64,000 nt of DNA, from the NCBI RefSeq assembly GCF_036567905.1, contig NZ_DATCTO010000069.1, positions 27,899 through 91,898 on the forward strand, given 5' to 3'. The notes under the pieces are model-generated. The model was not told the DNA's origin. It saw only the letters and a list, made by a program, of their open reading frames with translations, and searched no databases. Shown piece after piece: positions 1 through 64,000 of this stretch (its first letter is position 1; each line of letters starts with the position of its first letter). This DNA comes from Candidatus Binatus sp. (GTDB lineage Bacteria; Desulfobacterota; Binatia; Binatales; Binataceae). Both the position numbers and the translations under genes were made by a program.

Positions 1-253
1 ATGCCGACTATCCGCGTGGCCATCAGAAGCACTACCTGAGAAAAGCTCTTTTGGAATCTTAATCACCTCGATTCAGCAAGCTCGGCGAGAGCAAATTCGC
101 AGCCGGCGGCCAGCGACCCGTGGTCGAAGCCGTCGGGGTTCAAGTCCGCCCTCACGCATGGCATCCACCGGCGCGCCTGCCGTATGATTGTCGCGCAATC
201 CGGCGGTCGTCGCGATCGATGCGCCGGCCGCATCGCGTTTTGGAGGAAGTTAG

Positions 254-652
254 ATGATGCAGCTGGTCGAGGTCCGTATGACGCGAACAGTAGTCACCGT
301 AGGACCGGCCGATACGCTCGCTGCCGCAGCATCCAAAATGGAGGCGGGACCATTTCGCCGGCTCCCGGTCGTCGAGGCAGATCAGCTCGTCGGAATCGTG
401 AGCGAATTTGACTTGAGACGCTACGCGGACGCGCTCGACTCGACGCTGGTCAAAACCGCGATGACGCGCCATCCGATCACCGTGAGGCCCTCGGAATCGC
501 TGGCATATGCGGCCACCCTGATGCGCCAGCACAAAGTCGGCGCGCTCCCCGTTATGTACCTGGGCAAACTCGTCGGCATCGTCGCGGCAAAGGACCTCAT
601 GATGCCCGAGCCGCGGCCGCTGCCCGAATGGGATCCGCGCAACCGGGGGTAG
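254..652 (+). CDS. CBS-domain pair protein
   Basis: The 132-aa product has two tandem CBS-like segments (hydrophobic-G-I-V-S/A-x-D-L patterns: LVGIVSEFDL, LVGIVAAKDL). Confidence 0.6.
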   Translation: MMQLVEVRMTRTVVTVGPADTLAAAASKMEAGPFRRLPVVEADQLVGIVSEFDLRRYADALDSTLVKTAMTRHPITVRPSESLAYAATLMRQHKVGALPVMYLGKLVGIVAAKDLMMPEPRPLPEWDPRNRG

Positions 653-826
653 AGCCAGTCTCGATATCGAGCGTCCCGAGCGGCGTGTCATTTTTGTGCC
701 GCCGCTGACACCGAATTGCCGCCGCCCGCCCGCTTAGTTCGCTTGCAGCAAGCCCATTCATCCACACCGCGCGGCACAAATCTTGAAACTGCGCTGCCAG
801 GTCAGTGAAGTGAGGAGGGGCAATCT

Positions 827-2899
827 GTGAGCGAAGACAAGCTTGCGAAACTCAGCACCGCGCGATTGGCTCGCGTCACCGAGGCCGCCGATGCAGACGA
901 CAGCTTTCGCGCGCTGCTCGAGTCGGCCCCGGACGCAATCGTGATTGCGGGCCCGGACGGCCGTATCACATTGGTCAATGCACAGACCGAAAAGCTCTTC
1001 GGATACGCGCGCGCCGAGTTACTCGGCAACACGGTCGAGATGCTGGTGCCGGCGCGTCTTCGCGGCCAGCATTCAGAGCATCGCGGCGCATACTTCACAA
1101 GCCCCAGAGAGCGTCCGATGCACTCCGGTCTGGAGCTTCGCGGTCGGCGCAAAGACGGCGCCGAGTTTCCGGTTGAGATCAGTTTGAGTCCGCTTGAAAC
1201 CGCGCAAGGCACGATCGTCTTCAGCGCGATCCGCGACATCACCGAGCGCAAGCGCGCCGAGGAAGAGGTTAATCGCGCGCGCGGAGTGCGTGACCTTGCG
1301 CTGGAAGCGGCCCGTTCACGATCGGATTTCCTGGCCAGCATGAGCCACGAGATTCGCACGCCACTGGCCGGAATCATCGGCGCGGGAGAGCTGCTGTCGC
1401 TTTCCGATTTGACTCCCGAGCAGCGCCGGCAAACTGAGATCATTCGGTCAAGCGGCGAGCTGCTGCTGACAACCGTCAACGACATACTCGACTTCTCGAA
1501 ACTCGCAGCCGGCCGGGTGGTGCTGGAGAAGCTCGACTTCGACCTGGTCGAGCTGACGGAAAGTCTAATCGATTCTTTCGCAGCCGCTGCGCGCGCCAAA
1601 GGAATCGAGCTTGCGCTGTATGTGGACGTAAACATGCCGAGCGGTTTGCGCGGGGATCCGAGCAGGCTGCGCCAGATTCTCAACAACCTGCTGTCGAACG
1701 CGATCAAGTTCACCCAGCAAGGCGAGGTGATGGTCCGGGCAAACAGGGTAGAAGACACGGCCGGCGATGTGCTGGTGCGCTTCGAGGTGATCGACACGGG
1801 GATTGGAATTCCATTGGCGATGCAGGGGTGCCTGTTTCAGCCGTTTGTTCAGGCGGAAAGGTCGACCAGCCGGCGCTTCGGCGGCACCGGACTCGGCCTG
1901 GTCATCGCGGCCGGACTGGTTGATCAAATGCGAGGCGAAATCGGATTTGAAAGCACGCCCGCAAAAGGATCGAACTTCCACTTCACCGCGCGACTCGAGA
2001 AGGGATTGGAAATTGTCCGTCCGTGGATGACCGCGACCGCCAGCTCATGCCTCAACAGCGTGCGCGCGCTGATCGTCACCGATAGTCCAGCCAGTCGTCA
2101 AGTTATTTCCGAGTACCTGTCGTCGTGGGGAATTGAGAACGCGGCGGTCGGCAGCGGGGCCGAAGCCCGGGATATCCTGAAGCCGGCGCGGGCCGGCGAC
2201 GGGAAACAAATCGTTGTGCTCATCGATGAACAGATTTCCGGCGTGGGCGCGCTCGGCCTCGCGCGTGCAATCAAGCGGCACCCCGATATCAAGCATGGCA
2301 AGGTGATCATGTTGAGCGCGCAAAGCGCCGCGAGCAATGCGACCGAAGTGGTGGATGCGTGGATTACCAAGCCGGTGCGTCCGTCGCACCTGTTCAGCTG
2401 TCTGCTCGAGCTATGCAGAAATGCCGACAGCGTCAACACCAGTACCATCGCGCCCGCGCCGCCGAGCCCGATTGACAATCATCCGCCGCATTGGCGTAAG
2501 GCGGTACGGGTGCTGTTGGTGGACGACAATCTGGTGAATCGAACTATGGGGGCGCAGCAGCTTTCCGTCCTCGGCTACACGGCGGAAATCGCCGACGGCG
2601 CGCAACGGGGGTTGGAGGTCATATCGAGCCGGCGCCCCGATATTGTCTTGATGGACTGCGAAATGCCCGAGATGGACGGCTACCAAGCGGTCGCGGAGAT
2701 TAGGCGGCGCGAAGGAAATACCCGGCACACGGTGGTAATCGCTCTTACTGCTCACGCGGCGCAACGCGATCGCGCCCGATGCCTCGACGCCGGGATGGAC
2801 GATTATCTGAGCAAACCGGTAAAGCTGAAATCGCTTGCAGAAATGCTGGACACCTGGGCACGCGGCAAGCTCGACCACATCCTCACTTCCAGGCAGTAG
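827..2899 (+). CDS. hybrid sensor histidine kinase/response regulator (PAS-HisKA-HATPase_c-REC-REC)
   Basis: GTG start preceded by a GAGGAGGGG RBS. PAS-like N-terminus, H-box SHEIRTPLAGIIG, G-box GTGLGLVI, then a degenerate receiver (LIVTDS...VLIDEQ) and a canonical receiver (LLVDDN...LMDCEMPEMDG...SKP). Confidence 0.85.
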   Translation: MSEDKLAKLSTARLARVTEAADADDSFRALLESAPDAIVIAGPDGRITLVNAQTEKLFGYARAELLGNTVEMLVPARLRGQHSEHRGAYFTSPRERPMHSGLELRGRRKDGAEFPVEISLSPLETAQGTIVFSAIRDITERKRAEEEVNRARGVRDLALEAARSRSDFLASMSHEIRTPLAGIIGAGELLSLSDLTPEQRRQTEIIRSSGELLLTTVNDILDFSKLAAGRVVLEKLDFDLVELTESLIDSFAAAARAKGIELALYVDVNMPSGLRGDPSRLRQILNNLLSNAIKFTQQGEVMVRANRVEDTAGDVLVRFEVIDTGIGIPLAMQGCLFQPFVQAERSTSRRFGGTGLGLVIAAGLVDQMRGEIGFESTPAKGSNFHFTARLEKGLEIVRPWMTATASSCLNSVRALIVTDSPASRQVISEYLSSWGIENAAVGSGAEARDILKPARAGDGKQIVVLIDEQISGVGALGLARAIKRHPDIKHGKVIMLSAQSAASNATEVVDAWITKPVRPSHLFSCLLELCRNADSVNTSTIAPAPPSPIDNHPPHWRKAVRVLLVDDNLVNRTMGAQQLSVLGYTAEIADGAQRGLEVISSRRPDIVLMDCEMPEMDGYQAVAEIRRREGNTRHTVVIALTAHAAQRDRARCLDAGMDDYLSKPVKLKSLAEMLDTWARGKLDHILTSRQ

Positions 2900-2975
2900 A
2901 TCACCGGACCACGCCTGCGAGGTGCTCGAGAGGCGCGATGGACGGGGCGAGTGACGGCGGGTAGAAGTAGCCGTC

Positions 2976-3854
2976 ATGGCGCTTGAATCGTCGATCGTCG
3001 GGAGCGCGGGTGGGCCAATGGTCAGCCGGATCGATTCGCGCTGGACGATGGCCCATGCCGCCGCGCTTGGCGATGCGATGGCCTGCTACATGGACACCAA
3101 TCGCGCAGTGATTGCGCATCCGATGTTCCCGGTCTGCTTCGAATGGCCGGTGCAGGTCGCGATGCGCGCGCAGTTCGAGAAATCCTCCACGCTCACGCAC
3201 GACGAGGCGATGCGCGCCGTGCACGCGACGCATGACACGGTGCTATATCGCACGATTCGGCCGCCCGAGCGGCTGACGACCCAGCTCACGGTCGCGGGAG
3301 TCCAGCGGCTCAAGCCCGGCGCATACATGGTCACGCGCCTCGATACCGTAGATGGCGCAGGCAAGCCGGTTTGCACGAGCTGGTATGGCACGCTTTATCG
3401 CGGAGTCGAGGTCAAGGGGCCTGATCTTCCGCCGACCCATCCGCCCGCGCCGATGCAACCGATCGTCGAGCAAGGCGCGCCGCGTTTGGAGTGCCGGGTC
3501 GATGTGCCGGGAGGCATGGCGCACATCTACACGGAGTGCGCGCGAATCTTCAATCCGATACACACCGACGCATCGGTGGCGCGCGCCGCCGGGCTGCCCT
3601 CGATCATCCTGCACGGGACCGCGACGCTCGCGATGGCAGTGTCGCGAATAATCGAGAGCGAAGCGGGCAACGATCCTGCGCGAATTGAAAGAGTCGCGGG
3701 CCGTTTCGGCGCGATGGTGACGATGCCCTCGACCCTGACCGTGCGCGTGCTGGGGCGTGATGACAGCGCGGCTGGGGTAGCCGTCTTCTTCGAGACGTTG
3801 AGCGGCGAAGGCGGGCTTGCGATCCGCGAGGGCGTTGTGGTGCTGCGGGCGTAG
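2976..3854 (+). CDS. MaoC-like (double hotdog) dehydratase family protein
   Basis: The C-terminal half carries the MaoC dehydratase signature (FNPIHTDASVARAAGLPSIILHGTATLA). The N-terminal half looks like a second, degenerate hotdog. Identification rests on motifs only. Confidence 0.5.
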   Translation: MALESSIVGSAGGPMVSRIDSRWTMAHAAALGDAMACYMDTNRAVIAHPMFPVCFEWPVQVAMRAQFEKSSTLTHDEAMRAVHATHDTVLYRTIRPPERLTTQLTVAGVQRLKPGAYMVTRLDTVDGAGKPVCTSWYGTLYRGVEVKGPDLPPTHPPAPMQPIVEQGAPRLECRVDVPGGMAHIYTECARIFNPIHTDASVARAAGLPSIILHGTATLAMAVSRIIESEAGNDPARIERVAGRFGAMVTMPSTLTVRVLGRDDSAAGVAVFFETLSGEGGLAIREGVVVLRA

Positions 3855-3870
3855 CTCGCGACGAGTCCCG

Positions 3871-5112
3871 CTATTCAAATTGTTCGTCGGAGGGTTTGAC
3901 GGCGCGGAACTGAATCAGCAGCGCGATGTCGTAAATCGTTTTGAGCACGCCCGCGCAAATCAGCGGCCATCCAAACGACGACTGATTCAGCATCGCGCCC
4001 GCCGGCAACGGCGCCATCGCCGCTGCCAGGCTGCGCGGCACATTGGTAACTGTCGCCGCGGCGGCGCGCTCCTCGGGCGGCACCACCGCCATCACATACG
4101 ACTGGCGCGCGGGCACGTCCATCTGCGAGGTCGAAAAGCGCAGCAGCAGAAATGTCATCGCCAGCCCCGGGGTCGGCATCAGCGCCGCGATGATCAGCAT
4201 GGCGTTCGACGGCAGATGGCTGAACACCATCGTGTTGATCCGGCCGAACCGCGCCGCAAGCGCCGACGAAATGAACTGTGAGAACGAGCCAAGCAGTCCG
4301 GCGGCGAAGAAAAACGTGCCCGCCGCTTGAACCGAGAGGTTGAACCGGCGAAACAGCCACAGCGCCAGAATTGACTGAATTACGAATCCGCCGCCGAGCG
4401 AGTCGAGACTGAACAGCGCCGAAAGCCGCAGCACGATTGCCCGCGACTTCGCCAGCGGCGCGGACTTGGCTGGTTGCCGCTCGACTTCGATGGCCGGGGA
4501 GAGACGCCGGTAAACCGCGAACGCAATCACCGCGATGATCGAGTACGCGACAAAGCCCGAGCGCAGCGCCGGCGCCAGCGCCCATCCATGGCGCGCCGCG
4601 AGTATCGCCGGCACGCCACTGGCGAGCGCGCCAAACGCACCAGCCGTCGCGCCCGCAACGTTGTACAGCGCGAACATCGCGGTCAGATCGCGAGGTTGTG
4701 CGGCCTCGGCCAACGCCGCTTGCTCGACCGGCAGAAACAGGCTGACGTCGCCGGCCGATGGATTCAGCGTGCCGACGACTGCCACCACGAACAGCAGCCA
4801 GAAACTGGTGGTGGTGGCGAATCCAATTCCCGTCGCCAGCATCAGCGCGCACGCCGCAAGCAGGACTCGGCGCCGGCCCAGCCGATCGGTGGCCAGTCCC
4901 ACCCATAGCGTCAGCGCCGCCGAGCCGAGCAGCGTGCCGAACACGATTGCGCCGACACGCAGTGGATTGAATCCGATCGCGGTCAGGTAGCTCGGCAACA
5001 ATATGCTGACTGCCCCGTCGGCAAGGCCGCGGAGCGCGCGTGTCGTCAGCAGCAGCTTGGCATCGGTCGTAGCGCTGCGCGGGAACCATCGATTGATCGG
5101 ACTCGCCATCAT
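3871..5112 (-). CDS. MFS transporter
   Basis: Multi-TM hydrophobic protein with the MFS loop motif (ATDRLGRRRVLL) and about 12 predicted helices. Start reassigned to the internal MMASPINRW ATG at 5112. Confidence 0.75.
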   Translation of the reverse strand: MMASPINRWFPRSATTDAKLLLTTRALRGLADGAVSILLPSYLTAIGFNPLRVGAIVFGTLLGSAALTLWVGLATDRLGRRRVLLAACALMLATGIGFATTTSFWLLFVVAVVGTLNPSAGDVSLFLPVEQAALAEAAQPRDLTAMFALYNVAGATAGAFGALASGVPAILAARHGWALAPALRSGFVAYSIIAVIAFAVYRRLSPAIEVERQPAKSAPLAKSRAIVLRLSALFSLDSLGGGFVIQSILALWLFRRFNLSVQAAGTFFFAAGLLGSFSQFISSALAARFGRINTMVFSHLPSNAMLIIAALMPTPGLAMTFLLLRFSTSQMDVPARQSYVMAVVPPEERAAAATVTNVPRSLAAAMAPLPAGAMLNQSSFGWPLICAGVLKTIYDIALLIQFRAVKPSDEQFE

Positions 5113-5414
5113 GTTGCAAGGCGCAGGTCTATAAGGCTCGCGCCGCCGAGGAAAGATAGCATAACGCGCTGTCCGCCGATTTGCTCGTTGTGGCATACTC
5201 GTGGCCTCTGCGCGCGTTTTGGAGGAGCAACTGTCCCCGGCCATTCGAAAGGAAAGCTTGATGCGCGTCGAAATCAGCGATGGCGTCGTATGGGGCGAGC
5301 TCGTGGATCAGCTGGTCGAAAAGAGACTCGTGCAACTGATCGCCAAGCCTAAAGGTGATTTGCGGTGAGGCCAAAGCTGGAGCCATCGGACCGTCACCGC
5401 GGCGCTTCGATTAG

Positions 5415-7364
5415 ATGAGCGGCATCGCGGTCCTCTATCAGTGGGACGGGGCTCCAGCCGACCGCTCGACTGTCGAGCGGATGATCGCCATCGTCCCCTA
5501 CCGCTCGGTTGACGGCTTCGGCGTGTGGGGCAACGGCCCGGTCGCGATTGGCCATGCAAAGCTCCAGACCACGCCCGAAGCTTCGGCCGAGACCAGCCCG
5601 TTCGTGGACGAAACCAGCGGACTCGTTCTATCGATGGACGGGCGAGTGGATAATCGCGACGAACTGACGGCGGAGTTGAATTCTCGAGGTCATCGTGTTC
5701 GCACCGGCACGGACGCCGAGATCGTGCTTCGCGCCTGGCAGTGTTGGGGTACGGAGGCGCCGGCAAGGCTGATCGGCGATTTCGCGCTCGCCTTATGGGA
5801 CCCATCGAAGCGGACGCTCTTTTGTGCCCGGGATCCTTTGGGAGTGAAAAGCTTCTATTACTTTAGTGGCCCAGGATTCTTTCTGTGCGCCTCGGAGCTT
5901 CATCAACTGTTCCAGGATCCGAGGATCGTACGAAGACCGAACGAGCCTGCTATAGCCGACATTCTGGTAAGAATGCCCGCAAATCGCCAGGAGACTCTCT
6001 TCGAGGGCATTGTCCGCCTCGAACCGGCGCATTATCTCAGCGTGAGCGCGCGGGGCGTGGAAAGCCGGCGCTATTACGATCTGGACCCCTCGCGGGAGAT
6101 CACCTATCGGACCGATGAGGAATACGGTTCGCACTTTCTCTCGCTGTTCAAGGAGGCGGTGCGATGCCGGCTTCGGAGCAACAAAGGAGTGGCGTCGGAC
6201 CTGAGTGGCGGGCTGGATTCGGGATCGATTGTCTGTTTGACCGAACAACTACGCCGCGACGGCGAGGTCCACGTCCCGAGTTTTGAGACCTTTTCAGTTC
6301 GCTTCGAGACCGGACCCGGCGCCGAGGCTGAGTACGTCGAAGAGGTCTTGCGCAAGTACCCTCATCGCCACACCTATCTTCCTTCAGGCGTGGCCCCGCT
6401 CACCGAACTTATTCGGCAAGTTGCGCACTACCTGGACCTGCCCGACTATCCCAACTCGGCGCTAGCCGATTACGCGCCACTCCTGGGCAAGCGCAATGAC
6501 CTGGGAGTCCGGCTGACCGGAGTGGGTGGCGACGAATGGCTTTCCGGAACGTCGCTGGTATATGCAGACTTGATCAGGCAGCTGCGGATTGCGGCGCTGT
6601 TGGAGACGCTGCGGATTAATCGAAACTTTTCCGGCGGGTACCCTGCCCATCCGGGCTACGCCAGGACTCTTTGGCGGTATGGAGTCTGGCCGCTCCTGCC
6701 CGAGAGCCTCAAGTCCGTGATCGATCGATGGCGGAGTCCTCCGCAGCCGACCGCTACGGTGTCGCGCGCGTTCGCGGCCAGGACGAGGCTATCGGAGCGG
6801 CTGTCCACGCGATTGCCGTTGCCCCGATGCCGCAGCTTTGCACAGCAGGCCGTGTACGGGGTTTACTCGTCCGGATTTCTCGCCTACGCGCTGGAGATCG
6901 ACGCACGCTGGACAGCGCGTTTTCGACTCGAGGGGCGCCAGCCGTTGCTGGACCGCCGCGTGCTGGAGTTTGCCTTCGCCATACCGGATAACCAACGTTT
7001 CAGGCCCGGCGTCAGCAAGTTCGTGATGCGCGAAGCGATGCGCGGAATCCTACCGGAGCGGGTGCGACTGCGGCCTGACAAGGCCGACCCGACCGAGGCA
7101 TACGCAACCGCGCTAATTGCGCTTGGTGGAGAGCGGCTGTTCGATCGCCTCAACGTCGTCGAAAACGGATGGGTGGACGGGGAAGCGGTTCTAAGCCTGT
7201 ACCGCTCGATGGCTGCCAAGTTTTCGCGCGGCGACCCCTCTTACATGAAGAATGTATGCGATCTATGGATGGTACTTGCGGTCGAACTGTGGCTCGATGT
7301 GGTGTTTCTCGGTATCAGCGACCCGCTCAAGCACGTGACCGAAGCCGAGCAAGCGGCTTTGTGA
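5415..7364 (+). CDS. asparagine synthetase (AsnB) family protein; candidate lasso-peptide macrolactam synthetase (C protein)
   Basis: N-terminal Ntn-glutaminase-like domain aligns with AsnB (DGRVDNRDEL, TDAEIVL, GDFALALWD, ARDPLGVKSFYY), but residue 2 is Ser rather than the catalytic Cys (MSGIAV, not MCGI). The PP-loop SGGLDSGSIV is present. A lasso-type precursor ORF follows immediately. Confidence 0.8.
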   Translation: MSGIAVLYQWDGAPADRSTVERMIAIVPYRSVDGFGVWGNGPVAIGHAKLQTTPEASAETSPFVDETSGLVLSMDGRVDNRDELTAELNSRGHRVRTGTDAEIVLRAWQCWGTEAPARLIGDFALALWDPSKRTLFCARDPLGVKSFYYFSGPGFFLCASELHQLFQDPRIVRRPNEPAIADILVRMPANRQETLFEGIVRLEPAHYLSVSARGVESRRYYDLDPSREITYRTDEEYGSHFLSLFKEAVRCRLRSNKGVASDLSGGLDSGSIVCLTEQLRRDGEVHVPSFETFSVRFETGPGAEAEYVEEVLRKYPHRHTYLPSGVAPLTELIRQVAHYLDLPDYPNSALADYAPLLGKRNDLGVRLTGVGGDEWLSGTSLVYADLIRQLRIAALLETLRINRNFSGGYPAHPGYARTLWRYGVWPLLPESLKSVIDRWRSPPQPTATVSRAFAARTRLSERLSTRLPLPRCRSFAQQAVYGVYSSGFLAYALEIDARWTARFRLEGRQPLLDRRVLEFAFAIPDNQRFRPGVSKFVMREAMRGILPERVRLRPDKADPTEAYATALIALGGERLFDRLNVVENGWVDGEAVLSLYRSMAAKFSRGDPSYMKNVCDLWMVLAVELWLDVVFLGISDPLKHVTEAEQAAL

Positions 7365-7388
7365 CGCATTAGTCACAATACCTGTTTC

Positions 7389-7418
7389 TTGACATACAAT
7401 TACGGGTCTTGCTATGTT
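7389..7418 (+). promoter_or_regulatory. candidate sigma70 promoter for the precursor peptide gene (TTGACA-N18-TATGTT)
   Basis: TTGACA lies at 7389-7394 and TATGTT at 7413-7418, about 27 nt upstream of the 7445 ATG. A GGGAGTGG RBS sits between them. The palindrome GTGAC-N6-GTCAC (7359-7374) overlaps the asnB-like stop just upstream. Confidence 0.4.
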
Positions 7419-7444
7419 GATTTCGCTGGATTCGGGAGTGGAAA

Positions 7445-7609
7445 ATGACCAAAAGTAGGGAACAACCGGCGAAAAAGAAAGAAGAGCGAGCAAAGCGACG
7501 CTATGCTCGTCCTCGTCTGATAAAATACGGCAGCGTTTCCAAGCTCACCGCCTCCGGCGGTTCCGCACTTCCGGTTGACGGCTCGAGCATCAGGAAGCCC
7601 GGGCCCTGA
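7445..7609 (+). CDS. lasso peptide precursor (A peptide), 54 aa: leader MTKSREQPAKKKEERAKRRYARPRLIKYGSVSKLTA, core SGGSALPVDGSSIRKPGP
   Basis: Hand-translated small ORF that is absent from the ORF track (<60 aa), with a GGGAGTGG RBS 5-6 nt upstream. The leader matches the YxxPxLxxxGxxxxxTx RRE-recognition motif exactly (Y-17, P-14, L-12, G-8, T-2). Core residue 1 is Ser and Asp is at core position 9, implying a 9-membered ring. It sits directly 3' of the AsnB-like gene. Confidence 0.65.
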   Translation: MTKSREQPAKKKEERAKRRYARPRLIKYGSVSKLTASGGSALPVDGSSIRKPGP

Positions 7610-7779
7610 CTCCCAGCTCCGTGGAAGTTCAGATCCGTAAAGAGCTTCCGGAGCCCCCGCATCATCAATGATGTGGTGATTCCGAAATGTAGTGAGTCCG
7701 ACAATTCCGGGAGTAGAGTAGGATTCGCCTTCAAGGGGTACCGCGCCGAGCGAGTCTCCACTGGGAACACGCTGAGCGG

Positions 7780-8784
7780 GTGCGCTGCGTAGCCGACTTG
7801 AGCAAACCGAGGATCCGAAACTTCCATAGCCAAGCCTACGGGCTGCAAATCGTTACCGACATCCCGCTTCCGGAGCTTCCGCCACTTCGGAGGTCGCCGA
7901 TCAGGTCGGCGGTTCGCGCGACTCTCGGCGGGCGCTTTCAGCGCATCGGGCTCAATCCCCAATGGTACCTGCGTTCGCGGCTTCCAGGCGGCCGGACTTG
8001 GCTGCGCTGCGGCAAGACCGCGGGCGGTTATGTACTTTCCTTTGCTGATATCGCCGACTTTGTCGTTGACGGCTCCGGAAGCCAGGTAGTCTGCTGCAAC
8101 GCCGGCAGCGACGTTAGTCTGGAGACCGTCCGTCATCTGCTGATCGACCAGGTGCTTGCGCTGATTGTAAACCTGCGCGGGCGCGACGCCCTGCACGCTA
8201 CCGCCGTCGCGACGCACAGGGGAGTTTGCGCATTCACGGGGCCTGCCGGGTCGGGCAAATCGACGCTCGCCGCGAGCTTTGTCCTGTCGGGCTATCCGCT
8301 GGTCTGCGATGATTGCCTGGCGGTTGCCGAGCGCAAGACAATTATGGCGCTCCCGGGGTATCCGGGCTTGCGGCTGTGGGACGATTCGATACGGGCGCTT
8401 GGCGCAAGTTCACGCAATCTGAAGCCGGTTGCGCACTATACGACGAAATCGCGCTGGCAAGACCATTCTCGACGCGCCGACTTCTGCTCGACGCCGCGCC
8501 GGCTCGCGCGCATCTATTTGCTCAAGCGCGCGCGCTCGAGCAAACACTCAGACCGCGTCCTCATCCAGGAACTCGCTCCCGCCGACGCGCTGATGGGCCT
8601 GGTCAAGGCGGCCTACCGGCTCGACATCACCGACCGCGCGATGCTGACGCGTCAGTTCCAGTTCCTCTCCCGCGTTGCCGAGCGCGTCGCGGTCAAACGC
8701 CTCATCGTGCCCAACGAATTTTCCGCACTCGCCGATGTAAGAGAAGCCGTCCTGCGCGACTTAAGCGAAGGACCGGCCGCTTGA
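7780..8784 (+). CDS. HPr kinase/phosphorylase-like (HprK-related) kinase
   Basis: Walker A GPAGSGKST followed about 12 aa later by LVCDDC, matching the HPrK/P G-x-S-G-x-GKS ... LVADD arrangement. Proteins of this type are known tailoring kinases in lasso clusters. The exact start is uncertain. Confidence 0.65.
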   Translation: MRCVADLSKPRIRNFHSQAYGLQIVTDIPLPELPPLRRSPIRSAVRATLGGRFQRIGLNPQWYLRSRLPGGRTWLRCGKTAGGYVLSFADIADFVVDGSGSQVVCCNAGSDVSLETVRHLLIDQVLALIVNLRGRDALHATAVATHRGVCAFTGPAGSGKSTLAASFVLSGYPLVCDDCLAVAERKTIMALPGYPGLRLWDDSIRALGASSRNLKPVAHYTTKSRWQDHSRRADFCSTPRRLARIYLLKRARSSKHSDRVLIQELAPADALMGLVKAAYRLDITDRAMLTRQFQFLSRVAERVAVKRLIVPNEFSALADVREAVLRDLSEGPAA

Positions 8785-8955
8785 CCACGACACCGCGCGG
8801 AGTGATTTGTGCGCGTTACCTTGCGCAAGACAGTGGCGCGGCGGACGACACATCCGCCTTAGAATTCACAGTGAACAGAGGATTGCCGCCTTCAATACGG
8901 TAATCGCTGGAGCCGAGGCGAGTCTTCGGTGGCGGCGATCAGAACCCTCGCCGGC

Positions 8956-8984
8956 CCTCCGCGGATTGCGTGAATCCGCGGAGG
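8956..8984. terminator. perfect 12-bp-stem hairpin between convergent genes (putative bidirectional terminator)
   Basis: CCTCCGCGGATT-gcgtg-AATCCGCGGAGG lies between the kinase gene stop (8784, + strand) and the beta-helix gene stop (9032, - strand). No clear U-tract. Confidence 0.4.
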
Positions 8985-9031
8985 TCACCGGCAAAACGAG
9001 GAAGAACCAAGCTTATACTTCACCGCACTTA

Positions 9032-10039
9032 TCAGGATCCCAGTCCTCCGATGCAGGCAGGACTTGACGCAGCGCCGGCGCTCGAAGTGCCAAAGCTATT
9101 GTTGTACCAGAGATTATTGCCGCAGGAAGCGGTCGCGTCGCGGAGATCGAAGGTGGTGGTGCCGTCGCCGTTGCCGGTGGCGTTAACGGTCGAGACCTGG
9201 TCCTGAGACGTCGATTCACTGGTATCCAGCAAAACCCCATTTCCGGTGTTGTCAGAGACTCCGTTTGGCGACGCGATAAACGCGTCAAGCACAGACGCAC
9301 TAGTATTTGCCTTGCCAAACGATGTACCGCCTAAGTGGACTGCGTTGCCCGCGTTATCTGCAGCGATGAATACGGTCGCACTAGGCTGGTCACCGTTTTG
9401 AATGAGCAATCCGTCACCGCCATTGTCAGTAGTTGAAAAGTCAAAAATCGTGCATTCATCGCTACATCCATTGAGGAAAATGCCGGTACCGGTGTTTCCC
9501 GATACAGAGAAATTACCCCATCTGTCTGTGCCCCCCATCATCAGCAGTCCGGTACCATTGGCCAAAGTAGTAGAAGGAGGAAAGGCTCCGATATTAACAT
9601 CGTCCCCTACGGTGTTGCCGCCGGAATCCGAGATCCCCGTCCGAAACCCTGTCACGAAGGCATTAAAGCCCTCCACCACGTTGTTGTCACCGGTGATCCT
9701 GATACCAGCCCCGGAAGTTACCGTGCTACCCGGACCGCTTATCGTGTAGCCATTGAGGAGCAAGGCGTCCCTGTCGCCCGTCAAATTAATACAGTTGGCG
9801 GTGGTGCTCGTCGTCGAGAGGTTACCCGTAAGATAGTAGATCGTGTTGGTCCCACCTAGATTCGACGTCGGGCAGTTGGGGCCGTTAACCGCCGTAGGAT
9901 CAGGTCCGGCTGCCCCCGCGATTGCACCGGTATGCTTGTGCTTGGCCCATGCAGTCCCCGGTGCCGCTAAGCCAACTCCGACCGCAAAAGCCAAAAGCGC
10001 TACGCTCAGGGTCTTGGTTATTCGATTCATCTCATCCAT
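9032..10039 (-). CDS. secreted parallel beta-helix repeat protein (Gly/Thr/Asn-rich)
   Basis: Signal peptide (TLSVALLAFAVGVGLAAPGTAWA) followed by repetitive G-x-N/G-T-G-I/L... turns typical of a right-handed beta-helix. A paralog lies at 50847..51728. Confidence 0.55.
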   Translation of the reverse strand: MDEMNRITKTLSVALLAFAVGVGLAAPGTAWAKHKHTGAIAGAAGPDPTAVNGPNCPTSNLGGTNTIYYLTGNLSTTSTTANCINLTGDRDALLLNGYTISGPGSTVTSGAGIRITGDNNVVEGFNAFVTGFRTGISDSGGNTVGDDVNIGAFPPSTTLANGTGLLMMGGTDRWGNFSVSGNTGTGIFLNGCSDECTIFDFSTTDNGGDGLLIQNGDQPSATVFIAADNAGNAVHLGGTSFGKANTSASVLDAFIASPNGVSDNTGNGVLLDTSESTSQDQVSTVNATGNGDGTTTFDLRDATASCGNNLWYNNSFGTSSAGAASSPACIGGLGS

Positions 10040-10287
10040 CCTTCTTTCGCTTTTGTTTCGTTGTCCTTACCGATACACAATTAACAGAACTGATTGCGCA
10101 ACACGTTCGTTTACGACGTGCTGTAGCAGAATTGACAACTTTACGAACGGCCGTGAATCATTCCATTTGGCCTTCTTTGTGTCAAGCGGTTTTATGACGC
10201 CCATTGACGGCTTTCTTATTCGATTTTAGCGGTTAGAAGTCGTACATTAGGCTGAGAGACGTATATCTCTACAATTTGTTATCCTAG

Positions 10288-11592
10288 TTGCCGGCAAGAC
10301 GGAAGCCGCTGTCGCCGTTTGATACACTTGTAATGCGCAGTTGGTCCACGCTTGCGCTTCGAGCTATTGTTCACAACTCAATGGCATCCGACGCTCTTCT
10401 CGACCTTGCCGATTTGTCGATCGAAGCGGCACTCGTGCTCTGCTGCGCGACAACTGCGGCTACGGCTGCGCGCACGGCGCTGGCGTCCGAGGTTGCGCCG
10501 CGCATACGCAGTTGGGACCGCGTCGTCGATATCGCCAAACGTCATGCGGTGCTCCCGCTGGTGCATCGCTATCTGAAACTCGAATGTCCGACCGCGGTTG
10601 CGCAAGAGGGGCTTGCGAAGCTGCGGACCCAGTGGCAGCTGATCATTCTCTACAACCGTCATCTGACCGCCGAACTTGTGCGCCTGATGGGCCTGCTGGA
10701 GGCGGCTGGAGTTGCGGCGGTCACCTTCAAGGGTCCGGTGCTTGCCGCGATGGCATACGGATCAATCGAACTTCGCCAGTTCAGCGATCTGGATATTCTG
10801 GTGCGCCAGACTGACCTGCCCCGGGTCGCCGAAATACTCACCGCCGAACGATATTTGTCGCCACATACCAGGCGCGAAGGCCTCGCGACCGGCTACTTTC
10901 AGGAGTACGAGGACGCCTTCATCGGACCCGACGGGCTGGGCGCGGTGGACGTTCATTGGAACATCACGCCGCGCTCGTTCCGTTTCGCCCCCGACGAGGA
11001 AGCCCTGTGGCGGCGCGCGCGCGGGGTCGATCTGGAGTTCGGCAAAGTGATGGCGATCGCGCCCGACGACCTGCTGCTATACATCTGCGTCCACGCCGCA
11101 AAGCATGGATGGATCACGCTCGGATCGATCTGCGACGTCGCCGAGACCATTCGGGCGCGTCCGGGAATCGATCTGATGGGGATGCTCGACGAGGCGACCG
11201 CGCTCGGGAGCCGGCGGATGTTCCTGACCGGCATCTGCCTGGCGCACGAGCTGGCCGGCGCGCCGGTCCCCGCCGAGCTTGTCACGATAGCTCGCGGCGA
11301 CCGCGCCGCCCGGGCGTTAGCGCGACGCGTCGCGGGGCGACTGTTCAAGGGAGCCACGCAGGGACGGGCAGACTTCGATCCGTGGGCGGTTCCGATCCGC
11401 TCGATCGAGGGCGCGCGCGCGCGAATGCGGTACATCGTCCGCCGAACGCTGGCGCCGACGATGGGCGACTATGAACTTATCGCGCTGCCGGCGGCGCTCT
11501 TTCCGCTCTACTGGGTGATTCGGCCGTTTCGGATGGCGGTGCAATACGGGCCGCGGCTGGTGCGCGGCTCTTCAAACAGTTCGAACGCGTGA
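10288..11592 (+). CDS. nucleotidyltransferase family protein (PF14907-like 'uncharacterised nucleotidyltransferase')
   Basis: The hG[GS]...D-h-D nucleotidyltransferase core is present: GPVLAAMAYGSIELRQFSDLDILV. Size of about 430 aa is consistent with the family, which recurs in kinase-containing lasso clusters. The start may be later, e.g. the MASDALL ATG. Confidence 0.55.
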   Translation: MPARRKPLSPFDTLVMRSWSTLALRAIVHNSMASDALLDLADLSIEAALVLCCATTAATAARTALASEVAPRIRSWDRVVDIAKRHAVLPLVHRYLKLECPTAVAQEGLAKLRTQWQLIILYNRHLTAELVRLMGLLEAAGVAAVTFKGPVLAAMAYGSIELRQFSDLDILVRQTDLPRVAEILTAERYLSPHTRREGLATGYFQEYEDAFIGPDGLGAVDVHWNITPRSFRFAPDEEALWRRARGVDLEFGKVMAIAPDDLLLYICVHAAKHGWITLGSICDVAETIRARPGIDLMGMLDEATALGSRRMFLTGICLAHELAGAPVPAELVTIARGDRAARALARRVAGRLFKGATQGRADFDPWAVPIRSIEGARARMRYIVRRTLAPTMGDYELIALPAALFPLYWVIRPFRMAVQYGPRLVRGSSNSSNA

Positions 11593-11626
11593 GCGTTCTC
11601 AATCTTTGATTTTTTAGCGGATTTGC

Positions 11627-11702
11627 TGGTGAGCCGGCCGGGACTTGAACCCGGGACCCTGTGATTAAAAGTCACATGCTCTACCGCCTGAGCTACCGGC
11701 TC
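11627..11702 (-). tRNA. tRNA-Lys (anticodon UUU), 76 nt with encoded CCA
   Basis: Reverse complement folds as a cloverleaf: acceptor GAGCCGG/CCGGCTC, D-arm TAGCTCAGGCGGTAGAGCA, anticodon stem TGTGA/TCACA with loop CTTTTAA, T-arm CCGGGTTCAAGTCCCGG, discriminator A, CCA. Confidence 0.85.
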
Positions 11703-12164
11703 ACCCGAGAGATTTCAATGCTTACAGGTAATTCGAAGCGTTGGAAACAGTCGCGACTTCACAACTCGGTTGCGCAACTCCGCCGCGCTTTGATTTCAAC
11801 TGCGCATGTTCTGCGAAAAACTCTATTTTTTCAGCTAGTTAAACCAGCTCGAAGCGTGGCGCGCCGTTGCCGGAAGAGCGACGGAAATGAGGCCGGTGAA
11901 GACGCGAGGCTATGTCATTTTCAATCAAATTTTCGATCCAACGCCATCGTGATTGCAGCGCGCTCATCACAGTGAAGGGCGCGATAGCAAAACACAAGGT
12001 GAGTGGCCGTTGCTCAAAATCGGCAAATTCCGCCCTGAACAGCTTGACATGCTACCCACTACTCGAATATATCCAAATCCTACAAATTAGTAGAGCGGGT
12101 TTAGTAAATTAGTGTGGGCAAATTAGTGTAGGTTGGAAGAATCAGCGCTCGAGAGGAACCAAGC

Positions 12165-13388
12165 ATGCGCCTACAAGAGTACTCGGCGAACGGATCGCCG
12201 GTCGCGGCTGCGAGGCATAAGCCTGGCGCCGAGCCGGCGGCCGCGACGTGCGAGTGGTTGAGCCTGGGGGAACTTGCGCATGGGTCGGAGCGGATTGGCG
12301 GGGCGGTGGTGCGGTCGGCGCACGCGCGCAAGATACTCAAAACCATTTCGCGCTTGAGTCCGTACAAGTCAACGGTCCTGATTCAGGGCGAATCGGGAAC
12401 CGGCAAGGAGTTGGTCGCGCGAGCGTTGCATACGCTGGGTGCGGTGCCAAGCGGCCCGTTCGTGACCTTCAACTGCTCCAACCTGGTCGAGTCGCTGGCA
12501 GAGTCGCAGCTTTTCGGTCATGTGCGCGGCGCTTTCACCGATGCGCGCGAGGATTCACTCGGCTATTTCCGCTCCGCCAACGGCGGAACTCTGTTTCTGG
12601 ACGAAGTCGGCGAGCTGCCGCTGCGCCTGCAGCCCAAGTTGCTGCGCGCGCTCGATACCCACGAGATTCAGCCGGTCGGTTCGTCACGCACCTACTCGGT
12701 TGATATTCGGCTGGTCGCGGCAAGCAATCGCGACCTGCACGCGATGGTGAAGGCAGGCCAATTCCGCGACGACCTCTACTACCGCCTTAACGCGGCGGCA
12801 ATCCTGGTTGCGCCGCTGCGCCAGCGGCGCGAGGCAATCCCGGCCTTCGTCGCCCATTTTATCGAGCACTTCAACCGCCTGTTCGGCAAGGACGTAAAGC
12901 TCGTTTCGCGGATCGCCGTGGACGCGCTGTGCGCAAATGACTGGCCCGGTAATGTCCGCGAGCTCGGCCATGCAATCGAGAGCGCGGTTCTGATGACCGA
13001 AAACGATCGTATCGATCTCGACGACCTGCCTTTGCGCCACGACGATTCGAATGGGGAAGCGCTGGACAAGCCGGTCGAGGCGGCGGTGCAAAACGGCGGG
13101 CTCAATCTCGAGGGCGGGCCCGATGGCGCCGGGATTGACTGCGCGAACGCGTCGAAGCGATGCTTCGAAATGGCGGGCTGGCCCTACTCGCTCGACGCGG
13201 TAATCCGCGAGGCCTCGAAGCTCGCGCTGATTCGCGCGCTGCAGGCGACCGAGGGCAATTGCCATCGCGCGGCCGAGATGCTGGGCGTATCGCGCTACAC
13301 GGTTTACCGGATGCTGAACCGGTTTGGCCTGGGCGAAGGACGCACCTACAGGACGCTGCGCAAGTCGATCGTCCGCCACGCGTCTTGA
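12165..13388 (+). CDS. sigma54-dependent Fis-family transcriptional activator (no receiver domain)
   Basis: AAA+ sigma54-interaction domain (LIQGESGTGKELVARALH, GAFTDA, ESQLFGH) and a C-terminal Fis-type HTH (AAEMLGVSRYTVYRMLNRFGL). The short N-terminus has no REC or GAF domain. Confidence 0.85.
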   Translation: MRLQEYSANGSPVAAARHKPGAEPAAATCEWLSLGELAHGSERIGGAVVRSAHARKILKTISRLSPYKSTVLIQGESGTGKELVARALHTLGAVPSGPFVTFNCSNLVESLAESQLFGHVRGAFTDAREDSLGYFRSANGGTLFLDEVGELPLRLQPKLLRALDTHEIQPVGSSRTYSVDIRLVAASNRDLHAMVKAGQFRDDLYYRLNAAAILVAPLRQRREAIPAFVAHFIEHFNRLFGKDVKLVSRIAVDALCANDWPGNVRELGHAIESAVLMTENDRIDLDDLPLRHDDSNGEALDKPVEAAVQNGGLNLEGGPDGAGIDCANASKRCFEMAGWPYSLDAVIREASKLALIRALQATEGNCHRAAEMLGVSRYTVYRMLNRFGLGEGRTYRTLRKSIVRHAS

Positions 13389-13521
13389 ATCTCGCCTGGA
13401 TGCTGGCGCCGTGGCCAGCGTAACCGGGCAGAGCTTCCGGGATTTCGAAATCATTTGCGTTGACGACGGCTTGACCGATCGAATCCGCGCAATCGTTGCA
13501 ACGCAGCAAGCCGCTTGTTCG

Positions 13522-14451
13522 CTAGCGGGCGGCGCGCGAGCGGCCGCTGAGCGCCCGCGCCACGGCGTCCGGCAGCAAAGTCCTGGCGAACCGCAGGTAA
13601 TTCTTGATTCGTAATGGATCGAAGCGGATTGCGCGCGCGAATGCGCGGCGTGCCAGCGTCCGATCGCCATCGCGGAGCGCGTGAAGCCCGATATAGCCGA
13701 GGATGCTGCGCGGCGCGCGACGACGGGCGAGCACGTGGTGATGCGCCGACACGCCGTAGCGCTCGCGCACCATCCGCTCGAAGATTGCGCCCGCCTCCTC
13801 CTGCCCTCCGCCGGGCTTGAGCGGCTCCGGGAACAGCGCGAAGCGCCATACCGCGAGCGGCTCCGCCAGATGGTGAAAGTTTCCGTATTCGCGCGCGCGG
13901 AGCCAAAGGTAAACGTCCTCGAACGCGATCAGATCCTCCGGGAATCCGCCCGCAAGCTCGAACACGCTTCGGCGCATCACGACTCCACTGGGCAGGATGG
14001 GCCACAACCGCTCGAGCATCTCGCCTACGGTTGGCGCGTGACTCGCGCCGGCCAGCGCGGCCATCTGCTCCCGCCCGGTGCTGTCGGCCAGGGCAAGATC
14101 CGTGTAAACGAGGCCGCAATCGGGGTCGCAGTCAAGCGTCTGGACCGTGCGCTCGAGCATCGCGGGCAGCCACCAATCGTCGGCGTCGAGGAACGCCAGG
14201 TACTCGCCCGACGATGCGCGCACGCCGGTGTTGCGGGCCGCGGAGGGCCCGCGCTTTGGCTCCTCGAGAATCTTTACCCGCCCGGCGAATCGCGCGAGAA
14301 CCTCGCGGCTGGAATCGATCGACCCATTATCGATCGCGATGATCTCGAAATCGGTGAAGGTCTGCGCGAGCACGCTCTCGATCGCGCCCGCCACCGTAGA
14401 GGCGCCATTGTAAACCGGGATGATTACCGAAACCCGCGGCATCCGGCACAC
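13522..14451 (-). CDS. GT2 family glycosyltransferase
   Basis: VSVIIPVYNG...IIAIDNGSID...LDADDWW matches the GT-A DxD-type family 2 signature. Confidence 0.8.
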   Translation of the reverse strand: MCRMPRVSVIIPVYNGASTVAGAIESVLAQTFTDFEIIAIDNGSIDSSREVLARFAGRVKILEEPKRGPSAARNTGVRASSGEYLAFLDADDWWLPAMLERTVQTLDCDPDCGLVYTDLALADSTGREQMAALAGASHAPTVGEMLERLWPILPSGVVMRRSVFELAGGFPEDLIAFEDVYLWLRAREYGNFHHLAEPLAVWRFALFPEPLKPGGGQEEAGAIFERMVRERYGVSAHHHVLARRRAPRSILGYIGLHALRDGDRTLARRAFARAIRFDPLRIKNYLRFARTLLPDAVARALSGRSRAAR

Positions 14452-14463
14452 CCAATAGGCGGG

Positions 14464-15369
14464 CTACGCGACCGCCGAACGGCCGGCGCCGGCGCCGTGA
14501 CGGGTGGGGCCGATTGCGGCGCGCGGGTGCTTCCACGCCGAGAGATCGCGCCCGGTCATCCGCTCCAGCGCCTCGACCTCGGGCCGAAAATGCTCGCGCA
14601 TCCGCGCTTCGGTCTCAGGGTCGAGACTCGGGAAAGCCTGGCCGCCGCCGAAGCATAAGCGCCATACTCCGGCGCGCTCGAGCGCGCTTAACGCGCGATG
14701 CCATCGATGCGTCCGCATCCAGTCGCGGGCGTTGCGCGCACTCTGCGCGAGGCGCCGGCTTCTCGGCGCGTGCGTGACCGCATTGACGCGCTCGGAGGCT
14801 CCGACCGTCGCGGCAACCTTGAACGGCGCGATCCCGATGAAGCCGCAGATGCGATCGAGGTAGCCCTGCGGGTCGGCTTCGAGATCGTCGTAGATGCATA
14901 CCAGCACATGCTCGGCGCCGAACATGCGCTGCCACTGTGCCAGATGATGCGCATAGCGGCTCGACTCGCGGATGATGGGGTTGCGCGCGACGGTCTCCTC
15001 GAAGCCCACCCGCGTCCACGCATCGCGGCGCATCACCCGGTACGACGAGTACGCGCGCTCGGTTGGGTCGCGAAACGAACAGATGATCCGGCATTCCGGG
15101 ACGTGCTGCGCTATCCGCTCGCGCGCCTCGGCCGAGCCGAAATAGTTGGGATCGATCTCTCCAACCGGCAGGCCGCAGCGGCAGTTACGGAAGTAATCGA
15201 GGTACCAGTCGATCCCCCTGTCGTAATGGCGAACGAAGAAGTCGGTCTCCTTGGCGCCTTCGGGAAGGCCAACGTGGCCGCGCAGCGCTTGGTCGAGCCA
15301 GGTGGTGCCCGTGCGCTGCGGTCCGACCGCGATGAAGTCCGGAAGCCGCGCGGTGCGCGTGGCGCTCAT
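14464..15369 (-). CDS. sulfotransferase family protein
   Basis: 5'-PSB loop FIAVGPQRTGTTWL and a 3'-PB-like FRDPTERAYSSY motif. Paralogous to the three genes at 16.8-19.6 kb. Confidence 0.75.
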   Translation of the reverse strand: MSATRTARLPDFIAVGPQRTGTTWLDQALRGHVGLPEGAKETDFFVRHYDRGIDWYLDYFRNCRCGLPVGEIDPNYFGSAEARERIAQHVPECRIICSFRDPTERAYSSYRVMRRDAWTRVGFEETVARNPIIRESSRYAHHLAQWQRMFGAEHVLVCIYDDLEADPQGYLDRICGFIGIAPFKVAATVGASERVNAVTHAPRSRRLAQSARNARDWMRTHRWHRALSALERAGVWRLCFGGGQAFPSLDPETEARMREHFRPEVEALERMTGRDLSAWKHPRAAIGPTRHGAGAGRSAVA

Positions 15370-15598
15370 GACGGGTCTCGAAGCGCACGCCGCGCAGCGG
15401 GCTCGGCCACTACATCCGCTTTTCCTATTTGAATCTCCAATTGCAACTCCCGGATACGCCCGACGCGCTCGGCTGCGCCGCGCGCCCCCCGGGCGTCCCT
15501 TGGCGTCGCCGTGCGGCTCCCGGCGGAAATCGCGTCGGGATGGGACTGCCGTCCTGCGAGGCGGTGGGCCTGCAGCGGCCGATAGTTCGTCACACTAA

Positions 15599-16729
15599 TC
15601 ACGCGCGTTTCCGCGAACAAATCGCATTTTCGTAAACCGCAAGATAACGCCCGGCGACGCGGGGCCAATCGTACTCGGCGCGCACGGTGGCGAGTCCGCG
15701 TTGTCCCATCTGGTTGCACTCGTCGGGGTGCGTGACCATCCAGCGCATCGCGGCGGCGAACTCCGGAGCCTCATTACGCTCCACCAGAAGACCTTCTTCT
15801 CCATCATGCACGACTTCCGGCACGCCTCCGCTGCGAGTGGCGATTACCGGTCGCCCGCACGCCATCGATTCCAGGAACACCAGGCCGAGGCCCTCTGGCC
15901 GGCGGCTCGCCATGACGAAGAATTGCGCGCCCTTGTACAGCTCCCAGAGCGTGGCGCGCGGGACAGCTCCGGTTAGTTCCACCCGTTTGTCGATTCCCAG
16001 CTCGCTCGCCAGTGCTGTCAGGCGCGCGCGATCAGCCCCCTCCCCCGCGATAACCAGGTCAAGCTCCGGGTGCGACGAGCAAATCGCGGCGAAGGCCTCG
16101 ATCACCACATCCAGCGCCTTGGATGAAAGATCAAGCCGCGACGCCGTCAGTATGTATGGGCGCGCGCGGCGAAAGGGCACACTTTGCGCCGCTCGGGCGC
16201 AATCCACTCCGCCGCGGATGACTTGCGCGCTGGCGATCGGCGGGTAAAACCTCGCCAGGCCGTTGCGCACCGATTCGGTCAGCACGCACAGGACGGTCGC
16301 CCCCGTGAGCGCTTTGAGCGCAGCCGGATAGGACCAATCGCCGCCATAACAATCCTGAAGAGTCTGCACCAGCGGCACGCACGCGAGTCTGGCCCCATCG
16401 GCAATCGCGGCTAATTTGTTCCACTGATTCACGTGCGAATTCACTACGTCGGGCCGCACGCGCCGGAGCAGCTCGGCCAATTCATGCCCGCGCCGCAATC
16501 GCAAAAGCCGCTCTGGATGGCGCAATGACGGCCGCTTGGTTGCGGGTATCCGCAAGCTGTGAACCGGCAGCCGGCTCAACGGCTCGCGCTCCGCTCCGGC
16601 AACGCCATAGTGGGTGCAGGCCACCTCGACGTGATGCCCTGCCAGCAGCATCTCGCTCGCGAGGTTATCCACGAACTCGGCAATTCCGCCGATGAAACGA
16701 AACTGCGTGCACAGAAGGAGGATTCGCAT
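15599..16729 (-). CDS. GT4 (GT-B fold) glycosyltransferase
   Basis: N-terminus MRILLLCTQFRFIGGIAEFV and a C-terminal E-x7-E-like region (FVMASRRPEGLGLVFLESMACGRPVIATRSGG), as in glycosyltransferase family 1/4. Confidence 0.8.
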   Translation of the reverse strand: MRILLLCTQFRFIGGIAEFVDNLASEMLLAGHHVEVACTHYGVAGAEREPLSRLPVHSLRIPATKRPSLRHPERLLRLRRGHELAELLRRVRPDVVNSHVNQWNKLAAIADGARLACVPLVQTLQDCYGGDWSYPAALKALTGATVLCVLTESVRNGLARFYPPIASAQVIRGGVDCARAAQSVPFRRARPYILTASRLDLSSKALDVVIEAFAAICSSHPELDLVIAGEGADRARLTALASELGIDKRVELTGAVPRATLWELYKGAQFFVMASRRPEGLGLVFLESMACGRPVIATRSGGVPEVVHDGEEGLLVERNEAPEFAAAMRWMVTHPDECNQMGQRGLATVRAEYDWPRVAGRYLAVYENAICSRKRA

Positions 16730-16837
16730 GGCATCAGGCTGCGCGCCCCGACCTCGCTAATCCGTGGAATCGTATCAGAGCGTGGTGACGGCGCAACCTC
16801 ATGAGCGATGAAATCGGGCAGTCTCGGTTGACGGCCG

Positions 16838-17779
16838 CTATTTGAAGATTGGGTCGTGAAGATCGTCAAGGCTGGTCGCGCCCGCAACAGACCTCGCTGC
16901 CTTGCGCTCATCGCTGTGGCCGGCTGGTGGCGCGCACGGTTTCTTCCATGCGGAAAGATCGATCATAAGCAATTCCTCGAGCGCCTCGACTTCGGGGAGG
17001 TAAAGCTCGCGCAGGCGCTCCTCCTGCTTGGGCGTCAGCCGGCCGAACGGCTCGCCGCGGCCGTGGCAGAAATCCCATACGCCGCAGCGGTCCAGAAAAT
17101 TTATCGCGCCGTATGCCTGGCGGAGCTTGAACCAGTACATCAAGCGCGTCGCGCGGCGCGCGAGTCTGCGATTTTTTGGCGCGCGCTCGAACGAATGCAC
17201 GTCGTCACCGATTTCGGGCCGCTCGGAAAGTACAATCCGCCCGATGCCCATGAAATCGGTCACCCGATCAAGATACGACTGCGGCTGCGCGCGCAAGTCA
17301 TCATACATCGTGATAAGTACGTTCTCGCGGCCGAAGGTCTCGAACCATTTGCTCAGGTAGAACGCGTAGCGGTTGCCGCCGCCCAGACTGGGCCGGGCTT
17401 TGAGCGCCTCTTCGAACGATCCGCGCGCCCACGCAAAGTGAATCAGCATCTTGTAAACCGAAAACGAGTGCTCGACCGGATCGCGCAGCGTGGTGATTAC
17501 GCGACAGTTCGGAATGTACGTCTTGATGCGATCGGACGCGAGCGGATGGAACAGGTAGGGACAGACCTCGACGATCGGCCGCTCGCCGGTTGCGTAGCGA
17601 AAATGGCGCGCGTACCAGTCGATGCCCTTGTCGTAGTAATGGCTGAAAAACTGGGTCTCCTTGACCCCGTAGGGCAGATCGACGTGGCCTTCGAGGACGC
17701 GATGCAACCATGTAGTGCCGGTGCGACCGGGACCGGCGCCGATGATCGAAGGGAGCCGGCGTTTGATGCTTGCGCTCAT
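16838..17779 (-). CDS. sulfotransferase family protein (paralog 2)
   Basis: Start reassigned to the internal ATG (MSASIKRRLPSIIGAGPGRTGTTWL). The LRDPVEHSFSVY motif is present. The start overlaps the upstream gene's stop as ATGA. Confidence 0.75.
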   Translation of the reverse strand: MSASIKRRLPSIIGAGPGRTGTTWLHRVLEGHVDLPYGVKETQFFSHYYDKGIDWYARHFRYATGERPIVEVCPYLFHPLASDRIKTYIPNCRVITTLRDPVEHSFSVYKMLIHFAWARGSFEEALKARPSLGGGNRYAFYLSKWFETFGRENVLITMYDDLRAQPQSYLDRVTDFMGIGRIVLSERPEIGDDVHSFERAPKNRRLARRATRLMYWFKLRQAYGAINFLDRCGVWDFCHGRGEPFGRLTPKQEERLRELYLPEVEALEELLMIDLSAWKKPCAPPAGHSDERKAARSVAGATSLDDLHDPIFK

Positions 17780-18777
17780 CCGTTGGCTAATCGCTGCGGC
17801 CGGCGCGCCGGGGGAGTTTCGATGGTGCGCGCAGAGCGCGGTTTCTTCCACGCGGAGAGATCGACCATCAGCAATTCCTCGAGCGCTTCCACCTCGGGCA
17901 TGAAGCGCGCGCGCAGGCGCTCGTCCTGCTCGGGGGTAAGGCCCGGAAATAGCTCGCCGCGTCCGTGGCAGAAATCCCATACGCCCGCGCGTTCGAGCAG
18001 GTTGACGAGGCGATATGCCTGATGGCCCTTGAGCCAGAACATGAACTTGGTCGCTTTGCGCGCGAGTTTGCGGTTCTTGGGCGCACGAGCAAAAGAATTC
18101 ACCTCGCCACTGAGAGCGGGGCGCGGCGAGAGCACCACTCGCTCGGCACTCATAAAGTCGCAAACCCGATTCACATAGGTCTGCGGATCCGCGCGCAATC
18201 CATCGTATATCGTGACCAGGACGTTCTCACGGCCGAAACTCTCGAACCATGTCTTGAGATGCGCGGCGTAGCGGTTTGCGCCGCCCAGATCCGGCACCGC
18301 TTTGAGGACCTCGTCGAAGGTTCCGCGAGCCGTCCGTCGTCCGTTATGACTCCGGAGCTTGTACGTAGAATAGATTCGATCGACCGGATCGCGCAGCGTC
18401 ACGACGATCCTGCAGTTGGGGATGTGGGTCTTGATGCGTTCGCACGCCAGCGGATGGAAAAAGTACGGGCTGATTTCGGCAACTGTGCGATCGCCGGTCG
18501 CGTAGCGAAAATGACGCGCGTACCAGTCGATACCCTTGTCGTAGAACGTGTTGAAGAACTGGGTCTCCTTGACCCCAAAGGGCATGTCCACCGCGTCGCG
18601 CAGCGCATTGTAAAGCCAGGTCGAACCGGTGCGCGTCGGCCCGATTGCGATAACCTCGGGCAGAATCAGTTTCCTCGCTCCGCTCAAGTGAGTTGGCCTG
18701 GTAATTGAATCTTGTTGATGGCCTGGATCTGCTTGCCCGGGCGCTCTGATGCGACTGGACCCTTGCCATATTTCCAC
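17776..18777 (-). CDS. sulfotransferase family protein (paralog 3)
   Basis: Carries VIAIGPTRTGSTWL and LRDPVDRIYSTY. The 5' 90 nt overlap the upstream paralog, so the true start is probably a TTG at about 18687 with TTGA-type coupling. Confidence 0.7.
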   Translation of the reverse strand: MEIWQGSSRIRAPGQADPGHQQDSITRPTHLSGARKLILPEVIAIGPTRTGSTWLYNALRDAVDMPFGVKETQFFNTFYDKGIDWYARHFRYATGDRTVAEISPYFFHPLACERIKTHIPNCRIVVTLRDPVDRIYSTYKLRSHNGRRTARGTFDEVLKAVPDLGGANRYAAHLKTWFESFGRENVLVTIYDGLRADPQTYVNRVCDFMSAERVVLSPRPALSGEVNSFARAPKNRKLARKATKFMFWLKGHQAYRLVNLLERAGVWDFCHGRGELFPGLTPEQDERLRARFMPEVEALEELLMVDLSAWKKPRSARTIETPPARRPQRLANG

Positions 18778-19628
18778 GCGGACAGATCGCGGCCGATGAG
18801 TGCCTCGAACTCCTCGACCTCGGGCCGGTACAGTTCGCGGATGCGCGCTTCGACCTCGGGTGCCAGCGGTTCATACGGCCGGCCGCCTTCGTACACGAAA
18901 CGGCCCAGCGCACTTTTACGCAGCCACCTGGCCGTCCGATGCATCCGGCGCGAATTCATCCAGGTAGTGATGTTGCGCGCGGTACGCACCAGCCGGCGGC
19001 TCGGCGGCGCGGTCTCGACCGTATGCACGCGCTCGAAAGCGCGCGCCGGCGGAATCACGATTTGATCGATCCCGACAAAGGCGGTTACCCGGTCGACGAA
19101 CGCTTGCGCGTCGGCCTCGAGGTCATCAAGCAGACCGACCAGCACGTGGTCAGCGCTAAATTGGCGCTGCCATCTGGCGAGATGAAACCCGTAGCGGTTC
19201 TGTTCGCGGGTTTCGCGATGCTTCGCCGCCGCTTCTTCGAATGAAAGCTTGGTCCACGCGTTGCGGCGCAGCAGCCGGTAGAACGAGTAGGCGCGACTTA
19301 CCGGATCGCGGAACGTGCAGATGATGCGGCATTCGGGGAGGTGGCGCGCGATTCGCTCGGGAGCCTGGGGCGACGCGAAATAGGTCGCGCACACCTCGGC
19401 GATTTTCATCGCGGGCGGACAATGGCGAAAGTAGTCGGCGTACCAGTCGATTCCCTTGTCGTAGTGCTTGGAAAAAAAGTCGGTCTCCTTTTTCTCCAGC
19501 GGCAATCCCACGTGGCCCTTCAAGACCTCGTACAGCCAGGTGGTGGCGGTTCGCGGCGGTCCGACCGCGATGAAGTCGGGGAGCCTTGAGGGGCGTGCTC
19601 TTTGTATTGCGGGCGATATACGGTTCAA
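18684..19628 (-). CDS. sulfotransferase family protein (paralog 4)
   Basis: Carries FIAVGPPRTATTWL and FRDPVSRAYSFY. It is the first gene of the minus-strand sulfotransferase/GT operon. Confidence 0.75.
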   Translation of the reverse strand: MNRISPAIQRARPSRLPDFIAVGPPRTATTWLYEVLKGHVGLPLEKKETDFFSKHYDKGIDWYADYFRHCPPAMKIAEVCATYFASPQAPERIARHLPECRIICTFRDPVSRAYSFYRLLRRNAWTKLSFEEAAAKHRETREQNRYGFHLARWQRQFSADHVLVGLLDDLEADAQAFVDRVTAFVGIDQIVIPPARAFERVHTVETAPPSRRLVRTARNITTWMNSRRMHRTARWLRKSALGRFVYEGGRPYEPLAPEVEARIRELYRPEVEEFEALIGRDLSAWKYGKGPVASERPGKQIQAINKIQLPGQLT

Positions 19629-19979
19629 GGATTGTGGCCTGACGATGGTATTTCCGGACGTGCCCCGGCACCGGCATCGCGGCGATCCCGGTCAAGATAA
19701 CATCGCCAATATTTCATATCAATGAGGGCGTCGGCGCCAGCGCACGCCGGCGAGCGGGAATCGCCGCGCAGGATGCGCTCGGACAGCGGTGTTGCGATGC
19801 TCACAGTTGACTGAGTGACAGTTTCTAACCCGCCAGCAAATCGGTAATAATTGACCTCGACGATCCAGACTGATACTTCGAAGGGATCTGGAAAATGCAT
19901 GGAGATGCGCCGGCGGCGGCCCTGATCCGAACCTGCCGGACTACCGGCGCGACGGTTTCGAATGGATGAAGAAATATAG

Positions 19980-20864
19980 ATGCGTACGCAGGCCGAAAGT
20001 TCAAAGTTTTACGAACCGATCGTACCGTCGGACCAGATTCAGTATCGCGAATACAAACTGCTGCTGAAGCCGGAGCGGTTTCCCGACGAGAAGGCATTTC
20101 ACAAGTTCTGGAAGTTAGCGCATCACGCGGCCAAATCACTCGGTATCAAGCTGGGCAAGATCGACGAATCGGTCAAGCCGCATCAGCGCGAAGTGGTGTT
20201 CTACGACACGCCGCACTTCAAGCTCTACAATCACGGCTTCATCCTGAGAAAACGCACCTTCTATCATCATGGTCTGCCCGATGCGAAGCACGAGCTGGTG
20301 ATCAAATTTCGGCATCCGGAAAAGAAAACGGCGCTGGCGGTGGATCCGCGTCCACTGCTGCCATGCGCGTACACGCTGAAGTTCAAGGAGGAAATCCTCC
20401 TGCCCAAGGATGGCGCGCTGGGGATGCGGCTGGTGTATTCGCACAACTGCGAGCTCGACACACCCAACATCATATTGACGCAACGATTCGAAACGACCGC
20501 GGAAGCATTTCCGGCGCTCAAGAAGATCGACGCCAATCCGAAGGCGGCGCTGAGCGTAGTCAACGGCGTATCGATCCAGGAATACCAGGTCGATCTCGGG
20601 ATGCTGGACTTCGGGCACAAGCTCGAGGCGAAGGCGACGCTGGCGGTATGGCGGGTGCGCACGACCAACACGCCAATCGTGGCCGAGTTCGGCTACCAGT
20701 TGAAGTTCGATAGTCCCGAAGCGGTGCGGCGCAAGCAGCGCGAGCTTTCCGAATTCTTCTACACGGCCCTGCAGTCGCGGGCCTCAGACTGGGTGCAGCG
20801 TGGAACAACCAAAACCGCCCTCATCTACGGATACGGAAACACCAGCCTCAAGCACGACGAATGA
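19980..20864 (+). CDS. hypothetical protein (Lys-rich, lower GC than surroundings)
   Basis: Long ORF in an AT-richer segment with no motif I can assign confidently. A CYTH-like ExK segment was considered but not supported. Confidence 0.4.
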   Translation: MRTQAESSKFYEPIVPSDQIQYREYKLLLKPERFPDEKAFHKFWKLAHHAAKSLGIKLGKIDESVKPHQREVVFYDTPHFKLYNHGFILRKRTFYHHGLPDAKHELVIKFRHPEKKTALAVDPRPLLPCAYTLKFKEEILLPKDGALGMRLVYSHNCELDTPNIILTQRFETTAEAFPALKKIDANPKAALSVVNGVSIQEYQVDLGMLDFGHKLEAKATLAVWRVRTTNTPIVAEFGYQLKFDSPEAVRRKQRELSEFFYTALQSRASDWVQRGTTKTALIYGYGNTSLKHDE

Positions 20865-21471
20865 ACCCGATCTTCATCCGAGCCTGCTAACGCTCTTCCG
20901 AATCTTCCTGCTCGCAGGCGGGCTCAGCTTCGGCGGCGGCGCGGTCGCCTATCTGCGCGAGTACCTGGTGCGGGAAGAAGGATGGCTGGACGACGAGGGA
21001 TTTCTCGGCGCGATGGAGATCAGCGAGACGCTGCCGGGGCTCAACGCCGTCAACATGGCGATCATCATGGGCGACAATCTGCGCGGGCTGGCGGGCGCGG
21101 CGGTGTCGGTCATCGGGATGCTGCTGCCGGGGGGAATCGTCGTGATGGTGCTGGGGATACTGTATCAATCGAACCACAGCAATCCCGACGTCAAGCGTTT
21201 CCTGCTGGGGATCGCGGCCGCGGCGGTTGGTTTGCTGTCGGCGGTGACGTTGCAGATCGGGCGGCGCCAATTTCGCCAGCTTCCGGATATCGCGATCATC
21301 TTGGTGACGTTTCTGGCGGTCAGCTTCATTAAATTGCCGCTGTTCGTGGTGCTGCTGGGTCTCGGGCCGATATCGGTCTGGCTGTACCGGCCGACGGTCT
21401 CAAAACCGCGCGCGGCGGACGAGCATTTGCCGTTTCATCGCGGCCCGCGCCATCACCTGTTTCGTCATTAA
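20800..21471 (+). CDS. chrA: chromate transporter (CHR) family protein, short-chain half 1
   Basis: LLTLFRIFLLAGGLSFGGGAVAYLREYLV...EGFLGAMEISETLPGLNAVNMA matches the CHR family. The 5' end overlaps the upstream gene and the start is uncertain. Confidence 0.65.
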   Translation: MEQPKPPSSTDTETPASSTTNEPDLHPSLLTLFRIFLLAGGLSFGGGAVAYLREYLVREEGWLDDEGFLGAMEISETLPGLNAVNMAIIMGDNLRGLAGAAVSVIGMLLPGGIVVMVLGILYQSNHSNPDVKRFLLGIAAAAVGLLSAVTLQIGRRQFRQLPDIAIILVTFLAVSFIKLPLFVVLLGLGPISVWLYRPTVSKPRAADEHLPFHRGPRHHLFRH

Positions 21472-21491
21472 CCATTGAGAACGAAAGCCGC

Positions 21492-22010
21492 ATGACGCGA
21501 TTGATACATCTGTTCCTGGTTTTCGCGCTGCTGTCGGTGCTGGCGGTCGGCGGCGGCACGGCGGTGCTGCCCGAGATGCAGCACATGACGGTGCATACGT
21601 TTCACTGGCTGAGCGACGCGCAGTTCCGCAACATCTACAGCCTCGGCCAGGTTGCGCCGGGACCAAACATGTTGATGGTACTGGTGATCGGCTATCAGCT
21701 GGCGGGATGGGCCGGGATGGTGGTGGTGGGAATCGGATTTTTCCTGCCCGACTGCGTGATTACGCTGTTCGTCAATCGATGGTGGGTGCATCTGGGCGGG
21801 TGGCCGTGGCGCACGTCGATTCAGCGCGGGCTTGCGCCGGTCGCGATTGGCCTGATGACGTCGGGAACCTTTGCGATCGCGAGGCTCTCGATCGTGAACG
21901 TGCAGACGCTGGCGATCGCAATTGCGGTGTTCGGGATTTTGCTCTGGCGCCACGTCAATCCGGGCGTGCTGGTGCTGGTGGGAGGCGCAGTTTACATCTT
22001 GTGGAGATAG
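21492..22010 (+). CDS. chrA: chromate transporter (CHR) family protein, short-chain half 2
   Basis: Second CHR domain (LAVGGGTAVLPEMQHMTVHTFHWLSDAQFRNIYSLGQVAPGPNM). Paired short-CHR genes are a known arrangement. Confidence 0.65.
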   Translation: MTRLIHLFLVFALLSVLAVGGGTAVLPEMQHMTVHTFHWLSDAQFRNIYSLGQVAPGPNMLMVLVIGYQLAGWAGMVVVGIGFFLPDCVITLFVNRWWVHLGGWPWRTSIQRGLAPVAIGLMTSGTFAIARLSIVNVQTLAIAIAVFGILLWRHVNPGVLVLVGGAVYILWR

Positions 22011-22123
22011 GCCGCGGGAATCGACGCCCGCGTGCGAGAGAAAAGAAAACGCCGGCAGGAGCGGATGCTCCTGCCGGCGTCGTACAATCCGGATCATAAG
22101 GCGACTGGCCTGGCGGCCGCTTA

Positions 22124-23434
22124 CTACATGTGTCCGGTTTCCGCCATCTTCACCAACGCCTCGGTGGTGAAGAACGCTTTATCCACCGCACCCATGTTGA
22201 TGTACCAGCATTCACGCTCTTGCGTCTCGTGGCCGGGCAGGTAGCACATCGTTGCCTGGCCGGTCTGCACATCGGTGGAGCAGGAGCCGACGACGAATTC
22301 GCGCTTGAAAGGATAGATGGCGATTTTCGCGTCGGGCACCGGACGATCGCGATACGCGAGCCAGAAGGTGTTGTTGCGGAACAGCTGGCCGCTGCGATCG
22401 TAGGTATCGACGTACGGCTCGAACCACATTTCGGAATCCATGTAGATGACCGTCTTGGAATCGAGCGCCGAAGCGTTAACGCTGTTGCGCGGCTCGGCGC
22501 TCACAATGTACATGTGGCGCATCTGCCAACGCTCGGGGCATGCGCTGCCGCCGCCGTCGGTCTCGCATCGCCTTTCCGGTGAATACTCGGCGTCAACCGT
22601 CGCCAGCATTTGCTTCTCGCCGAGGAACTTATAGTTGTACTCTTCGATCTTGGCATTGAAACCCGAATAGCGATCGGGGTCAAAGGTCTGCGCGTCGGTC
22701 GCGGTCGAATTCATCGCCTCGTTGAGACGGCGCAGGCGCCGCGTGCCGGGCTCCCAGGTCCAGGTGTCGTCGCCATGAGCCGGTTCGCCGTACCGATAAC
22801 GCAGCAGGCTGCTGCCACGCTGGTTCTCGGGCGCGAGTTCGGGACCGAGCAGGAACAACCACAGGCGGTTGGTAAGCTTGAAGTCGGGATCGACCGGCAT
22901 CGGCTCGACCTCGGTTCGGCCGACGAGGTCATAACCGGCATAGTGCCCGGTCTGGTAGTACCAGATTGCAAAGTAAGGCTTGTTGCGGCCGGAGTAAACC
23001 GTGTCGCAATCGTAATATCGCAGGTCGTAGTCGTCATTGCTGATCGGACGCCACATGGCGTTCCAGACGACCTTGCTTGCGACGTAGGGATCGTTGGCGT
23101 CGATCATCGGGAAGGGCTGTCCGGCGACATAGCCAATGACGGTGCGATGATCCTTCGACAGCTGTACCTGCGACGAATATTTTTCGGTCGCGTCCGTGTA
23201 CGGAGGCGGCCAATCGATGCGCTCGGTGGGGACGATTTTCATCGTCATCCCGCGCTGCACTTTGTAAAACACGCCTGGCGAAACAAGATCCTTCACCTTC
23301 GACGCGTTGTCCGGAGTGATGAAGTCGCCTGGCTTCACCTGCGCGGACGCGGGCGATACGCCGACAATAAGGGCGAGCGCAAACGCGCTGACGATCGTGG
23401 CGAAGTGCGTCGCTCTGTGGGTAATTTCGATCAT
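22124..23434 (-). CDS. secreted protein, possibly DUF1329 (LolA-like) family
   Basis: Signal peptide (FATIVSAFALALIVGVSPASA) followed by about 420 aa rich in W/Y/D. Family assignment is from memory of DUF1329-like composition only. Start moved to the MIEITHR ATG. Confidence 0.4.
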   Translation of the reverse strand: MIEITHRATHFATIVSAFALALIVGVSPASAQVKPGDFITPDNASKVKDLVSPGVFYKVQRGMTMKIVPTERIDWPPPYTDATEKYSSQVQLSKDHRTVIGYVAGQPFPMIDANDPYVASKVVWNAMWRPISNDDYDLRYYDCDTVYSGRNKPYFAIWYYQTGHYAGYDLVGRTEVEPMPVDPDFKLTNRLWLFLLGPELAPENQRGSSLLRYRYGEPAHGDDTWTWEPGTRRLRRLNEAMNSTATDAQTFDPDRYSGFNAKIEEYNYKFLGEKQMLATVDAEYSPERRCETDGGGSACPERWQMRHMYIVSAEPRNSVNASALDSKTVIYMDSEMWFEPYVDTYDRSGQLFRNNTFWLAYRDRPVPDAKIAIYPFKREFVVGSCSTDVQTGQATMCYLPGHETQERECWYINMGAVDKAFFTTEALVKMAETGHM

Positions 23435-23749
23435 GGCCGTTCCTCCGATTTGGTCTCTGCGCCAGGGAGCGCTATAAGCCAAGCTCATATTGGAGACGCA
23501 CAGACCGTGCCAGAGCTAATCGCTCGAAATTTCCAATAGACATCATTAAAGCCCATTACGTCTCTGGCGCACTCTGACACATAGTGCTTCCGTTTGCGTC
23601 ATCGCCGTTGTGGCGATGCGTCTAGCGGAGACCTAAATCAGAAGGCTGACGCCGGCGATTTGGGGGCCGCAGGCAGCGCAGGCATCTACCCACCGTCCAC
23701 AGGCTTATGCACCGGGCTTGCATTTCCTGCGTATCAGGCTAGACTGCGG

Positions 23750-23776
23750 TTAGCACTCAGGCATCGCGAGTGCCAA
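23750..23776 (+). promoter_or_regulatory. CIRCE operator (HrcA binding site) upstream of groES
   Basis: TTAGCACTC-N9-GAGTGCCAA has one mismatch from the consensus TTAGCACTC-N9-GAGTGCTAA and lies about 95 nt upstream of the groES ATG. Confidence 0.65.
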
Positions 23777-23869
23777 TTGACAAAACCCGGACAGTAATTA
23801 ACTTTCCGACGGCTGGAATCGTCCAGCCAAGCAACACTTTTCGCAAGCTAAGGAGGCTGCTGGTCCCCA

Positions 23870-24157
23870 ATGAAAATCAAGCCACTGGGCGATCGAATTC
23901 TCGTCAAGCGTATCAAGGAAGAGGAGCGGACCAAGGGTGGAATAATCATCCCGGACACCGCCAAGGAAAAGCCCCAGGAGGGCAAGGTTGTCGCCGTCGG
24001 CAAGGGCAAATATGGCGACGACGGCAAGCTCATCCCGATCGAGGTCAGGGCGGGGGACAAGATCCTGTTCGGCAAATACTCGGGCAGCGAGTTCAAGCAC
24101 GAGGGCGAAGATCTGCTGATCCTGCGCGAGGACGACATCCTGGGAATCATCGAGTAG
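23870..24157 (+). CDS. groES: co-chaperonin GroES
   Basis: [14 protein letters not shown]...[22 protein letters not shown] is canonical Cpn10. Confidence 0.95.
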
Positions 24158-24193
24158 GCATTTGGGCCTGCTCGCAAGCGAATCCCAATCTGA

Positions 24194-25870
<1,677 letters not shown>

Positions 25871-25922
25871 TCGAGAACTCAATTGCGCGCGCCAGGTCAA
25901 TGCCTGGCGACATGGTTAGCAT

Positions 25923-25959
25923 CAGCGGCGGGGCCATCGAGGCTCCGCCGCTGTTTTTT
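25923..25959 (+). terminator. rho-independent terminator after groEL
   Basis: CAGCGGCGG-13 nt loop-CCGCCGCTG followed by TTTTTT. Confidence 0.65.
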
Positions 25960-26312
25960 GGCAGGGGGGGGGCCAGCCCCTGCCCCGGGGGGGGCCGGTG
26001 AGCTGCAAAACGCTACAAACCCACACGTAAACGTTCTAGACCGCGCTTGAGTGATGTCACTAGGGTGCAACAAATCGCTCGCGTGCAACGACGATCAAAG
26101 ATTCGAACCGTACTGTGGGCGGACTGGATGGCCTGGAAATAGTCAATGAACCGGCCCCGAATAAGCCGCGGCCGGTCGGTTGGCAAATCGGGGGTCGCGT
26201 TTGTTCGAAGCTCACATTTCTTGGCCCCGACCTTGCTAAATCGTTAACGGGTCGCCGCTGTGAACGCCTTGGGGACTGGGCTGGCGCAGTGCTTGCCGAA
26301 GAGGAGCCGCTG

Positions 26313-26729
26313 ATGGCAGTTCGAGCGCTCATTGCGCACAGCTCAGGAACCACGCGCGACATCATGCGCAGTCATTTCGAGTGCGGCGGATGCCAGGTGG
26401 TGGCGGAAACCGAGACGGTCGCGCAGACAATCGACATTTTTCGCACAACGCGTCCAGACGTGATCGCGCTCGACATCGGGCTGCGCGGTGCGAAGGGGAT
26501 CGACGGGTTACAGCTGTTCAGGACGATTCGCCGCGAGTCGCCTGCGGCGTCGATCGTGATCGTCACCGCGTCGCAGTCACCCGACGACCATCGAATCTAT
26601 CGGCGCGAGGGAGCGCTCGAATGCATCGCGGAGCCGTTCGGCAATTTCGGCCTGGCGCGGGTGTGGCGCCGGCTGTTGGATGTTTATCCCGAGCTCAGAC
26701 GCACGGACCGGGCCGCCTCCGGGCACTGA
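26313..26729 (+). CDS. stand-alone response regulator receiver domain protein (atypical: lacks N-terminal acidic pair)
   Basis: GAGGAG RBS, then a CheY-like fold with putative phospho-Asp in VIALDIGL and a conserved T/K (IVIVTAS...). The DD pocket is replaced (ALIAHSS). Confidence 0.6.
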   Translation: MAVRALIAHSSGTTRDIMRSHFECGGCQVVAETETVAQTIDIFRTTRPDVIALDIGLRGAKGIDGLQLFRTIRRESPAASIVIVTASQSPDDHRIYRREGALECIAEPFGNFGLARVWRRLLDVYPELRRTDRAASGH

Positions 26730-26744
26730 TTCGCCAGCCCACCG

Positions 26745-27512
26745 TCAGTCTGATTTTCGCACCATCAAGCGTTCAATTGAGACGGGCTGTCCGGGGACGC
26801 AATTGACCCACAGCACCCATCCGGAATTCTCGCTGGAATAGAGCGGCGCCGGCGTTCCGCAATAAAAGGCGCGGGTCGAGCCCTGCGATACGTCGCCTAA
26901 GACGTGCACGTGGCCGAGCGCCACGTAGTCGTAGCGCGAGCGTTCGATTTCCGCCGGCGTGATCGGCGACGATCGTTCAATCTCGCCTTCCTCCATGAAA
27001 AATCCGTGCGCCAGCGCGATGTTCCAGAGTCCTTCCTCCCGCTCGGGCACGCCGCCGAGCGGCCGGTAGTCCGGCGTATGCTCGACTATCGCGCGGCCCC
27101 ATACCCGAGCCGCAAGCTCGGGAAAATCGATTGCTCTGCCCTCGGGCTCGAGAATCAGGTGCAGATTTTCCGGGATGGCGCCGGGCGCGAGGCCCGCATA
27201 GATCGATCGCTCGTCGTGCGCGTCATGATTGCCGGGAATCATCACGACCGGCATCTGAGCCCGTCCGATCGTTGCCATCGCGAAGGCGAGGCCTTCTTCG
27301 CTGACGCGCGCCGAATCGAACAGATCGCCGACTATCAGCAGCATGTCGGCGTTGCGGTCGTTGGCGATGTCGATGACCCGGGCAAATGCGTTGCGCACTA
27401 CGGCGCGCAAATACGCGCCGCGCTCGCCTGACCCGAACGTATCGCTTTCCAGATGAACGTCGGAAGTGTGAACGATCCTGAGTGGATGATGCGGATGCGG
27501 CTTAGCTGGCAA
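26745..27512 (-). CDS. metallophosphoesterase (calcineurin-like; SbcD/Mre11-type N-terminus)
   Basis: Carries IVHTSDVH, LLIVGDLFD and GNHD motifs. Confidence 0.7.
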   Translation of the reverse strand: MPAKPHPHHPLRIVHTSDVHLESDTFGSGERGAYLRAVVRNAFARVIDIANDRNADMLLIVGDLFDSARVSEEGLAFAMATIGRAQMPVVMIPGNHDAHDERSIYAGLAPGAIPENLHLILEPEGRAIDFPELAARVWGRAIVEHTPDYRPLGGVPEREEGLWNIALAHGFFMEEGEIERSSPITPAEIERSRYDYVALGHVHVLGDVSQGSTRAFYCGTPAPLYSSENSGWVLWVNCVPGQPVSIERLMVRKSD

Positions 27513-27670
27513 AACTGCTTCCTTCGATGCGCCGATCGGGTCGCGGTCGCTCGGTTCCGGTCGATGATAACATGCGGTAGAGTCAGAATTACCAGGGGTC
27601 GAGCGCCCATTCTATCGCTCGAGCCGAAAGGCCGCGAGGCGCACCAGCGTATCGCAGGGGGTTTTCTCAC

Positions 27671-28690
27671 TTGATCGTCGTAATGAAAGCGCACGCCAGC
27701 GAAGCGGAAATTCAGGCGGTGGTCAGGATGGTCGAGGATCTCGACTACAACGCTCACATTATCCGCGGCGTCGAGCGCACGGTTGTCGCATGCGTGGGCG
27801 ACGAGCGTGGCGAGAAGCATCAACTGACGCATCTGGAATCGGTAGCCGGGGTGGAGCGCGTGATGCCGGTGGTGAGGTCGTTCAAGCTGGCGTCGCGCGA
27901 GGTGCGGCCCGAAGGCTCGCGAATCAAGGTCGGCAACGCTGAAATCGGAGGCCCGCGAATCACGGTGATCGCGGGACCGTGCGCGGTCGAGAGCGAGGCG
28001 CAAATCGAGGCCGCGGCCGACGCGGTCAAAGCCGCGGGCGCTCATGCTCTGCGCGGGGGAGCGTTCAAGCCGCGGACGTCGCCGTACTCGTTTCAGGGAA
28101 TGGAAGACGAGGGGCTGGTGTTGCTCGAACACGCCGGGCGGCGCGTGGGATTGCCGGTGGTGACCGAAATTATGGATCCGCACGACATCGAGCTGGTCGC
28201 CGAGCATTCCGACATGCTGCAAGTCGGGGCGCGCAACGCGCAGAATTTCTCGCTGCTGCGCCGGCTCGGGAGAATCAACAAGCCGGTGCTGCTCAAGCGC
28301 GGCATGTCGATGAAGCTCGAAGAGTTCATGATGGCGGCGGAATATATTCTGTCGGAGGGCAATCCCAACGTCGTGCTGTGCGAGCGCGGGATTCGCACCT
28401 TCGAGACCGCGACCCGCAACACGCTCGATCTAAACGCGGTGCCGCTGCTCAAGGAGTGGACGCATCTGCCGGTGCTGGTCGATCCGAGCCACGGGACGGG
28501 AATCTACTCGCTGGTGGCGCCGATGGCGCTGGCTGCGATCGCGGCCGGCGCCGACGGATTGCTGATCGAGGTGCATCCGCATCCCGAGAGCGCGCTGTCG
28601 GACGGCCCGCAGCAGTTGAAGCCGTCGCGGTTTGCCGACCTGATGAAGGCGCTCAAGCCGCTGGCCGAGGCGGTGGGAAGAACGCTGTAA
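27671..28690 (+). CDS. aroF: 3-deoxy-7-phosphoheptulonate (DAHP) synthase, type I-beta with N-terminal regulatory domain
   Basis: N-terminal ferredoxin-like/ACT-like domain plus a KDSA-like barrel (ITVIAGPCAVES, GAFKPRTSPYSFQG, KRGMSMK, LVDPSHGTG), as in the Thermotoga/Bacillus AroA(G) type. Confidence 0.85.
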   Translation: MIVVMKAHASEAEIQAVVRMVEDLDYNAHIIRGVERTVVACVGDERGEKHQLTHLESVAGVERVMPVVRSFKLASREVRPEGSRIKVGNAEIGGPRITVIAGPCAVESEAQIEAAADAVKAAGAHALRGGAFKPRTSPYSFQGMEDEGLVLLEHAGRRVGLPVVTEIMDPHDIELVAEHSDMLQVGARNAQNFSLLRRLGRINKPVLLKRGMSMKLEEFMMAAEYILSEGNPNVVLCERGIRTFETATRNTLDLNAVPLLKEWTHLPVLVDPSHGTGIYSLVAPMALAAIAAGADGLLIEVHPHPESALSDGPQQLKPSRFADLMKALKPLAEAVGRTL

Positions 28691-28727
28691 ATTTCGCTTT
28701 CGCCGGGGGCATTGAAAACTCACGCGG

Positions 28728-29192
28728 TCATGAGATTTTCTTGTCGTCCTTGTAGGTTTCCTCCCAATTCTTGAAGCCGTTGGGGTCCCATCGCTTCCAC
28801 ACACCCTCGCGCTTGCCGTTCTTGTACATTCCGGTCGCGGATATTTTGCCGCTGGTGTACCAGCCGACGTGCTCGCCCTCCTGCACGCCGTCCTGGTAGT
28901 GATCGATCGACTGCTTCTGTCCGTTGTCGTACCACATGGTCCATTCGCCGGTCTGCTTGCCGTCATGATATTCGCCCTGGATCATCTTTGACCCGTCGTC
29001 GTGGTAGAGCACGTAGGGTCCTTCTTTGACCTCCTGGCCGCCCACGGTCTTCACGCACGCGGTCTCAGAGCCTTTGGGCGGCGCCTCTCCTACCGGTCGG
29101 GTTCCGGGCGGGCATGACGGCACGGTTTTGCAGGCGAAGAGGGTCGTGGCGAGGATTATGAGTGCGATTTTGGCGTTCATTTTGAGGATCAA
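28728..29192 (-). CDS. MORN-variant-repeat lipoprotein (YwqK-like)
   Basis: Signal peptide with lipobox (LFAC) followed by G-x-Y/W-x-x-Y/W-x-x-G repeats (GEYHDGKQTGEWTMWYDNG, GEHVGWYTSGK, GMYKNGKREGVWKRW). Confidence 0.55.
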   Translation of the reverse strand: MILKMNAKIALIILATTLFACKTVPSCPPGTRPVGEAPPKGSETACVKTVGGQEVKEGPYVLYHDDGSKMIQGEYHDGKQTGEWTMWYDNGQKQSIDHYQDGVQEGEHVGWYTSGKISATGMYKNGKREGVWKRWDPNGFKNWEETYKDDKKIS

Positions 29193-29490
29193 GTTGGGCT
29201 AGAAAAAGGCGATTTATACCATATGTTGCGGTCTAGTGATCGGTGGGCCACCAAGGCTAGCTTTGTTCCGCCAAAATTAATATCTCGTGCGACCGGGGCT
29301 CGCCTGACGACTGCAGACGAGCGAGTGCGCGCGGAATGTGTGCGATGAGCGAAGTGCATAAGTGATCATTTAGCACGTCGAGGGAGAAATGATGAGGCTG
29401 AAAAGTTCACCCGCGGCGGCGGCAGTACATTGTTGAGGCCGCGCTCCGTTGTCGCGCGCGACCACTGCCAATGGCTTAATACTGCGCTGC

Positions 29491-29608
29491 CGTCGCCACG
29501 GCCAGGGGCTGCGGCCCCTGCACCCGCAGTGAGAAGACGCGAAAATCTGCGCAGCGCATCTTTTCGCGACTATGCGATGGAAGGGGTGACCCCTGGCCGT
29601 TGCGACGG
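29491..29608. repeat. ~100-bp palindromic dispersed repeat, copy 1 (TIR-flanked, MITE/REP-like)
   Basis: The core CAGGGGCTGCGG(C/G)CCCTGCACCCGCAGTGAGAAGACGCGAAAATCTGCGCAGCGCATCTTTTCGCGACTA(T/C)GCGA is about 97% identical to the copy at 44212-44290. Copy 1 is bounded by inverted repeats CGTCGCCACGGCCAGGGG / CCCCTGGCCGTTGCGACGG and has an internal CGCGAAAA...TTTTCGCG hairpin. Confidence 0.7.
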
Positions 29609-30219
29609 CAGCGCAGTGTTTGGCCGTAGCGACGGGTACGGGGCGTTCGCGACGCTCGCTCGGCGTGTGACGGGGTCACCGCGCCGGAGCGGAAGGGGCG
29701 GAAGCTGAGTTGACTGTCCGCCATTTGTCGGTCGCGCGGCAGTCTGTTAACTGAATGTCGATGAATCTCCGACACGCCGCCGCGCTGATGCTGCTCGTGC
29801 TCGCTATATCGATGGCCGGTTGCGGCAGTAGCAGCCATTCATCGCCGTGCAGGCGATCGAGTCCGGGAATAATAGTCACGTGCCAACACTCCAGTGTGGT
29901 GGGCGCAACTTCATTACCGGATAGTCCATACGGGCCGCGACAATAGAACCTTCGCCACGCCGGCGCTGTTTGCGGCCATCATTGCGGGCGCGGCGCGAAA
30001 CCGCACGCGCACAAAGGGCATCGCGGCGAGAACCTTTTACATGCCGCCGTGTCTGACGCCTCCTGAATCGTGCGCTGAAATCTCCCTCGCCCAGAGGCAG
30101 AATCCTGAATCGCGCGCGCCCGTTGGCACGGGAGGCCAGTATTAAGAAAGGAAAACAGGGCGCGCTCTATAAGGACCCTCACCTTCATCCTCTCCCTAAC
30201 AGGGCGAGGAAGGAACCGG

Positions 30220-30396
30220 GATTCTTCGCTGCGCAGACTCCGCTCTAGAATGACAGAAAAGGAAGGGACGCCGGGACCGGGATTCTTCCCCTTCGGCTTC
30301 GCTCAGGGCTTCGGCTCAATCACAGCAACTTTCGCTCAGAATGACTCCTATGGCCGCTAACTTTTTTTGTGTCATTCTAGAGCGCAGCGAAGAATC
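30220..30396. repeat. foldback element: ~40-bp inverted repeats flanking ~100 bp
   Basis: Left arm GATTCTTCGCTGCGC(agactccg)CTCTAGAATGACAGAAAAGG; right arm CTTTTTTTGTGTCATTCTAGAGCGCAGCGAAGAATC, which is the reverse complement apart from an 8-bp indel. Confidence 0.6.
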
Positions 30397-30466
30397 TCGC
30401 GCGCCAGCGCGTATCGCTTCAGCACCAACATCCGGTTATGCAACGTGGGCGGCGTCGGGCGTCGCA

Positions 30467-30510
30467 CCTCTCCCTAACCCTCTCCTTGGACAAGGAGAGG
30501 GTTAGGGAAG
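30467..30510. repeat. perfect 17/18-bp stem hairpin (CCTCTCCCTAACCCTCTCC-ttggacaa-GGAGAGGGTTAGGGAAG)
   Basis: Seen directly. It lies just 3' of the minus-strand TPP-enzyme gene. The half-site CTCTCCCTAAC also occurs at 30190-30200. Confidence 0.6.
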
Positions 30511-30536
30511 AACAAGGAGAGCGTGCGTGATCCCGC

Positions 30537-32228
30537 TTAGTTCGAGCCGGTCGAGCCCAGCAGGTTGCCGCCCAGGGTCGCGTTGCCGACCCTCACGTCG
30601 CCGAGCACGTTGATCATCGCCGGCTTGCCCGACTTGAACGCGCGCTCGAGCGCCGGAATGATCTGGTCGGCGGTCTCGACCTGCTCGCCATGGCATCCCA
30701 TCTCGGCGAAGATTTTGTCGTAGCGAATGTTCGGCAGCATGTTGAACGGATCGGTGTTGCCCGCGAGCCCCGGCATCTGGTCGAAATTCGGGCCCCATGA
30801 GCTGTTGTTCCACAGCACCGTGATGACCGGCAGCTTGTAGCGCGCGGCGGTCTCCATGTCCCAGCCGCCGATTCCCAGTCCGCCGTCTCCGCTGATGACG
30901 ACTATCTGCTGTCCGGGCCGCGCGAGCTGCGCGCCGATGCCCATTCCGACGCCGTGACCGACGGGCGCAAGCGGGCCCGCGTCAACGACCTGGCCCATGA
31001 AGCGGCAGGTGAACGCGCGGCTCATCCATCCCGAGAGGGTGAAACTGTCGATGACGGTGGTCGCGTTTTTGTCGAGCACGGTGATCAGGTCTTCGCACAG
31101 CCGCGCCGGATGAATCGGCTGATTTTTGGAGACCTTGGCGTTTTGTTCCTTGATCTGATTGTCGAAGCGCTGGCGCGTTTCCCAGACCTGCTTGACCCAG
31201 GGCGACGCCTTGTTCTTCGAGAAGTCGAGCTTGAGTTCCTTGATCCGCTTGATCATCTGTTGCAGCACGAGCTTTGGATCGCCGACCATCGGCAGATCCG
31301 CGTTCACCTGCCATCCGATTCGCGTCGGCGTGGGATCGACCTGGATGTACTTGGCCTTGTCGGTCCAGGTCGGCGGCTGCCCGAAATGCTCGCCGCTCCA
31401 GAAACGGAAGCCGATTGCGAGCACCACGTCGGCGCCGCCGGTGAACGGCTTCTTGAACGGGCCGCGAATCGCCAGCGGATGCTCTTCCGAGACCGCGCCC
31501 TGGCCGGCGCGGCGCGCGTAGATCGGGATGCTGGTCAGCTCGACGAACTCGCGCATCTCAGGCCCCGCCTGCGACCAGAACAATCCGTCGCCGCCGGCAA
31601 TCAGCGGGCGCTCGGCCGCCAGCAGCATCTCGAGCGCGCGATCGATCTTGGCCGGATCGCCCGCGGAGCGGACGTCATCGACGGTAAACTCGCGCGCGCC
31701 CTTGCGCTGCCCCGACTCTTCTTCGTGGTGATAGAGAATGTTCTGCGGAATCTCGAACAAGGCGACGCCCTGCGGCGGCGAAATCGCTTCGCGGAAAGCG
31801 GAGCGCAGATCGAACTGAATCGTGGACCAGTCGGTCACGCGCTTGGTGAATTTGGAGAAACTGTCAACGACTTCGGAACCGTAGGCCTCCTGGAACGAGC
31901 CGAGATGGTCTTCGGTGTTGGGATGCTGTCCGGAGATGCAAACCACGGCGCTGTTGGTCAATCCCGCGACGCACAGCCCCGTCACCGCGTTGGTCAGGCC
32001 GCATCCCGCGGTGACCATGCATACGCCCACCTGTCCGGAGGTGCGGGCGTAGGCGTCGGCCGCATAGGCGGTGGCCTGCTCGTGGCGCATGTGGATGAGC
32101 TTGATGTCGTGGTTGCGCAACTGGCCGAGGATCGGAAACAAATGACCGCCGTTGATTGCAAAACAATACTTCACACGGTTCTCGCGCATCACGCGCGCGA
32201 CTAATTCGCCGCCGTCAGCTTTCGCCAT
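30537..32228 (-). CDS. thiamine-pyrophosphate-dependent enzyme (acetolactate synthase large-subunit family)
   Basis: N-terminal TPP-Pyr domain (YCFAINGGHLFPIL...IHMRHEQATAYAADAYAR...GVCMVTAGCGLTNAVTGL) and C-terminal PP domain (GxGIGAQL...ISGDGG). Start set at the MAKADGGEL ATG. Confidence 0.8.
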   Translation of the reverse strand: MAKADGGELVARVMRENRVKYCFAINGGHLFPILGQLRNHDIKLIHMRHEQATAYAADAYARTSGQVGVCMVTAGCGLTNAVTGLCVAGLTNSAVVCISGQHPNTEDHLGSFQEAYGSEVVDSFSKFTKRVTDWSTIQFDLRSAFREAISPPQGVALFEIPQNILYHHEEESGQRKGAREFTVDDVRSAGDPAKIDRALEMLLAAERPLIAGGDGLFWSQAGPEMREFVELTSIPIYARRAGQGAVSEEHPLAIRGPFKKPFTGGADVVLAIGFRFWSGEHFGQPPTWTDKAKYIQVDPTPTRIGWQVNADLPMVGDPKLVLQQMIKRIKELKLDFSKNKASPWVKQVWETRQRFDNQIKEQNAKVSKNQPIHPARLCEDLITVLDKNATTVIDSFTLSGWMSRAFTCRFMGQVVDAGPLAPVGHGVGMGIGAQLARPGQQIVVISGDGGLGIGGWDMETAARYKLPVITVLWNNSSWGPNFDQMPGLAGNTDPFNMLPNIRYDKIFAEMGCHGEQVETADQIIPALERAFKSGKPAMINVLGDVRVGNATLGGNLLGSTGSN

Positions 32229-32510
32229 TACTGGACTCCTTCTGTCTGTGAAAATTCTCCCGCTGGTTCCGAATCCTTGCACATTTACGGCGTCGCCGAA
32301 AAGCGCGCGCGCATTGGTGACGGTTCAAGCGCAGGATTGCGCCAATGAACGGCGCATCGAGAGGGTTGATCGCCGCCGCCAAGCCTGTCAGTTTTGAGCA
32401 TCGTTCGGCGGAGCCGGCTTGCGCGGGTCCGAGCACTTGGGTTGCGGGTGGTGGAGTGGCGGAAGAGCAGCCGAATGCCAATAGGCGAAGGTTAATCCCA
32501 GGATTCCACG

Positions 32511-33791
32511 ATGCGGCGCGTTCTCGCCTCACTCATCATAATTACGGCGTTGGTTGCTGCGCGATCGACGGCGCATGCCTTCTCGCTGATAGACCCCGGC
32601 ACCTGGAACTGGCCGCAGTACGACTGGAACTCGTTCAATATCAAGGATCCCAACTCGTGGCCGTTCATCCCGGTGCCCGAAGTTGCCACCGATCCCAACG
32701 GCGGAGTCACTTACGGCGTTCTGCCGGTATGGCTGTTCACCGACGACAAGAACCAGATCAGCAGCATCCTGGCCCCCGATATCAACGCCAACAGCACGCT
32801 TGGACCGGGTGGGAACTTTCGCTACCTGGGCTATCCGTCGGCGGACACGCAATGGTACACGGTCGCGGGCGCGGAGGAGATCATCGCGCGCAAGGTCGAT
32901 CTCGATTACCAGACCGGGCGCGAGCATAAGCACTGGTGGTCGTTCGAAGGGCGCTTCTATTTCGAGCGCGATCCGACCGAGCGCTTCTTTGGAACGGGCA
33001 ACAACTCTCGCTGGGGCAACCAGACCAACTACACGACCGAGCAGCTTTATGGCGAGGCGACATTCGGCTTGAACCTTACCGAGAAGCTGCAGGTGTCACT
33101 GATGGAGCGTCCGCGCTACGTGCGAATCCTGGCCGGTGGCTTCACCTCGCTGCCGGACATTCACACCCTGTTTCCGAAGCAGAAAGGCCTCAACGGGGGC
33201 ACCGAAGTTCTCTCGCAGGCGATGATCCAATACGACTCGCGAGACTCGGTGGATATCCCGCGCTCGGGCACGCTGGGGCGGCTCTATTACGGTAATGCGG
33301 ATCGCAGATTCGGCAGCTCGGTTTCGTACAACCGCTTCGGCGGGGAAGTGCGTCAGTACTATTCCGTCGGCGATCGCATCACCTTTGCCGGTCATATTTT
33401 CAACGAGTACGAGCCGGCGGGTAACGAGATGCCATTTTGGTCGCAGGCGCGCCTGGGCGGCCAGGAAAGCTTGCTCACCGATCAGGAAACGCTGCGCGGT
33501 TACGGCGCCGGCCGCTTCATCGATAACAATCTGTTCGTGATGAACGTCGAGATGCGCACTCGGGTGTGGGAGAAAAACATCTTCGGCACCCACGGGGAAC
33601 TCGAAGTGGCGCCATTCGCCGAAGCGGGACGCGTCAGCCATGATATGGGCTACGACCCATTCTCGGATATGCACCCGGTGGGCGGAATCGGATTTCGCGG
33701 CATCGCGGAACCGTTCGTGGTCGGGTTCGTTGACGTCGGATGGGGCGGCGAAGGCGCCGCCATCTTTTCCGGCATCAACTATCCGTTCTAG
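32511..33791 (+). CDS. outer-membrane beta-barrel protein (Omp85/surface-antigen-D15-like?), signal peptide, C-terminal Phe
   Basis: Signal peptide ALVAARSTAHA, alternating amphipathic beta-strand composition rich in G/Y/F/N, and the terminal residue F typical of OM barrels. Family call is tentative. Confidence 0.45.
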   Translation: MRRVLASLIIITALVAARSTAHAFSLIDPGTWNWPQYDWNSFNIKDPNSWPFIPVPEVATDPNGGVTYGVLPVWLFTDDKNQISSILAPDINANSTLGPGGNFRYLGYPSADTQWYTVAGAEEIIARKVDLDYQTGREHKHWWSFEGRFYFERDPTERFFGTGNNSRWGNQTNYTTEQLYGEATFGLNLTEKLQVSLMERPRYVRILAGGFTSLPDIHTLFPKQKGLNGGTEVLSQAMIQYDSRDSVDIPRSGTLGRLYYGNADRRFGSSVSYNRFGGEVRQYYSVGDRITFAGHIFNEYEPAGNEMPFWSQARLGGQESLLTDQETLRGYGAGRFIDNNLFVMNVEMRTRVWEKNIFGTHGELEVAPFAEAGRVSHDMGYDPFSDMHPVGGIGFRGIAEPFVVGFVDVGWGGEGAAIFSGINYPF

Positions 33792-33883
33792 TCGCGCGCC
33801 GATCGTTTTCTCCGGCATTCGAGGGTTGTTGCACAGTAGCGCGACTCGCTTCGCGCGCAAATCACGATTCGGCTTCGCTTCAG

Positions 33884-34918
33884 ATGCGGCTTTCCGAACT
33901 AGACTACGACTTGCCCGAAGAATTGATCGCGCAGGCGCCGCTTGCGCGCCGCGACGAAGCGCGCCTGCTGGTGCTCGATCGCAAATCCAAATCGGTCGAG
34001 CATTCCCGCTTTTACAAACTCGTCCGTCATCTGCGCGAAGGAGACCTGCTCGTACTCAACGACACCCGCGTGCTGCCGGCCCGACTGTTCGCGCAGAAGG
34101 AATCGGGCGGCCGCGTCGAGTTGCTGATGGTGCGGCCGGCCGGCCCACTTGAAGGTCCCGCCGGCGCATGGATCGCGCTGATACGGACGCATCGCGTGCT
34201 CAAGGACAACGCGCGGCTGGTCTTGAGCGACGGTCATGCGCTGAGAATCGCCGGCTATGCGCGGCCGGGCCGCCCAATCGTCGTGGCCGAGGGCGAAAGC
34301 GGAGTTTCGATCGAACAGATACTCGAGCGCGCCGGCACGCTCGCGCTGCCGCACTATATTCATCGCAGCGCCGGTCCCGCCGATATCGACGACTACCAGA
34401 CGGTGTATGCCGCGCGGCCCGGCGCGATCGCGGCGCCCACCGCGGGGCTGCATTTCACCGCCGAGGCGTTCAAGGCGCTGGCCGATGCGGGCATCCGCAC
34501 CGCCACGGTGACGCTGCATATCGGTCCCGGCACTTTCGCTCCGGTGCGCGCGGTCGAGGTCGAGAGTCACACGATGGAGTCCGAGTGGTACACGATTACG
34601 CCCGCGACCCAGGCTGCCATCGAACATGCGCGGCGAATCGGCGGGCGCATAATTGCGGTTGGCACCAGCTCGACGCGCGCGCTCGAGTCGTGGGCGATCA
34701 CCGGCGACGTCGAGGGTTTCACCGGGCTCTTTATTCATCCGGGCTTTCGCTTCAAGCTGACTGACGCGATGCTGACGAATTTCCATATGCCCCGAACCAC
34801 GGTGCTCGCGCTGGCGATGGCGTTTGCGGGGCGCGATCATATTCTTGGGGCGTACCGCGAAGCGATTCGCCATCGCTACCGCTTTCTCAGCTACGGCGAC
34901 GCGATGTTGATTCTGTGA
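33884..34918 (+). CDS. queA: S-adenosylmethionine:tRNA ribosyltransferase-isomerase
   Basis: MRLSELDYDLPEELIAQAPLARRDEARLLVL...LVLNDTRVLPARLF is canonical QueA. Start moved to the internal ATG. Confidence 0.9.
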   Translation: MRLSELDYDLPEELIAQAPLARRDEARLLVLDRKSKSVEHSRFYKLVRHLREGDLLVLNDTRVLPARLFAQKESGGRVELLMVRPAGPLEGPAGAWIALIRTHRVLKDNARLVLSDGHALRIAGYARPGRPIVVAEGESGVSIEQILERAGTLALPHYIHRSAGPADIDDYQTVYAARPGAIAAPTAGLHFTAEAFKALADAGIRTATVTLHIGPGTFAPVRAVEVESHTMESEWYTITPATQAAIEHARRIGGRIIAVGTSSTRALESWAITGDVEGFTGLFIHPGFRFKLTDAMLTNFHMPRTTVLALAMAFAGRDHILGAYREAIRHRYRFLSYGDAMLIL

Positions 34919-36060
34919 TGAGCGGGCCAATCGAATTCAGGGTTACGGCGGTGGACGGCGACGCGCGCACCGGGCGGATCGTAACCCCTCACGGCGCGGT
35001 CGCGACGCCGGCCTTCATGCCGGTCGGCACGCGCGGCGCGGTCAAGGCGATGGCGCCCGACGAGTTGCGGTCGATGGGCTACACGATGGTGCTCGCCAAC
35101 GCGTACCATCTGGCGATTCGCCCGGGCGCCGGGTTGATCGGCGAGCTGGGCGGTGTAGCGCGCTTCATGGGATTTCCCGGCGCGGTGCTGACCGATTCGG
35201 GCGGGTTCCAGGCGATGAGCCTGGCGAAGATCAGTTCGATCAATGAAGAAGGCATCCGTTTTCGATCTCATCTCGACGGCGCGTCTTTGATGCTCACGCC
35301 CGAAAGCGCGATCGAGATTCAGCAACAGCTCGGCGCGGACATCATGATGGCGCTCGACGAGTGCACGCCTTACCCTGCCGAGCATCGTCGCGCGCTCATG
35401 TCGCTCGAGCTCACGGCGCGATGGGCCGAGCGCAGCCTGGCGGCGCGAATCAGCACCACGCAGGCGCTATTCGGAATTATCCAGGGCAGCATTTTCGCAG
35501 ATCTGCGCAAGACCAGTGCGTCGCAGATCACCTCGATTGGGTTCGACGGATACGCGGCGGGCGGACTTTCGGTGGGCGAACCGAAGGCCGCGATGCTGGA
35601 AATGGCGGCGCTGTCGGCGTCGATGATGCCGGCGGGCAAGCCGCGCTACCTGATGGGGGTGGGTACGCCGGCGGATTTGCTCGCGGCGATCGCGATGGGC
35701 TTCGACCTGTTCGACTGCGTGCTGCCCACGCGAAACGCGCGCAACGGGTGCGCCTTCACCAGCCAGGGGCGCATCTCGATCAAGCAGGCCGCGCATGCGC
35801 GCGACTCGATGCCGCTGGATCCGGCCTGCGAGTGCCGCCCGTGCCGGACCCATTCACGCGCCTACCTGCGTCATCTATATTTGTCCGGCGAGATACTCGC
35901 GGCGCGTGCGCTGACGGAGCATAATCTTCACTTCTATGCGAGCTTGATGCGCGATTGCCGCGATGCTATCGCATCGGGGAATTTCAAAGCGTATGCGATG
36001 GATGCATCGGCCGGCTGGGACAACGACAGCGCCGCCGAACCGGTTGAAGAATCTTTTTAG
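34915..36060 (+). CDS. tgt: queuine tRNA-ribosyltransferase (tRNA-guanine transglycosylase)
   Basis: RTGRIVTPHGAVATPAFMPVGTRGAVK...LANAYHL...MALDEC... and zinc site CxCxxC...H (CECRPCRTHSRAYLRHL). ATGA overlap with queA. Confidence 0.9.
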   Translation: MMSGPIEFRVTAVDGDARTGRIVTPHGAVATPAFMPVGTRGAVKAMAPDELRSMGYTMVLANAYHLAIRPGAGLIGELGGVARFMGFPGAVLTDSGGFQAMSLAKISSINEEGIRFRSHLDGASLMLTPESAIEIQQQLGADIMMALDECTPYPAEHRRALMSLELTARWAERSLAARISTTQALFGIIQGSIFADLRKTSASQITSIGFDGYAAGGLSVGEPKAAMLEMAALSASMMPAGKPRYLMGVGTPADLLAAIAMGFDLFDCVLPTRNARNGCAFTSQGRISIKQAAHARDSMPLDPACECRPCRTHSRAYLRHLYLSGEILAARALTEHNLHFYASLMRDCRDAIASGNFKAYAMDASAGWDNDSAAEPVEESF

Positions 36061-36153
36061 GAGACTTGCAAGCCCGATCGGTCGAAGTTTTTTTTTCAGG
36101 AGACTTGAAATCTTGAACAGTAGTAGTCGCGATCGTCTTAAGGACGTGATCTG

Positions 36154-36510
36154 ATGTTGTTTGAAGGCACCGCATGGGCGCAGGCCGCCGCAGGTCAAGC
36201 TGCCAGTCCCTCGTTTTTCGAGCAGTTGATGACGGGTCCGGGGCCGATCATGGCGCTGGTCGTCGCGGTCATGTACTTCCTGGTCTTCCGGCCGCAGAAC
36301 AAGAAGGCGCAGGAGCTGGGGAAGATGCTGGCCGCGCTCAAGCGCAACGACGAGGTCGTGACGACCGGCGGAATTATCGGGCGGATTCATGAGGCCGGCG
36401 ACAAAGTGATCACGCTCGAAGTTGCGCCCAACGTCAGATTGCGGGTCGAGCGATCGCAAATCGCGTCGATGTCGAGTCACAAGGCGCCGGCCAAGAAAGA
36501 CGACAAGTAG
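36154..36510 (+). CDS. yajC: preprotein translocase subunit YajC
   Basis: Single TM followed by FRPQNKKAQELGKMLAALKRNDEVVTTGGIIGRIHEAGDKVITLEV. Confidence 0.8.
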   Translation: MLFEGTAWAQAAAGQAASPSFFEQLMTGPGPIMALVVAVMYFLVFRPQNKKAQELGKMLAALKRNDEVVTTGGIIGRIHEAGDKVITLEVAPNVRLRVERSQIASMSSHKAPAKKDDK

Positions 36511-36523
36511 GGGCTTTATCATA

Positions 36524-38188
36524 GTGGAACAGACTCAAAGTTTCGGACCGATCCTGATTCTGCTCGTGCTGGTCGTGTCGTTTCTTTACATGCATTTCAC
36601 CAACGGCAGCGGGCTCACGCGCATCTACCTGGCCGGCGCCATCGTGGCGGCGGCGATACTTATTCTGCTGCCGAGCCTCAATATCGATCTGCCCGATTGG
36701 TTCAAGGCCGGGTTCGGCTCGACCAAAATCCAGCTCGGCCTCGACCTGCAGGGCGGGACGCATCTGCTGATGGCCGTGAAGCTGGACGAGGCGGTGCAAA
36801 CCCAGTTGCGCCGCCGCGGCGATGATCTGAAGCAGGAGCTCAAGGCCAACAAAATAGATTTCGCAGACGTCTCGGTCAGCGCGGCCGGCAATATGACCGT
36901 CAAGCTGAAGTCGAGCGCCGATCGCACGCCGTTCCTCGACCTGGTGCAGAAGTCGTTTTCGGATCTGACCGCAGTGAGCAACAGCGATTCGTCCAGCGCC
37001 GGTCCGTCATATTCGCTCGCCTACAAGGCGCGCGAGTTGCAGACGATTCGGTCCAACGCGATGGACCAGGCGCTGGAAACGATTCGCAATCGAATCGACC
37101 AGCTCGGGGTGCGCGAAACCACCGTCGCCAAAGAGGGCGACAACGAAATTTTAGTGCAACTGCCCGGAATCCAGGACCCCGAGCGCGCCAAGGAACTGAT
37201 CGGCAAGACGGCGGTGCTCGAATTCAAACTGGTTGACGACTCGAAAAACGTGCAGGACGCGATCAAGGACGGGCCGCCCCCCGGCGACGAAATCCTCTAT
37301 GGCACCTCGGAGCGCGGCGGCAGGGAGCCGTACCTGGTCGAGTCCCCGGTGCTGATGACCGGCGACGTCGTTACCGACGCGCGCGTGCGTCCCGGCGCGC
37401 GGCTGGAAGGTCCGTACGTGGCGGTCGAGCTCGACGCGCGCGGCGCGGGCATCTTCGATGCGATGACGGCGGAGAACGTCGGGCGGCGTCTGGCGATCGT
37501 GCTGGATAACACGGTTTACTCGGCGCCGGTAATCAAGGAACGAATTCCCGGCGGTCACGTCCAGATCACCGGACGCTTCTCGATGGACGAGGCGCACGAT
37601 CTCGCGATCGTATTGCGCTCGGGCGCGCTGCCGGCGTCGGTCGAAATCGAAGAGGAGCGCACGGTGGGCCCGTCGCTCGGCCGCGATTCGATTCGCCAGG
37701 GCGAGATGTCGTTCGTGATCGGCGCGGGCGCCGTGCTGATCTTCATGGCCGTGTACTACAGCGGCGCGGGTCTGCTGGCGGATTTCGGGCTGTCGCTCAA
37801 TATCCTGCTGCTGATCTGCGTGATGGCGGCGCTGGGCGCGACGCTGACGTTGCCGGGCATCGCCGGCATCGTGCTGACGCTGGGCATGTCGGTCGACGCC
37901 AACGTGCTGGTGAACGAACGAATGCGCGAAGAGTTGCGCGCGGGCAAATCGCCGCGCGAGGCGGTCAAGCTCGGCTACGATCGCGCATGGTCGGCGATTC
38001 GCGACTCGAATATCTCGACGTTTGCGGCGGGGCTGATCCTTTTCCAATTCGGAACGGGACCGGTCAAAGGCTTCGCCGTCACCCTGTGCGTAGGAGTGCT
38101 GACCGGACTATTTTCCTGTATTGTGGTTACGCGCGCGTGGTACGACTACCGGATTTCGATTCGGAAGCTCGCCAGGATTAGTGTTTAA
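36524..38188 (+). CDS. secD: protein translocase subunit SecD
   Basis: GTG start. Large periplasmic domain followed by the RND-like TM bundle (GPSLGRDSIRQGEMSFVIGAGAVLIFM...GIAGIVLTLGMSVDANVLVNERMREEL). No secF follows in this window. Confidence 0.85.
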   Translation: MEQTQSFGPILILLVLVVSFLYMHFTNGSGLTRIYLAGAIVAAAILILLPSLNIDLPDWFKAGFGSTKIQLGLDLQGGTHLLMAVKLDEAVQTQLRRRGDDLKQELKANKIDFADVSVSAAGNMTVKLKSSADRTPFLDLVQKSFSDLTAVSNSDSSSAGPSYSLAYKARELQTIRSNAMDQALETIRNRIDQLGVRETTVAKEGDNEILVQLPGIQDPERAKELIGKTAVLEFKLVDDSKNVQDAIKDGPPPGDEILYGTSERGGREPYLVESPVLMTGDVVTDARVRPGARLEGPYVAVELDARGAGIFDAMTAENVGRRLAIVLDNTVYSAPVIKERIPGGHVQITGRFSMDEAHDLAIVLRSGALPASVEIEEERTVGPSLGRDSIRQGEMSFVIGAGAVLIFMAVYYSGAGLLADFGLSLNILLLICVMAALGATLTLPGIAGIVLTLGMSVDANVLVNERMREELRAGKSPREAVKLGYDRAWSAIRDSNISTFAAGLILFQFGTGPVKGFAVTLCVGVLTGLFSCIVVTRAWYDYRISIRKLARISV

Positions 38189-38362
38189 TGATTGTTAATA
38201 ATGCTAAAAGATGCTAAGTGAATTTTGACGACTGCGCTCGGCTGGGACTGTGGGGAAATTTTCAGCTACCGGGCGCCATTTACCTTGACTTGGGCGACGG
38301 GCGCATACTACAAAATCGCGTCCTGACAAAATCTCCGAGGAAAGGCGTCTTGTTGGACTCGT

Positions 38363-38557
38363 ATGGCCGATAAGGACGACATACTGCTGAACTCCCGCGA
38401 AGTCGCGTTCCTGCTCGACCTGAGTCCGGACACGGTGAACGAGTTTGCCCGGCGCAATATTATTCCGGCCTTCAAGAAAGGCCGCCAGTGGCGATTTCGC
38501 AAGCGCGATATAACTTCTGTCAAACGTCAGTTGCGAGGCATCAATGCGGCGGCCTGA
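38363..38557 (+). CDS. helix-turn-helix DNA-binding protein (excisionase/MerR-like HTH_17 family)
   Basis: The 64-aa product (LLNSREVAFLLDLSPDTVNEFARRNIIPAFKKGRQWRFRKRDI) matches the excisionase-family HTH pattern. Confidence 0.5.
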   Translation: MADKDDILLNSREVAFLLDLSPDTVNEFARRNIIPAFKKGRQWRFRKRDITSVKRQLRGINAAA

Positions 38558-38675
38558 CGCCACGCGCGCGCGAGTCACGCTGAATTCGCGTCGCATGCGG
38601 CCAAAATCGCCGTGCATTAGAAATCCTGGCTCGCACTGATCGCCTGGGCTGCGTCGAACCCAAGGGAGTTTTTCG

Positions 38676-39293
38676 ATGTCTCAACCGCATGAGAGCCGTA
38701 TCTATTCCGACCTGGCGCGTTTCTATGATTTTTTCTTCGGACGAGTCTTTGTCGGCCGCGAGCATGAGGTTATCGAAAGCCTGAATCTCAGGCCCGGTAA
38801 CCGCGTGCTCGAGGTCGGCGTCGGCACCGGAATCGCGCTGGACGCATATCCGCCGTACGCGCATATTGTCGCGATCGATCCGTCGGCCGACATGCTCGAG
38901 CGCGCAAAAAAGCGCGCGGCGGAAAACGGCTGGGGACATATCGAGTTGCGCCAGGGCGACGCGCTCAACCTCGACTATCCCGACAACAGCTTCGACTTCG
39001 TTACCTCGTTTCACGTTCTGACCGTGGTTCCCGATCCGTACCGGATGATGTCGGAGATGGTGCGGGTGTGTAAGCCGGGCGGTCGGATCGCGATCACGAC
39101 GCATTTCCAGAGCTCGAACCCGGTGGTCGCGGCGCTCAACACCATTGTCAATCCGATCACGCGGCAACTGGGATGGACCACCAGATTGCGCAAGCAGGAC
39201 GTGCTCAAGGGCCATCCGATTACGCTGGAGCGCAACGAAAAGATCAGCCGGTGGTCGGTGCACTCGTTGATCATCGCGCGCAAAAACGCCTGA
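38676..39293 (+). CDS. class I SAM-dependent methyltransferase (Methyltransf_11-like)
   Basis: Motif I VLEVGVGTG, motif post-I IVAIDPS, and LRQGDA...FDFV. Confidence 0.75.
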   Translation: MSQPHESRIYSDLARFYDFFFGRVFVGREHEVIESLNLRPGNRVLEVGVGTGIALDAYPPYAHIVAIDPSADMLERAKKRAAENGWGHIELRQGDALNLDYPDNSFDFVTSFHVLTVVPDPYRMMSEMVRVCKPGGRIAITTHFQSSNPVVAALNTIVNPITRQLGWTTRLRKQDVLKGHPITLERNEKISRWSVHSLIIARKNA

Positions 39294-39710
39294 GCCGCCG
39301 CTGTCTCGAGAAATTCAAAAGCGAGACTGCATCGCGGAGACCCTTTGTGTTATCCGTGTTATCCGCAGCACTAAGTGAGCTCGGATTGCGATGGACTTTG
39401 ATCGCGTGCTAGCGGAGAGTCGATCTATCGGATCGACTTAGGAATCGAGTCCGAATTGATCGAGCCCAAACGGCGGTATTTCCACTCGCCTTTGACCGCG
39501 CTGCGCTCAACCAACCCCAAGTTCGACCAGCAAGGCCCGAGGTGGCTGTATGTATCTTCCTATTTCCCTGGGAAGCGTCGTGGTGATCGTTATCGTACTC
39601 TGGTTACTCGGCGTGGTTTGATGAAGCGATGGCGCCACCTGGGTCGCGGTTCGATGCGATCATAGGCTGGCAAGACTGGAAGTTAGACTTACTGAGCAGA
39701 TGGAAAGAGG

Positions 39711-39917
39711 ATGTGTATGTTGCTTCTGATTATCTTGTTGATTTTGTTGTTAGGCGGAGGCGGGTTCTATGGCTACCGCCGCGGCCATTACGGACCGCGG
39801 GGAATGGGCTTGATGAGCATTGTGCTTATCGTCCTGGTTATCTATCTCGTGATGGGCGGCGGGTTCGGCCACGGCATGATGGGCGGCGACTCCGGACACG
39901 GGATGTATTTTCGGTGA
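39711..39917 (+). CDS. small Gly/His-rich membrane protein (DUF3309-like)
   Basis: MLLLIILLILLLGGGGFYGYRRGHYGPRGMGLMSIVLIVLVIYLVMGG has two hydrophobic helices separated by a Gly/Tyr/Arg loop, as in DUF3309 proteins. Confidence 0.4.
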   Translation: MCMLLLIILLILLLGGGGFYGYRRGHYGPRGMGLMSIVLIVLVIYLVMGGGFGHGMMGGDSGHGMYFR

Positions 39918-40083
39918 TCCCCGAGGACCTATGGTGCTGAGGCTATCAAGCTGGCGCTGACAGCACCCGAAATAAAATGAAAGCGCAGGGTCGTCTAGGA
40001 TGCGTCACTTGCAGCCCGGTCCTAAGCGCGGCAGAGCATCCATTTCGGCACCCATCGAGCCAAGATTCACGAATGAAGGAGAG

Positions 40084-40284
40084 ATGACAATGAAGAACGC
40101 GACTGCGAAAGATCCCGTATGCGGCATGAACATAGAAACGGCTACCGCCGTTGGACGAACCGAGTACAAAGGGCAGACCTATTACTTCTGCGGCTCCAAG
40201 TGCAAAGAGAAGTTCGATCGTAGTTCGGAGCAATACCTGGGCAAGTCTGCAGCAGCGCCGAAGAGCAGCGGCTGCTGCAGTTAA
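40084..40284 (+). CDS. YHS/TRASH-domain metal-binding protein
   Basis: GAAGGAGAG RBS, then DPVCGMNIETATAVGRTEYKGQTYYFCGSKCKEKFD, a YHS-domain signature also found at the CopA N-terminus. Confidence 0.65.
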   Translation: MTMKNATAKDPVCGMNIETATAVGRTEYKGQTYYFCGSKCKEKFDRSSEQYLGKSAAAPKSSGCCS

Positions 40285-40386
40285 ATCGCATTAGCCGGCC
40301 GGCGCAGATCCCGCGGTTGGCATACTTTCGCAAGTCGGATCGATATCGAACACTGTGAGATGAACCTTAAGCATGAAGGAGAGCCT

Positions 40387-40773
40387 ATGCTGGTCAAATT
40401 ATCCACTGACAAAACCGTGAGTGAAACTGCGGTTGCCTTGCAGGCTGCGGTCCAGGCCAATCACTTTGGCGTCATGCAGGTTCACAACCTCAAAGAGACC
40501 ATGGCGAAGAAGGGCGTGGAGTTCCCCCGTGAATGTCTGATCTTCGAGGTCTGTCAGCCGCAACAAGCGAAGAAAGTCCTCGAGCAAAACATGAGCGTCT
40601 CGACCGCACTGCCATGCCGGATATCCATTTACCAGGAGGGCGGCAAAACCATTCTGGTTACTTTGAAGCCAACCACTCTTCTGGCGATGTTCCACGCGCC
40701 GGAACTTGAACGAGTAGCGCAGGAAGTGGAAGACACGATTGTTAAAATCATGAAGGAAGCGGCATCAGATTGA
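40387..40773 (+). CDS. DUF302 domain protein
   Basis: About 128 aa. The start follows a GAAGGAGAG RBS, and DUF302 proteins commonly accompany metal-resistance genes. Family call is from general sequence character only. Confidence 0.5.
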   Translation: MLVKLSTDKTVSETAVALQAAVQANHFGVMQVHNLKETMAKKGVEFPRECLIFEVCQPQQAKKVLEQNMSVSTALPCRISIYQEGGKTILVTLKPTTLLAMFHAPELERVAQEVEDTIVKIMKEAASD

Positions 40774-40865
40774 TTGGCCGGACTTTGGACGCCGATTCGC
40801 CGCGACATACCTCAAGAGCCGTTGAATCGGTTTAGGGCCACGCGGCTATTGAAACGGAAGGTGAC

Positions 40866-41222
40866 GTGAATCGACTCATCGCGATCGTTGGTGCGGGCGC
40901 AATCATCGCCTGCGCGTTTGCGCCTGCGCGCGCGGCCGACATGGCTGCCGCCAGGCAAAACTACAATACATTTTGCGCTAGCTGTCACGGCAGCAGCGGC
41001 GAGGGCGATGGTCCTGCCGCGGCGGCACTTAGTACCCACCCCGCCAATTTCTCGGATTGCGCCATGATGAGCAAGATGTCCGACGATACATTGTTCAACA
41101 TGATCAAGAACGGCGGCGCCGCCATGGGTCGCAGCAAAGACATGCCGGCGTGGAGGTTGGGCTTCGATGACGGCGAGATTCACGACCTTGCCGCCTTCCT
41201 AATGACCTTCTGCAAGAAGTAG
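40866..41222 (+). CDS. class I c-type cytochrome (mono-heme)
   Basis: Signal peptide, a single CASCHG haem-binding motif and a downstream Met ligand region (DMPAW). Confidence 0.7.
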   Translation: MNRLIAIVGAGAIIACAFAPARAADMAAARQNYNTFCASCHGSSGEGDGPAAAALSTHPANFSDCAMMSKMSDDTLFNMIKNGGAAMGRSKDMPAWRLGFDDGEIHDLAAFLMTFCKK

Positions 41223-41306
41223 GCGCGACCGCGATGAGCGATGGCAATTCGATCCGCCTGCGGAACCTCGGCTTGAGGCGATAACGCTTGAGGTGATTGG
41301 TCGGAC

Positions 41307-43628
41307 ATGAAAGTCGTCGATCCGGTGTGCGGGATGCAGGTCGATCCGGCCAACAGCGCCGGATCGTTTGAATACAAAGGCACGAAGTACCATTTCTGTA
41401 GCATCCGCTGTCTCGAGAAATTCAAAAACGATCCTGACAGCTTTGTAACTCCTGCGGCGCCGAAGCCGGCAGCGGCAAGAAGCAGCGCTCCCATGCCAGT
41501 TGCGGCGGGTGCTCCTTTGTATACGTGTCCGATGCATCCGCAGATCGTTCGCTCAGAGCCGGGCAATTGCCCAATCTGCGGAATGACGCTGGAGCCGCGC
41601 GTCGTAAGCGCCGGTGAGGAGGCGTCGCCGGAACTGGCCGATATGACGCGGCGCTTTTGGATAAGCGCCGTGCCCGCGGCTGCGCTGATATTGATCGAAA
41701 TGGCGGACATGATCCCGGGCCGGCCGCTTCAGCGCGTGATGCCCGCATCGCTGCGAACCTGGATCGAATTGGCGCTGGCAACTCCGGTCGTGCTGTGGTC
41801 GGGCTCGCCGCTTTTTGTTCGCGGCTGGGATTCGATCGTCAACCGCAGCCTCAACATGTTCACCTTGATCGGGATGGGTATCGGCGTCGCTTACGGTTAC
41901 AGCTTGTTCGCAGCCGTCTTCCCGAGTCTATTTCCCGATTCATTCCGCGGCGCCGATGGCACCGTCCCGGTTTACTTCGAGGCGGCTGCCGCTATTACCG
42001 CGCTGGTGCTGCTCGGCCAGGTCCTTGAGCTTCGGGCTCGAAGCAATACCAGCAGCGCGATCAAAGCGCTGCTTGGATTGGCGCCAAAGACCGCACGCGC
42101 GATCAGGCCCGACGGCCGCGAGGAGGACATCGCGCTCGATCGCGTCGTCCCGGGAGATCGCTTGCGCGTGAGGCCGGGCGAAAAAGTCCCTGTCGATGGC
42201 GTCGTAGCGGAAGGGACCAGTTCGGTTGACGAATCGATGGTGACCGGCGAGCCAATTCCCGTTGAAAAGAAACCGGGCGACCGCCTGATCGGCGCGACCA
42301 TCAATGGAACCGGTGGATTCATCATGCGCGCCGAGCGGGTTGGCAGCGACACTCTGCTTGCGCAGATCGTCCGCATGGTGAGTGACGCCCAACGCAGCCG
42401 CGCTCCGATTCAGCGGCTCGTCGATATCGTGGCATCGTATTTCGTCCCGGCCGTCGTGCTCTCGGCGGTGATTACTTTCATCGTTTGGGCGATCATCGGC
42501 CCGCAGCCGCGGATGGCCTATGCGCTGGTGAACGCGGTCGCGGTTCTGATCATCGCGTGCCCTTGTGCGCTCGGCCTCGCGACTCCCATGTCGATTATGG
42601 TTGGCACCGGCCGTGGCGCGACTGCGGGCGTGCTGATCAAGAACGCCGAGGCGCTCGAGATTCTCGAGAAGGTGAACACGCTCGTGGTTGACAAGACGGG
42701 GACGCTGACCGAAGGAAAGCCGCGCCTGGTCTCGGTCAGCGCGCTCGACGGGTTCACCGAGGCCGGCGTTTTGCGGCTTGCCGCCAGCCTCGAGCGTGGC
42801 AGTGAGCATCCGCTGGCGGTTGCGATTGTCGCAGGCGCTCAAGAGCGCGGGCTGACTCTGGTTTCCTCCGAGGACTTCAAGTCGGTGACCGGCCAGGGCG
42901 TGACCGGGCGGATCGAAGGCCGCGCTGTAGCGCTTGGAAATCAGCAGATGATGCGCGCGCTCGGCGTTCCCATCGAGGCTGTTTCTGCTGACGCCGACGC
43001 TCAGCGCAACGATGGCCACACCGTGATGTTCGTCGCGATCGACGGCCGTCCTGCCGGACTCATCGGCGTCGCCGATCCAATCAAGGCGTCCACCGCGGAA
43101 GCACTTAAGATGTTGCACGATGACGGCGTCAGGATTGTTGTTTTGACCGGCGACAATCGAATCACCGCGTTGGCAGTCGCGAAAAAGCTTGGCATCGATC
43201 AGGTCGAGGCAGAGGTGATGCCCGATCAGAAAGCGTCGGTGGTGAAACGATTGCAATCGGAAGGACGCATCGTCGCGATGGCCGGCGACGGTATCAACGA
43301 CGCACCTGCGCTGGCGCAGGCGCAGGTCGGGATCGCGATGGGGACGGGTACCGACGTCGCGATGGAGAGCGCGGGCGTCACGCTGGTCAGGGGCGATCTG
43401 CGCGGCATCGCCAAGGCGCGGCGCTTAAGCCGGGCGACGATGCGAAACATCCGGCAGAATCTGTTCTTTGCGTTTTTCTACAACGTGCTTGGGATACCGA
43501 TCGCCGCCGGCGTTCTCTATCCCGCGTTCGGCCTGCTGCTCAGTCCTATTATCGCCAGCGCCGCGATGAGTCTGAGCTCGGTGTCAGTAATCACCAACGC
43601 GCTCAGGCTCAGGAGAGTGAGTCTTTAG
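41307..43628 (+). CDS. copA: copper-translocating P1B-type ATPase
   Basis: N-terminal YHS ([10 protein letters not shown]...[17 protein letters not shown]) and CPxCG metal site, CPC in TM6 ([13 protein letters not shown]), [17 protein letters not shown], and MVGTGRGA. Confidence 0.9.
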
Positions 43629-43704
43629 CCCAGGAGATCGACTTTTCATACGCCGGAAAGCTGCTGGCAGTGTCACGTTGACAACTCGATCTCAGGTTCG
43701 ATAG

Positions 43705-44127
43705 GTGTTAGGCGCCGAGCGAGAAGACAAACGCAGCGTGGCTGATTCGAACAAACCCGATCCTGATTCCCGGGCCAACGACGAACGGGTTGAGGCGCTC
43801 GCCCAAGAGCTCGCCGACCGTCTGCGCGCGATGCCCAATCGCCAGGAACTCACCGACTACGCGGTCAGCCTGCTCAAGGAAAGCAACGAGGATGCGGGCG
43901 CGTCCGAGCAGGCGGCGGCGATGGTCGAGCGGGCGGCGCGCAACGATCCCTTCAACCCGATCGCATTTGCAATTCCACTGCTGGTGATCGGCGCGATACT
44001 ATGCGCGACGGGAATTCTGGCCGGCGTAGGGCTGGGCGTAATCGGGATCGCATTGCTGATGGTGCTGTGGGGATTGATCGTTGCGGTCTTCGGCCGCTTC
44101 CGCCGGCAGGGGCAGGGGCAGGGCTGA
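43705..44127 (+). CDS. hypothetical membrane-anchored protein
   Basis: Acidic soluble N-terminal part followed by two C-terminal TM helices. No recognisable motif. Confidence 0.35.
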   Translation: MLGAEREDKRSVADSNKPDPDSRANDERVEALAQELADRLRAMPNRQELTDYAVSLLKESNEDAGASEQAAAMVERAARNDPFNPIAFAIPLLVIGAILCATGILAGVGLGVIGIALLMVLWGLIVAVFGRFRRQGQGQG

Positions 44128-44204
44128 GCCCTTGTATCTTGCGGTCAGCATCGCAAGATGGATTGAAACTTGGGCGCGGCATGAAGGAAGAATCACCTGC
44201 GCGG

Positions 44205-44308
44205 TGGGCGGCAGGGGCTGCGGGCCCTGCACCCGCAGTGAGAAGACGCGAAAATCTGCGCAGCGCATCTTTTCGCGACTACGCGAGCGGGGGGTGACTC
44301 CTGCACCC
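44205..44308. repeat. ~100-bp palindromic dispersed repeat, copy 2
   Basis: Near-identical to 29503-29590. Both copies generate spurious antisense ORFs containing REKMRCADFRVFSLRVQGPQP. Confidence 0.7.
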
Positions 44309-44620
44309 AGTGAAAAGTGATAAGACGAAGATGCGGGACTTGATCCGCGACGCGAACTCGGTCGCCGGGGCAAAATAATTGCTCCGGCGGTTCAACTTCT
44401 TCCGGCCGCTGCACCGCTCGGTTTCGTCCGTTCGAGCGTATAGAAATCCCGACTTAATGGGGCTTCTATGTTGCAGAACATGGGCAAAATTAGGTAGCCT
44501 TGCCCAGTATTTCGCGCGCGCTTGCGATCGAGCCTCAAGGACCGGAATCTTTTGCGGTGAATTTGCTCAAATTGTGGCGGGCGCCCCTGGCGGGCAGCTC
44601 CTGGGAGTTTAGGGTAGCGG

Positions 44621-45394
44621 ATGGCCAAGTTTGATTGGAAGGAAACGAAACGCCAGATAACCGATTCGCAGGCCTGGCAGTCCATATTCAGACACGGATA
44701 CGAAGACACGCCGCGCAACCGGATCCTGATGGTCTCCGGCAACGTGTGGCTGCATCTGCATCCGGCGAAAGTGCAAAAACACGCGGTGCGCATGCGCTTC
44801 ACCTGGTGCATGGGCGGCATCACGTTTTTGCTTTTCCTGGTGACGGTGGTCACCGGCGTGTACCTGATGTTCTACTATCGGCCGACGGCGGAATACGCCT
44901 ACGCCGACATGAAGTACCTGGAATTCGACATGCCGTTCGGGATGTTGATGCGCAATATGCATCGATGGGCCGCGCACGGAATGGTGATCGCGGTGTGGTT
45001 GCACATGTTCCGCGTGTTCATGACCGGCTCGTACAAGCCGCCGCGCGAGTTCAACTGGGTGGTCGGCGTGATCCTGCTGGTGCTGACGCTGCTGCTGTCG
45101 TTCACCGGATACCTGTTGCCGTGGGATCAACTTTCCATCTGGGCGGTGACGGTCGGCTCGAACATGGCGCGCGCCACGCCGCTGCTTGGACACGGCGGTC
45201 CGTTCCATGAAGTGCTCGGGGTGAATCCGGTTTACGACGCGCGCGCATTTATTTTCGGCGGCGCGGAAATCGGACCGCACACGCTGCTGCGTTTCTACAT
45301 TTTGCACTGCATCTTTTTTCCCTTGATCGCGGGCATCTTCATGGCGGTGCACTTCTGGCGAATCCGCCGCGACGGCATGTCGGGGCCGCTCTAG
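44621..45394 (+). CDS. cytochrome b (b6-like N-terminal domain) of a cytochrome bc-type complex
   Basis: Four-helix haem-b domain with conserved His pairs (RNMHRWAAHGMVIAVWLHMFRVF; LRFYILHCIFFPL) and GYLLPWDQLSIWAVTVG. Confidence 0.8.
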   Translation: MAKFDWKETKRQITDSQAWQSIFRHGYEDTPRNRILMVSGNVWLHLHPAKVQKHAVRMRFTWCMGGITFLLFLVTVVTGVYLMFYYRPTAEYAYADMKYLEFDMPFGMLMRNMHRWAAHGMVIAVWLHMFRVFMTGSYKPPREFNWVVGVILLVLTLLLSFTGYLLPWDQLSIWAVTVGSNMARATPLLGHGGPFHEVLGVNPVYDARAFIFGGAEIGPHTLLRFYILHCIFFPLIAGIFMAVHFWRIRRDGMSGPL

Positions 45395-45569
45395 CACGGG
45401 AGGCGGGCGGTCGATGGGAGGCGTGTTTTCATGGCTGTTGCACGAGGGAATCGTGCGCGTGCTGTCGGTGCCGATCGGGATGTCGATCGTGCTTTATCTA
45501 ATGTACGTGCTGGCGGCGCCGGCTGCGTGGAGCGACGACGAGGACTGAGCGCCTCGTTAGGGATTAATC

Positions 45570-46472
45570 ATGGCAAGCCGGGAAGGTAACGAAGGCGCCG
45601 TCGTGATGCGCGCGGCGGGAGCGGGCGCAGGCGGAGCTGCAGCGAGGACGCCGGCGGCCGGCGGGTCGAAGCGAATCGAAGTTCCGATCAAAAAGGCGGG
45701 CGGCGGCGAAGATAAGCTGCACACCTGGCCGTTTTTGGTGCGCAGCGAATTCCTGATGTCGATTCTGGTGATCATCGTTTTGACGGTGTGGTCGCTGTTG
45801 CTCAACGCGCCGCTGGAGCAGCCGTCGAACCCGACTCGCACGCCGAATCCGTCGAAGGCGCCGTGGTACTTCCTGGGCTTGCAGGAAATGCTGGTGTTCT
45901 TCGACCCATGGTACGCGGGCGTGGTGCTGCCCAGTTTCATTATCGTGGGCCTGATGCTGATTCCGTATCTGGACATCAATCCGAAAGGCAACGGCTACTA
46001 CACGTTTCGCGAGCGATCGTTCGAGATTCTGACTTTCTTCATCGGGTTCCACATTTTATGGGTCTCATTCATCATCATCGGCACATTTTTCCGCGGTCCC
46101 GGATGGAATTGGTTCTGGCCCGGCCAGGTCTGGGATCCGCATCTGGTCGAGGCGCTGACCAACGTCGATTTGCCGTACATGTTCGGCTTCCGCGACTACC
46201 TGGCGTCGGCGCTCTTCGGACTGTCGCTGGTAGTCGGCTACTTCGTGGTCGGGTACGCGGCGCTATATTACTGGATACGATCGCGGCCGGCGGGCGATCC
46301 ATGGTCTGCGTTTCCCGGCGGCGGTCCCGAGATATTGAAGAAATGGGGGCCGGTGCGCTTCGGCATCACGGGATTTCTGCTGATCGCGATGGCCGGGGTG
46401 TTTATCAAGATGGTGCTGCGGCACGCGCTCAACATCAAGTACATCCTGGTTACACCCTGGATTAACATCTGA
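45570..46472 (+). CDS. cytochrome b C-terminal domain protein (subunit-IV/PetD-like, extended)
   Basis: PEWYF-type motif APWYFLGLQEMLVFF plus multiple TM helices. Split b6/subunit-IV organisation. Confidence 0.7.
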   Translation: MASREGNEGAVVMRAAGAGAGGAAARTPAAGGSKRIEVPIKKAGGGEDKLHTWPFLVRSEFLMSILVIIVLTVWSLLLNAPLEQPSNPTRTPNPSKAPWYFLGLQEMLVFFDPWYAGVVLPSFIIVGLMLIPYLDINPKGNGYYTFRERSFEILTFFIGFHILWVSFIIIGTFFRGPGWNWFWPGQVWDPHLVEALTNVDLPYMFGFRDYLASALFGLSLVVGYFVVGYAALYYWIRSRPAGDPWSAFPGGGPEILKKWGPVRFGITGFLLIAMAGVFIKMVLRHALNIKYILVTPWINI

Positions 46473-46741
46473 AGTGGCCGCAACCCCGGTGTTTATCCTC
46501 GCCAAAGTACTGCAGGCGCTCGGAATCGCCGACGTCGGCTTCGCGCTGTACGTCGGGATGACCCAGCCGCACGGGATGGGGAAAGAATACGAGTTCACCG
46601 GGATCGGCGTTTTGGTTTTTCTCGCCGGCTACATCGTCGAGGTCCTGTGGGCTCGCGGGCGTGAATGACTATTGAGTATTTGTGAATATTTGGACGGCGG
46701 CCTCGCGGCGGCATTCGTAGCCGAGGACAGGATAAGAGCAG

Positions 46742-49531
46742 ATGGCTGGCAGACCGGGGCTTGATCCCACTGAAGAAGGAAGATCGTACAGCGCGCTGTT
46801 CGTGCTGATGGTAGCGGTGTTGCTGGTGACCGCGGTCTGGTCGGTTTGGGACGACAACATCTCGCGCCGTCCGTGGAAGGAATACCAGGTCCAGTGGGAT
46901 CGGCTGGCGTACGACAAGTACATGAAGGACGCGGCGGACGAGCAGAAGCGCCTCGACGCCGATCCCGAATACCAGAAAGTCTCGAAGCAGCTGGCCCAGG
47001 CGCGGATCGATCGCGACTCCGGCGCCACCGCGGCCAGGCTGGCCGCGCTGCGCGGGCAGTTGACCGATCTGAACAACGCTGCCGACGACAAGGATCAACT
47101 GGTCCGCTTCACCAAGTCGTATTTGACCGAGCGATGGTACGACTACAACCACGCCGTCCAGGAAAAGGAAGACCCGGGTCCGTACAAAAAGGAAATCGAT
47201 CGGCTCAACGCCGAACTCGCGCGGGAAAGTATCGTCTCCGATAAAGCCAAGGACCATCTGCAGTCGGTCAAGGATCAGATCGAGGCGCTCAACTCGAAGG
47301 TCGAGAGCCTGGCAGATCAGATGAAGAAGCTCACCGCCAAGCTCGACGATTTCTTCGACAAGGCCGACACGTGGATGATCCCGGTCAAGTTCCGCAACAC
47401 CATCCTGTTCCGTTATCCGAAGATTCCGAAGATCGAGCAGACTGCGATCGACGACTTCGACCGCAACGCCTTCGACGAGGCGATCGCGCGGGTCGATCGA
47501 TGCCAGAGCTGTCATATGGGCGCCGACAAGAAGGGCTTCGAGAATGCGCCCGAGCCGTTTCGCACGCATAGCAACTTCGATCAGATCATATTGAAGCATC
47601 CGCCCGAAAAACTCGGATGCACGCCATGTCACGACGGACAGGGGCCCGCGGTCAGCTCGGTGCGGCTGGCGCATGGCGACGATCCGGATTGGGATTCGCC
47701 CATGCTCAGGGGCGACAAGATGCAGTCCCGATGCGTCAAGTGCCATATCGACGTGGGCTCGCTGCACGATGCGGCAGGCAAGCCGATCGCGGCGAACTGG
47801 GTCGAAGGGGAACGGATATTCGAGCAGTTGGGATGCGCGGGATGCCATCTGGTGGCGGGCTACGAGGACATGGCGAAGATCGGCCCGTACCTGAAACTCG
47901 CGTCGGCGAAGCTCGACCCGTCGTGGACCGTGCGATGGATCGCCACACCGCACGTCTTCCGGCCGCACACGCGCATGCCGGACTTCATGTTCTCGCGCGA
48001 GCAGGCGACTGCGCTGGCCGCGTTCATCCTGGACAGTTCGTCGAAGAATTCGAAGGCGTGGCTCGCGGCGCATCCCGAGACTGCGACGCTGGAGGCCGAC
48101 GTCAAGAATCCGGCATTCATCGAAGAAGGCAAGGGGCTGTTCGAATCGGTCGGCTGCAAAGGATGCCACGCGATCGAGCCTGATCAATACGGAACTCCGG
48201 TCGGCGTTGCCGAGGGCTTCAAGCCGGCCCTGGCGCGCACGGCCAAGGACTTCGCGCCCAACCTGGGCAGGATCGCGGAGAAGACTTCGGCGGAGTGGAT
48301 ATATGCGTGGTTGAAGAATCCACGCGACTTCTCGCCGCACACAGCGATGCCGTCGCTGCGCCTGAGCGATCACGACGCCGAAGCGTTGACCGCCTTCCTG
48401 ATGACCCATGGCGAGAAGAAAGAAGACGCCGGCGTTGAAACCGCACTCAAGGATCACGAAAAGATCAAGCAGGGTGAAGCGCTGGTGCGCAAGTATGGAT
48501 GCTTCGGATGCCACGAGATCGAAGGGATGGACAAGGAGTCGCGCACCGGCGTCGAGCTGACGACCTTCGGCTCCAAGCATATCGACGAACTATTTTTCGG
48601 CAACCAGACTCAGATTCCCGAGACGTGGGATCAGTGGACCTCCCATAAACTCCAATCCCCGCGCATCTACGCGACCAGGGACGTCGAGCAGTCGATGCCG
48701 AATTTCGATCTCGACAACGCCGACATCAACAACCTGGTCGTGTTCCTGGCAGGCATGACGCAGGGCACGGTGCAGGAGCGGTACCGGATGCCGGGATCGG
48801 AGCATCAGACGCAAATCGTCGCGGGCCGGCGAATGGTCAATTACTACAACTGCGTCGGCTGCCATATCGTCGAGGATCGTGGCGGTTATATCCGCCGCTT
48901 CTACCCGGGAGATGAAATCAACTTTGCGCCGCCAATACTCAATGGCGAAGGCTTCAAGGTTCAACCCGAGTGGCTATTCGCATTCCTTCAGGGACCGACC
49001 TCGATTCGTCCGTGGCTCAAGATCAGGATGCCGACTTTTCATTTCAACAACGGTGAAGACGACACGATCGTGAATTACTTCACGGCGCTGTCGGACGTGA
49101 ACGTGGTATATACCTTCATCGACACCAACCTGATTGGGCCGGCTGAGCTGGCGGCCGGCGTGAAGCTGATGACCAAGGACTACTTCAACTGCTTCAGTTG
49201 CCATCAGCAGGGCGACAAGAAGCCTGAGGGACCGGCGTCGGGATGGGCGCCCGACCTGGCGCTGGCGTATCAGCGGTTGAATCCGGACTGGATACTGAAG
49301 TGGATCGCAAATCCGTCGGCGCTGCAGCCGGGAACCAAGATGCCGTCGTACTATCCGGGCGGCCCCGACGACATCCTGGGCGGCAACCAGGACAAGCAGA
49401 TCCGCGCGCTAACTGACTATATTTTCTGGCTTGGAACGCATCCGGGGGAGACACCAGCGGGCCAGGTGGCGACCGTTCCGGCAAAAGTGAGTAATGTGGC
49501 GGCCGCGGCGGCGAAAGTGAGTAAGAAGTAG
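46742..49531 (+). CDS. large membrane-anchored multihaem c-type cytochrome (8 CxxCH motifs)
   Basis: CQSCH, CTPCH, CVKCH, CAGCH, CKGCH, CFGCH, CVGCH and CFSCH. The N-terminal TM is followed by a coiled-coil-like region. Several C-terminal class-I cyt c modules (G-x-x-L/F-x-x-x-GCxxCH). Confidence 0.8.
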   Translation: MAGRPGLDPTEEGRSYSALFVLMVAVLLVTAVWSVWDDNISRRPWKEYQVQWDRLAYDKYMKDAADEQKRLDADPEYQKVSKQLAQARIDRDSGATAARLAALRGQLTDLNNAADDKDQLVRFTKSYLTERWYDYNHAVQEKEDPGPYKKEIDRLNAELARESIVSDKAKDHLQSVKDQIEALNSKVESLADQMKKLTAKLDDFFDKADTWMIPVKFRNTILFRYPKIPKIEQTAIDDFDRNAFDEAIARVDRCQSCHMGADKKGFENAPEPFRTHSNFDQIILKHPPEKLGCTPCHDGQGPAVSSVRLAHGDDPDWDSPMLRGDKMQSRCVKCHIDVGSLHDAAGKPIAANWVEGERIFEQLGCAGCHLVAGYEDMAKIGPYLKLASAKLDPSWTVRWIATPHVFRPHTRMPDFMFSREQATALAAFILDSSSKNSKAWLAAHPETATLEADVKNPAFIEEGKGLFESVGCKGCHAIEPDQYGTPVGVAEGFKPALARTAKDFAPNLGRIAEKTSAEWIYAWLKNPRDFSPHTAMPSLRLSDHDAEALTAFLMTHGEKKEDAGVETALKDHEKIKQGEALVRKYGCFGCHEIEGMDKESRTGVELTTFGSKHIDELFFGNQTQIPETWDQWTSHKLQSPRIYATRDVEQSMPNFDLDNADINNLVVFLAGMTQGTVQERYRMPGSEHQTQIVAGRRMVNYYNCVGCHIVEDRGGYIRRFYPGDEINFAPPILNGEGFKVQPEWLFAFLQGPTSIRPWLKIRMPTFHFNNGEDDTIVNYFTALSDVNVVYTFIDTNLIGPAELAAGVKLMTKDYFNCFSCHQQGDKKPEGPASGWAPDLALAYQRLNPDWILKWIANPSALQPGTKMPSYYPGGPDDILGGNQDKQIRALTDYIFWLGTHPGETPAGQVATVPAKVSNVAAAAAKVSKK

Positions 49532-49638
49532 GTTGTTATCGTTTAGTCGATTGAGTTGGCAACTGATTATTCGCTAAGCTGAGAGAGCTTGAGGTAACTA
49601 GCTAACACATACCAGCGATTTCGCAGGAGGGAATGGTA

Positions 49639-50343
49639 ATGAACAAGTTTGGAGTTGTACTGGCGGCGTGTGCGGGTGTCGCGCTCAGCATGACCGTTGG
49701 CGCCAGCCTCGCGAGCGCTGCCGGCGGCACGATCAGCGGAACCATCAAGTACGACGGCACGCCGCCCGTGCCCAGGAAGGTCGAGGTGACCAAGGACAAG
49801 GAAGTATGCGCGCTGCATCCGCACTTCGAAGAGGACCTGGTCGTCGGCAGCGGCGGCGGAATCGCGAACGCGGTTGTGATCGTGAAAGGCGCCAAGGGCG
49901 AGATGAAGCCCGGCGAAGTACAGTTCGAGCAGAAGGGATGCGACTACGTGCCGCACGTGCTCGCGTTCCCGGCGGGCAGCACCGTGGATATCATCAACGC
50001 GGACGGGATTCTGCACAACATCCACACCTATTCGACCAAGAATCCGGCGTTCAACATGGCTCAGCCCAAGTTCAAGAAAGTAATCAAGGAAAAGATCGAT
50101 CAGCCGGAAGTGATCAAGGTCAGCTGCGATGCGCACGGCTGGATGCATGCCTGGTGGGTCGCGACCGACACTCCGTACTTCGCAGTGACCGACGACAAGG
50201 GCAACTATTCGATCGCAGGCGTGCCGCCGGGCAACTACGAAATCGAAGTCTGGCAGGAAAAGCTCGGCACGCAGACTGAGAAAGTCGACGTGAAAGACGG
50301 CGCGACGGCGACCAGCGATTTCTCGCTGAAGCCGAAGGGCTGA
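49639..50343 (+). CDS. secreted cupredoxin-like protein with C-terminal CarbopepD_reg-like domain (putative blue-copper electron carrier)
   Basis: Signal peptide. A possible type-1 Cu site is built from H...C-x-x-H-x-x-M (ILHNIHTY ... CDAHGWMH, an amicyanin-like CxxHxxM). The C-terminus (GNYSIAGVPPGNYEIEVW) resembles a carboxypeptidase-regulatory fold. AGGAGGG RBS. Confidence 0.4.
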   Translation: MNKFGVVLAACAGVALSMTVGASLASAAGGTISGTIKYDGTPPVPRKVEVTKDKEVCALHPHFEEDLVVGSGGGIANAVVIVKGAKGEMKPGEVQFEQKGCDYVPHVLAFPAGSTVDIINADGILHNIHTYSTKNPAFNMAQPKFKKVIKEKIDQPEVIKVSCDAHGWMHAWWVATDTPYFAVTDDKGNYSIAGVPPGNYEIEVWQEKLGTQTEKVDVKDGATATSDFSLKPKG

Positions 50344-50369
50344 GCGTTCGGGTGCGACGAAAGGAGTCG

Positions 50370-50402
50370 CGGGGCTGGAGCAATCCGGCCCCGTTTTCTT
50401 TG
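50370..50402 (+). terminator. rho-independent terminator after cytochrome/cupredoxin operon
   Basis: CGGGGCTGG-agcaat-CCGGCCCCG followed by TTTTCTTT. Confidence 0.5.
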
Positions 50403-50457
50403 GAACAATCCCACTTTTCACTTTTCTCTGTTCGCCGGCGCGATATAATCCGCAGCG

Positions 50458-50814
50458 ATGATTAAACGCCTCGATACGCTCGAAGTCGCGACCTCGGATC
50501 TCGCGGACGCAGCGTCGATCTATGAGAAGAACTTCGGCTTTGCCGTTGCCAGGCCGGCGGACGGGAGCTCGGCGTTGGTGAAGGTCGGCGGCGCGGAAAT
50601 TCGCCTGGTCGCGGCGGCCGCAATCGATTCGTCGAGCGAAGGGATGACCGGCCTGTGGCTCGAGGCCGACGACGTCGATCAGGTGATAGCGGACTTTCGC
50701 GCCGCCGGTCTCGACGCCGGCGCGATTCGGATCGAATCGGGACGCCGCATCCTGACGATCGATCCCAAGCTGGCCAACCAGGTCCCGCTGTTCATCTTCG
50801 ATCGCAAAGCCTGA
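50458..50814 (+). CDS. VOC (glyoxalase/bleomycin-resistance fold) family protein
   Basis: About 118 aa with betaalphabetabetabeta-module-like composition. Weak motif-level support only. Confidence 0.45.
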   Translation: MIKRLDTLEVATSDLADAASIYEKNFGFAVARPADGSSALVKVGGAEIRLVAAAAIDSSSEGMTGLWLEADDVDQVIADFRAAGLDAGAIRIESGRRILTIDPKLANQVPLFIFDRKA

Positions 50815-50846
50815 CTATCTCTGCGAAGTGCCGCGCGCCTACCCGG

Positions 50847-51728
50847 TCATGGAATGCAACTTTGGCTGGTCACGCCGAACACGGTAGTGGTCCTTTCCTG
50901 TATCCACTGATCGGTGCCACAGCTTGGGTTCTCGTCGATGCTGTCAACGCCTCCCGCATTGCCGGAAATATGCACATCTGTAATCACATTCCCTTCGTTG
51001 CCAAGGTCGATCACGATCCCGGCGTCGCCGTTGCTCTCGGCATTGAAATCGTAGATTCGATTCCCCGAACTTGGCTTCACACCCGCGCATTTGGTCCCGT
51101 GGGTGTCGTCGTCATGGCAGCCGATATAGACTCCAGTCCCGGTGTTGCTGCCGCTAGCGAAGGCGTTGACCTGGTTGCCCTTGCCGCCCTGTATCCAGAC
51201 GCCATACACGGAGTTGTCGATGGCATCAAAATTATTGATGTTGGCGCCGGTGGCCCCGTTGAGGAAGATGCCCACCACGTTCCCGTCGGGTTCGACCCAG
51301 TCCGAGATCGTGTTCTTGCCCTGCACCTCGAGCCCGTACTTCCAGCCGGATGAAACCGACCCGCCGCCCTCGATGAATGCGCCGCTTGAACTTTTGAGGA
51401 CATCAATCCCGGCTCCGGTCGAAGTCCCCAGCCCCGGACCCGTGACCGAATATTCGTGCACGTCCAGGATGGCGTTGCTCGCCTTGATGGCGATGCAGTC
51501 GCCCGCCGCCGTCAGTCCCTGCCCGCTCGAAAGGTCCGCCGTCACCGTGTAGGTGCCCGCCTTCGTAATCGTGCAGCCGCACACCGCAATCGACGCGCCG
51601 CATGCCGTCGTCGATGCTGACGCTTTTTCTTCTTGGGCCCGTGCGGCGCCGTGAAAGAGCAGTAAGGCGACTGCGAGCGCGGCGGCGCTCCGTATCCATT
51701 GTCGTGGTTGGAGTTGGTGACGGTTCAT
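50847..51728 (-). CDS. secreted parallel beta-helix repeat protein (paralog of 9032..10039)
   Basis: Signal peptide AALAVALLLFHGAARA and shared repeat units with the 9-10 kb protein (GNTGTGIFLNGCSD vs GSNTGTGVYIGCHDD; TISGPG vs VTGPGLG). Confidence 0.55.
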   Translation of the reverse strand: MNRHQLQPRQWIRSAAALAVALLLFHGAARAQEEKASASTTACGASIAVCGCTITKAGTYTVTADLSSGQGLTAAGDCIAIKASNAILDVHEYSVTGPGLGTSTGAGIDVLKSSSGAFIEGGGSVSSGWKYGLEVQGKNTISDWVEPDGNVVGIFLNGATGANINNFDAIDNSVYGVWIQGGKGNQVNAFASGSNTGTGVYIGCHDDDTHGTKCAGVKPSSGNRIYDFNAESNGDAGIVIDLGNEGNVITDVHISGNAGGVDSIDENPSCGTDQWIQERTTTVFGVTSQSCIP

Positions 51729-51939
51729 ATTTTGCTTTCTCCGTTGGCGGATTGTTCGCGGGCGAGCCGCGCCGCGGCGCCGATGCCGCGGCGCAAATTG
51801 AAAAGGGCCATTTCCGGAATTTCAATTTTGGGCCACGATTGAAGATGGCTTATATCCGAACGCCCCGCCCGTCACAACCGCCAGCCCGGGTTTCGCTCAG
51901 CTGATTACGTAGCTGCGATCTGCAACCGCGTGCGCGCGC

Positions 51940-52698
51940 TCAGACCTCGGTGGTGAAAGTCGCGCGCACCGCTTCCTCGAGCCTGCGCGTCAGCTCGGTG
52001 CGGTCGGCGCTGCGCATTGCTTCGGTCGCGATCGGCTTTCCAATCGTCATGCGCATCGCGCAGCCCGGGGTCACCACCTTCGCGAGGCGCGGGAAAATAA
52101 GGCCGGACCCGCTGATCGACATCGGCACCGCCGGCAACTTCGACAGGATCGCGAGCCACGCGGCGCCGTCTTCGAACTCGTGGACCCGGTTGTCGCTGAA
52201 GCGATGGCCCTCGGCGAAGACGCAGACGTCGAGGCCGCTGCGGATGATCTGAATCGCCTTGCGAATTGCCTTGCCACCGGCCTCGCGGTCGATGATCACG
52301 TGACCGCCGCGCTGCATCGCGTAGCCGACCACCGGGATTTTGAGCAGCTCTTTTTTGGCGACGAAACGAGGCTCGCCCGGTATGAACGCGGCGACGGCGA
52401 AGATGTCGAAGAAGCTCTGGTGGTTTGCAACGAGGATGTACGACTTCAGGCCGGCGAGATTTTCAAGACCTTCGATTTGCACCTTGATGCCGCAAAGCCC
52501 GATTATTCCGCGGCCCCATGCGCGACTGATCACCGTGACCGCGTGCGGCTTGCCCATCGTGGCCGCGATCGCCGCGGCGATCGCGCAAGGCGCGGTCCAT
52601 AGCACTGACAGAAGCGTCGCGGCGACCCCCCATGCGAGGTTGAAGATGCCGCGCGGCGCACCGGCGGCGTACGGCGAAGCCTGCGCGTGATTGGCCAT
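51940..52698 (-). CDS. plsC: 1-acyl-sn-glycerol-3-phosphate acyltransferase (lysophospholipid acyltransferase)
   Basis: HxxxxD motif VANHQSFFD, FVAKKEL, and VFAEG. Start moved to MANHAQ. Confidence 0.7.
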   Translation of the reverse strand: MANHAQASPYAAGAPRGIFNLAWGVAATLLSVLWTAPCAIAAAIAATMGKPHAVTVISRAWGRGIIGLCGIKVQIEGLENLAGLKSYILVANHQSFFDIFAVAAFIPGEPRFVAKKELLKIPVVGYAMQRGGHVIIDREAGGKAIRKAIQIIRSGLDVCVFAEGHRFSDNRVHEFEDGAAWLAILSKLPAVPMSISGSGLIFPRLAKVVTPGCAMRMTIGKPIATEAMRSADRTELTRRLEEAVRATFTTEV

Positions 52699-52854
52699 GC
52701 CCGAATACTCTGCCCGCTGGCGCCGCCGCGCTGCAAGCGCGTCGCGGATGCGCCGATTGGCAGTACCCGTCCGGCGGGGCGCGGAAAGTTGACACTGCCC
52801 TGACGGCGTCGGTACGCTGATCATGACAAAGCAAAGCCGAGCGCCGAGGACCCA

Positions 52855-53040
52855 ATGGGACGAATCACCGGGTTTCAGCAGTTTCTCCAAATCCTGACCG
52901 TGCCGGATAACATCCCGATCATCGCGATGATGATCCTGGTGATGTTTTTCACGTATATCGCGCTGAAGCAGGGCCGCCGCAACGATCAGCTGATCGAGCA
53001 CGGCCATCGCGAGCGCATCATCGACGAGATGAGGAAGTAG
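52855..53040 (+). CDS. hypothetical small membrane protein
   Basis: 61-aa ORF with one TM (IPIIAMMILVMFFTYIAL) and a charged tail. Supported only by ORF integrity. Confidence 0.25.
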   Translation: MGRITGFQQFLQILTVPDNIPIIAMMILVMFFTYIALKQGRRNDQLIEHGHRERIIDEMRK

Positions 53041-53577
53041 CCGCGGCGCGGGCGCAAGGGCATCGATTGAGCAGCGTGCGGGGCGGCTTGCCCCGACGAT
53101 GCGATCATGCCGACAGAAGGTCTTCGGCGCCGACCGCGCGGCCGGCTCTTTTTTCAGTATCTACGCGGATTCTCCTTGCGATTGGCGTCACTCTGTTTGC
53201 CACGCTTCAAACGACTCTGGCCGCGGCTTTACCCGCCGCCTCCGACGACAGCGCCGAAGCGGCATGCGCCGAGATCAAAACTGCGCTGCATGCGCTGGCC
53301 GGCGCGGAGCACGACGAAGCGTTCGCGCTCGATCTTGCCTCGAGCGGGGGCAATTCGACCGCGATCGTCGCCTCGCGGCTGTCCGTCCTGCTCGATTGCA
53401 CGCAGGATTTGCGCGTCGCGCTCAGGCACGTGCGTCAGAGTGCCGTCGCGCGCGACTCGATGGCCGATCAATGCGTGCGGATGGGGTTTCGCGCGCTGGT
53501 GATATCCGAGAAGCTGAGTTCCGACGTCGAAACCGTTCTGTTCGGCGGTGACGATTCTGTGGCGCAAGCGCCCGAGC

Positions 53578-54432
53578 TCAAGTCTGACTCCGCTGCACCT
53601 GCTGCATCGCCGCCCGCTCTGCAACCCTGACCTGTCGTGCGGCGGCGTTGCGTGGAACCAACACGGCGGCCGCCGCAAGCATCAGCAGAACCGCCTGCGC
53701 GCCGAGCGATTGAACGGTCGGGAACAGGCCGAGCATGGGAATCGTTGGCGCGTAATTCACGAAGGTAGCCGATACCCTTGACGCTTCCTGCAAGCTCGCG
53801 ATCCCCTGGCCGACAAAGACGATCGCCATCGCGTAGAGCAGGATCGAAGTCGTCTGGAAGAAGAGCCTTATCGGGATTCGATCGGCGGCGCGCCGCAGCA
53901 CCACGAAAGACGCGGCCAGTGCGACCGCGGCGACGACGATGCCGGCCGCCACCGCGTGACGCTCGGCAGCTTCGGTCGCGCCGCTGGTGAGCGCCTGAAA
54001 GAACACTATTGTCTCCGCGCCCTCGCGCATCACGGCGAGAAACGCGGTGAGTCCGAGCGCGACGGCGGGAACCGTGCTGCGCTCGGCGCTCTGGAGTTTG
54101 TGCGAGATGAACTTCAGCCAGCGATCGGCCTGGCCTTTCGAGGTCATCCACGAGCTGACGTAAAAGAGGGTCGCGGCGGCGAAGAGTTGGAAGACGCCTT
54201 CGAGCGTGTCGCTGGCGTCGTCGGTGATGAAGTTGTTCACCACCCACGCCAGCACGACGCTGGCGACGATCGCGGCAATTGCGCCCGCATAGATGTCGCG
54301 CGAGCGGCCGATTCGTCCTGCGCCGCGGGTGGCGGCCGCGAGCGCGACGACGACCAGCATCGCTTCCATGCCTTCGCGGAAGAGGATGCCGAGCGAATAG
54401 AAGAAGTAAGCGACTGCGGTTTGATTGGTCAT
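53578..54432 (-). CDS. FTR1-family high-affinity iron permease
   Basis: Two REXXE motifs (REGMEA and REGAET) in TM1 and TM4 of a 7-TM protein. Start moved to MTNQTAV. Confidence 0.7.
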   Translation of the reverse strand: MTNQTAVAYFFYSLGILFREGMEAMLVVVALAAATRGAGRIGRSRDIYAGAIAAIVASVVLAWVVNNFITDDASDTLEGVFQLFAAATLFYVSSWMTSKGQADRWLKFISHKLQSAERSTVPAVALGLTAFLAVMREGAETIVFFQALTSGATEAAERHAVAAGIVVAAVALAASFVVLRRAADRIPIRLFFQTTSILLYAMAIVFVGQGIASLQEASRVSATFVNYAPTIPMLGLFPTVQSLGAQAVLLMLAAAAVLVPRNAAARQVRVAERAAMQQVQRSQT

Positions 54433-54700
54433 ATTGTTAATTCTGAGAATGATTCTCAATTCCGACTGTAGCCCTGCCGGTCTGCGATGTCAACGATGAG
54501 AATTTGCCCCTCCGCAATGGCGCACCCGGTCATGCTTGCGACCATCTACAGCCGGTAGTAACCTCAAAAATGAAGCGGGTCCGCCGATTTTTCGTGCGCA
54601 CGGCCGCTTCAAGTCTTTTTCAGGGCTTTTTCGGGGATGCGGGCTCTGCGATGCGTTCGCGGGGCGATGCGATGCTCACTTTGAGGCGGTTAATCTCCTG

Positions 54701-55063
54701 ATGCGATGCGTCTATTGCAGCCAGCGCGCCGGTTTGATCCGCCGCGTCTGCACGCCGTGTGCGAAAGTAGTCGCGATCGTGGACCGCGCCGGCGGCGAAG
54801 TCGGATTGGCCGGGCTGGTCGATATTTTCGTGGAAGAGGGTCTCACGCGGGAGCAGGTCGATGTGGTGCTCGACGCGCAGGTCGGCGCCGAGCCAACCAT
54901 CCGCGACCGGCTCACCTCGAGCATGACGAACTTCTTGATGCGCAACCTCGGGATGCCGGGGCGCCAGTCGCCCGAAGACGTAAGGAAGGTGCGCACCGCG
55001 ATGCAAAGCGGTGGCGGCGCCGGCACGTGGGTCGGTGGAGAGGAGCCCCCGGAGCATCATTAA
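54701..55063 (+). CDS. hypothetical protein (N-terminal CxxC...CxxC zinc-ribbon-like)
   Basis: MRCVYCSQRAGLIRRVCTPCAK begins the ORF. No known family recognised. Confidence 0.3.
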   Translation: MRCVYCSQRAGLIRRVCTPCAKVVAIVDRAGGEVGLAGLVDIFVEEGLTREQVDVVLDAQVGAEPTIRDRLTSSMTNFLMRNLGMPGRQSPEDVRKVRTAMQSGGGAGTWVGGEEPPEHH

Positions 55064-55148
55064 GATGCGCTCGCGGGTCACCGAATTGGCGATGGAAAAA
55101 GATCGCAGCGACCTCTAGTTCACGGCTGAACGGTTTTCGGAGAGACGA

Positions 55149-56030
55149 ATGAATTTGCAGCAGATCGGCGTCGTCGGGGCAGGGCAGATGGGTGCGGGAA
55201 TCGCGCAGGTCGCGGCGCAGGCGGAAATCAGGGTCGTGATGCATGATATCGCGCCGGAGCTGTGCCAGCGCGGCGTCGATTCGATCGCGCGCAACCTGGG
55301 GCGGATGATCGAGCGCGGGCGCTTCAAGCCCGAGGAGCGCGATCGCGTGATGCGCCGCGTCGAGACCACCACCAGGCTCGAGGACCTGGCCGCGGTCGGC
55401 TTCGTGATCGAGGCGGTGATCGAAAACGAAGACGCGAAGATCGCGCTGCTGCAGAAGCTCGACAAGATCTGTCCGCCGGAGACGATTTTTGCCTCGAACA
55501 CGTCGTCGATTTCGATCACCAGGATGGGGGCGCGGACTTCACGCGCCGACCGCGTGATCGGGATGCACTTTATGAACCCGGTCCCGGCGATGAAGCTGGT
55601 CGAAATCATTCGCGGACTGGCCACCTCGGAAGCGACTTTTCAGCAGACCCGCGCGCTCGCCGAGCAGCTCGGCAAGACCACGATGACCGCGCAGGATTTT
55701 CCGGGATTCATTGTTAATCGCGTGCTGCTGCCGATGATCAACGAGGCGATCTACACGCTGTACGAAGGCGTCGGCGGGGTAACCGATATCGACATCGCGA
55801 TGAAGCTCGGCACCAATCAGCCGATGGGTCCGCTGGAGCTGGCGGACCTGATCGGGCTGGACACCTGCCTTGCGATCATGGAGGTGATGCATCGGGTGCT
55901 GGGCGACGACAAGTACCGTGCCTGCCCGCTGCTGAAGAAGTACGTCGATGCCGGATACCTGGGCCGCAAATCAGGCCGCGGTTTTTATGTATATGACGAG
56001 AAGGGTACTTTGATTCCGCCACCGCGCTGA
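55149..56030 (+). CDS. hbd: 3-hydroxybutyryl-CoA dehydrogenase
   Basis: Rossmann motif GVVGAGQMGAGIA and the 3HCDH signature (FASNTSSISIT...HFMNPVP). Confidence 0.85.
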   Translation: MNLQQIGVVGAGQMGAGIAQVAAQAEIRVVMHDIAPELCQRGVDSIARNLGRMIERGRFKPEERDRVMRRVETTTRLEDLAAVGFVIEAVIENEDAKIALLQKLDKICPPETIFASNTSSISITRMGARTSRADRVIGMHFMNPVPAMKLVEIIRGLATSEATFQQTRALAEQLGKTTMTAQDFPGFIVNRVLLPMINEAIYTLYEGVGGVTDIDIAMKLGTNQPMGPLELADLIGLDTCLAIMEVMHRVLGDDKYRACPLLKKYVDAGYLGRKSGRGFYVYDEKGTLIPPPR

Positions 56031-56078
56031 GCGCGGGTGCGCGCCGGGGCGGCCGGCGCGCGCCGGGAGGCAACGAGC

Positions 56079-56312
56079 ATGTCCGTAAAGGCATTCATCC
56101 TGATCGACACGTCGCCGGGAAAGGCGCGCGAGGTCGCGGCCAAGATTCGAGGCGTGAGCGGCGTTTCGGTGGCGCATGCGGTCACCGGGCCGCACGACAT
56201 CATCGCGATCGCGGAGGCCGCCGACGTGACCTCGCTCGGCGAGCTGGTGGTGCAGAAGATTCAGAGCGTGACCGGCGTCAATCGGAGCCTGACTTCAATC
56301 GTCGCGGATTGA
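56079..56312 (+). CDS. Lrp/AsnC-type ligand-binding (RAM) domain protein, stand-alone
   Basis: 77 aa following a GGGAGG RBS (SVKAFILIDTSPGKAREVAAKIRGVSGVSVAHAVTGPHDIIAIAEA) resembles AsnC C-terminal domains. Confidence 0.45.
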   Translation: MSVKAFILIDTSPGKAREVAAKIRGVSGVSVAHAVTGPHDIIAIAEAADVTSLGELVVQKIQSVTGVNRSLTSIVAD

Positions 56313-56400
56313 AGCAGGCAAAAAAAGATCGCGCCAGCGCCGACCGGCGCGGCGATCGTATAGAGCAGGGGAAAGACCGCATTCAGGAAGTAATCTATCG

Positions 56401-56895
56401 ATGGCTGAATTACCGGTAATCAAACGGCTCAGAAAAGACCTCGAAACGCTCAAGCGCGAACTCACCGTGGACCTGCCCAAGGAACTCGAGCGCGCGCGCG
56501 CGCACGGCGACTTGTCCGAAAACGCGGAATGGGCAATGGCCAAGCAGCGTCAGGAGTTCCTGCGCGCGCGGGTGGGCAACCTCGAGGCGCGAATCGTCGA
56601 GCTCACGATGATCGATCTCGAGACGATTCCGCGCGACACCGTCGGGCTGGGCAGCCGCGTGCGGCTCGAGGATCTCGATGAGGGCGGCATCGCGGAGTTC
56701 GAGATCGTCGTGCCGGAGGAAGTTGACGGCGCGCAGAACCGCATCTCGCTGTCGTCGCCGCTGGGCCGCGCGCTGATCGGCAAGGCGGCGCACGACGATA
56801 TCGAAGTCGTCACGCCCAAGGGCAAGCGCGCGTACATGGTCAAGCAGCTTACGACGATCCATGCGCTGCTGGTCGTGGACAACGGCACCAAGTAA
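56401..56895 (+). CDS. greA: transcription elongation factor GreA
   Basis: Coiled-coil N-terminus with GDLSENAEW, plus an FKBP-like C-terminal domain. Confidence 0.9.
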   Translation: MAELPVIKRLRKDLETLKRELTVDLPKELERARAHGDLSENAEWAMAKQRQEFLRARVGNLEARIVELTMIDLETIPRDTVGLGSRVRLEDLDEGGIAEFEIVVPEEVDGAQNRISLSSPLGRALIGKAAHDDIEVVTPKGKRAYMVKQLTTIHALLVVDNGTK

Positions 56896-56912
56896 CCGGG
56901 CCGCACGCGCGA

Positions 56913-58697
56913 TCAATCGCCGAACATTGCGTCGATCTGTTGCTTGAAGTGCGCCTGAACGATCTTGCGGCGCACCTTGAGCGACGGCGTCAGCTCGCCA
57001 TTTTCCTGGGTGAACGGCTGCATGATCGTGAACCCGACGATCGCTTCCACGTCCGAGAGCTGCTTGTTGATTTCGCGAATCCGCTGATGCAGCAGCGCCT
57101 TCAACGCCGGTGATTTCGCCAGCGCCTCCGGGTTTTTCGGGTCGAGCTGGTTGTCGCTTAAAAACTCCGCCAGATTTTCGTAGTCCGGCACTATCAGCGC
57201 GGCGAGATGCTTGCGGCGGTCGCCGAACACGCAGGCTTGCGAGATGAATTTGTCGCCGACGAGCTTGCTCTCGACGTAAGCGGGCGACACGTTCTTGCCG
57301 CCCGACAGCACGATGATTTCCTTTTTGCGGTCGGTGATCGAGATGTAACCCTCGACGTCGATCTTCGCGATGTCGCCGGTATGCAGCCATCCATTTTCGT
57401 CGATCGCTTCCTTGGTGTCGGCCTCGAGCTTGTAGTAACCCTTCATGATGTTCGGCCCGCGCAGCAGCAACTCACCGTCGGCTGCCGTTTCGACCTGAAT
57501 GTGCGCCAGCGGCCGGCCCACCGTGCCGATTCGGGTCCTGCCGTTGTGCAGATTGCACGCGACCACGGGCGCCGCCTCGGTCAGCCCATATCCTTCGACG
57601 ATTGGAACTTCGGCGGCGGACAGGAAGCGGTTGATCTCGGTCGGCAGCGGCGCGCCGCCGGAAATGAGGTAGCGCATTCGATTTCCGAAGATCGCGCGCA
57701 CTCGCGCGAAGACCAGCCGCCTGAACAGCGCCATCGACAGTGCCAGCATGGGCGGAACCGGTTTGCCGCGATGCCGATACTCAGCCGCTTGCTCGCCCGC
57801 CGCCAGCGCCATTTTGAACAGTCGTTGGCGGATCGGAGGCGAGGCCTCCACCGTGCGCATCACGCGGCTATGTATCACTTCGAGCAGGCGCGGCACCGTG
57901 AGCACCACGGTCGGCTGGACCTCGGTCAGGTTCGCCGCGATCTGCCCGAGGCTCTCGGCAAACGCGATCGTCCCTCCCGCGATCGCCACGGTGTAGTAAC
58001 CCGCGGTCCGTTCGAACGAGTGCGCGATCGGCAGATGCGACAGCGTCATGTCGGTGTTGTTGAGCGCAAGTGCGGCAAGCGAGTCGGCGCAGTTGGCAAG
58101 GAGGTTGCCGTGCGAGAGCATCACGCCTTTCGGCGTTCCGGTCGTGCCCGAGGTATAGATGATCGTCGCGAGGTCGTCGCGGCTGCCCTCGACGATCGCC
58201 GCCGGCGCATCGCCGCTCACCGATTTGAGCGTCATGATGGCGGGCGCTGCGTCCGCGGCGGGTGCGGATTCGGCGCCGCGATGCATGGCGACAATTGTCG
58301 CGACGGCGGGAATCGAACTGCCGAGACCGAGAATTTTCTTGATCATCTCGGGCCCGTTGGCCGCGACGATTTTCGCTCCCGAGTCGTTGATGACGTGTGC
58401 GGTTTCCTCGAGTCCGCTGGTGGTGTAAAGCGGCACGACGATCGCGCCGAGCCCCATCACGGCCTGATCGACGACGATCCATTCGGGGCAATTGTCGGAG
58501 AGGATCGCGACGCGATCGCCGGCGCGCACGCCCAAGCCGAGCAGGCCGGCGCGAAGCTTTCCGGCGGCGTCGGAGATTTCGGTCCACGAGTGGTCGGTCC
58601 AGACTTTGCCGGGCTTGTCCTTTAAGAATACGCGCGCACCGTACTTCTGCGCCCGCGCCTCGAAGGCTTGGGAAATGGTCGCCGCACGATCGGGCAT
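56913..58697 (-). CDS. fadD: long-chain-fatty-acid--CoA ligase (AMP-forming)
   Basis: AMP-binding motif YTSGTTGTPKGVMLSHGNL and the downstream GYGLTE/GDI motifs. Confidence 0.85.
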   Translation of the reverse strand: MPDRAATISQAFEARAQKYGARVFLKDKPGKVWTDHSWTEISDAAGKLRAGLLGLGVRAGDRVAILSDNCPEWIVVDQAVMGLGAIVVPLYTTSGLEETAHVINDSGAKIVAANGPEMIKKILGLGSSIPAVATIVAMHRGAESAPAADAAPAIMTLKSVSGDAPAAIVEGSRDDLATIIYTSGTTGTPKGVMLSHGNLLANCADSLAALALNNTDMTLSHLPIAHSFERTAGYYTVAIAGGTIAFAESLGQIAANLTEVQPTVVLTVPRLLEVIHSRVMRTVEASPPIRQRLFKMALAAGEQAAEYRHRGKPVPPMLALSMALFRRLVFARVRAIFGNRMRYLISGGAPLPTEINRFLSAAEVPIVEGYGLTEAAPVVACNLHNGRTRIGTVGRPLAHIQVETAADGELLLRGPNIMKGYYKLEADTKEAIDENGWLHTGDIAKIDVEGYISITDRKKEIIVLSGGKNVSPAYVESKLVGDKFISQACVFGDRRKHLAALIVPDYENLAEFLSDNQLDPKNPEALAKSPALKALLHQRIREINKQLSDVEAIVGFTIMQPFTQENGELTPSLKVRRKIVQAHFKQQIDAMFGD

Positions 58698-59039
58698 AAG
58701 ATATAGAAACCTCCTCTTCCTCGACTAGCCGTTGTAGCCCAAACATTTGCCGCCGCCAATCTCGCCCCAATCCCTGATTGCCGGACCCGCAGCCGATGCG
58801 ATCATGGGACCACGAAGCACTTGAATTAACTACCGAAATGCAAATATCATGAACAGCCTTAAGCGGACGTTTTGGTGGGTCAACAAAGTTTTTTCATTCC
58901 CCTGATCGTTGCGCTGGCGGGCATAATCACACTCAGTTCATGAATCGCAAGGCGTTGGAACGTTGCATCGGCCGCCTTGATCGGCGCGGCGAGTGCTCGT
59001 CCGGAATTTGCACATTGGCAGCGAAGAGGTGACGCTTCG

Positions 59040-59744
59040 ATGCTCGAGTATCTGTATTTTCCGCACGACATCTCGACCTTCGGACCGCAAATCGATTGGC
59101 TCTTTGAGCTGATCTTCTGGATCGTGCTGGTGGTTTGGACCGCGGTGATGATCACGATGGTGGTCTTCATGATTCGCTATCGCGCCCGGCCTGGCCGCAA
59201 GGCGGAATATATTGAAGGCAATTCGCGGCTCGAGATCATCTGGACCACAGCGACCGCTGCGATCCTGATCGTGCTGGCGTTCATGAGCCGCTCGACGTGG
59301 GCTGATATCAAGGAGCATGGCCCTCCGGGGCAGGTGTTCTACGCGGTGACCGGCAAGCAGTTCAACTGGGAATTCACTTATCCGGGGCCCGACGGCAAAC
59401 TCGGCACCAAGGACGACATCATCGTCGAGAACGAGCTGCACGTGCCGGTCAACAAAGTGGTGCGGGTCGATCTGACCTCGAAAGACGTCATCCACAGTTT
59501 TTACATCCCGAACATGCGTCTGAGGCAGGACGCGGTGCCTGGCCGCATCATCCACGTCTGGTTCGAAGCGACCGAAACCGGGCAATACGAAATACCGTGC
59601 TCGCAGCTGTGCGGCTTCGGGCATTCGGGGATGAAGGGCAATCTGACGGTCGAGTCGCAAGAGGATTTCGACAAGTGGCTCAAGGACCTGTATGCAAACC
59701 CGCCCGCGCCGCCCTCGGCGACCGAAGGAGCTAGCCCAAAATGA
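59040..59744 (+). CDS. coxB: cytochrome c oxidase subunit II (aa3-type, CuA)
   Basis: Two N-terminal TMs and a cupredoxin domain with the CuA ligands H...CSQLCGFGHSGM. Confidence 0.85.
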   Translation: MLEYLYFPHDISTFGPQIDWLFELIFWIVLVVWTAVMITMVVFMIRYRARPGRKAEYIEGNSRLEIIWTTATAAILIVLAFMSRSTWADIKEHGPPGQVFYAVTGKQFNWEFTYPGPDGKLGTKDDIIVENELHVPVNKVVRVDLTSKDVIHSFYIPNMRLRQDAVPGRIIHVWFEATETGQYEIPCSQLCGFGHSGMKGNLTVESQEDFDKWLKDLYANPPAPPSATEGASPK

Positions 59745-61507
59745 GCAGTACGGCAGCGGTTGCGGTACACGGCGCGCACGCGGAGCCTCATGCGCCCGGC
59801 TTTTGGCGCACCTATATCTTCTCCGAAGATCACAAGATGATCGGGAAGCAGTTCCTGTTCATGGCCCTGTTCATGATGGCGATCGGCGGCCTGATGGCGA
59901 TGCTGATGCGCTGGGAGCTGGCGTGGCCGGAGACCCAGGTCCCGGGATTTCACTGGGTGCCCGAACCGTTCATGTACGAGGGCGCGATTCCGCCCAATAC
60001 CTACAACGCGATGTTCACGATGCACGCCACGATCATGATCTTCTTCGTGGTGATGCCGATCCTGGTCGGATGTTTCGGCAACTTCCTCATCCCGCTGATG
60101 ATCGGCGCGCGCGACATGGCGTTCCCCAAGCTGAACATGCTGTCGTTCTGGACCGGCGCGGTCGCGGGCGTGATCCTGCTTTCCTCGTTCTTCGTAACCG
60201 GCGGTCCTGCGGCCGCGGGATGGACCTCGTACGCGCCGCTGAGCGCGGTGCCAATCTACACCGGCGTCGATTGGGGCCAGAACCTATGGTGCATCAGCAT
60301 CATCGTGCTTGGCGCGTCGTCGCTGATGGGCTCGATCAACTACATCACCACGATCATCAACATGCGCACCAAGGGCATGTACTTCTTCCGCCTGCCGCTG
60401 ACGATCTGGTCGCTGTTCATCACGGCGATTCTGCTGCTGCTCGCGCTTCCGGTGCTGACGACGGCGATCGCGCTCCTGCTCTTCGATCGACTGGGCGGCA
60501 CCCATTTCTTTCTGCCCGCCGGTGGCGGAGAGCCGCTGCTGTGGCAGCATCTGTTCTGGTTTTTCGGCCATCCCGAGGTTTACATCATGATCCTGCCCGC
60601 GATGGGGATCGCCTCCGACGTCATCTCGACGTTTTCGCGCAAGCCCATATTCGGATACCGCGCGATGGCGTATGCGATGATCGCGATCGCGGGCCTGTCG
60701 TGGATCGTGTGGGGCCATCACATGTTCGTGTCGGGGATGGATCCGGTGCTCGGCAGCGGTTTCATGATCACGACGATGATCATCGGAGTGCCGTCGGCGA
60801 TTAAGACTTTCAACTGGCTCGGCACGCTCTACAAGGGCAACATCCATTACACCACCGCGATGATGAACGCGCTGGCGTTTGTCGCGATGTTCGTGATCGG
60901 CGGACTGTCGGGAATCTGGATGGCGTGCACGCCGGTGGACATGTACATCCACGATACTTACTTCATCGTCGCGCATATTCACTACGTGCTATTTGGCGGC
61001 AGCCTGTTCGGCGTCTTCGCGGGAATTACCTATTGGTATCCCAAGATGTTCGGCCGCATGATGAACGAGCGGCTTGGCAAGATTCACTTCTGGATCACCT
61101 TCGTGTCGTTCAATTGCACCTTCTTCCCGATGCACATCCTGGGGATGGCGGGACACATGCGCCGGATTTACAATCCGCAGCAGTACGATTTTTTGAAGCC
61201 GATCATTCCGATTAACGAATTTATTTCGATCAGCGCTTTCGTGCTCGGCGCCGCGCAGTTCCTGCTGCTGGCCAATATCATCTGGAGCTATTTCAAGGGC
61301 GCCAAGGCCACCGAGAATCCGTGGCACGCCAATACTCTGGAGTGGACGACGCCTTCGCCGCCGCCGCACGGCAACTGGCCCGGTACGGTGCCGATCGTTT
61401 ACCGGGGACCGTACGAGTACAGCTCGCCCGAGGTTGCGGAGGATTATCTGCCGCAATCGCAGTTGATTGAACACCACAGGGACGCGGCGGATAGGCGATC
61501 GCGCTAA
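59741..61507 (+). CDS. coxA: cytochrome c oxidase subunit I
   Basis: 12-TM protein with WFFGHPEVY, HHMF and the haem/CuB His ligands. ATGA overlap with coxB. Confidence 0.95.
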   Translation: MSSTAAVAVHGAHAEPHAPGFWRTYIFSEDHKMIGKQFLFMALFMMAIGGLMAMLMRWELAWPETQVPGFHWVPEPFMYEGAIPPNTYNAMFTMHATIMIFFVVMPILVGCFGNFLIPLMIGARDMAFPKLNMLSFWTGAVAGVILLSSFFVTGGPAAAGWTSYAPLSAVPIYTGVDWGQNLWCISIIVLGASSLMGSINYITTIINMRTKGMYFFRLPLTIWSLFITAILLLLALPVLTTAIALLLFDRLGGTHFFLPAGGGEPLLWQHLFWFFGHPEVYIMILPAMGIASDVISTFSRKPIFGYRAMAYAMIAIAGLSWIVWGHHMFVSGMDPVLGSGFMITTMIIGVPSAIKTFNWLGTLYKGNIHYTTAMMNALAFVAMFVIGGLSGIWMACTPVDMYIHDTYFIVAHIHYVLFGGSLFGVFAGITYWYPKMFGRMMNERLGKIHFWITFVSFNCTFFPMHILGMAGHMRRIYNPQQYDFLKPIIPINEFISISAFVLGAAQFLLLANIIWSYFKGAKATENPWHANTLEWTTPSPPPHGNWPGTVPIVYRGPYEYSSPEVAEDYLPQSQLIEHHRDAADRRSR

Positions 61508-61513
61508 CAGCGA

Positions 61514-62509
61514 ATGAATCAGTTGCAGTTGTCAGCCGGGGATGAGCAGGCGCGCGGACTGCATCGCTTTGCGGTGCTGACCGCGGGCGCCACTTTTTGC
61601 CTCATCTTCGTCGGCGGACTTGTCACCTCGACCGGTTCTGCGCTGGCCGTGCCGGACTGGCCGCTGGCGTTCGGCAAACTCATTCCGGCGTGGGAGGGCG
61701 GCATCCGTTTCGAATTTGGCCATCGCCTGGCTGCCGGAACAGTCGTAGTTCTTACGCTGGTGCTGATGGCATGGGCATGGCGCGCGGAGCCGCGGCGATG
61801 GGTCCGCAAACTTGTCGTGCTCGCGTTCGGACTGATCGTCGTGCAGGCCGTGCTGGGCGGAATCACAGTGCTGTTCGAGTTGCCGCTGGCGATCGCGGTT
61901 GCGCACGCCGCCACGGCTCAGGCGCTGTTGTGCCTGATGGTATCGATCGCTATTTTCACCAATCCGCGCTGGAGCACGACCCCGCACGTCGATGATCCGC
62001 CGTCGCGAATCCCGCTGCCGACACTTGCCGCCGCGATGACCGCCGTCATTTACCTGCAAATTTTGATCGGCGCGGTGATGCGGCACATGAGCGCCGGGCT
62101 GGTGATCCCCGATTTTCCGCTTTCGTTCGGCCGTTTGGCGCCGCCGTACTGGAACGAGTACATCGCGGTTAATTTTGCGCATCGATGCGGTGCCGTGGTT
62201 GTCACCGCGATGGTTTTGTGGACGGTCGCGCGCGTGCTGCGGACGCATCGCGAGGTCGGCGCGCTTCGCCGCCCCGCGCTCGGGTTGTTTCTGCTGCTGG
62301 TTATCCAGATTTGTCTCGGTGCGATCACAATCTGGAGCGACCGCGCGGTGCTCCCGACCACCAGCCACGTTGCGGTCGGCGCCGCGGTTCTGGCGACCAG
62401 CCTGACGCTGACGCTTCGTGCATATCGCATCCTCGGCGCGCCGTCTCGCGCCCACGCGATCGAGTCGCACGCGAGTTCGCGCGTAATCGAACGGCAGGTG
62501 ACCGCGTGA
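61514..62509 (+). CDS. ctaA: haem A synthase (COX15/CtaA)
   Basis: Eight TMs with paired His motifs (FEFGHRLAAG and LIGAVMRH) typical of CtaA. Confidence 0.8.
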   Translation: MNQLQLSAGDEQARGLHRFAVLTAGATFCLIFVGGLVTSTGSALAVPDWPLAFGKLIPAWEGGIRFEFGHRLAAGTVVVLTLVLMAWAWRAEPRRWVRKLVVLAFGLIVVQAVLGGITVLFELPLAIAVAHAATAQALLCLMVSIAIFTNPRWSTTPHVDDPPSRIPLPTLAAAMTAVIYLQILIGAVMRHMSAGLVIPDFPLSFGRLAPPYWNEYIAVNFAHRCGAVVVTAMVLWTVARVLRTHREVGALRRPALGLFLLLVIQICLGAITIWSDRAVLPTTSHVAVGAAVLATSLTLTLRAYRILGAPSRAHAIESHASSRVIERQVTA

Positions 62510-63411
62510 ATGTCAGAGTGGCGACCGCTGAATCTGCGCTTGCGCTGCCACACGGCAGCGTCAGCGATTATTTCGAACTGACCAAGCCGCGCATTGTTCT
62601 GATGGTGCTGGTCACGACGCTGGCCGGTTTCTATCTGGGCGGGCGCACGGGATTCGATGTTACCGTCGCGCTGAATCTGCTGGCGGGTACCGCCTTGGCA
62701 GCCGGCGGCACGCTGGCGCTCAATCAGTACGTCGAGCGCGACACCGACGCGATGATGGATCGCACGCGCCATCGTCCGCTGCCCGACATGAGGATGCGCC
62801 CGGCCGAAGCGCTGGTGTTCGGCGTGAGCGCGACCGCCGCCGGCCTCGTTTACCTGACGCTCGCGACGAACCCGCTCTGCGCCGCGGTGATCGCCGCAAT
62901 CACAATCATTTATCTCGGCGTGTACACTCCGCTGAAGCGATATACCTGGATGTGCAACGTCGTCGGCGCGGTTTCCGGTGCTCTCCCGCCAGTGGCGGGA
63001 TGGGTGGCGGCGCGCGGCGGCCTCGGCTTGGAGCCGATCGTGCTGTTCGCGATCATGTTCCTGTGGCAACTGCCGCATACATTTGCGGTCGCGCGGCTCT
63101 TCCGCATCGACTACGCACGCGCCGGCATCCGGCTGCTTCCGGATGATACTGCGCGCGGGGGAAATCCTTCGAATCCGGTGGTAATTGCCGGGTGCCTCGG
63201 ACTCGTCGCGGTCGGAATCGTCCCGACCATGCTTGGCTTCGCTGGAATCCCTTACATGGTAATCGCATCCGCGCTTGGGCTGGGCATGTTGATGTTTGGA
63301 TTTGCGATGGTCCGTTCGCCCGGTAATTCGCGCGCGGCGCGCCGGGTGTTGCTCGCGTCGCTGGTTTATTTGCCCATCGTGTGGCTGGTGCTCGTGTTGG
63401 ATCGCGTGTGA
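62506..63411 (+). CDS. ctaB: protohaem IX farnesyltransferase (haem O synthase)
   Basis: GTG start overlapping the ctaA stop (GTGA). UbiA-family motifs YVERDTDAMMDRTRHRPL and WQLPHTFA. Confidence 0.85.
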   Translation: MNVRVATAESALALPHGSVSDYFELTKPRIVLMVLVTTLAGFYLGGRTGFDVTVALNLLAGTALAAGGTLALNQYVERDTDAMMDRTRHRPLPDMRMRPAEALVFGVSATAAGLVYLTLATNPLCAAVIAAITIIYLGVYTPLKRYTWMCNVVGAVSGALPPVAGWVAARGGLGLEPIVLFAIMFLWQLPHTFAVARLFRIDYARAGIRLLPDDTARGGNPSNPVVIAGCLGLVAVGIVPTMLGFAGIPYMVIASALGLGMLMFGFAMVRSPGNSRAARRVLLASLVYLPIVWLVLVLDRV

Positions 63412-63542
63412 GAACCGCCGTGGCTGGCCTGGTGAAGCGCGAGGAGCGCAAAGAGGACATCTGGCGGACGCTGAAGATACTGATCGGCGTGATGATCCTG
63501 CTGGTAGCGGTCTCAGTCGTGACGATTCTGATGAAGCATTGA
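63407..63542 (+). CDS. small single-TM protein between ctaB and coxC (possible oxidase small subunit/assembly factor)
   Basis: 45-codon ORF starting GTG and overlapping the ctaB stop (VRTAVAGLVKREERKEDIWRTLKILIGVMILLVAVSVVTILMKH). Operon position is the only support. Confidence 0.3.
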
Positions 63543-63543
63543 T

Positions 63544-64000
63544 ATGGCGCCCGGCGTGACAGCATCGACCGCGAAAGTACTTCCGTTGGTGGCGCCGATC
63601 CGGCGCGGCCGATCGTCCGACTCCGGCGCGGGCGGCGATCAAAGCGAGCGCGCCTTCATCAGCAGCGCGATGCTCGCGATCATGATGTTGATCGCGGCGG
63701 AGATGATGCTGTTCAGCGGGCTCATCGGCTCATTCCTGATCTTCCGCCTCCAAGCCGCCTTCTGGCCGCCGCCCGCCTTGCCGCGGCTGCCGATTGCGGT
63801 CACCTGGGTGAACACCTTGGTGCTGTTGTCGAGCGCGCTCACGATGACGCTCGCGCTGCGCGCGGTGCATCGCAGCCGCCAGCGCCTGCTGCGCCGTTAT
63901 CTATTGGCAACGCTCGCGCTCGGCGTGACGTTTCTTGCGGTGCAGGGCAGCGAATGGGTGCGGCTGGTCGCGCACGGCCTCAAGCTTTCCAGCGGCACGT
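63544..64000 (+). CDS. coxC: cytochrome c oxidase subunit III (partial, runs off window)
   Basis: Hydrophobic helices with the ...FWPPP... and LAVQGSEWV segments typical of subunit III. The 3' end is truncated by the window. Confidence 0.65.
   Translation, partial: MAPGVTASTAKVLPLVAPIRRGRSSDSGAGGDQSERAFISSAMLAIMMLIAAEMMLFSGLIGSFLIFRLQAAFWPPPALPRLPIAVTWVNTLVLLSSALTMTLALRAVHRSRQRLLRRYLLATLALGVTFLAVQGSEWVRLVAHGLKLSSGT

What the first reader, a model, noticed from the sequence alone, without database searches (positions are those of the whole stretch)
3871..11592. Lasso-type RiPP locus with kinase and nucleotidyltransferase but no visible B1/B2 protease
The locus is C (AsnB-like, 5415-7364), A (7445-7609), an HPr-kinase-like protein (7780-8784: GPAGSGKST...LVCDDC), a PF14907-like nucleotidyltransferase (10288-11592: GS...FSDLDILV) and an MFS exporter candidate (3871-5112). 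This combination is known for phosphorylated lasso peptides (paeninodin-like clusters). The leader clearly carries an RRE-recognition motif. Even so, no PqqD-like B1 or transglutaminase-like B2 ORF is detectable anywhere in the 64 kb on either strand. A convergently oriented secreted beta-helix gene interrupts the cluster. Either B is encoded in trans, or this is an unusual architecture.
Basis: partly seen in the sequence, partly recalled or inferred. Interest (0 to 1): 0.85.

Follow-up and report, generated by a model that had tools for sequence, protein, structure and literature searches.

The report
Lasso peptide cluster with eroded leader-processing genes
This is a real lasso-peptide gene cluster in a Candidatus Binatus genome that has lost its leader-cutting protease gene and keeps only a 35-codon stump of its leader-binding gene. 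It probably depends on copies of those genes elsewhere in the genome, or it has been inactivated.

Summary
They are MFS(-), lasso cyclase C, precursor A, an HprK-like kinase K, a secreted beta-helix protein BH(-) and a PF14907 nucleotidyltransferase N.

B2 is absent from all 64 kb. B1 is not completely absent. A 35-codon ORF (5261-5368), 47 nt upstream of C, is a PqqD/B1 gene with an in-frame 177-nt internal deletion. Ten relatives carry an intact 92-95 aa B1.

Eighty related loci from Binataceae, Nitrospira and Entotheonella show the usual order B1-B2-C-A-(MT)-K-N. The window belongs to a subclade with the order MFS(-)-B1-C-(MT)-A-K-BH(-)-N. In that subclade 11 of 17 species-level loci with enough flanking sequence lack a local B2. 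Trees suggest at least three independent losses. BH is therefore a conserved member of the locus, not an interruption.

C, A and K evolve under purifying selection similar to flanking genes. The leader motif is intact.

Binataceae also carry conserved loci with B1-B2-(K)-N-ABC but no C or A. One lies on the same contig as a B2-less locus. The best explanation is therefore processing in trans. Recent inactivation and B-independent maturation remain rivals.

Precursors in this family almost never end in Ser, unlike paeninodin-type clusters.

The parts
3871..5112 (-). MFS transporter and candidate exporter, divergent from the B1-relic/C operon. The longest ORF extends to 5244.
   Evidence: PF07690 at 5.8e-29. 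It holds the same position in L003, L009, L010, L012, L017-L019, L021, L024 and L025, and an MFS gene also sits next to K in the distant loci L040, L050 and L060. It has the lowest dN/dS of the region, 0.10-0.17.
5261..5368 (+). B1 (PqqD/RRE) relic of 35 codons, MRVEISDGVVW|GELVDQLVEKRLVQLIAKPKGDLR. An in-frame 177-nt (59-codon) internal deletion has its junction near 5293/5294. The start codon, the stop codon and the 47-nt spacing to C are retained.
   Evidence: DNA alignment with L003 shows a single 177-column gap. L003 encodes a 94-aa PF05402 protein. The family B1 HMM gives E = 3.7e-11 in two pieces, HMM positions 28-74 and 131-152. In L009 the deleted stretch is flanked by GATCTCG direct repeats. 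The relic gives no Pfam hit, while L009 B1 scores 65.7 bits for PqqD.
5415..7364 (+). Lasso cyclase C (Asn-synthetase-like macrolactam synthetase), 649 aa, intact.
   Evidence: NF033535 is the best hit at 436.8 bits (family cutoff 525). PF00733 and GATase_6/7 also match. Homologues sit directly after B1-B2 and before A in 30 loci. dN/dS against L009 is 0.19.
7445..7609 (+). Precursor A, 54 aa. The leader spans 7445-7552 (…YARPRLIKYGSVSKLTA) and the core spans 7553-7606 (SGGSALPVDGSSIRKPGP). The predicted ring is Ser1-Asp9.
   Evidence: NF033521 scores 20.7 bits, above its cutoff of 19. The motif YxxPxLx3Gx5Tx is read directly from the sequence. Homologous precursors occur in about 70 loci. A sigma-70-like site lies at 7389-7418 (not significant).
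7780..8784 (+). HprK/PEPCK-fold P-loop kinase K, 334 aa.
   Evidence: Sequence hits are weak: TIGR04352 at 1.7e-9 and PF07475 at 0.009. H139, K160, D177 and D178 are invariant in 16 homologues. The AF2 model has pLDDT 86.7 and matches PEPCK (E = 1.7e-7) and HprK/P catalytic domains (E = 5e-6, TM 0.52-0.64) by Foldseek. 784 homologues were found, mostly from Binataceae.
9032..10039 (-). Secreted right-handed beta-helix protein BH, convergent with K. It is a conserved member of this subclade's locus. Its function is unknown.
   Evidence: No Pfam hit. The AF2 model has pLDDT 84.7 and shows a signal-peptide helix followed by a beta-helix. Foldseek gives only generic weak matches to tailspikes and AlgE4 epimerase. 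It is present between K and N in 23 fetched loci and beside a second lasso cluster in L064. It evolves fast, with 38-60% identity where K is 63-85% identical. A paralogue lies at 50850-51821(-).
10381..11592 (+). PF14907 nucleotidyltransferase N, 403 aa from the ATG. The TTG at 10288 would give 434 aa.
   Evidence: PF14907 at 1.6e-54. A DxD motif (FSDLDILV) is read from the sequence. Logan called the gene as 403 aa. It has no B2 domain.
11627..11702 (-). tRNA-Lys(UUU), marking the right-hand edge of the locus.
   Evidence: ARAGORN.

Best explanation
The locus is a genuine lasso-peptide biosynthetic cluster of a Candidatus Binatus genome. It belongs to a large Binataceae/Nitrospira family whose usual gene order is B1-B2-C-A-(methyltransferase)-K-N. 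In this lineage the leader-processing module has eroded. B2 is gone from the locus, a state shared with the nearest relatives. B1 is reduced to a 35-codon in-frame deletion relic, which is unique to this lineage and lacks the leader-binding part of the PqqD fold. C, A, K, BH, N and the MFS gene are intact.

The most likely mode of operation has several inferred steps. The 54-aa precursor is recognised through its conserved YxxPxLxxYGxxxxLT leader and cut after Thr-Ala by a B1/B2 pair encoded elsewhere in the genome. Binataceae carry conserved loci with B1-B2-(K)-N-ABC and no C or A, which could supply these. C then joins the amine of Ser1 to Asp9. K phosphorylates the peptide at a site other than a C-terminal Ser. 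N adds a further group, by analogy with PsmN. The MFS protein exports the product.

Shown here: gene identities, the deletion, the absence of B2 in the window, the distribution across relatives, the selection estimates and the existence of the separate B1-B2 loci. Inferred: trans processing in this genome, the ring position, the chemistry of K and N, and export.
For: Gene identities.
B1 relic and its uniqueness.
B2 absence in the window.
Distribution in relatives: 47 species-level loci have at least 6 kb on both sides of K. Of these, 30 have C+B1+B2 and 11 have C+B1 but no B2, all in the BH subclade. NJ trees of C and K place B2-less loci next to B2-bearing ones at least three times. Repeated loss is what would be expected if the local copy were redundant.
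Continued constraint: dN/dS between the window and L009 is 0.19 for C, 0.25 for A and 0.38 for K, against 0.17-0.52 for flanking genes. B1 in ten relatives, eight of them B2-less, is intact with a median dN/dS of 0.29. The leader motif, including Thr-2, is kept in every B2-less locus.
Trans source: L083 carries B1-B2-K-N-ABC with no C or A within 10 kb. It lies on the same 1.65-Mb contig as the B2-less and N-less locus L023. Syntenic loci of the same type occur in L089, L090 and L091. Their B2 passes the cutoff of the lasso B2 model NF033537 (69 bits against 33).
Against: No B1/B2 locus could be shown for this genome or for its closest relative L009. Among 94 homologues of the L083 B2, none lies on a contig with the length of the window's contig or of the contigs of L009, L003, L012, L010 or L011. 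None carries an accession near HEY9158424. That search also missed the known B2 genes of L017-L024, so it is insensitive.
Only one same-contig pairing (L023/L083) was found.
The B1 deletion is unique to this lineage while B1 is otherwise strictly conserved. This fits recent inactivation equally well.
Pairwise dN/dS cannot isolate the branch after the deletion.
Confidence: 0.5

Rival explanations
1. The cluster has recently been inactivated. After B2 was lost, the 177-nt deletion destroyed B1, so the precursor can no longer be processed. The remaining genes have not yet accumulated disabling mutations.
For: The deletion removes 59 of 94 codons, including the part of the PqqD domain that Pfam recognises (residues 18-83 in L009 B1). 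Every relative examined keeps an intact B1 under purifying selection, which implies that B1 matters. The region upstream of C is prone to rearrangement. In L019 the B2 ORF ends in a fragment of a deleted B1 (…EPDELRHDLDNL).
Against: C, A, K, BH and N are full-length, with dN/dS of 0.19-0.45, no higher than flanking genes. The deletion is exactly in frame and keeps the start, the stop and the spacing to C. A second B1 exists in the separate B1-B2 loci of related genomes.
Confidence: 0.3
2. Maturation does not need B proteins. As shown for pseudomycoidin, the cyclase alone makes the macrolactam after a housekeeping protease removes the leader, so B1 and B2 are dispensable in this kinase/nucleotidyltransferase type of cluster.
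For: PMC6993621 reports that a psm cluster lacking psmB1 and psmB2 still produced pseudomycoidin in E. coli and B. subtilis, and that psmC plus the core peptide sufficed. That cluster is also of the K+N type. B2-less loci persist across many species-level lineages. The distant loci L007, L044 and L087 have only C-(A)-K.
Against: B1 is kept intact and constrained in B2-less relatives. The full leader motif and Thr-2 are also conserved. Neither is expected if recognition by dedicated proteins had been abandoned. In the cited work the product made without K and N was not a threaded lasso, and leader removal without B1/B2 limited the yield.
Confidence: 0.13
3. The B1 deletion is an assembly artefact, and the real genome has an intact B1.
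For: The window derives from a metagenome-assembled genome.
Against: The identical junction is present in two Logan assemblies of separate sequencing runs and in the window. The deletion is in frame and lies between short direct repeats, as expected for a real slippage or recombination event.
Confidence: 0.04
4. The AsnB-like gene is a polysaccharide-type amidotransferase of the neighbouring glycosyltransferase/sulfotransferase region, and the small ORF is a chance ORF.
For: TIGR03108 (XrtA/PEP-CTERM amidotransferase) also matches at 212 bits, and an EPS-like gene set lies downstream of 13.5 kb.
Against: The lasso cyclase model scores twice as high (437 bits). The small ORF passes the lasso leader model cutoff. 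Orthologues of C lie between B1-B2 and A in 30 loci.
Confidence: 0.02

Closest known systems
Pseudomycoidin (psm) cluster of Bacillus pseudomycoides: psmC, A, K, B1, B2, N, D (PMC6993621)
   Same: It combines a lasso cyclase, a precursor, an HprK-type kinase and a nucleotidyltransferase annotated as uncharacterised. There is experimental precedent that B1/B2 can be omitted in vivo. N in the window has a DxD motif, and PsmN D134/D136 are the proposed catalytic residues (sequence reading; the equivalence was not aligned).
   Different: The psm cluster encodes functional B1 and B2 and an ABC exporter. Its substrate ends in Ser, which is phosphorylated and then glycosylated. The window has no B2, only a B1 relic, an MFS gene instead of an ABC exporter, an added conserved beta-helix gene, and a core ending in Pro. 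The host phylum also differs (Binatota rather than Bacillota).
Paeninodin-type phosphorylated lasso clusters: PadeK, ThcoK, SyanK (PMC9266682, PMC8498205)
   Same: An HprK-like kinase is encoded beside lasso A and C. The reported His-Lys-Asp-Asp catalytic motif has counterparts here (H139, K160, D177, D178, invariant).
   Different: A C-terminal Ser is described as extremely conserved in substrates of those kinases. Here only 1 of 67 distinct cores ends in Ser, and the window's core ends in …RKPGP. The sequence relationship to characterised kinases was not measured. Matches to the HprK models are far below their cutoffs.
Canonical split-B lasso clusters (B1 PqqD/RRE + B2 transglutaminase-like protease + C + A)
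   Same: More distant members of the same family (L005 and 29 others) have exactly this core. The leader motif YxxPxLx3Gx5Tx is the standard one.
   Different: In the window the B module is missing (B2) or truncated (B1).
HPr-rel-A system of NCBIfam/TIGRFAMs (TIGR04352 HprK-related kinase A, TIGR04353 PqqD family chaperone)
   Same: It pairs a PqqD-family protein with an HprK-related kinase. The Binataceae loci with B1-B2-K-N-ABC and no cyclase look similar in outline.
   Different: K scores 37 bits against a cutoff of 200 for TIGR04352. L083 K scores 20 bits. L009 B1 scores 21 bits against 35 for TIGR04353. These proteins are not members of those families.

Membership tests
Lasso peptide biosynthetic cluster | Asn-synthetase-like macrolactam synthetase (C) | tested here: met
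   NF033535 is the best hit at 436.8 bits (1.5e-130). This is below the curated cutoff of 525, but so is the 509-bit score of the C protein in the canonical relative L005. Orthologues sit between B1-B2 and A.
Lasso peptide biosynthetic cluster | Precursor with a leader recognition motif, Thr at -2, a small residue at core position 1 and Asp/Glu at core positions 7-9 | tested here: met
   NF033521 scores 20.7 bits against a cutoff of 19. The leader reads Y20-x-x-P23-x-L25-x3-G29-x5-T35-A36, and the core has S1…D9. The pattern is conserved in about 70 loci.
Lasso peptide biosynthetic cluster | RRE / PqqD-like B1 (or the N-terminal domain of a fused B) | tested here: not met
   Only a 35-aa relic with a 59-codon internal deletion is present. 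It gives no PF05402 hit. No other B1 hit occurs in the 64 kb.
Lasso peptide biosynthetic cluster | Transglutaminase-like Cys protease B2 | tested here: not met
   The family B2 HMM gives a best E of 0.29 across all six-frame segments of at least 25 aa. No PF13471 match occurs in the Pfam-scanned ORFs. The rest of the genome was not available.
Paeninodin/pseudomycoidin-type phosphorylated lasso peptides | HprK-like kinase with the catalytic His-Lys-Asp-Asp motif | tested here: met
   H139, K160, D177 and D178 are invariant. The fold matches HprK/P and PEPCK. Enzymatic activity was not tested.
Paeninodin/pseudomycoidin-type phosphorylated lasso peptides | C-terminal Ser of the core as phospho-acceptor | tested here: not met
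   The core ends in Pro, and 1 of 67 family cores ends in Ser. The feature is taken from PMC9266682.
Paeninodin/pseudomycoidin-type phosphorylated lasso peptides | PF14907 nucleotidyltransferase (psm subtype) | tested here: met
   PF14907 at 185.6 bits. That PsmN itself belongs to PF14907 was not checked here.
HPr-rel-A system (TIGR04352/TIGR04353) | Kinase scoring above the TIGR04352 cutoff | tested here: not met
   37.2 bits against a cutoff of 200.
Right-handed beta-helix (PF13229-like) secreted proteins (BH) | Parallel beta-helix fold with an N-terminal signal peptide | tested here: met
   The AF2 model has pLDDT 84.7 and consists of stacked short strands from residue 49 to 332. Foldseek matches beta-helix proteins only, at E >= 1.8e-3. 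One homologue and the window paralogue hit PF13229. No catalytic assignment is possible.

The most novel reading that the evidence does not exclude
B2-less clusters of this subclade may be a natural lasso pathway that works without any dedicated leader peptidase. In the window it would also work without an RRE. Leader removal would be taken over by a general protease or by a locus-specific partner such as the conserved secreted beta-helix protein. The kinase would act on an internal Ser/Thr (46 of 67 cores carry G-[ST] at positions 3-5) rather than on a C-terminal Ser.
Probability: 0.12. Interest if true: 0.8.

Novelty: new variant of a known kind. Interest (0 to 1): 0.5.

Why it matters
Lasso clusters that lack B genes are usually dismissed as incomplete. 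Here the B2-less state recurs in many species-level lineages. In those lineages the cyclase, the precursor leader and B1 remain constrained. The same bacterial family also carries conserved loci with B1-B2-(K)-N-ABC but no cyclase or precursor. If the two kinds of locus work together, this would be a lasso pathway split across the chromosome, and genome-mining tools that require co-localised A, B and C would miss it.

The family also pairs HprK-like kinases with precursors that lack the C-terminal Ser used by all characterised lasso kinases. That points to a different modification site.

The window itself is a natural B1-deletion, B2-less variant. It could be used to test whether these peptides need dedicated leader processing.

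Tried and rejected
1. Looked for a B2 domain hidden in N, K or C. Fusions of B2 with the nucleotidyltransferase are reported in PMC8498205. The B2 HMM gave no hit in any frame. C has about the same length as in the B2-bearing relative L019, judged from the coordinates. The N-terminal domain of K is all beta-strand, unlike an RRE.

2. Tried to place a trans B2 on the contigs of the window, L009, L003 or L012 by matching the 'longest_contig' values of 94 homologues of the L083 B2, and by comparing accession numbers. There was no match. The search also missed the known B2 genes of L017-L024, so the result is uninformative. A look-up of the window's BH protein returned only Logan contigs, not the NCBI record.

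3. Scanned for a sigma-54 promoter upstream of the B1 relic, prompted by the conserved sigma-54 activator at 12165-13388. The site TGGCATACTCGTGGCC matches 8 of 12 consensus positions by my own count, below the scan's reporting cutoff of 9, and 30 sites in the window reach 9 or more. I dropped this lead.

4. Tested whether BH co-varies with the core peptide. Spearman correlation was 0.42 with the core and 0.34 with the leader, against 0.57 with K and with C. This is inconclusive.

5. Sequence searches of PDB with BH, K and N gave nothing below E = 0.06.

6. Literature searches for lasso peptides in Binatota and for clusters lacking B2 found nothing relevant.

7. The promoter and terminator scan of the locus was not above the shuffled expectation.
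Full report
**What is in the window**

- The gene at 3871-5112(-) is an MFS transporter (PF07690, 5.8e-29).
- The 649-aa protein at 5415-7364 has GATase and Asn_synthase domains. Its best NCBIfam match is the lasso cyclase model NF033535 (436.8 bits, 1.5e-130). This compares with 237 bits for AsnB and 212 bits for the XrtA/PEP-CTERM amidotransferase.
- The 54-aa ORF at 7445-7609 passes the cutoff of the lasso leader model NF033521. It reads …Y-AR-P-R-L-IKY-G-SVSKL-T-A | SGGSALPVDGSSIRKPGP. This is an exact YxxPxLx3Gx5Tx leader, followed by a core with Ser1 and Asp9.
- The protein at 7780-8784 matches HprK models only weakly. H139, K160, D177 and D178 are invariant among 16 homologues. Its AF2 model (pLDDT 86.7) matches PEP carboxykinase and HprK/P catalytic domains.
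- The protein at 10288/10381-11592 is a PF14907 nucleotidyltransferase (1.6e-54).
- The protein at 9032-10039(-) has a signal peptide. Its model is a right-handed beta-helix (pLDDT 84.7), with only generic structural neighbours.
- A tRNA-Lys gene at 11627-11702(-) closes the locus.
- The organism is a Candidatus Binatus sp. An identical BH protein carries the NCBI accessions HEY9158424.1 and WP_331963642.1 on a 126,055-bp contig.

**The B genes**

B2 is absent from the window.
- I built a B2 HMM from 49 B2 proteins found in related loci. Those proteins score 114-190 bits.
- The HMM was run with filters off against all 1320 six-frame segments of the window of at least 25 aa. Its best hit had E = 0.29 in a non-coding frame.
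- Pfam scans of 20 further mid-size ORFs found only housekeeping families.

B1 is not entirely absent.
- The related locus L003 has a 94-aa PF05402 gene between the MFS gene and C.
- The window aligns with L003 base for base across this region, except for a single 177-nt gap inside that gene.
- The result is a 35-codon ORF at 5261-5368. It keeps the start codon, the stop codon and the 47-nt spacing to C.
- It encodes MRVEISDGVVW joined to GELVDQLVEKRLVQLIAKPKGDLR. These are the first strand and the last helix of the PqqD fold, without the middle.
- In the closest relative, L009, the deleted segment is flanked by GATCTCG direct repeats. This is consistent with a slippage or recombination deletion.
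- The family B1 HMM detects the relic at E = 3.7e-11. Pfam does not detect it.
- The same junction occurs in Logan assemblies of two sequencing runs.

**Relatives**

The kinase has at least 784 homologues, mostly from Binataceae. A scan of one genome per species returned 80 loci from Binataceae, Nitrospira, Entotheonella and others. I annotated them with HMMs built locally for B1, B2, C, A, K, N, BH, MFS and a PRMT-like methyltransferase, MT.
- The usual order is B1-B2-C-A-(MT)-K-N, as in L005.
- The window belongs to a subclade in which K is at least 56% identical to the window's K. Its order is MFS(-)-B1-C-(MT)-A-K-BH(-)-N.
- The beta-helix gene is therefore a fixed member of this subclade's locus in 23 fetched loci, 18 of them separate species-level genome loci (L009-L026). 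It also lies beside a second lasso cluster in L064.
- 47 species-level loci have at least 6 kb on both sides of K. Of these, 30 have C+B1+B2 and 11 have C+B1 but no B2. All 11 are in the BH subclade, where 6 others retain B2.
- NJ trees of C and K place B2-less loci beside B2-bearing ones at least three times. The two trees also disagree on where the window sits, which points to mosaic evolution within the cluster. The trees have no bootstrap support values.
- The B1 and B2 genes of relatives are bona fide lasso genes. L009 B1 scores 65.7 bits for PqqD. The B2 proteins of L017 and L019 score 77-79 bits for Transglut_core3. The L019 and L083 B2 proteins score 78 and 69 bits for NF033537, whose cutoff is 33.

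**Is the cluster still under selection?**

- Between the window and L009, dN/dS is 0.19 for C, 0.25 for A, 0.38 for K and 0.45 for BH.
- This is within the range of the flanking CBS, histidine kinase, MaoC, MFS and sigma-54 activator genes, 0.17-0.52.
- B1 is intact at 92-95 aa in all ten relatives examined, eight of which lack a local B2. The median pairwise dN/dS is 0.29.
- The leader motif and Thr-2 are retained in every B2-less locus.
- Dedicated leader recognition therefore still appears to matter in the subclade. The B1 deletion is peculiar to the window's lineage.

**A possible source of B1 and B2 in trans**

- Four of the 47 well-flanked loci have K but no C. Three of these carry B1 and B2.
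- L083 encodes B1, B2, K, N and an ABC exporter, with no C or A within 10 kb.
- It lies about 0.9 Mb from L023 on the same contig, CAVWLM010000002.1. L023 has B1-C-MT-A-K-BH but no B2 and no N.
- Homologues of the L083 B2 occur in syntenic loci in other Binataceae assemblies. These loci read luciferase-like oxidoreductase, PqqD, Transglut_core3, (K), N, ABC, and again lack C and A (L089, L090, L091).
- The two kinds of locus are complementary in gene content.
- I could not show such a locus for the window's genome or for L009.

**Mechanism and rivals**

The best-supported reading, at about 0.5, is a lasso cluster that relies on B1/B2 encoded elsewhere. The precursor would be cleaved, cyclised by C from Ser1 to Asp9, tailored by K and N, and exported by the MFS protein.

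The main rival, at about 0.3, is that the B1 deletion recently disabled the cluster.

A third possibility, at about 0.13, is maturation without B proteins. There is experimental precedent in the same K+N class. Pseudomycoidin is still made in E. coli and B. subtilis when psmB1 and psmB2 are removed (PMC6993621). The conservation of B1 and of the leader in relatives argues against this.

Assembly artefact and a non-lasso identity are unlikely.

**Comparison with known systems**

The closest characterised clusters are pseudomycoidin (C, A, K, B1, B2, N, D) and paeninodin. Shared features are the HprK-type kinase with the His-Lys-Asp-Asp motif and, for psm, a nucleotidyltransferase.

The differences are:
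- no B2 gene;
- only a relic of B1;
- an MFS gene rather than an ABC exporter;
- a conserved beta-helix gene;
- no C-terminal Ser, which is described as extremely conserved in substrates of the known kinases.

On the last point, only 1 of 67 distinct cores in this family ends in Ser. By contrast, 46 of 67 have G-[ST] at core positions 3-5.

The kinase is not a member of TIGR04352, scoring 37 bits against a cutoff of 200.

**Verdict**

The locus is a new variant of a known kind of system. It is of moderate interest for three reasons: the recurrent B2-less state paired with separate B1-B2 loci, the natural B1 deletion, and a kinase family whose substrates lack the canonical acceptor residue.

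Noticed in passing
L005, L013, L020, L023, L029, L035, L036, L042 and others (precursor genes next to the PRMT-like methyltransferase): 23 family precursors end in Cys-Leu, and 22 of them lie in loci that also encode a PRMT/PrmA-like methyltransferase between C and K. This suggests a C-terminal modification coupled to that enzyme. The window has neither feature.
   Followed up: partly
L083:9012-14195; L089, L090 and L091 around 9400-14800: Conserved Binataceae loci encode PqqD, lasso B2, (K), PF14907 N and an ABC exporter, with no cyclase or precursor within 10 kb. They are always downstream of a luciferase-like oxidoreductase. L089 and L090 lack K.
   Followed up: partly
L019:7082-7585 (+) and L019:6762-7037 (-); L024 similar: The B2 ORF of L019 ends in …EPDELRHDLDNL, a fragment of the C-terminal part of a deleted plus-strand B1. 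A divergent second B1 sits on the minus strand next to the MFS gene. The region upstream of C seems prone to rearrangement.
   Followed up: no
window 50850-51821 (-): A paralogue of the locus beta-helix protein lies far from the lasso genes. It gives a weak PF13229 hit (6.9e-4). L020 has three tandem copies next to its cluster.
   Followed up: partly
L051:3405-9394 and L059:4917-9666: Several cyclase-HMM segments lie in tandem upstream of A-K, three of them in L051. B1 and N are nearby but no local B2 is present in L059. Some segments in L059 may be fragments caused by assembly frameshifts.
   Followed up: no
window versus L009-L024 (C, A, K, BH, N): The gene trees disagree. K and N of the window are closest to those of L010, L021, L012 and L011. 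C, the leader and BH are closest to those of L019, L017 and L018. This implies recombination within the cluster.
   Followed up: partly
window 12165-13388 (+): A sigma-54-dependent activator without a receiver domain (PF00158, 2.1e-62) lies just beyond the tRNA-Lys gene. It is in the same position in L003. No convincing sigma-54 promoter was found upstream of the lasso operon.
   Followed up: partly
window 13497-19628: A block of glycosyltransferase and sulfotransferase genes (GT2, GT4, Sulfotransfer_1/3) follows the locus, resembling an exopolysaccharide region. It is not conserved next to the cluster in L003.
   Followed up: no
L007:7907-11020, L044:905-4054, L087:1949-4810: Distant relatives, including Entotheonella, have only C-(A)-K with no B1, B2 or N on the sequence held for them (within 10 kb in L007; L044 and L087 are short contigs or contig ends). 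The Entotheonella precursor-like ORFs have long Pro/Lys-rich tails.
   Followed up: no
L003:7332-9291; L023 and L026 C genes: In several long-read assemblies the cyclase is split into two or more ORFs. These look like frameshift errors of the assemblies rather than real pseudogenes.
   Followed up: no

Follow-up and report, generated by a model that had tools for sequence, protein, structure and literature searches.

An open reading frame of 54 codons lies behind a gene for an asparagine-synthetase-like protein in the genome of a Candidatus Binatus sp., and a reading of the sequence alone had proposed it as the precursor gene of a lasso peptide. Does this frame encode such a precursor, and can the locus in which it lies turn the precursor into a lasso peptide? 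The window referred to below is the whole stretch of DNA that was analyzed, 64,000 nucleotides in length, and the features that are discussed are collected in Table 1. We assign a probability of roughly 0.8 to the reading that the precursor gene A is a genuine class-II-type lasso gene in a locus that is conserved in the Binataceae, and that this genome lacks the leader-handling proteins B1 and B2 in cis. What is new here is the incompleteness of the locus, with a deletion in B1 and no B2, together with a mismatch to the rule that precursors from comparable clusters end in Ser.

Table 1. Features of the lasso locus and its surroundings, with positions counted from the first letter of the window.
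Feature	Coordinates	Strand	Size	Remarks
PqqD-type RRE (B1) remnant	5261-5368	+	35 aa	MRVEISDGVVWGELVDQLVEKRLVQLIAKPKGDLR; 177-bp in-frame deletion
Lasso cyclase C, Asn-synthase-like macrolactam synthetase	5415-7364	+	649 aa	Intact; PF00733, GATase_7
Sigma-70-type promoter TTGACA-N18-(TG)-TATGTT	7389-7418	+		In the C-A intergenic gap; 10/12 consensus positions
RBS GGGAG	7434-7438	+		6 nt before the ATG of A; read off the sequence
Precursor gene A	7445-7609	+	54 aa	ATG start; translation MTKSREQPAKKKEERAKRRYARPRLIKYGSVSKLTASGGSALPVDGSSIRKPGP
Leader region	7445-7552	+	36 codons	Y-17, P-14, L-12, G-8, T-2; best-conserved stretch of the family alignment
Overlapping ORF	7501-8217	-	238 aa	No family match; not among the ORFs with third-position GC above 0.68
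Predicted core	7553-7609	+	18 aa plus stop codon	SGGSALPVDGSSIRKPGP; predicted (inferred) isopeptide bond S1-D9
Two stem-loops	7616-7654 and 7657-7676	+		Between the stop codon of A and the kinase gene; no T-run
HPr-kinase-related P-loop kinase K	7780-8784	+	334 aa	Weak TIGR04352 HprK_rel_A and PF07475 matches
Secreted Gly/Thr/Asn-rich protein	9032-10039	-	335 aa	Fixed place between K and NT in Binataceae
PF14907 nucleotidyltransferase NT	10288-11592	+	434 aa	PF14907 E 1.6e-54
Sigma-54-dependent activator	12165-13388	+		After NT
GT2, sulfotransferase, and GT4 genes in a row	13522-16729	-		Sulfotransferase PF13469/PF00685
Sulfotransferase	14464-15369	-		7 kb off, among the GT2/GT4 genes

The frame exists on the plus strand as the sequence-only reading had described it, with an identical translation, and it begins 80 bp past the stop codon of C, the Asn-synthase-like protein behind which it had been placed. 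The best NCBIfam match of C is the lasso isopeptide cyclase family (lass_lactam_cya), with a score of 436.8 bits that lies under the cut-off of 525. The claimed leader motif YxxPxLxxxGxxxxxTx is present as well: Y20, P23, L25, G29, and T35 fall at positions -17, -14, -12, -8, and -2, a numbering that assumes cleavage after A36. When the pattern Y..P.L...G.....T. was searched in the six-frame translation of the window a single match was obtained, which is this frame, versus an expectation of 0.015 per window that was determined from 200 Markov-resampled sequences. NCBIfam NF033521 (lasso_leader_L3) matches residues 20-39 of the precursor with 20.7 bits (curated cut-off of 19), a model that spans only the 20-residue leader motif and is silent on the core, the ring, and the product. 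Additionally, a family HMM for which only the relatives were used matched the frame at E = 7e-25, and across the six frames of the 64-kb window it matched nothing else, so that no further precursor gene was found.

Related loci were sampled by a cyclase scan of species-representative genomes. This resulted in 31 loci, about twenty of which belong to the Binataceae and the remainder to Blastocatellia, Vicinamibacterales, other Acidobacteriota, Polyangiaceae, Gammaproteobacteria, and others. The sequence-only reading had held that homologous small frames should occur beside orthologous AsnB-like genes, and 26 of the 31 loci do have a small precursor homologue that adjoins the cyclase; three further homologues were found in metagenomes. 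The leader is the conserved part of these precursors, with the consensus K(K/R)xYxxPxLxEYGxxxKLT(A/S/Q), and its motif is near-identical between cluster types, while the core is variable. In comparisons with relatives, dN/dS values were 0.18-0.36 for the precursor frame and 0.19-0.27 for the cyclase, which indicates purifying selection.

The gene also has expression signals of its own, as had been claimed. The promoter hexamers are TTGACA (7389-7394) and TATGTT (7413-7418), separated by an 18-nt spacer and with a TG before the -10 element, and this was the top sigma-70-like site in a scan of positions 5000-9200. The promoter hexamers and purine-rich equivalents of the RBS are kept in the related loci L001 (the closest relative), L006, and L003 at synonymous divergences of up to about 1. 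Taken with the NF033521 and family HMM matches, the reading of the frame as a lasso precursor is supported because its homologues adjoin the cyclase, the leader is kept, the core is variable, the coding sequence is constrained, and the promoter and RBS are conserved; we consider it very probable that the frame is a lasso-family precursor gene. Its description as unannotated was true only of the ORF track with a 60-aa cut-off on which the sequence-only reading was based: an identical protein is already found in NCBI and UniRef as WP_414645328.1, 'lasso RiPP family leader peptide-containing protein [Candidatus Binatus sp.]'. The precursor is thus an ordinary addition to a known RiPP class, as neither the class of gene nor its motif is new and the protein had been annotated automatically before.

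That the frame is open by chance or encodes a small protein unrelated to lasso peptides is highly improbable, for although it is short, has no Pfam match, and overlaps a 238-aa frame on the minus strand, it is matched by NF033521 and the family HMM, carries a motif with an expected count far below the one observed, is conserved across phyla with dN/dS below 0.4, and has a fixed place by C, and the minus-strand frame is itself without a family match and outside the list of ORFs with high third-position GC.

The predicted core fits the rule of a small first residue and an Asp or Glu at positions 7-9, by virtue of S1 and D9. The first residue of the family cores is S or G, or Ile in one subclade, and wherever a precursor has a recognizable core, Asp or Glu occupies its position 8 or 9. 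The cores nearest to that of the window are from L001, L003, L006, and three metagenome proteins. They keep S1, G2, G3, S4, P7, D9, and G10 as well as I/L13, R/K14, K15, P16, and G17, with variation at positions 5, 6, 8, 11, 12, and 18. The S1-D9 ring is a prediction, as is the role of I13, R14, and K15 as plugs, and the mature lasso (core minus 18 Da) would have a monoisotopic mass of 1662.87 Da.

The predicted core can be compared with class II proteobacterial lasso peptides that have 9-membered rings or a first residue other than Gly, namely capistruin and caulonodins IV-VII. It shares with them the X1-D9 ring that is predicted for it, a length of approximately 18 residues, the lack of disulfides, and basic or bulky residues 4-6 positions past the ring. 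The caulonodins also provide a precedent for Ser in the first position. These peptides and that of the window have no similarity in core sequence, however, and differ in gene order and in accessory enzymes, and the topology of the window peptide is a predicted one. We found no paper on lasso peptides from Binatota in the literature.

Ser residues are located at positions 1, 4, 11, and 12 of the core. The sequence-only reading had named S11 and S12 as the only Ser targets for a modifying enzyme, which overlooked S1 and S4, but it was right that the peptide ends in Pro (...RKPGP) rather than Ser. A final Ser is lacking from all precursors of the family, many of which have Cys-Leu at the C-terminus. 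The Cys-Leu ends (...TCL, ...MNCL, ...PCL) were observed in L002, L009, L015, L016, L017, L021, L023, L024, and L025, and the subclade of the window precursor ends in ...RKPG(P/A/K) instead.

The order of the genes in the Binataceae loci is B1 - C - A - K - (secreted protein) - NT. Synteny is kept for the kinase K in 27 of the 31 loci and for NT in most of the Binataceae loci. K is only distantly HPrK-like, as its best NCBIfam match, TIGR04352 HprK_rel_A, reaches 37 bits where the cut-off is 200, and a search of the PDB sequences with K returned only marginal P-loop matches. What defines the neighborhood of TIGR04352 ('HprK-related kinase A') is that genes for PqqD-like proteins and nucleotidyltransferases occur together with it. 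Residues H139, G157, G159, K160, S161, T162, D177, D178, and R198 of K are invariant in nine diverse members of its family. A His-Lys-Asp-Asp set has been reported to be essential in lasso kinases (PMC9266682), and it is kept in the window kinase as H139, K160, D177, and D178.

Paeninodin-type clusters (PadeA/PadeK, ThcoK, SyanK) are split-type clusters with an HPr-kinase homologue, as is the window locus, from which B1 and B2 are missing in comparison. In precursors from kinase-type clusters the C-terminal Ser is the site of phosphorylation and has been described as extremely conserved (PMC9266682). The paeninodin-type precursors end in Ser, whereas the window peptide ends in Pro. Because Ser is the last residue of none of the family precursors, though every locus has an HPr-kinase-like enzyme, the paeninodin-type model of C-terminal phosphorylation does not transfer to the window family, as judged from the precursor sequences. 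By its predicted proteins, the window locus resembles a kinase-type lasso cluster yet fails a defining feature of such clusters, the C-terminal Ser.

A second comparison is provided by the pseudomycoidin cluster of Bacillus pseudomycoides, which encodes a kinase, PsmK, and a nucleotidyltransferase, PsmN; the likeness to these two proteins is by enzyme type, and we take PsmN to be a member of PF14907. The same types of accessory enzymes are located by C and A in the window (PMC8498205). An enzyme of the PF14907 type is associated with lasso clusters, and the nucleotidyltransferase of the kinase-type cluster glycosylates phospho-pseudomycoidin (PMC8498205). Pseudomycoidin is phosphoglycosylated on its C-terminal Ser, a residue that the window peptide does not have, and the two organisms belong to Firmicutes and Binatota, respectively.

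In the window, the B1 gene has been reduced to a remnant. Residues 12-70 of the 94-aa protein of the relatives, and with them about 80% of the PqqD domain, are lost through the deletion, which appears as a single clean gap of 177 columns in a DNA alignment with L001, L004, L011, and L013. The gene for full-length B1 lies directly upstream of the cyclase in the relatives, and its product matches PF05402 (PqqD) at E 1e-17 to 1e-18; the 35-aa remnant has no family match, PF05402 included, and scores only 12 bits with a B1 HMM. B1 is intact in the 95%-identical sister locus L001 and also in L003, L004, and others. The deletion is unique to this genome, the assembly of which is metagenome-derived, among 14 close relatives. 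Since every other type-1 locus that was sampled upstream of C retains a PqqD gene beside C, it is suggested that B1 matters in cis and that its loss in the window is exceptional.

The 64 kb were searched for leader-handling genes by tblastn with 18 B1/B2 queries and four closer B2 queries, and with HMMs on six-frame fragments of at least 20 aa. Apart from the remnant, these searches of the 64 kb detected no B1, and no leader peptidase B2 (PF13471) was found there either, with the best match at 8.6 bits and E 0.16 (eight queries by tblastn, and HMM). A B2 domain fused to NT or K was also considered and was rejected, as neither protein gave a Pfam or HMM signal for it. B2 adjoins B1 and C in L003, L006, L010, L012, L015, L016, L021, L026, L028, L029, and L031, where it was confirmed as PF13471 with Pfam for L003 and L021 and assigned by tblastn homology for the others. 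It is absent within 10 kb from the window, L001, L002, L004, L005, L007-L009, L011, L013, L014, L017, and L019. These twelve B2-less type-1 loci besides the window mostly have intact C, A, and K genes, with breaks in L007, L017, and L019. B2 seems to be dispensable in cis for the type-1 subfamily because most of the twelve keep intact genes under purifying selection.

A further gene, which encodes a 380-aa PRMT-like methyltransferase, is located between C and A in most of the relatives and is absent from the window. In type-1 loci this gene and B2 are mutually exclusive, as read at about 9100-13200 in each locus. B2 occurs without the methyltransferase in L003, L006, L010, and L012, and the methyltransferase without B2 in L002, L004, L005, L008, L009, L014, L017, and L019; neither gene is found in the window, L001, or L011, and both are found in the type-2 loci L015, L016, and L021. 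The possibility that a C-terminal RRE of the methyltransferase replaces B1 was rejected, as hhalign of its tail against a PqqD alignment gave a probability of 0.2% and the window does not have the gene. In L006, the B2 gene (9430-9924) ends in a tail (...EPDELRHDLDNL...) that is homologous to the C-terminal part of B1, which suggests that a deletion fused B2 to a B1 remnant, and a separate minus-strand PqqD gene is found near B2.

As judged from its gene content, the window locus cannot carry out the leader steps itself, with B1 a remnant and B2 absent from the 64 kb. Maturation of the peptide must therefore need helpers that are encoded elsewhere, or else it is blocked. The co-expression of A and C with a B1/B2 pair that the sequence-only reading had proposed sensed the need for a supplied pair, but missed both the absence of B2 and the internal deletion of B1. 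The peptide would not be producible by cloning the window locus alone; B1 could be taken from a relative (L001) and B2 from L003 or L006.

By analogy with the family and with established lasso biochemistry, the PqqD-type RRE (B1) would bind the YxxPxLxxxG part of the leader and the transglutaminase-like Cys protease (B2) would cleave after Thr-Ala. The AsnB-like cyclase would then adenylate Asp9 and join it to the amine of Ser1, giving a 9-membered ring threaded by the tail GSSIRKPGP, in which I13, R14, and K15 are the plug candidates. The HPr-kinase-like enzyme and the PF14907 nucleotidyltransferase would act as tailoring enzymes, and their target could not be a C-terminal Ser. In this strain the mature lasso would be made only if B1 and B2 were supplied from elsewhere in the genome, and otherwise the precursor would stay unprocessed. 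That the strain actually matures a lasso peptide seems to us somewhat doubtful. Against the main reading as a whole, C scores under the lasso cyclase cut-off, two defining components of the cluster are missing in cis, B2 is likewise not found within 10 kb in the twelve other relatives, and the B1 deletion comes from a metagenome-derived assembly.

Three explanations can be given for a conserved precursor beside an incomplete set of helpers, and in our order of preference they are a recently crippled locus, B1 and B2 proteins that act in trans, and a route that is independent of the B proteins. The first, which we hold tentatively and at somewhat less than even odds, is that the locus is a relic on its way to decay, in which transcription and translation of the precursor are not followed by any processing. 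The B1 deletion, which no close relative shares and which takes most of the PqqD domain, is consistent with this, as is the lack of both B2 and the methyltransferase. Other members of the family look eroded too, namely L007, L019, L017, and L028, with frameshifts in L007, L017, and L028, but breaks of this kind in long-read MAGs may be sequencing or indel errors. Against a relic, the C, A, K, and NT genes of the window are free of frameshifts and stop codons. Furthermore, when the substitutions in C were polarized with outgroups, 30 synonymous and 11 non-synonymous changes were assigned to the window branch and 23 and 18 to the L001 branch, and no relaxation of selection was seen on the window branch after the loss of B1. 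With so strong a synonymous bias on this branch, the deletion must be very recent if the locus is a relic.

Among the eroded members, L007 has a methyltransferase remnant (14600-15000), split kinase and NT genes, and a read-through precursor. In L019 the precursor is cut off right after the leader (13317-13442), and the cyclase is broken in both L017 and L019 (10001-11950).

The second explanation is that the locus is fully productive, in that a stand-alone B2 and another PqqD paralogue from elsewhere in the genome act in trans on the conserved leader and the cis copies are dispensable. We regard this as plausible, at about the odds of one in three expressed loosely, and several observations speak for it. 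Selection on the window branch is not relaxed, and between the window and L001, two genomes that are both without B2, dN/dS for C and A is 0.19-0.25. The twelve other type-1 loci without B2 within 10 kb mostly keep C, A, and K intact. Additional PqqD paralogues occur in relatives: L016 and L021 have two, L006, L010, and L012 have one that is encoded on the minus strand, and L002 has a second copy. The leader motif is also near-identical across cluster types. On the other hand, no second cyclase locus was recovered from the Binataceae genomes that bear a type-1 locus, and the PqqD gene that stands by C in every other type-1 locus sampled upstream of C suggests that B1 matters in cis.

The third explanation is that the B proteins are not needed, in that a housekeeping protease would remove the leader and the cyclase would take the free core. 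The pseudomycoidin cyclase yielded the peptide in vivo when given only the core and no leader peptidase (PMC6993621), and this peptidase independence is a possible precedent for the loci without B2. The window shares the accessory type of that cluster, with K and a PF14907 nucleotidyltransferase, and many relatives are without B2. To obtain pseudomycoidin in this way, however, a core without its leader had to be expressed. In the present family no part of the peptide is better conserved than the RRE-binding motif of the leader, which argues for RRE-dependent processing, and B1 is kept in nearly all of the relatives. We therefore consider a B-independent route quite improbable.

A broader proposal, which we think rather unlikely, is that this subfamily of Binatota and Acidobacteriota follows a non-canonical lasso route in which the leader peptidase is located outside the cluster or is unneeded. 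The site modified by the kinase and the nucleotidyltransferase would not be a C-terminal Ser but might be, for instance, the conserved S-G-G-S/T residues of the ring, and in sister loci the PRMT-like methyltransferase alternates with B2. The window locus, which is without B1 and B2 although C, A, K, and NT show no decay, would be a natural minimal version of the route.

As a discovery, the gene is modest. It adds a predicted lasso peptide from Binatota, and its family has a kinase and a nucleotidyltransferase with a substrate rule that is unlike that of the characterized ones. Across about 20 sister loci, the pattern in which B1, B2, and the methyltransferase are present or absent amounts to a natural experiment on the need for individual lasso genes in cis.

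Several neighboring features were examined for a connection to the locus. The sulfotransferase had been suggested as a possible modifier of Ser, a role for which it was rejected here: it is 7 kb away, sits among the GT2 and GT4 glycosyltransferase genes, and is linked to the locus only in L001. The row of genes to which it belongs is probably a polysaccharide locus rather than a set of lasso tailoring genes. A sigma-54 activator follows NT in the window, L001, L004, L005, L007, L011, and L014. A sigma-54 promoter that would tie this activator to the cluster was looked for and rejected, as there was no site in the cluster and the matches elsewhere were at chance level.

The secreted 335-aa protein has a signal-peptide-like N-terminus and no match in Pfam, NCBIfam, or PDB. 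Its identity is 87% in L001 and 28-55% elsewhere, versus 62-90% for the neighboring genes, so that it evolves far more rapidly than they do, and its membership in the pathway is uncertain.

The stem-loops that follow A have a minimum free energy of -35.9 kcal/mol (z = -3.3 versus shuffles) and were not called as terminators in a scan for intrinsic terminators. They may serve in attenuation or transcript stabilization, and might govern how abundant the precursor transcript is relative to the enzyme transcripts. In L001, the counterpart of this stem-loop segment contains a 19-nt duplication.

Follow-up and report, generated by a model that had tools for sequence, protein, structure and literature searches.

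Sulfotransferases (STs) that modify bacterial glycans include the rhizobial NodH and LpsS and the mycobacterial Stf0 (mentioned in PMC8205485), which sulfate Nod factor, LPS and a trehalose glycolipid. Judged by function, these are stand-alone enzymes for cytoplasmic, PAPS-dependent sulfation of glycolipids or oligosaccharides with no dedicated exporter adjoining them, a likeness to the locus described here, although each is a single ST with a defined acceptor. STs also occur within polysaccharide clusters. For example, the synechan xss cluster of Synechocystis 6803 carries PF00685/PF13469 STs among GT2- and GT4-family glycosyltransferases (GTs), with a transcriptional activator nearby (PMC8205485). 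Moreover, kinase-type lasso-peptide clusters of Firmicutes are reported in reviews to contain putative ST and nucleotidyltransferase genes, and the phospho-Ser of pseudomycoidin is glycosylated by the nucleotidyltransferase (PMC8498205, PMC4289311). A lasso peptide bearing sulfate is not known from the literature.

Here, we analyse an ST/GT island in a 64-kb window (the whole stretch of DNA studied) from Candidatus Binatus, an uncultured soil bacterium. The island consists of six co-directional minus-strand genes at window positions 13522-19628, in the order GT2, ST-a, GT4, ST-b, ST-c and ST-d. As in xss and other cyanobacterial sulfated-EPS clusters, STs are interleaved with GT2 and GT4 genes near a transcriptional activator, but the xss-type clusters encode export machinery (Wzx/Wzy or ABC), a polysaccharide co-polymerase and numerous GTs, giving a GT:ST ratio of 8:2 in xss as opposed to 2:4 in the Binatus island, which is devoid of assembly and export genes; the regulator likewise differs, being a STAND-type activator in xss and a sigma54 enhancer-binding protein (EBP) beside the Binatus island (PMC8205485). 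The cyanobacterium Symploca has a 30%-identical ST homolog, encoded within a complete polysaccharide cluster that also contains Wzy_C, an ABC exporter, WecG, additional STs and a sulfate symporter.

Gene organization of the island

An independent gene caller returned the same six genes on identical metagenome contigs, and Pfam agrees with the originally predicted enzyme assignment (four STs, a GT2 and a GT4) for every gene (Table 1). The predicted gene set stands, with corrected boundaries: the GT2 start had been placed at 14451, an upstream GTG, whereas the gene starts at 14442, and the start given for ST-c, 18777, was a longest-ORF GTG about 30 codons too long according to the paralog alignment and the 303-aa gene call. 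The predicted start/stop overlaps among the three tandem STs can both be read from the sequence, comprising 4 nt each, TTGA for ST-d/ST-c (18687-18684) and ATGA for ST-c/ST-b (17779-17776), and these genes may be translationally coupled. Between ST-a and GT2 lie 21 nt, and larger gaps separate ST-b from GT4 (108 nt) and GT4 from ST-a (229 nt). Because of these two gaps, in which internal promoters could lie, a single transcript for all six genes is plausible rather than established. No convincing terminator or promoter was found within the array.

Table 1. Features of the Binatus island and its immediate surroundings, in window coordinates
Feature	Position	Strand	Description and basis
ST-d sulfotransferase	18684..19628	-	314 aa, TTG start, first in array; Pfam Sulfotransfer_1/_3 and gene call
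ST-c sulfotransferase	17776..18687	-	303 aa, TTG start; Pfam, paralog alignment and gene call
ST-b sulfotransferase	16838..17779	-	313 aa, ATG start; Pfam and gene call
GT4-family glycosyltransferase	15599..16729	-	376 aa; Pfam Glycos_transf_1 (2e-40) and Glyco_transf_4
ST-a sulfotransferase	14464..15369	-	301 aa; Pfam, AlphaFold2 model, Foldseek and profile search
GT2-family glycosyltransferase	13522..14442	-	306 aa, last gene of array; Pfam Glycos_transf_2 (7e-33)
Divergent intergenic region, ST-d / TTM-like gene	19629..19979		351 nt
sigma54 enhancer-binding protein (EBP)	12165..13388	+	Pfam Sigma54_activat, AAA_lid_14 and HTH_8
tRNA-Lys(UUU)	11627..11702	-	ARAGORN and Rfam

The six island proteins all look soluble and cytoplasmic, since reading the sequences by eye revealed neither a signal peptide nor a long hydrophobic stretch. 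The GT2 is a soluble GT-A-type enzyme with a DADD motif. Among proteins of solved structure, it is best matched by E. coli K4 chondroitin synthase, in the second GT2 domain of that protein (chain residues 374-563; 7e-25); there is no NCBIfam equivalog for the Binatus GT2, and the GT4 has no NCBIfam match at or above the curated cut-off.

The neighbouring sigma54 activator is indeed receiver-less, as predicted, with Sigma54_activat beginning at residue 50 (Pfam), and lies on the plus strand, convergent with GT2. It adjoins ST/GT arrays in more than 40 loci, some without lasso genes, and its position next to the island is conserved throughout Binataceae; it may have a role connected with the island. 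Allowing up to three mismatches, no -24/-12 sigma54 promoter (TGGCAC-N5-TTGC) was found in the divergent intergenic region or the internal gaps, and none occurs at a consistent position over 76 related loci. The island promoter presumably lies in the divergent region, where the one sigma70-like match (TTGATA-17-TATCTT, 19722-19694, minus strand) is no more than expected by chance.

Sulfotransferase family and predicted fold

All four STs match Sulfotransfer_1/_3 (Pfam, E 1e-10 to 1e-19) and carry the 5'-phosphosulfate-binding (PSB) loop GPxRT[GA][TS]TW. The predicted PAPS motifs, this loop and RDPxxRxxSxY, are present throughout with small deviations only: in the paralog alignment, the loop reads RTGSTWL in ST-c and RTATTWL in ST-d, the RTATTW variant being conserved across the ST-d orthogroup, and in ST-b His replaces the second Arg of RDPxxRxxSxY. 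PAPS-binding residues, the loss of which the original prediction had named as evidence against itself, are thus kept in all four paralogs.

Residue conservation was counted over 182 ST family members, using ST-a numbering. R19 is kept in 178 of these and is Lys in the remaining four, so that the PSB Lys of characterised carbohydrate STs has become Arg in nearly all family members, a change that appears conservative; Arg in the PSB loop is also used by tyrosylprotein STs. R100 and S108 of the 3'-PB motif are invariant (182/182) and align to VRDPVTRAISDY of 3-OST-3. Furthermore, E41 of KET[DQ]FF (Glu in 166/182, Asp in 15/182) aligns in the profile search with the catalytic Glu in EPHFF of 3-OST-3. 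These conserved PAPS-binding and catalytic residues suggest that the four STs are intact PAPS-dependent enzymes.

A profile built from the four paralogs was searched against PDB sequences, and its best match was 3RNL, an uncharacterised sulfotransferase from Alicyclobacillus acidocaldarius (full length, 4e-28), followed by the heparan-sulfate enzymes 3-OST-3, 3-OST-1 and 3-OST-5 and the sulfotransferase domain of NDST1 (1e-25 to 1e-17). An AlphaFold2 model of ST-a, the paralog modelled (mean pLDDT 87), gave the same picture in Foldseek, with 3RNL, 3-OST and NDST on top (E 1e-12 to 1e-9, target-normalised TM-score 0.7-0.8) and tyrosylprotein, CurM and cytosolic STs at about 1e-5 (TM about 0.4). 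The predicted fold is accordingly of the carbohydrate type, nearer to it than to the cytosolic and tyrosylprotein STs. Since tyrosine and small-molecule STs match far worse than 3RNL and the heparan-sulfate STs, these sequence and predicted-fold relatives support a sugar acceptor.

With the animal heparan-sulfate 3-OST and NDST enzymes (PDB 1T8T, 6XKG, 1VKJ, 1NST), the Binatus STs share the fold, the order of PSB loop and 3'-PB motif, the catalytic Glu (KETDFF aligned to EPHFF) and, in the profile alignment, a YDKG..WY block. However, identity is merely about 20-25%, the PSB Lys is Arg, and the Binatus proteins are soluble and bacterial and carry an additional conserved helix region at the C-terminus, which ends in DLSAWK; moreover, no heparosan-like polymerase is present at the Binatus locus. 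3RNL, the best full-length and top fold match, has the C-terminal motif DLSAW(K/R)(K/R)P in common with them. In Alicyclobacillaceae, 3RNL-type STs lie in small cassettes with a GT4-like gene and an APS kinase; one cassette (L117) additionally encodes a DHH/DHHA1-domain protein, possibly a PAP phosphatase. These cassettes resemble the Binatus island as small GT and ST sets without export genes, but each has one ST rather than four, its own APS kinase (plus the DHH/DHHA1 protein in L117), neither of which the Binatus island has, and no sigma54 EBP.

Distribution across Binataceae and age of the paralogs

A fixed chromosomal slot, in the order TTM-like gene, island, sigma54 EBP and tRNA-Lys, houses the island in 25 Binataceae genomes, islands being counted if they lay between the TTM-like gene and the EBP. 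The slot holds 2-5 STs and 1-4 GT2s, which are tightly interleaved and co-vary over these genomes, accompanied in some related islands by a NAD-dependent sugar epimerase/dehydratase and a class-III aminotransferase; the GT4 occurs in 1 of the 25 bounded islands, being limited among these to the window lineage. Such variability between species is reminiscent of surface-glycan loci. In each of the 13 island loci checked, among them the lasso-less L080, L013, L005 and L028, tRNA-Lys adjoins the EBP, and this gene forms a conserved border that separates the island-EBP unit from the lasso cluster.

The four STs are 39-64% identical to one another, with ST-b and ST-c the pair at 64%, and the occurrence of four such paralogs inside 6 kb is far beyond chance. 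When orthogroups were defined as clusters at 65% identity, the STs fell into four separate clusters, each of them represented by orthologs in 9-33 further species-level genomes (ST-d, 78-94% identity in 9-14 genomes; ST-c, 23 loci; ST-b, 33 loci). The tandem arrangement had been attributed to recent duplication; given the 39-64% identity and the separate orthologs of each paralog, the duplications are ancient instead.

The neighbouring lasso-peptide cluster and alternative products

Beyond tRNA-Lys, about 2 kb from the island, lies a lasso cluster consisting of a cyclase (NF033535, 437 bits), a precursor that matches lasso_leader_L3, an HprK-related kinase, a secreted protein and an NTP_transf_5 nucleotidyltransferase, encoded on the strand opposite to the island. 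It shares cyclase, precursor, HprK-like kinase and PF14907 nucleotidyltransferase with paeninodin/pseudomycoidin-type clusters (PMC8498205), but the Binatus STs form a separable island past a tRNA gene, no B1/B2 genes were found, and the Binatus precursors are not Ser-terminated. Within the genus Binatus, island and lasso cluster are consistently adjacent, with kinases 78-98% identical, and because of this adjacency a functional link may exist inside that genus. Lasso genes are missing beside the island in L080, L013-L015, L005, L019, L044, L035 and L028: L080 has ST-GT2-ST-EBP-tRNA-Lys with unrelated genes on both flanks, L035 has lost the lasso core and kept the island, and nucleotidyltransferase gene remnants are all that is left of the cluster in L028. 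Conversely, lasso cores occur without an island in L093/L094, L096, L105 and L113, where the surrounding 9-10 kb contain neither an ST nor a GT. The island thus looks functionally independent of the lasso cluster, and since each occurs alone, sulfation of the lasso peptide by the island STs is unlikely. The original suggestion that the nearby RiPP might be sulfated is weakened by these separate occurrences and by the only distant likeness of the STs to tyrosylprotein STs. That prediction had also named, as an observation that would refute it, orthologous loci always being classical EPS clusters unconnected with RiPP genes. This applies only by half: the RiPP connection has weakened, but the loci are not such clusters, having no flippase, polymerase or exporter.

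A concrete route by which the island could tailor its neighbour would yield a sulfated phosphoglyco-lasso peptide: the HprK-like kinase would phosphorylate Ser/Thr and the PF14907 nucleotidyltransferase add a hexose to the phosphate, as in pseudomycoidin, after which the glycan would be lengthened by GT2 and GT4 and sulfated by the four STs. This is consistent with the short distance to a real lasso cluster, the adjacency and kinase identity held across Binatus genomes, the ST and nucleotidyltransferase genes reported in Firmicutes kinase-type clusters (PMC8498205, PMC4289311) and the Ser or Thr at position 4 of every precursor core. We nevertheless consider it improbable, as the EBP and tRNA-Lys intervene, the tRNA closing the island unit even in lasso-less genomes, the island survives deletion of the lasso core (L035) and persists in lasso-less settings, and lasso cores are found without it; moreover, the Alicyclobacillaceae 3RNL-type STs lie in GT/APS-kinase cassettes rather than lasso clusters, and the hypervariable precursor tails are in some cases devoid of Ser/Thr (L004, L092). 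Still less probable is a non-carbohydrate acceptor for the STs, for instance a lipid, a hopanoid, a carotenoid hydroxyl or Ser/Thr/Tyr of a protein, with the GTs serving another substrate. Fold alone does not give acceptor specificity, the Arg in the PSB loop recalls tyrosylprotein STs, and a squalene-hopene cyclase gene lies near the island in L080; that neighbour is limited to one lineage, however, while glucosamine-sulfating enzymes are the best sequence and fold relatives, far above TPST, CurM and cytosolic SULTs, and STs and GT2s remain interleaved and co-varying in 25 genomes.

A further alternative, unlikely in our view, takes the product to be a soluble, multiply sulfated small glycoside, a di- or oligosaccharide acting as osmolyte, metal chelator or signal, instead of an envelope polymer or lipid. 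It would fit the apparent solubility of the six proteins, as judged by eye, the high ST:GT ratio (4:2 in the window, up to 5:1), the similarly minimal Alicyclobacillaceae cassettes, and the lack of lipid-carrier, flippase, polymerase and export genes in or near any Binataceae island. Against this, gene content that varies between species at a fixed locus fits a surface antigen better than a conserved metabolite, and the island has no dedicated small-molecule exporter either.

A proposed compact glycan-tailoring island

The originally proposed general idea of a multiply sulfated glycoconjugate is upheld by STs that are carbohydrate-type by profile and predicted fold and that travel, in related genomes, with GT2s, epimerase/dehydratase and aminotransferase. 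The genes of the 64-kb window that were scanned with Pfam include no priming glycosyltransferase, flippase, polymerase or ABC/outer-membrane exporter, and no PAPS-synthesis gene lies in the window; the related Binataceae islands examined have no Wzx/Wzy, ABC exporter or priming glycosyltransferase. Because the window has no priming, flippase, polymerase, export or PAPS-synthesis genes, an envelope destination of the product is a guess; core assembly, export and PAPS supply would be encoded elsewhere in the genome.

Our preferred reading, to which we assign a probability of roughly 0.55, is that the island is a compact cytoplasmic glycan-tailoring set, independent of the lasso cluster, that makes a multiply sulfated glycoconjugate. 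GT2 and GT4 would transfer sugars from nucleotide-sugar donors onto an acceptor, and the four long-diverged STs, of the heparan-sulfate 3-OST/NST type, would add sulfate esters from PAPS, each paralog probably serving its own position or its own sugar. The resulting multiply sulfated glycoconjugate would most likely be an envelope glycolipid or oligosaccharide.

Architecture of the sulfotransferase island

Six co-directional minus-strand genes, encoding four sulfotransferases (ST-a to ST-d), a GT2 and a GT4 glycosyltransferase (GT), form an island at window positions 13522-19628 (see table). The original prediction had described this gene set from the raw sequence, and both Pfam matches and an independent gene caller, which returned the same six genes and lengths from identical metagenome contigs, agree with it. 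Most of the predicted coordinates hold, with two starts revised: ST-c begins at a TTG at 18687, not at 18777, and GT2 begins at 14442. The predicted start/stop overlaps, each of 4 nt, can be read in the sequence as TTGA at 18687-18684 (ST-d/ST-c) and ATGA at 17779-17776 (ST-c/ST-b); the remaining junctions are gaps of 108 nt (ST-b/GT4), 229 nt (GT4/ST-a) and 21 nt (ST-a/GT2). Inside the array, no convincing terminator or promoter emerged from a consensus scan, and a single operon is plausible from the sequence.

None of the STs, GT2, GT4 or the neighbouring sigma54 enhancer-binding protein (EBP) matches an NCBIfam model at or above its curated cut-off. We discounted a Pfam match of GT4 to a 'conflict system' protein (6e-11), which is far weaker than its matches to generic GT1/GT4 models. 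Likewise, the likeness of GT2 to chondroitin and heparosan synthases is generic GT-A similarity and no argument for a glycosaminoglycan.

Features of the island, its flanks and the adjacent lasso-peptide cluster (window positions)
Feature	Position	Strand	Length	Description
35-aa ORF	5261-5368	+	35 aa	MRVEISDGVVWGELVDQLVEKRLVQLIAKPKGDLR
Lasso cyclase	5415-7364			NF033535, 437 bits
Precursor	7445-7609			leader YxxPxLxxxGxxxxxT; predicted core SGGSALPVDGSSIRKPGP; lasso_leader_L3 match
HprK-related kinase	7780-8784			weak HprK-related matches, below cut-off
Secreted protein	9032-10039	-	335 aa	no family match
PF14907 nucleotidyltransferase	10288-11592			NTP_transf_5, 2e-54
tRNA-Lys(UUU)	11627-11702	-		between EBP and lasso cluster
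EBP	12165-13388			convergent with array
GT2	13522-14442	-	306 aa	Glycos_transf_2 (Pfam)
ST-a	14464-15369	-	301 aa	Sulfotransfer_1/_3 (Pfam)
GT4	15599-16729	-	376 aa	Glycos_transf_1/Glyco_transf_4 (Pfam)
ST-b	16838-17779	-	313 aa	Sulfotransfer_1/_3 (Pfam)
ST-c	17776-18687	-	303 aa	TTG start; Sulfotransfer_1/_3 (Pfam)
ST-d	18684-19628	-	314 aa	Sulfotransfer_1/_3 (Pfam)
U294	19980-20864	+	294 aa	conserved island flank, divergent from ST-d
DUF1329/LolA-like gene	22124-23488			member of conserved flank
Best sigma54-type match	23497-23512	-		TGGCACGGTCTGTGCG, 2 mismatches

A fixed chromosomal slot with variable content

Homologs of the STs occur at 76 loci in a species-representative genome collection, nearly all in metagenome-assembled genomes (MAGs) labelled Candidatus Binatus, Binataceae or 'uncultured delta proteobacterium'; L004 is nearest, at 95% identity. 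Mapping the window proteins onto these loci reveals a conserved frame: DUF1329 gene(s) and two half-size chromate-transporter genes precede U294, which is followed by a variable ST/GT array and, convergent with it, the EBP. Among the 25 genomes with both flanks on the locus, the array measures 6.1-12.4 kb and holds 2-5 STs and 1-4 GT2s, with GT4 confined to the window's lineage; other versions add genes for an NAD-dependent sugar epimerase/dehydratase and a class-III aminotransferase. At each of the 13 island loci checked for it, tRNA-Lys(UUU) follows the EBP. Because the flanks and the tRNA are conserved yet the ST/GT content varies, the unit is a fixed chromosomal slot in which the set of genes for glycosylation and sulfation changes from species to species. 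On contig CAWBLQ010000003.1 (loci L005 and L024), from one Binataceae MAG, the U294-ST-d part lies ~80 kb from the ST-a-GT2-EBP part, a split that points to rearrangement at the island.

The product of the flanking gene U294 has no Pfam match. Its AlphaFold2 model (pLDDT 80) resembles triphosphate tunnel metalloenzymes of the CYTH type, namely YgiF, AtTTM3 and class IV adenylate cyclase (Foldseek E 3e-7 to 1e-4). The family comprises 474 proteins and, judging by its sequence matches, appears confined to Binataceae-type MAGs, every named match being Binataceae or 'Deltaproteobacteria'. A 45%-identical homolog also lies ~8 kb from a distant lasso cluster at locus L113.

Sulfotransferase family and age of the paralogs

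A profile of the four paralogs aligns at 4e-28 with the whole length of 3RNL, the PDB structure of an uncharacterised ST from Alicyclobacillus acidocaldarius, and the match takes in a C-terminal DLSAW(K/R)(K/R)P motif. The heparan-sulfate 3-O-sulfotransferases 3A1, 1 and 5 come next, together with the N-sulfotransferase domain of NDST1 (1e-25 to 1e-17). Aligned to these relatives, GPxRTGTTW corresponds to the 5'-phosphosulfate-binding (PSB) loop and RDPxxRxxSxY to the 3'-phosphate-binding (3'-PB) motif; the motifs for the sulfate donor PAPS that were proposed at the outset are thus present, with their binding residues retained. Moreover, the Glu of KET[DQ]FF aligns with the catalytic Glu of 3-OST-3, and a YDKG..WY block is common to these proteins. 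An AlphaFold2 model of ST-a (mean pLDDT 87, pTM 0.85) retrieved 3RNL, 3-OST-3/-1/-5 and NDST1 by Foldseek at E 1e-12 to 1e-9, in the same order as the profile search, whereas CurM-ST, tyrosylprotein STs and cytosolic SULTs scored ~1e-6 to 1e-4 with much lower TM-scores.

Counted over 182 family members from the related loci, the 3'-PB Arg and Ser are invariant (182/182); 178 have the PSB Arg and 4 have Lys at that place, and at the catalytic position 166 have Glu and 15 have Asp. The ST-d variant RTATTW and the His in the 3'-PB motif of ST-b are also present in their respective orthologs. Since these deviations recur and the key residues are kept, all four STs look functional. We know of no bacterial relative of these heparan-sulfate-type STs with a known substrate.

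The tandem arrangement had been taken as a sign of recent duplication, a reading that the identity and orthogroup data do not support. Pairwise identity among ST-a to ST-d is 39-64%, highest for the adjacent ST-b and ST-c. Average-linkage clustering of the 182 STs at 65% identity yields 36 clusters, and the window STs fall into four separate ones, each with orthologs in 9-33 other species-level genomes. These orthologs are up to 83-88% identical outside the closest genome (89-95% in L004). The duplications are therefore older than the diversification of the genus.

The adjacent regulator

Only ~49 residues precede the AAA+ domain of the EBP, leaving no receiver domain; together with its Pfam assignment, this agrees with the receiver-less sigma54 activator predicted beside the island. 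The EBP is a robust island neighbour within Binataceae, and since islands of other Binatia (loci L036 and L054) lack it, the pairing may be merely inherited synteny. No sigma54 -24/-12 consensus with up to 3 mismatches was found in the upstream or internal intergenic regions of the array, and a stricter scan (GG and GC fixed, ST strand) of the 76 related loci gave no consistently placed site; a bare GG-N10-GC search returned 1088 matches, which is chance level and uninformative. The best match in the window, TGGCACGGTCTGTGCG, lies directly upstream of the DUF1329/LolA-like gene and is a candidate EBP target, the only one seen in the window.

The neighbouring lasso-peptide cluster

The nearby RiPP locus is a real lasso cluster, spanning window 5415-11592. 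Neither a lasso B1 (PqqD) nor a B2 (transglutaminase-like peptidase) gene is recognisable among the ~50 Pfam-scanned genes of the 64-kb window, or between mapped genes in the related loci examined. The precursor family has more than 25 members (loci L083-L112 and the window), in which the leader is conserved. Most cores begin S-G-G-[ST] and carry Asp at position 8 or 9, and the tails are hypervariable: several end in ...SxVCL, and those of L004 and L092 contain no Ser or Thr. The window precursor ends in Pro; in known kinase-type lasso systems, phosphorylation takes place at a C-terminal Ser.

The secreted protein carries a signal peptide and a high proportion of Gly, Thr, Asn and Ser, and matches no Pfam, NCBIfam or PDB sequence. 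Its gene fails a GC3-minus-GC2 coding filter and, wherever the locus extends far enough, adjoins the kinase on the opposite strand. Divergence is much faster than in the neighbouring genes, with 37-47% identity against 62-85% for the kinase. The metagenome gene caller also places a 35-aa ORF just upstream of the cyclase. At loci L085, L092, L094 and L113, one or two extra genes, absent in the window, lie between cyclase and precursor; in L092 (6976-9536) these are a putative FAD/DAO-type oxidoreductase-like ORF, recognised by an N-terminal motif, and a second ORF, and the L113 gene in this position matches PRMT-type methyltransferase models.

The cluster abuts the 3' end of tRNA-Lys(UUU), which suggests insertion there. 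A recent integration was considered and rejected, as window 1-12200 has neither an att-like direct repeat of the 3' end of the tRNA nor, among its annotated genes, an integrase.

Probable role of the island

The island proteins appear soluble and PAPS is cytoplasmic, so that glycosylation and sulfation would occur in the cytoplasm. Among the ~50 called and scanned genes of the window, none encodes a flippase, polymerase, exporter, priming transferase or PAPS-synthesis enzyme; the remainder serves housekeeping functions (GroEL, DAHP synthase, QueA/Tgt, SecDF, a P-type ATPase, cytochromes, COX1). Without assembly, export and PAPS genes, the island is a tailoring set rather than a complete pathway, and its enzymes would modify a glycoconjugate assembled elsewhere. 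The original reading, a sulfated glycoconjugate, gains support from the carbohydrate-ST fold, the interleaving with GT and sugar-enzyme genes and the species-level turnover. On these grounds the reading we prefer is an envelope glycolipid or oligosaccharide that is O-sulfated at several sites (probability roughly 0.55). Since the paralogs are old and divergent, we infer one sulfation position for each.

More distant homologs occur in two settings. In Symploca, one belongs to a complete cluster of sulfated-polysaccharide type that also encodes Wzy_C, an ABC exporter, WecG, further STs and a sulfate symporter, and L036 and L054 have small ST-GT2-GT4-ST islands amid housekeeping genes. Orthologs of 3RNL (L116 2525-5317; L117 8292-12137) belong to a compact cassette that also includes a GT4-like gene and an APS kinase, joined in Ferroacidibacillus (L117 only) by a DHH/DHHA1-domain protein that could be a PAP phosphatase. 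The gene content of these cassettes is a hint that Alicyclobacillaceae make a sulfated glycoside or glycolipid. For the Binatus island, a soluble sulfated glycoside is the main alternative outside the lasso cluster, and we consider it unlikely.

Still less probable is that, in the genus Binatus, the island decorates the lasso product after phosphorylation by the kinase and glycosylation by the PF14907 nucleotidyltransferase. Sulfation of the nearby RiPP had been raised as an alternative, reasonably so given that in pseudomycoidin a homologous kinase phosphorylates the peptide and a nucleotidyltransferase then glycosylates it, and that putative STs have been reported in Firmicute lasso clusters of this type (PMC8498205; PMC4289311). 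The product would be the first sulfated glyco-lasso peptide, none being reported in the literature, and turnover of island genes would diversify its glycan in step with the hypervariable core tails. However, island and lasso core each occur without the other. At L080, the island unit has no lasso genes and is flanked by hopene cyclase, aminotransferase and DUF899 genes at one end and acyl-CoA carboxylase genes at the opposite end; L005, L013-L015, L019 and L044 likewise show none in the 5-9 kb available beyond the EBP, and tRNA-Lys is still next after the EBP in L080, L013 and L005. L035 has kept the island and lost the cyclase, precursor and secreted-protein genes, so that the EBP is followed by the nucleotidyltransferase, a 95-aa kinase fragment and the MFS transporter gene that stands beside the window's cyclase, and L028 retains no more of the lasso region than remnants of the nucleotidyltransferase gene. 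Conversely, in 33 metagenome loci sampled from the kinase, the core of cyclase, precursor, kinase and secreted protein is always together, yet L093/L094, L096, L105 and L113 have no ST or GT within 9-10 kb of it. Moreover, the 3RNL-type STs of Alicyclobacillaceae are not lasso-linked, and the fold of the island STs, far from that of tyrosylprotein STs, speaks against a peptide acceptor, the predicted core itself lacking Tyr. The best explanation for the adjacency in Binatus is that two modules happen to lie on opposite sides of a tRNA gene, and a functional link within this genus is improbable.

Significance

For lasso-peptide mining, this is a caution that adjacency of 'tailoring-like' genes alone does not assign them to a cluster. 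The 3RNL cassettes give context to an unannotated structure, and the family's at least 36 clusters (65% identity) of soluble bacterial carbohydrate-type STs form a panel for regiospecific-sulfation screening, of interest for the enzymatic synthesis of sulfated glycans.

ST and GT cassettes are known for Nod factor, LPS and the mycobacterial sulfolipid, and to our knowledge few bacterial sulfated glycans are known outside cyanobacteria, rhizobia, mycobacteria and some marine strains. An ST and GT cassette for a sulfated glycan has been described for synechan (PMC8205485), and the ST-dominated, export-less and variable island of an uncultured phylum is a variant of such known cassettes; a literature search found no paper joining Binatota and sulfotransferase. 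The Binataceae (phylum Binatota), an entire family of uncultured bacteria from soil and peat, keep a dedicated ST/GT slot, whose gene set differs by species. Such variation suggests that a sulfated surface molecule or metabolite is diversifying in this abundant, uncultured soil lineage.

Follow-up and report, generated by a model that had tools for sequence, protein, structure and literature searches.

Complexes of the Rieske/cytochrome b family that contain an octahaem cytochrome c are known but have been little studied. An operon of this kind, octahaem cytochrome c included, has been described in Nitrospina gracilis, Ca. Methylomirabilis oxyfera and Ca. Kuenenia stuttgartiensis (Kustd1480-1485 and Kuste4569-4574) (PMC3578206), and in Kuenenia the complex comprises a b6-like cytochrome b, a subunit IV (SUIV) with five transmembrane (TM) helices and a hexa- or octahaem cytochrome c (PMC12954380), with an extra inter-monomer haem b site predicted at His43 and Arg247 of Kuste4571. 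The anammox versions also have an NAD(P) oxidoreductase or an HAO-like subunit. This octahaem type of complex belongs to 'subfamily G' in the cytochrome b scheme of Dibrova et al. Another point of comparison is the extHIJKLMNOPQS cluster of Geobacter sulfurreducens, in which ExtOPQS include a b6-type cytochrome b, a small membrane partner and a multihaem cytochrome c, as does the locus described here; the cluster encodes the Rieske protein ExtO, a porin, a rhodanese and further multihaem cytochromes, but no cupredoxin, and its ExtS is a four-haem lipoprotein (PMC5877670).

The present locus is a member of the Rieske/cytochrome b family known from Nitrospina and Kuenenia, with a Rieske gene that is relocated in its lineage, and is less unusual than it was first taken to be. 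It lies in a 64-kb window (the whole stretch of DNA that was analysed) from Candidatus Binatus sp. (Binatota), where the four open reading frames (ORFs) singled out by the first-pass annotation are all present on the forward strand, encoding a cytochrome b (44621..45394), an SUIV-like protein (45570..46472), an octahaem cytochrome c (46742..49531) and a secreted cupredoxin (49633..50343). Three more conserved operon ORFs, hyp140, sp44 and sp59, had been missed, and all seven are under purifying selection within the Binatus clade (dN/dS 0.03-0.4). With the Nitrospina, Kuenenia and Methylomirabilis systems the operon shares a split b6-type cytochrome b with a CxGG motif, an SUIV of about five TM helices and an octahaem cytochrome c directly after it. 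It differs from them in that the Rieske gene lies outside the operon, that genes for a cupredoxin and three small membrane proteins are present, and that the host is an aerobic soil bacterium; the additional anammox subunits are also missing. The Pfam families represented among the operon proteins are Cytochrome_B, Cytochrom_B_C, cytochrome c and CarboxypepD_reg only, and alternative complex III (ActABCDEF) was rejected as an identity for the locus because neither ActB nor ActC/F (NrfD-like) families are among them.

The cytochrome b (257 residues, four TM helices) matches Pfam Cytochrome_B (PF00033, 1e-43) and has cytochromes b6 as its closest solved structures in the PDB (1e-49), which, together with the separate SUIV, bears out its earlier description as a split cytochrome b of the b6 type. 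The ligands of haems bL and bH in this four-helix protein, H114/H128 and H229/H244, are invariant in 81/81 homologues, and the His ligands of helix D have the b6-type spacing. Helix A carries the CxGG motif (defined in PMC5600118) in the form C63-M-G-G, the Cys being present in 52 of the 81 homologues and the two Gly in 80-81, and to judge from this motif the protein could bind haem cn covalently. Both H45/H47 and R247/R249 are invariant among the 81 sequences compared; H45 and R249 are offset by two from His43 and Arg247 of Kuste4571, and this numbering suggests that the residues correspond. The SUIV-like protein (300 residues) matches Cytochrom_B_C (PF00032, 1.7e-6) and shows five hydropathy peaks, indicating about five TM helices. 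Its Qo motif is K-A-P-W-Y-F-L-G-L-Q-E, in which A-P-W-Y (residues 97-100) is identical in 75/75 homologues and APWYFLGLQ is invariant or nearly so, and its C-terminal motif is NIKYILVTPWINI. Within the clade, dN/dS is 0.03-0.06 for cytochrome b and 0.08-0.10 for SUIV, and among positions at least 95% conserved in Rieske-linked relatives the Binatus proteins keep 94/95 in cytochrome b and 57/58 in SUIV; because of this retention and the purifying selection, there is no sign of functional drift in the Binatus complex. SUIV Y110, which is conserved in the family, is Phe in all Binatus sequences, which could mean that the Qo side has been adjusted to some extent.

The cytochrome c (929 residues) contains exactly eight CxxCH motifs, at residues 254, 293, 331, 365, 472, 587, 704 and 817, and is anchored by one N-terminal TM helix (residues 17-35), so that the first-pass description of a membrane-anchored octahaem protein stands. 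A coiled-coil region (about residues 60-210) precedes three closely spaced c7/c3-like haems (254, 293 and 331), whereas the remaining five motifs (365, 472, 587, 704 and 817) lie in class-I cytochrome c domains; the Pfam matches are to Cytochrom_C, Cytochrome_CBB3 and Cytochrome_C7. Homologues with exactly eight CxxCH motifs follow SUIV in 57 of the 80 species-representative loci that formed our operon comparison set, and dN/dS within the clade is 0.17-0.18. In the complex, this protein would stand in for cytochrome f/c1.

The fourth of these proteins (236 residues) has a signal peptide, a cupredoxin domain at about residues 95-178 and a C-terminal Ig-like CarboxypepD_reg domain (178-233; PF13620, 1e-10). 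A Pfam scan gave no Copper-bind or Cupredoxin_1 match. The AF2 model (pLDDT 77.5) finds purple cupredoxin 5fc9, amicyanin, pseudoazurin and plastocyanin as its top Foldseek matches (E 1e-4 to 2e-3, target TM-scores 0.45-0.66), and the predicted ligands H128 and C165-x2-H168-x2-M171, together with N129, are conserved without exception in 46/46 homologues, which come from several phyla. The N-terminal His, whose loss on alignment would have counted against the amicyanin-like assignment of the first-pass annotation, is thus conserved, and on sequence and model the protein is a genuine amicyanin-like type-1 cupredoxin with a predicted copper site. With amicyanin, plastocyanin and pseudoazurin it shares the fold, the His...Cys-x2-His-x2-Met set, the adjacent conserved Asn and periplasmic secretion; it differs from them in its CarboxypepD_reg domain, in a nearly invariant QxGCxYxPH motif (C103, H108) and in being genomically tied to a bc complex and not to a dehydrogenase. 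A database homologue begins at M3 (49639), and the JGI name is 'plastocyanin'. The gene follows that of the octahaem cytochrome c in 37 of the 80 loci scanned, across phyla.

Cyanobacterial and chloroplast cytochrome b6f with plastocyanin is a further point of comparison, as cytochrome b6 is the closest solved relative, cytochrome b and SUIV are split, the haem cn cysteine is present, small hydrophobic peptides are encoded alongside and a type-1 cupredoxin is the putative acceptor. However, an unrelated octahaem cytochrome c replaces cytochrome f, SUIV has five TM helices instead of three, the Qo motif is APWY and not PEWY, the cupredoxin has an extra Ig-like domain and a ligand loop of amicyanin length, and Binatus has no photosynthetic context.

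The remaining operon ORFs encode small membrane proteins. The first, hyp140 (43705..44127, forward strand; 140 residues), is helical and acidic in its N-terminal part and has a hydrophobic hairpin at the C-terminus, with no Pfam match and no redox motif; it is the first operon gene in all Binatia, lying directly 5' of cytochrome b in five Binatus loci and 5' of the Rieske gene in six loci of other Binatia, and with a dN/dS of 0.11-0.23 it is a candidate accessory subunit. The single-TM peptide sp44 (45414..45548, forward strand; 44 residues) recurs at the same position in four Binatus-clade loci (dN/dS 0.2-0.4), and the hydrophobic peptide sp59 (46474..46668, forward strand; about 59-64 residues, its start codon being uncertain) lies between SUIV and the cytochrome c gene in 11 loci across Binatia (dN/dS 0.17-0.32); both are candidate small subunits. 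An intrinsic-terminator-like hairpin with a T-rich tail (50369..50404, forward strand; hairpin 50369-50394, 11 bp, eight of them G-C) probably closes the operon at its 3' side. The operon is directly preceded by a gene for a CopA-like copper P-type ATPase (41307..43628, forward strand) with an N-terminal metal-binding domain of the YHS/TRASH type, the counterpart of which at a related Binatus locus is annotated YHS, HMBD and E1-E2_ATPase; a role in copper supply is conjectural.

The report of the first-pass annotation that the window lacks a Rieske gene was confirmed. A six-frame scan of all 64 kb for CxH...CxxH found no Rieske motif, the only match, at 62320, being judged off-frame, and tblastn with seven operon-encoded Rieske proteins found no Rieske remnant; in five loci of the Binatus clade, the 10 kb around the operon contain no Rieske gene either. 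Elsewhere, the order is Rieske, cytochrome b, SUIV and octahaem cytochrome c, often followed by the cupredoxin, and this Rieske-first operon recurs in Acidobacteriota, Planctomycetota, Nitrospinota, Poribacteria and other Binatia. Of the 78 non-Binatus loci, 74 have the Rieske gene, nearly always directly upstream of cytochrome b, and the other four are cut less than 200 bp upstream of cytochrome b, so that all 74 informative loci carry it; among the 80 loci, it is missing from the operon in the Binatus/Binataceae clade only. The 493-bp non-coding gap at 44128..44620 is the site of the Rieske gene, of about 600 bp, in other Binatia, and read directly it shows no Rieske remnant by tblastn, no Rfam match and no sigma-70 consensus; the operon promoter probably lies within it.

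The gene has nonetheless been relocated in the Binatus/Binataceae lineage and not lost. Seven orphan Rieske genes are full length, and their products retain a twin-arginine-like motif (SRRDF), a TM helix and the cluster sequence CTHLGCTP...KCPCHGSG, and nest inside the clade of Rieske proteins encoded in Binatia operons. On contig JBGPUE010000003.1, from a confamilial MAG whose operon-encoded cytochrome b is 93% identical to that of the window, the orphan is encoded on the strand of the Rieske-less operon, some 89 kb upstream of it. Members of the same 90%-identity Rieske cluster appear at NCBI as 'ubiquinol-cytochrome c reductase iron-sulfur subunit [Candidatus Binatus soli]', a copy whose locus has no cytochrome b, and as 'petC [Candidatus Binatus sp.]'. 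The relocated gene adjoins an alpha/beta-hydrolase gene. A Rieske gene in the window's own genome is expected from these congeners and the confamilial contig, the window itself starting 44.6 kb upstream of cytochrome b. In cyanobacteria, too, the Rieske protein is encoded apart from petBD (petCA/petBD). The proposal of the first-pass annotation that this is a Rieske-less, Cbc-like quinol oxidoreductase is not supported, in view of both the orthologous operons and the Rieske genes found elsewhere in the lineage; a Rieske gene at another site is what that annotation had itself named as evidence against it.

We consider it probable that the locus encodes a b6f-like Rieske/cytochrome b core joined to a periplasmic electron-exit module, the Rieske gene lying at a separate locus and its product still being in use. 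The assembly of the subunits, the direction and partners of electron transfer and the participation of the orphan Rieske protein in this complex are what we infer, and the complex would operate as follows. The five-TM SUIV and the membrane-anchored octahaem cytochrome c would replace PetD and cytochrome f/c1, and menaquinol would be oxidised at a Qo site built by cytochrome b and the APWY loop of SUIV. One electron would pass to the Rieske [2Fe-2S] cluster, then to the octahaem cytochrome c and the secreted type-1 cupredoxin, and from there to the CuA centre of the aa3 oxidase, while the other would cross the membrane through haems bL and bH, and probably also a haem cn on Cys63, to the Qi site. 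The outcome of such bifurcated transfer would be a proton-motive Q cycle.

The genes of an aa3-type oxidase unit (58977..62509, forward strand) lie 8.6 kb downstream of the operon and comprise CoxII (58977-59744; CuA motif CSQLCGFGHSGM), CoxI (59741-61507) and the haem A synthase CtaA (61514-62509), as identified by Pfam. A strong terminator-like hairpin and unrelated genes of both orientations stand between them and the operon, and the oxidase genes here form a transcription unit of their own, transcribed separately from it. CoxII carries a CuA site, with no cytochrome c fused to it. Among related loci, ctaA directly follows the cupredoxin gene in 19, and in about 10 cox1/cox2 are found within 10 kb, which lends comparative support to the tie to an A-type haem-copper oxidase that the first-pass annotation had suggested. 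The cupredoxin link and this frequent adjacency support a quinol-to-aa3-oxidase route, with the aa3 oxidase as the probable downstream acceptor, although the cupredoxin could have partners other than this oxidase. A survey of Binatota genomes names alternative complex III as the chief source of quinol:cytochrome c activity (PMC8262859), and because of this emphasis the operon's complex may not be the main route.

Other modes of action have to be weighed against this one. It seems very unlikely that cytochrome b, SUIV and the octahaem cytochrome c work without an iron-sulfur subunit, a haem of the cytochrome taking the Qo electron while the orphan Rieske protein serves elsewhere. The absence of a Rieske gene from the window and from the surroundings of the five clade loci, the stability of the arrangement under purifying selection across the clade and the fixed Y110F substitution would all agree with such a complex, but an intact orthologous Rieske protein, with its membrane anchor and cluster ligands, has been kept, once on the same contig, and this cytochrome b family is the only known kind of partner for it. 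The near-complete retention of conserved positions in cytochrome b and SUIV is, moreover, not expected of a re-engineered Qo site, and separate Rieske and cytochrome b loci have also been noted for the broader family (PMC5600118). Least probable of all is a Cbc-like module as in Geobacter, in which the multihaem cytochrome c would pass electrons outward to metals and not to an oxidase. The best NCBIfam models for cytochrome b, SUIV and part of the cytochrome c are indeed ExtP, ExtQ and ExtS of the Geobacter selenite/tellurite (ext) cluster, and the cytochrome has its c7/c3-like multihaem stretch; however, all three equivalog assignments are rejected, the scores lying below the family cut-offs (271.5 against 290 bits for ExtP, 55.2 against 150 for ExtQ and 66.5 against 100 for ExtS), and the ext cluster itself includes a Rieske protein (PMC5877670). 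Pfam scans and gene listings show no porin or rhodanese beside the operon, and five of the eight haems belong to class-I domains, a type usual in carriers of high potential. The genes conserved next to the operon code for a blue-copper protein, a haem A synthase and an aa3 oxidase, and the host is aerobic by genome inference (PMC8262859).

A less remote alternative, though still unlikely, retains the Rieske/cytochrome b complex but takes the cupredoxin mainly as an electron entry or branch point instead of a dedicated link to the aa3 oxidase; input might come, for example, from methylamine dehydrogenase, or output might go to Cu-nitrite or NO reductases. The C-x2-H-x2-M loop has the length of that of amicyanin, which is among the best fold matches, methylamine dehydrogenase is encoded by Binatota (PMC8262859), the oxidase genes form their own transcription unit here, and related anammox and Nitrospina operons serve non-oxidase metabolism (PMC12954380, PMC3578206). 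Against this, the cupredoxin is tied to the bc operon in Acidobacteriota, Planctomycetota and Poribacteria, which are not known for methylotrophy, its gene is followed directly by ctaA in 19 loci, and in the window its surroundings contain no mau genes. A b6f-like core with a relocated Rieske gene and an exit module leading to the aa3 oxidase remains our preferred reading.

More broadly, and as a tentative view to which we give not quite an even chance, this operon family may be a complex III of its own kind that is widespread among phyla of soils and sediments, in which an octahaem cytochrome c and a dedicated two-domain type-1 cupredoxin replace cytochrome c1/f and the soluble carrier, an extra haem b, bound by H45 with R247/R249, sits at the dimer interface and electrons are wired directly to an A-type haem-copper oxidase, as the genomic adjacency of ctaA and cox genes suggests, with the Rieske gene separate in Binatus. 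The phyla in which this form is proposed are Acidobacteriota, Binatota, Planctomycetota, Poribacteria, Omnitrophota and others. If this is true, the separate Rieske locus in Binatus would allow independent regulation of the core and the iron-sulfur subunit. Had the bc complex truly lacked a Rieske protein, the bifurcated Q-cycle mechanism would have been put in question; the relocation removes that claim, and it helps to prevent Binatota from being mis-annotated as having no working complex III. A b6-type complex that contains an octahaem cytochrome c, as yet uncharacterised, recurs across major uncultured soil phyla, where it is a defined target for biochemical and structural work. Because a conserved blue-copper partner follows it in 37/80 loci, with genes for haem A synthase or an oxidase often coming next, it is also a good candidate for the principal route from quinol to oxygen in these organisms.

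The four open reading frames proposed in the first-pass annotation are all present in the window. A database protein with 100% identity places the DNA in Candidatus Binatus sp. (Binatota). The first (44621-45394; 257 aa) does encode a b6-type cytochrome b, with a Pfam Cytochrome_B match of 1e-43 and, as its nearest solved structures, the cytochromes b6 of b6f complexes (~1e-49), far above the bc1 cytochromes b (1e-27). The second (45570-46472; 300 aa) encodes a subunit-IV-like protein with a weak match to the C-terminal/PetD family (Pfam, 1.7e-6), the Qo-loop motif K-A-P-W-Y-F-L-G-L-Q-E and five hydropathy peaks. The third (46742-49531; 929 aa) encodes a cytochrome c with a single N-terminal transmembrane helix and exactly eight CxxCH motifs, as had been described, and its gene occupies the place of the cytochrome f/c1 genes; the fourth product (49633-50343; 236 aa), the cupredoxin protein, begins with a signal peptide and ends with a CarboxypepD_reg domain, and the part between them has no Pfam assignment. 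The reported absence of a Rieske gene was also confirmed for the window, in that a six-frame scan of the 64 kb for the motif CxH...CxxH gave no match in a plausible frame. The interpretation placed on this absence, a Cbc-like and intrinsically Rieske-less family, is a different matter.

The cytochrome b was searched against 1.8 billion cluster representatives, diverse matches were aligned, and 80 species-representative loci were fetched and compared by open reading frame. A single gene order is conserved among these loci across many phyla: Rieske, b6-type cytochrome b, long subunit-IV-like protein and octahaem cytochrome c (859-1575 aa for complete copies, with exactly eight CxxCH motifs in 57 loci), followed by a cupredoxin gene in 37 loci. 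Outside the Binatus clade, 74 of 78 loci carry a Rieske gene (CxHLGC...CPCH), which nearly always ends within a few hundred bases of the cytochrome b start, and the contigs of the other four break off less than 200 bp before cytochrome b; in two anammox-like loci the box is a CQHLGC variant, found with a looser motif pattern. The best curated models for the window proteins are Geobacter ExtP/ExtQ/ExtS, yet the scores fall under their cut-offs, so membership of ExtPQS was rejected, and their own cluster includes a Rieske protein, ExtO (PMC5877670). Nothing speaks in favour of a Cbc-like, intrinsically Rieske-less family, and the striking claim of a Rieske-free bc complex does not stand.

The family has been noticed before. 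The genome paper of Nitrospina gracilis reports conservation of this operon in Kuenenia and Methylomirabilis, "including a similar octaheme protein" (PMC3578206), and the Kuenenia complexes likewise combine a b6-like cytochrome b, a five-helix subunit-IV-like protein and a hexa- or octahaem cytochrome c (PMC12954380). Dibrova et al. gave the CxGG motif as a trait of cytochrome b subfamily G, a taxonomically diverse group with members from Nitrospinae and planctomycetes (PMC5600118). The window cytochrome b has this motif as C63-M-G-G, and we infer that it belongs to subfamily G. Two loci show insertions: in the anammox locus of Ca. Brocadia sapporoensis (L030, 10756-14711), ~4 kb between cytochrome b and the subunit-IV-like gene presumably encode the subunit of NAD(P) oxidoreductase type known from Kuenenia, and in L079 a 615-aa open reading frame lies between the Rieske gene and cytochrome b.

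The Rieske gene is missing from the operon only in the window's own clade (L001-L004 and L017), whose cytochromes b are 93-98% identical to that of the window (L004 and L017 by tblastn; L001, L002 and L017 by alignment). In other Binatia (L005-L008, L085, L086) the order is a homologue of the 140-aa open reading frame at 43705-44127 (hyp140), then Rieske, then cytochrome b onward; in Binatus, hyp140 is followed by a gap of ~200-490 bp and then by cytochrome b. The 493-bp gap upstream of cytochrome b was considered as the site of a decayed Rieske pseudogene, and this was rejected, as seven Rieske proteins used as tblastn queries on the window and on five Binatus loci produced only chance-level matches. 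Replacement of the Rieske protein by hyp140 was rejected as well, since hyp140 lacks any redox motif of Cys/His type and, in other Binatia, its homologues occur alongside Rieske.

Instead, Rieske genes without a cytochrome b nearby (orphan genes) occur elsewhere in related genomes. A search with the operon-encoded Rieske protein of the Binatia locus L006 gave no Binatus-named match among the 120 matches listed and led to P0355, a 195-aa Rieske protein with no cytochrome b nearby (L084), which as a query in turn retrieved a clade of orphan Rieske proteins. One of these, P0424, is encoded on the 102,886-bp Ca. Binataceae contig JBGPUE010000003.1, which is also the contig of the Rieske-less operon L004; by the reported ranges, Rieske lies at ~92.9-93.5 kb and cytochrome b starts at ~3.6 kb, ~89 kb apart on the same strand. 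Because the window holds only 44.6 kb upstream of cytochrome b, a Rieske gene at this distance would fall outside it. Cluster listings add WP_428125336.1, annotated as the ubiquinol-cytochrome c reductase iron-sulfur subunit of Candidatus Binatus soli, and "petC [Candidatus Binatus sp.]". The orphan proteins are full length, with a twin-arginine-like SRRDF motif, a transmembrane helix and intact cluster-binding boxes, and they nest within the operon-encoded Rieske clade of Binatia in a neighbour-joining tree. The Rieske locus of Ca. Binatus soli is conserved and contains no cytochrome b, its order being a secreted 144-aa protein, Rieske, an alpha/beta-hydrolase and PMT. According to Dibrova et al., Rieske genes are "not always located next to cyts b" (PMC5600118), and the supplementary text of the Binatota survey lists ISP and cytochrome b genes for Binatales, without cytochrome c1 (PMC8262859). 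Taken together, these sequences indicate that the Rieske gene was relocated, not lost, in the Binatus lineage, as seen in relatives of the window's genome. At the relocated position (L084, L088-L096), a gene for an alpha/beta-hydrolase of ~267 aa is always next downstream; the gene immediately before Rieske encodes an unrelated ~150-aa secreted protein in L084 and L093-L096, and in L091 a homologue of it lies ~2.7 kb upstream.

The remaining core is well preserved. Among positions at least 95% conserved in Rieske-linked relatives, Binatus retains 94 of 95 in cytochrome b and 57 of 58 in the subunit-IV-like protein. Within the clade, dN/dS is 0.03-0.06 for cytochrome b, 0.08-0.10 for the subunit-IV-like protein, ~0.17 for cytochrome c, 0.25-0.30 for the cupredoxin and 0.1-0.4 for hyp140 and two small open reading frames; these low values and the retained positions mean that the operon genes are functional. 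Among the conserved positions of both proteins, the sole clade-wide change is Y110F in the subunit-IV-like protein, ten residues past the APWY tyrosine, and the Qo side gives no sign of rebuilding. Residue 110 is Tyr in 67 of 75 family members and Phe in every Binatus-clade sequence, a change that coincides with the relocation of the Rieske gene.

The two small open reading frames, unannotated and hydrophobic, lie between cytochrome b and the subunit-IV-like gene (45414-45548; 44 aa) and between the latter and cytochrome c (46474-46668; ~60 aa). Their position is kept across Binatia under purifying selection (dN/dS 0.17-0.40), and they are possibly small subunits comparable to PetG/L/M/N. The small membrane protein hyp140 is specific to Binatia; its N-terminus is acidic and helical, and it carries an 'L(T/R)DYAVSLL' motif and, at the C-terminus, a transmembrane hairpin. 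Its gene is invariably the first of the operon and remained with cytochrome b as Rieske was relocated. The gene directly upstream of the operon (41307-43628), which is near it in L001 too, encodes a CopA-like copper P-type ATPase; this has a YHS/TRASH-type domain at its N-terminus and could conceivably supply copper to the cupredoxin or to CuA. An Rfam search of the operon and upstream gap for regulatory RNA gave no match at E up to 1, a sigma-70 scan found no promoter, and Pfam scans of ten other large open reading frames in the window found nothing related to respiration.

The AlphaFold2 model of the cupredoxin (pLDDT 77.5) matches type-1 copper proteins in the PDB by fold, namely Nitrosopumilus purple cupredoxin, amicyanin, pseudoazurin and plastocyanin (E 1e-4 to 2e-3). 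Across 46 homologues, from related loci of Binatia, Acidobacteriota, Planctomycetota, Poribacteria, Omnitrophota and others, H128, the neighbouring N129, C165, H168 and M171 are invariant, so that the proposed amicyanin-like site does possess its N-terminal His ligand, H128. The protein would be a soluble periplasmic one-electron carrier. Just ahead of the core and outside the classical type-1 site lies a QxGCxYxPH motif (C103 in 45 of 46, H108 in 42 of 46), which may form a second metal site or serve in interactions; conservation of C59 is confined to Binatia.

An aa3-type oxidase with a CuA site is indeed encoded nearby, 8.6 kb downstream together with CtaA, and a UbiA-family prenyltransferase beside it is taken to be CtaB. 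It is a separate unit from the operon here, since a strong hairpin resembling a terminator lies after the cupredoxin gene. The window CoxII contains a CuA centre, is not fused to a cytochrome c and thus needs an external donor. In 19 related loci, ctaA (haem A synthase) starts at most ~300 bp downstream of the cupredoxin gene (L019, L023, L035, L046, L048, L053, L055, L057, L059, L061-L063, L066, L067, L069, L074, L077, L083 and L086); cox1/cox2 lie inside the fetched flank in ~10 loci, and L023 and L083 have the order cupredoxin, ctaA, cox2, cox1. In L043, which has no cupredoxin gene, the octahaem cytochrome c is followed by ctaA, cox2 and cox1, and L078 has a 517-aa open reading frame matching both cupredoxin and CoxII.

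A proton-motive Q cycle would be the best model for the complex. One electron from menaquinol would go to a Rieske protein encoded outside the operon, and from there through the octahaem cytochrome c and the cupredoxin to the aa3 oxidase; the low-potential branch would comprise bL, bH and probably cn. These electron-transfer steps are inferred.

Overall, the locus belongs to a family already known but biochemically uncharacterised, and differs from it by the lineage-specific relocation of one gene. The three conserved small membrane open reading frames are of modest interest, as is the phylum-spanning link of the operon to a two-domain cupredoxin and ctaA/cox genes. Finally, the 'HLHP' histidines H45/H47 and the near-C-terminal arginines R247/R249 of cytochrome b are invariant in 80-81 of 81 family members. 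AlphaFold3 models of the Kuenenia complexes contain, at the dimer interface, an extra haem b that was unexpected and is bound by residues including Kuste4571 His43 and Arg247 (PMC12954380), and the family residues appear to correspond to these by an offset of two. If this match is true, the extra inter-monomer haem b site would be family-wide and not anammox-specific.
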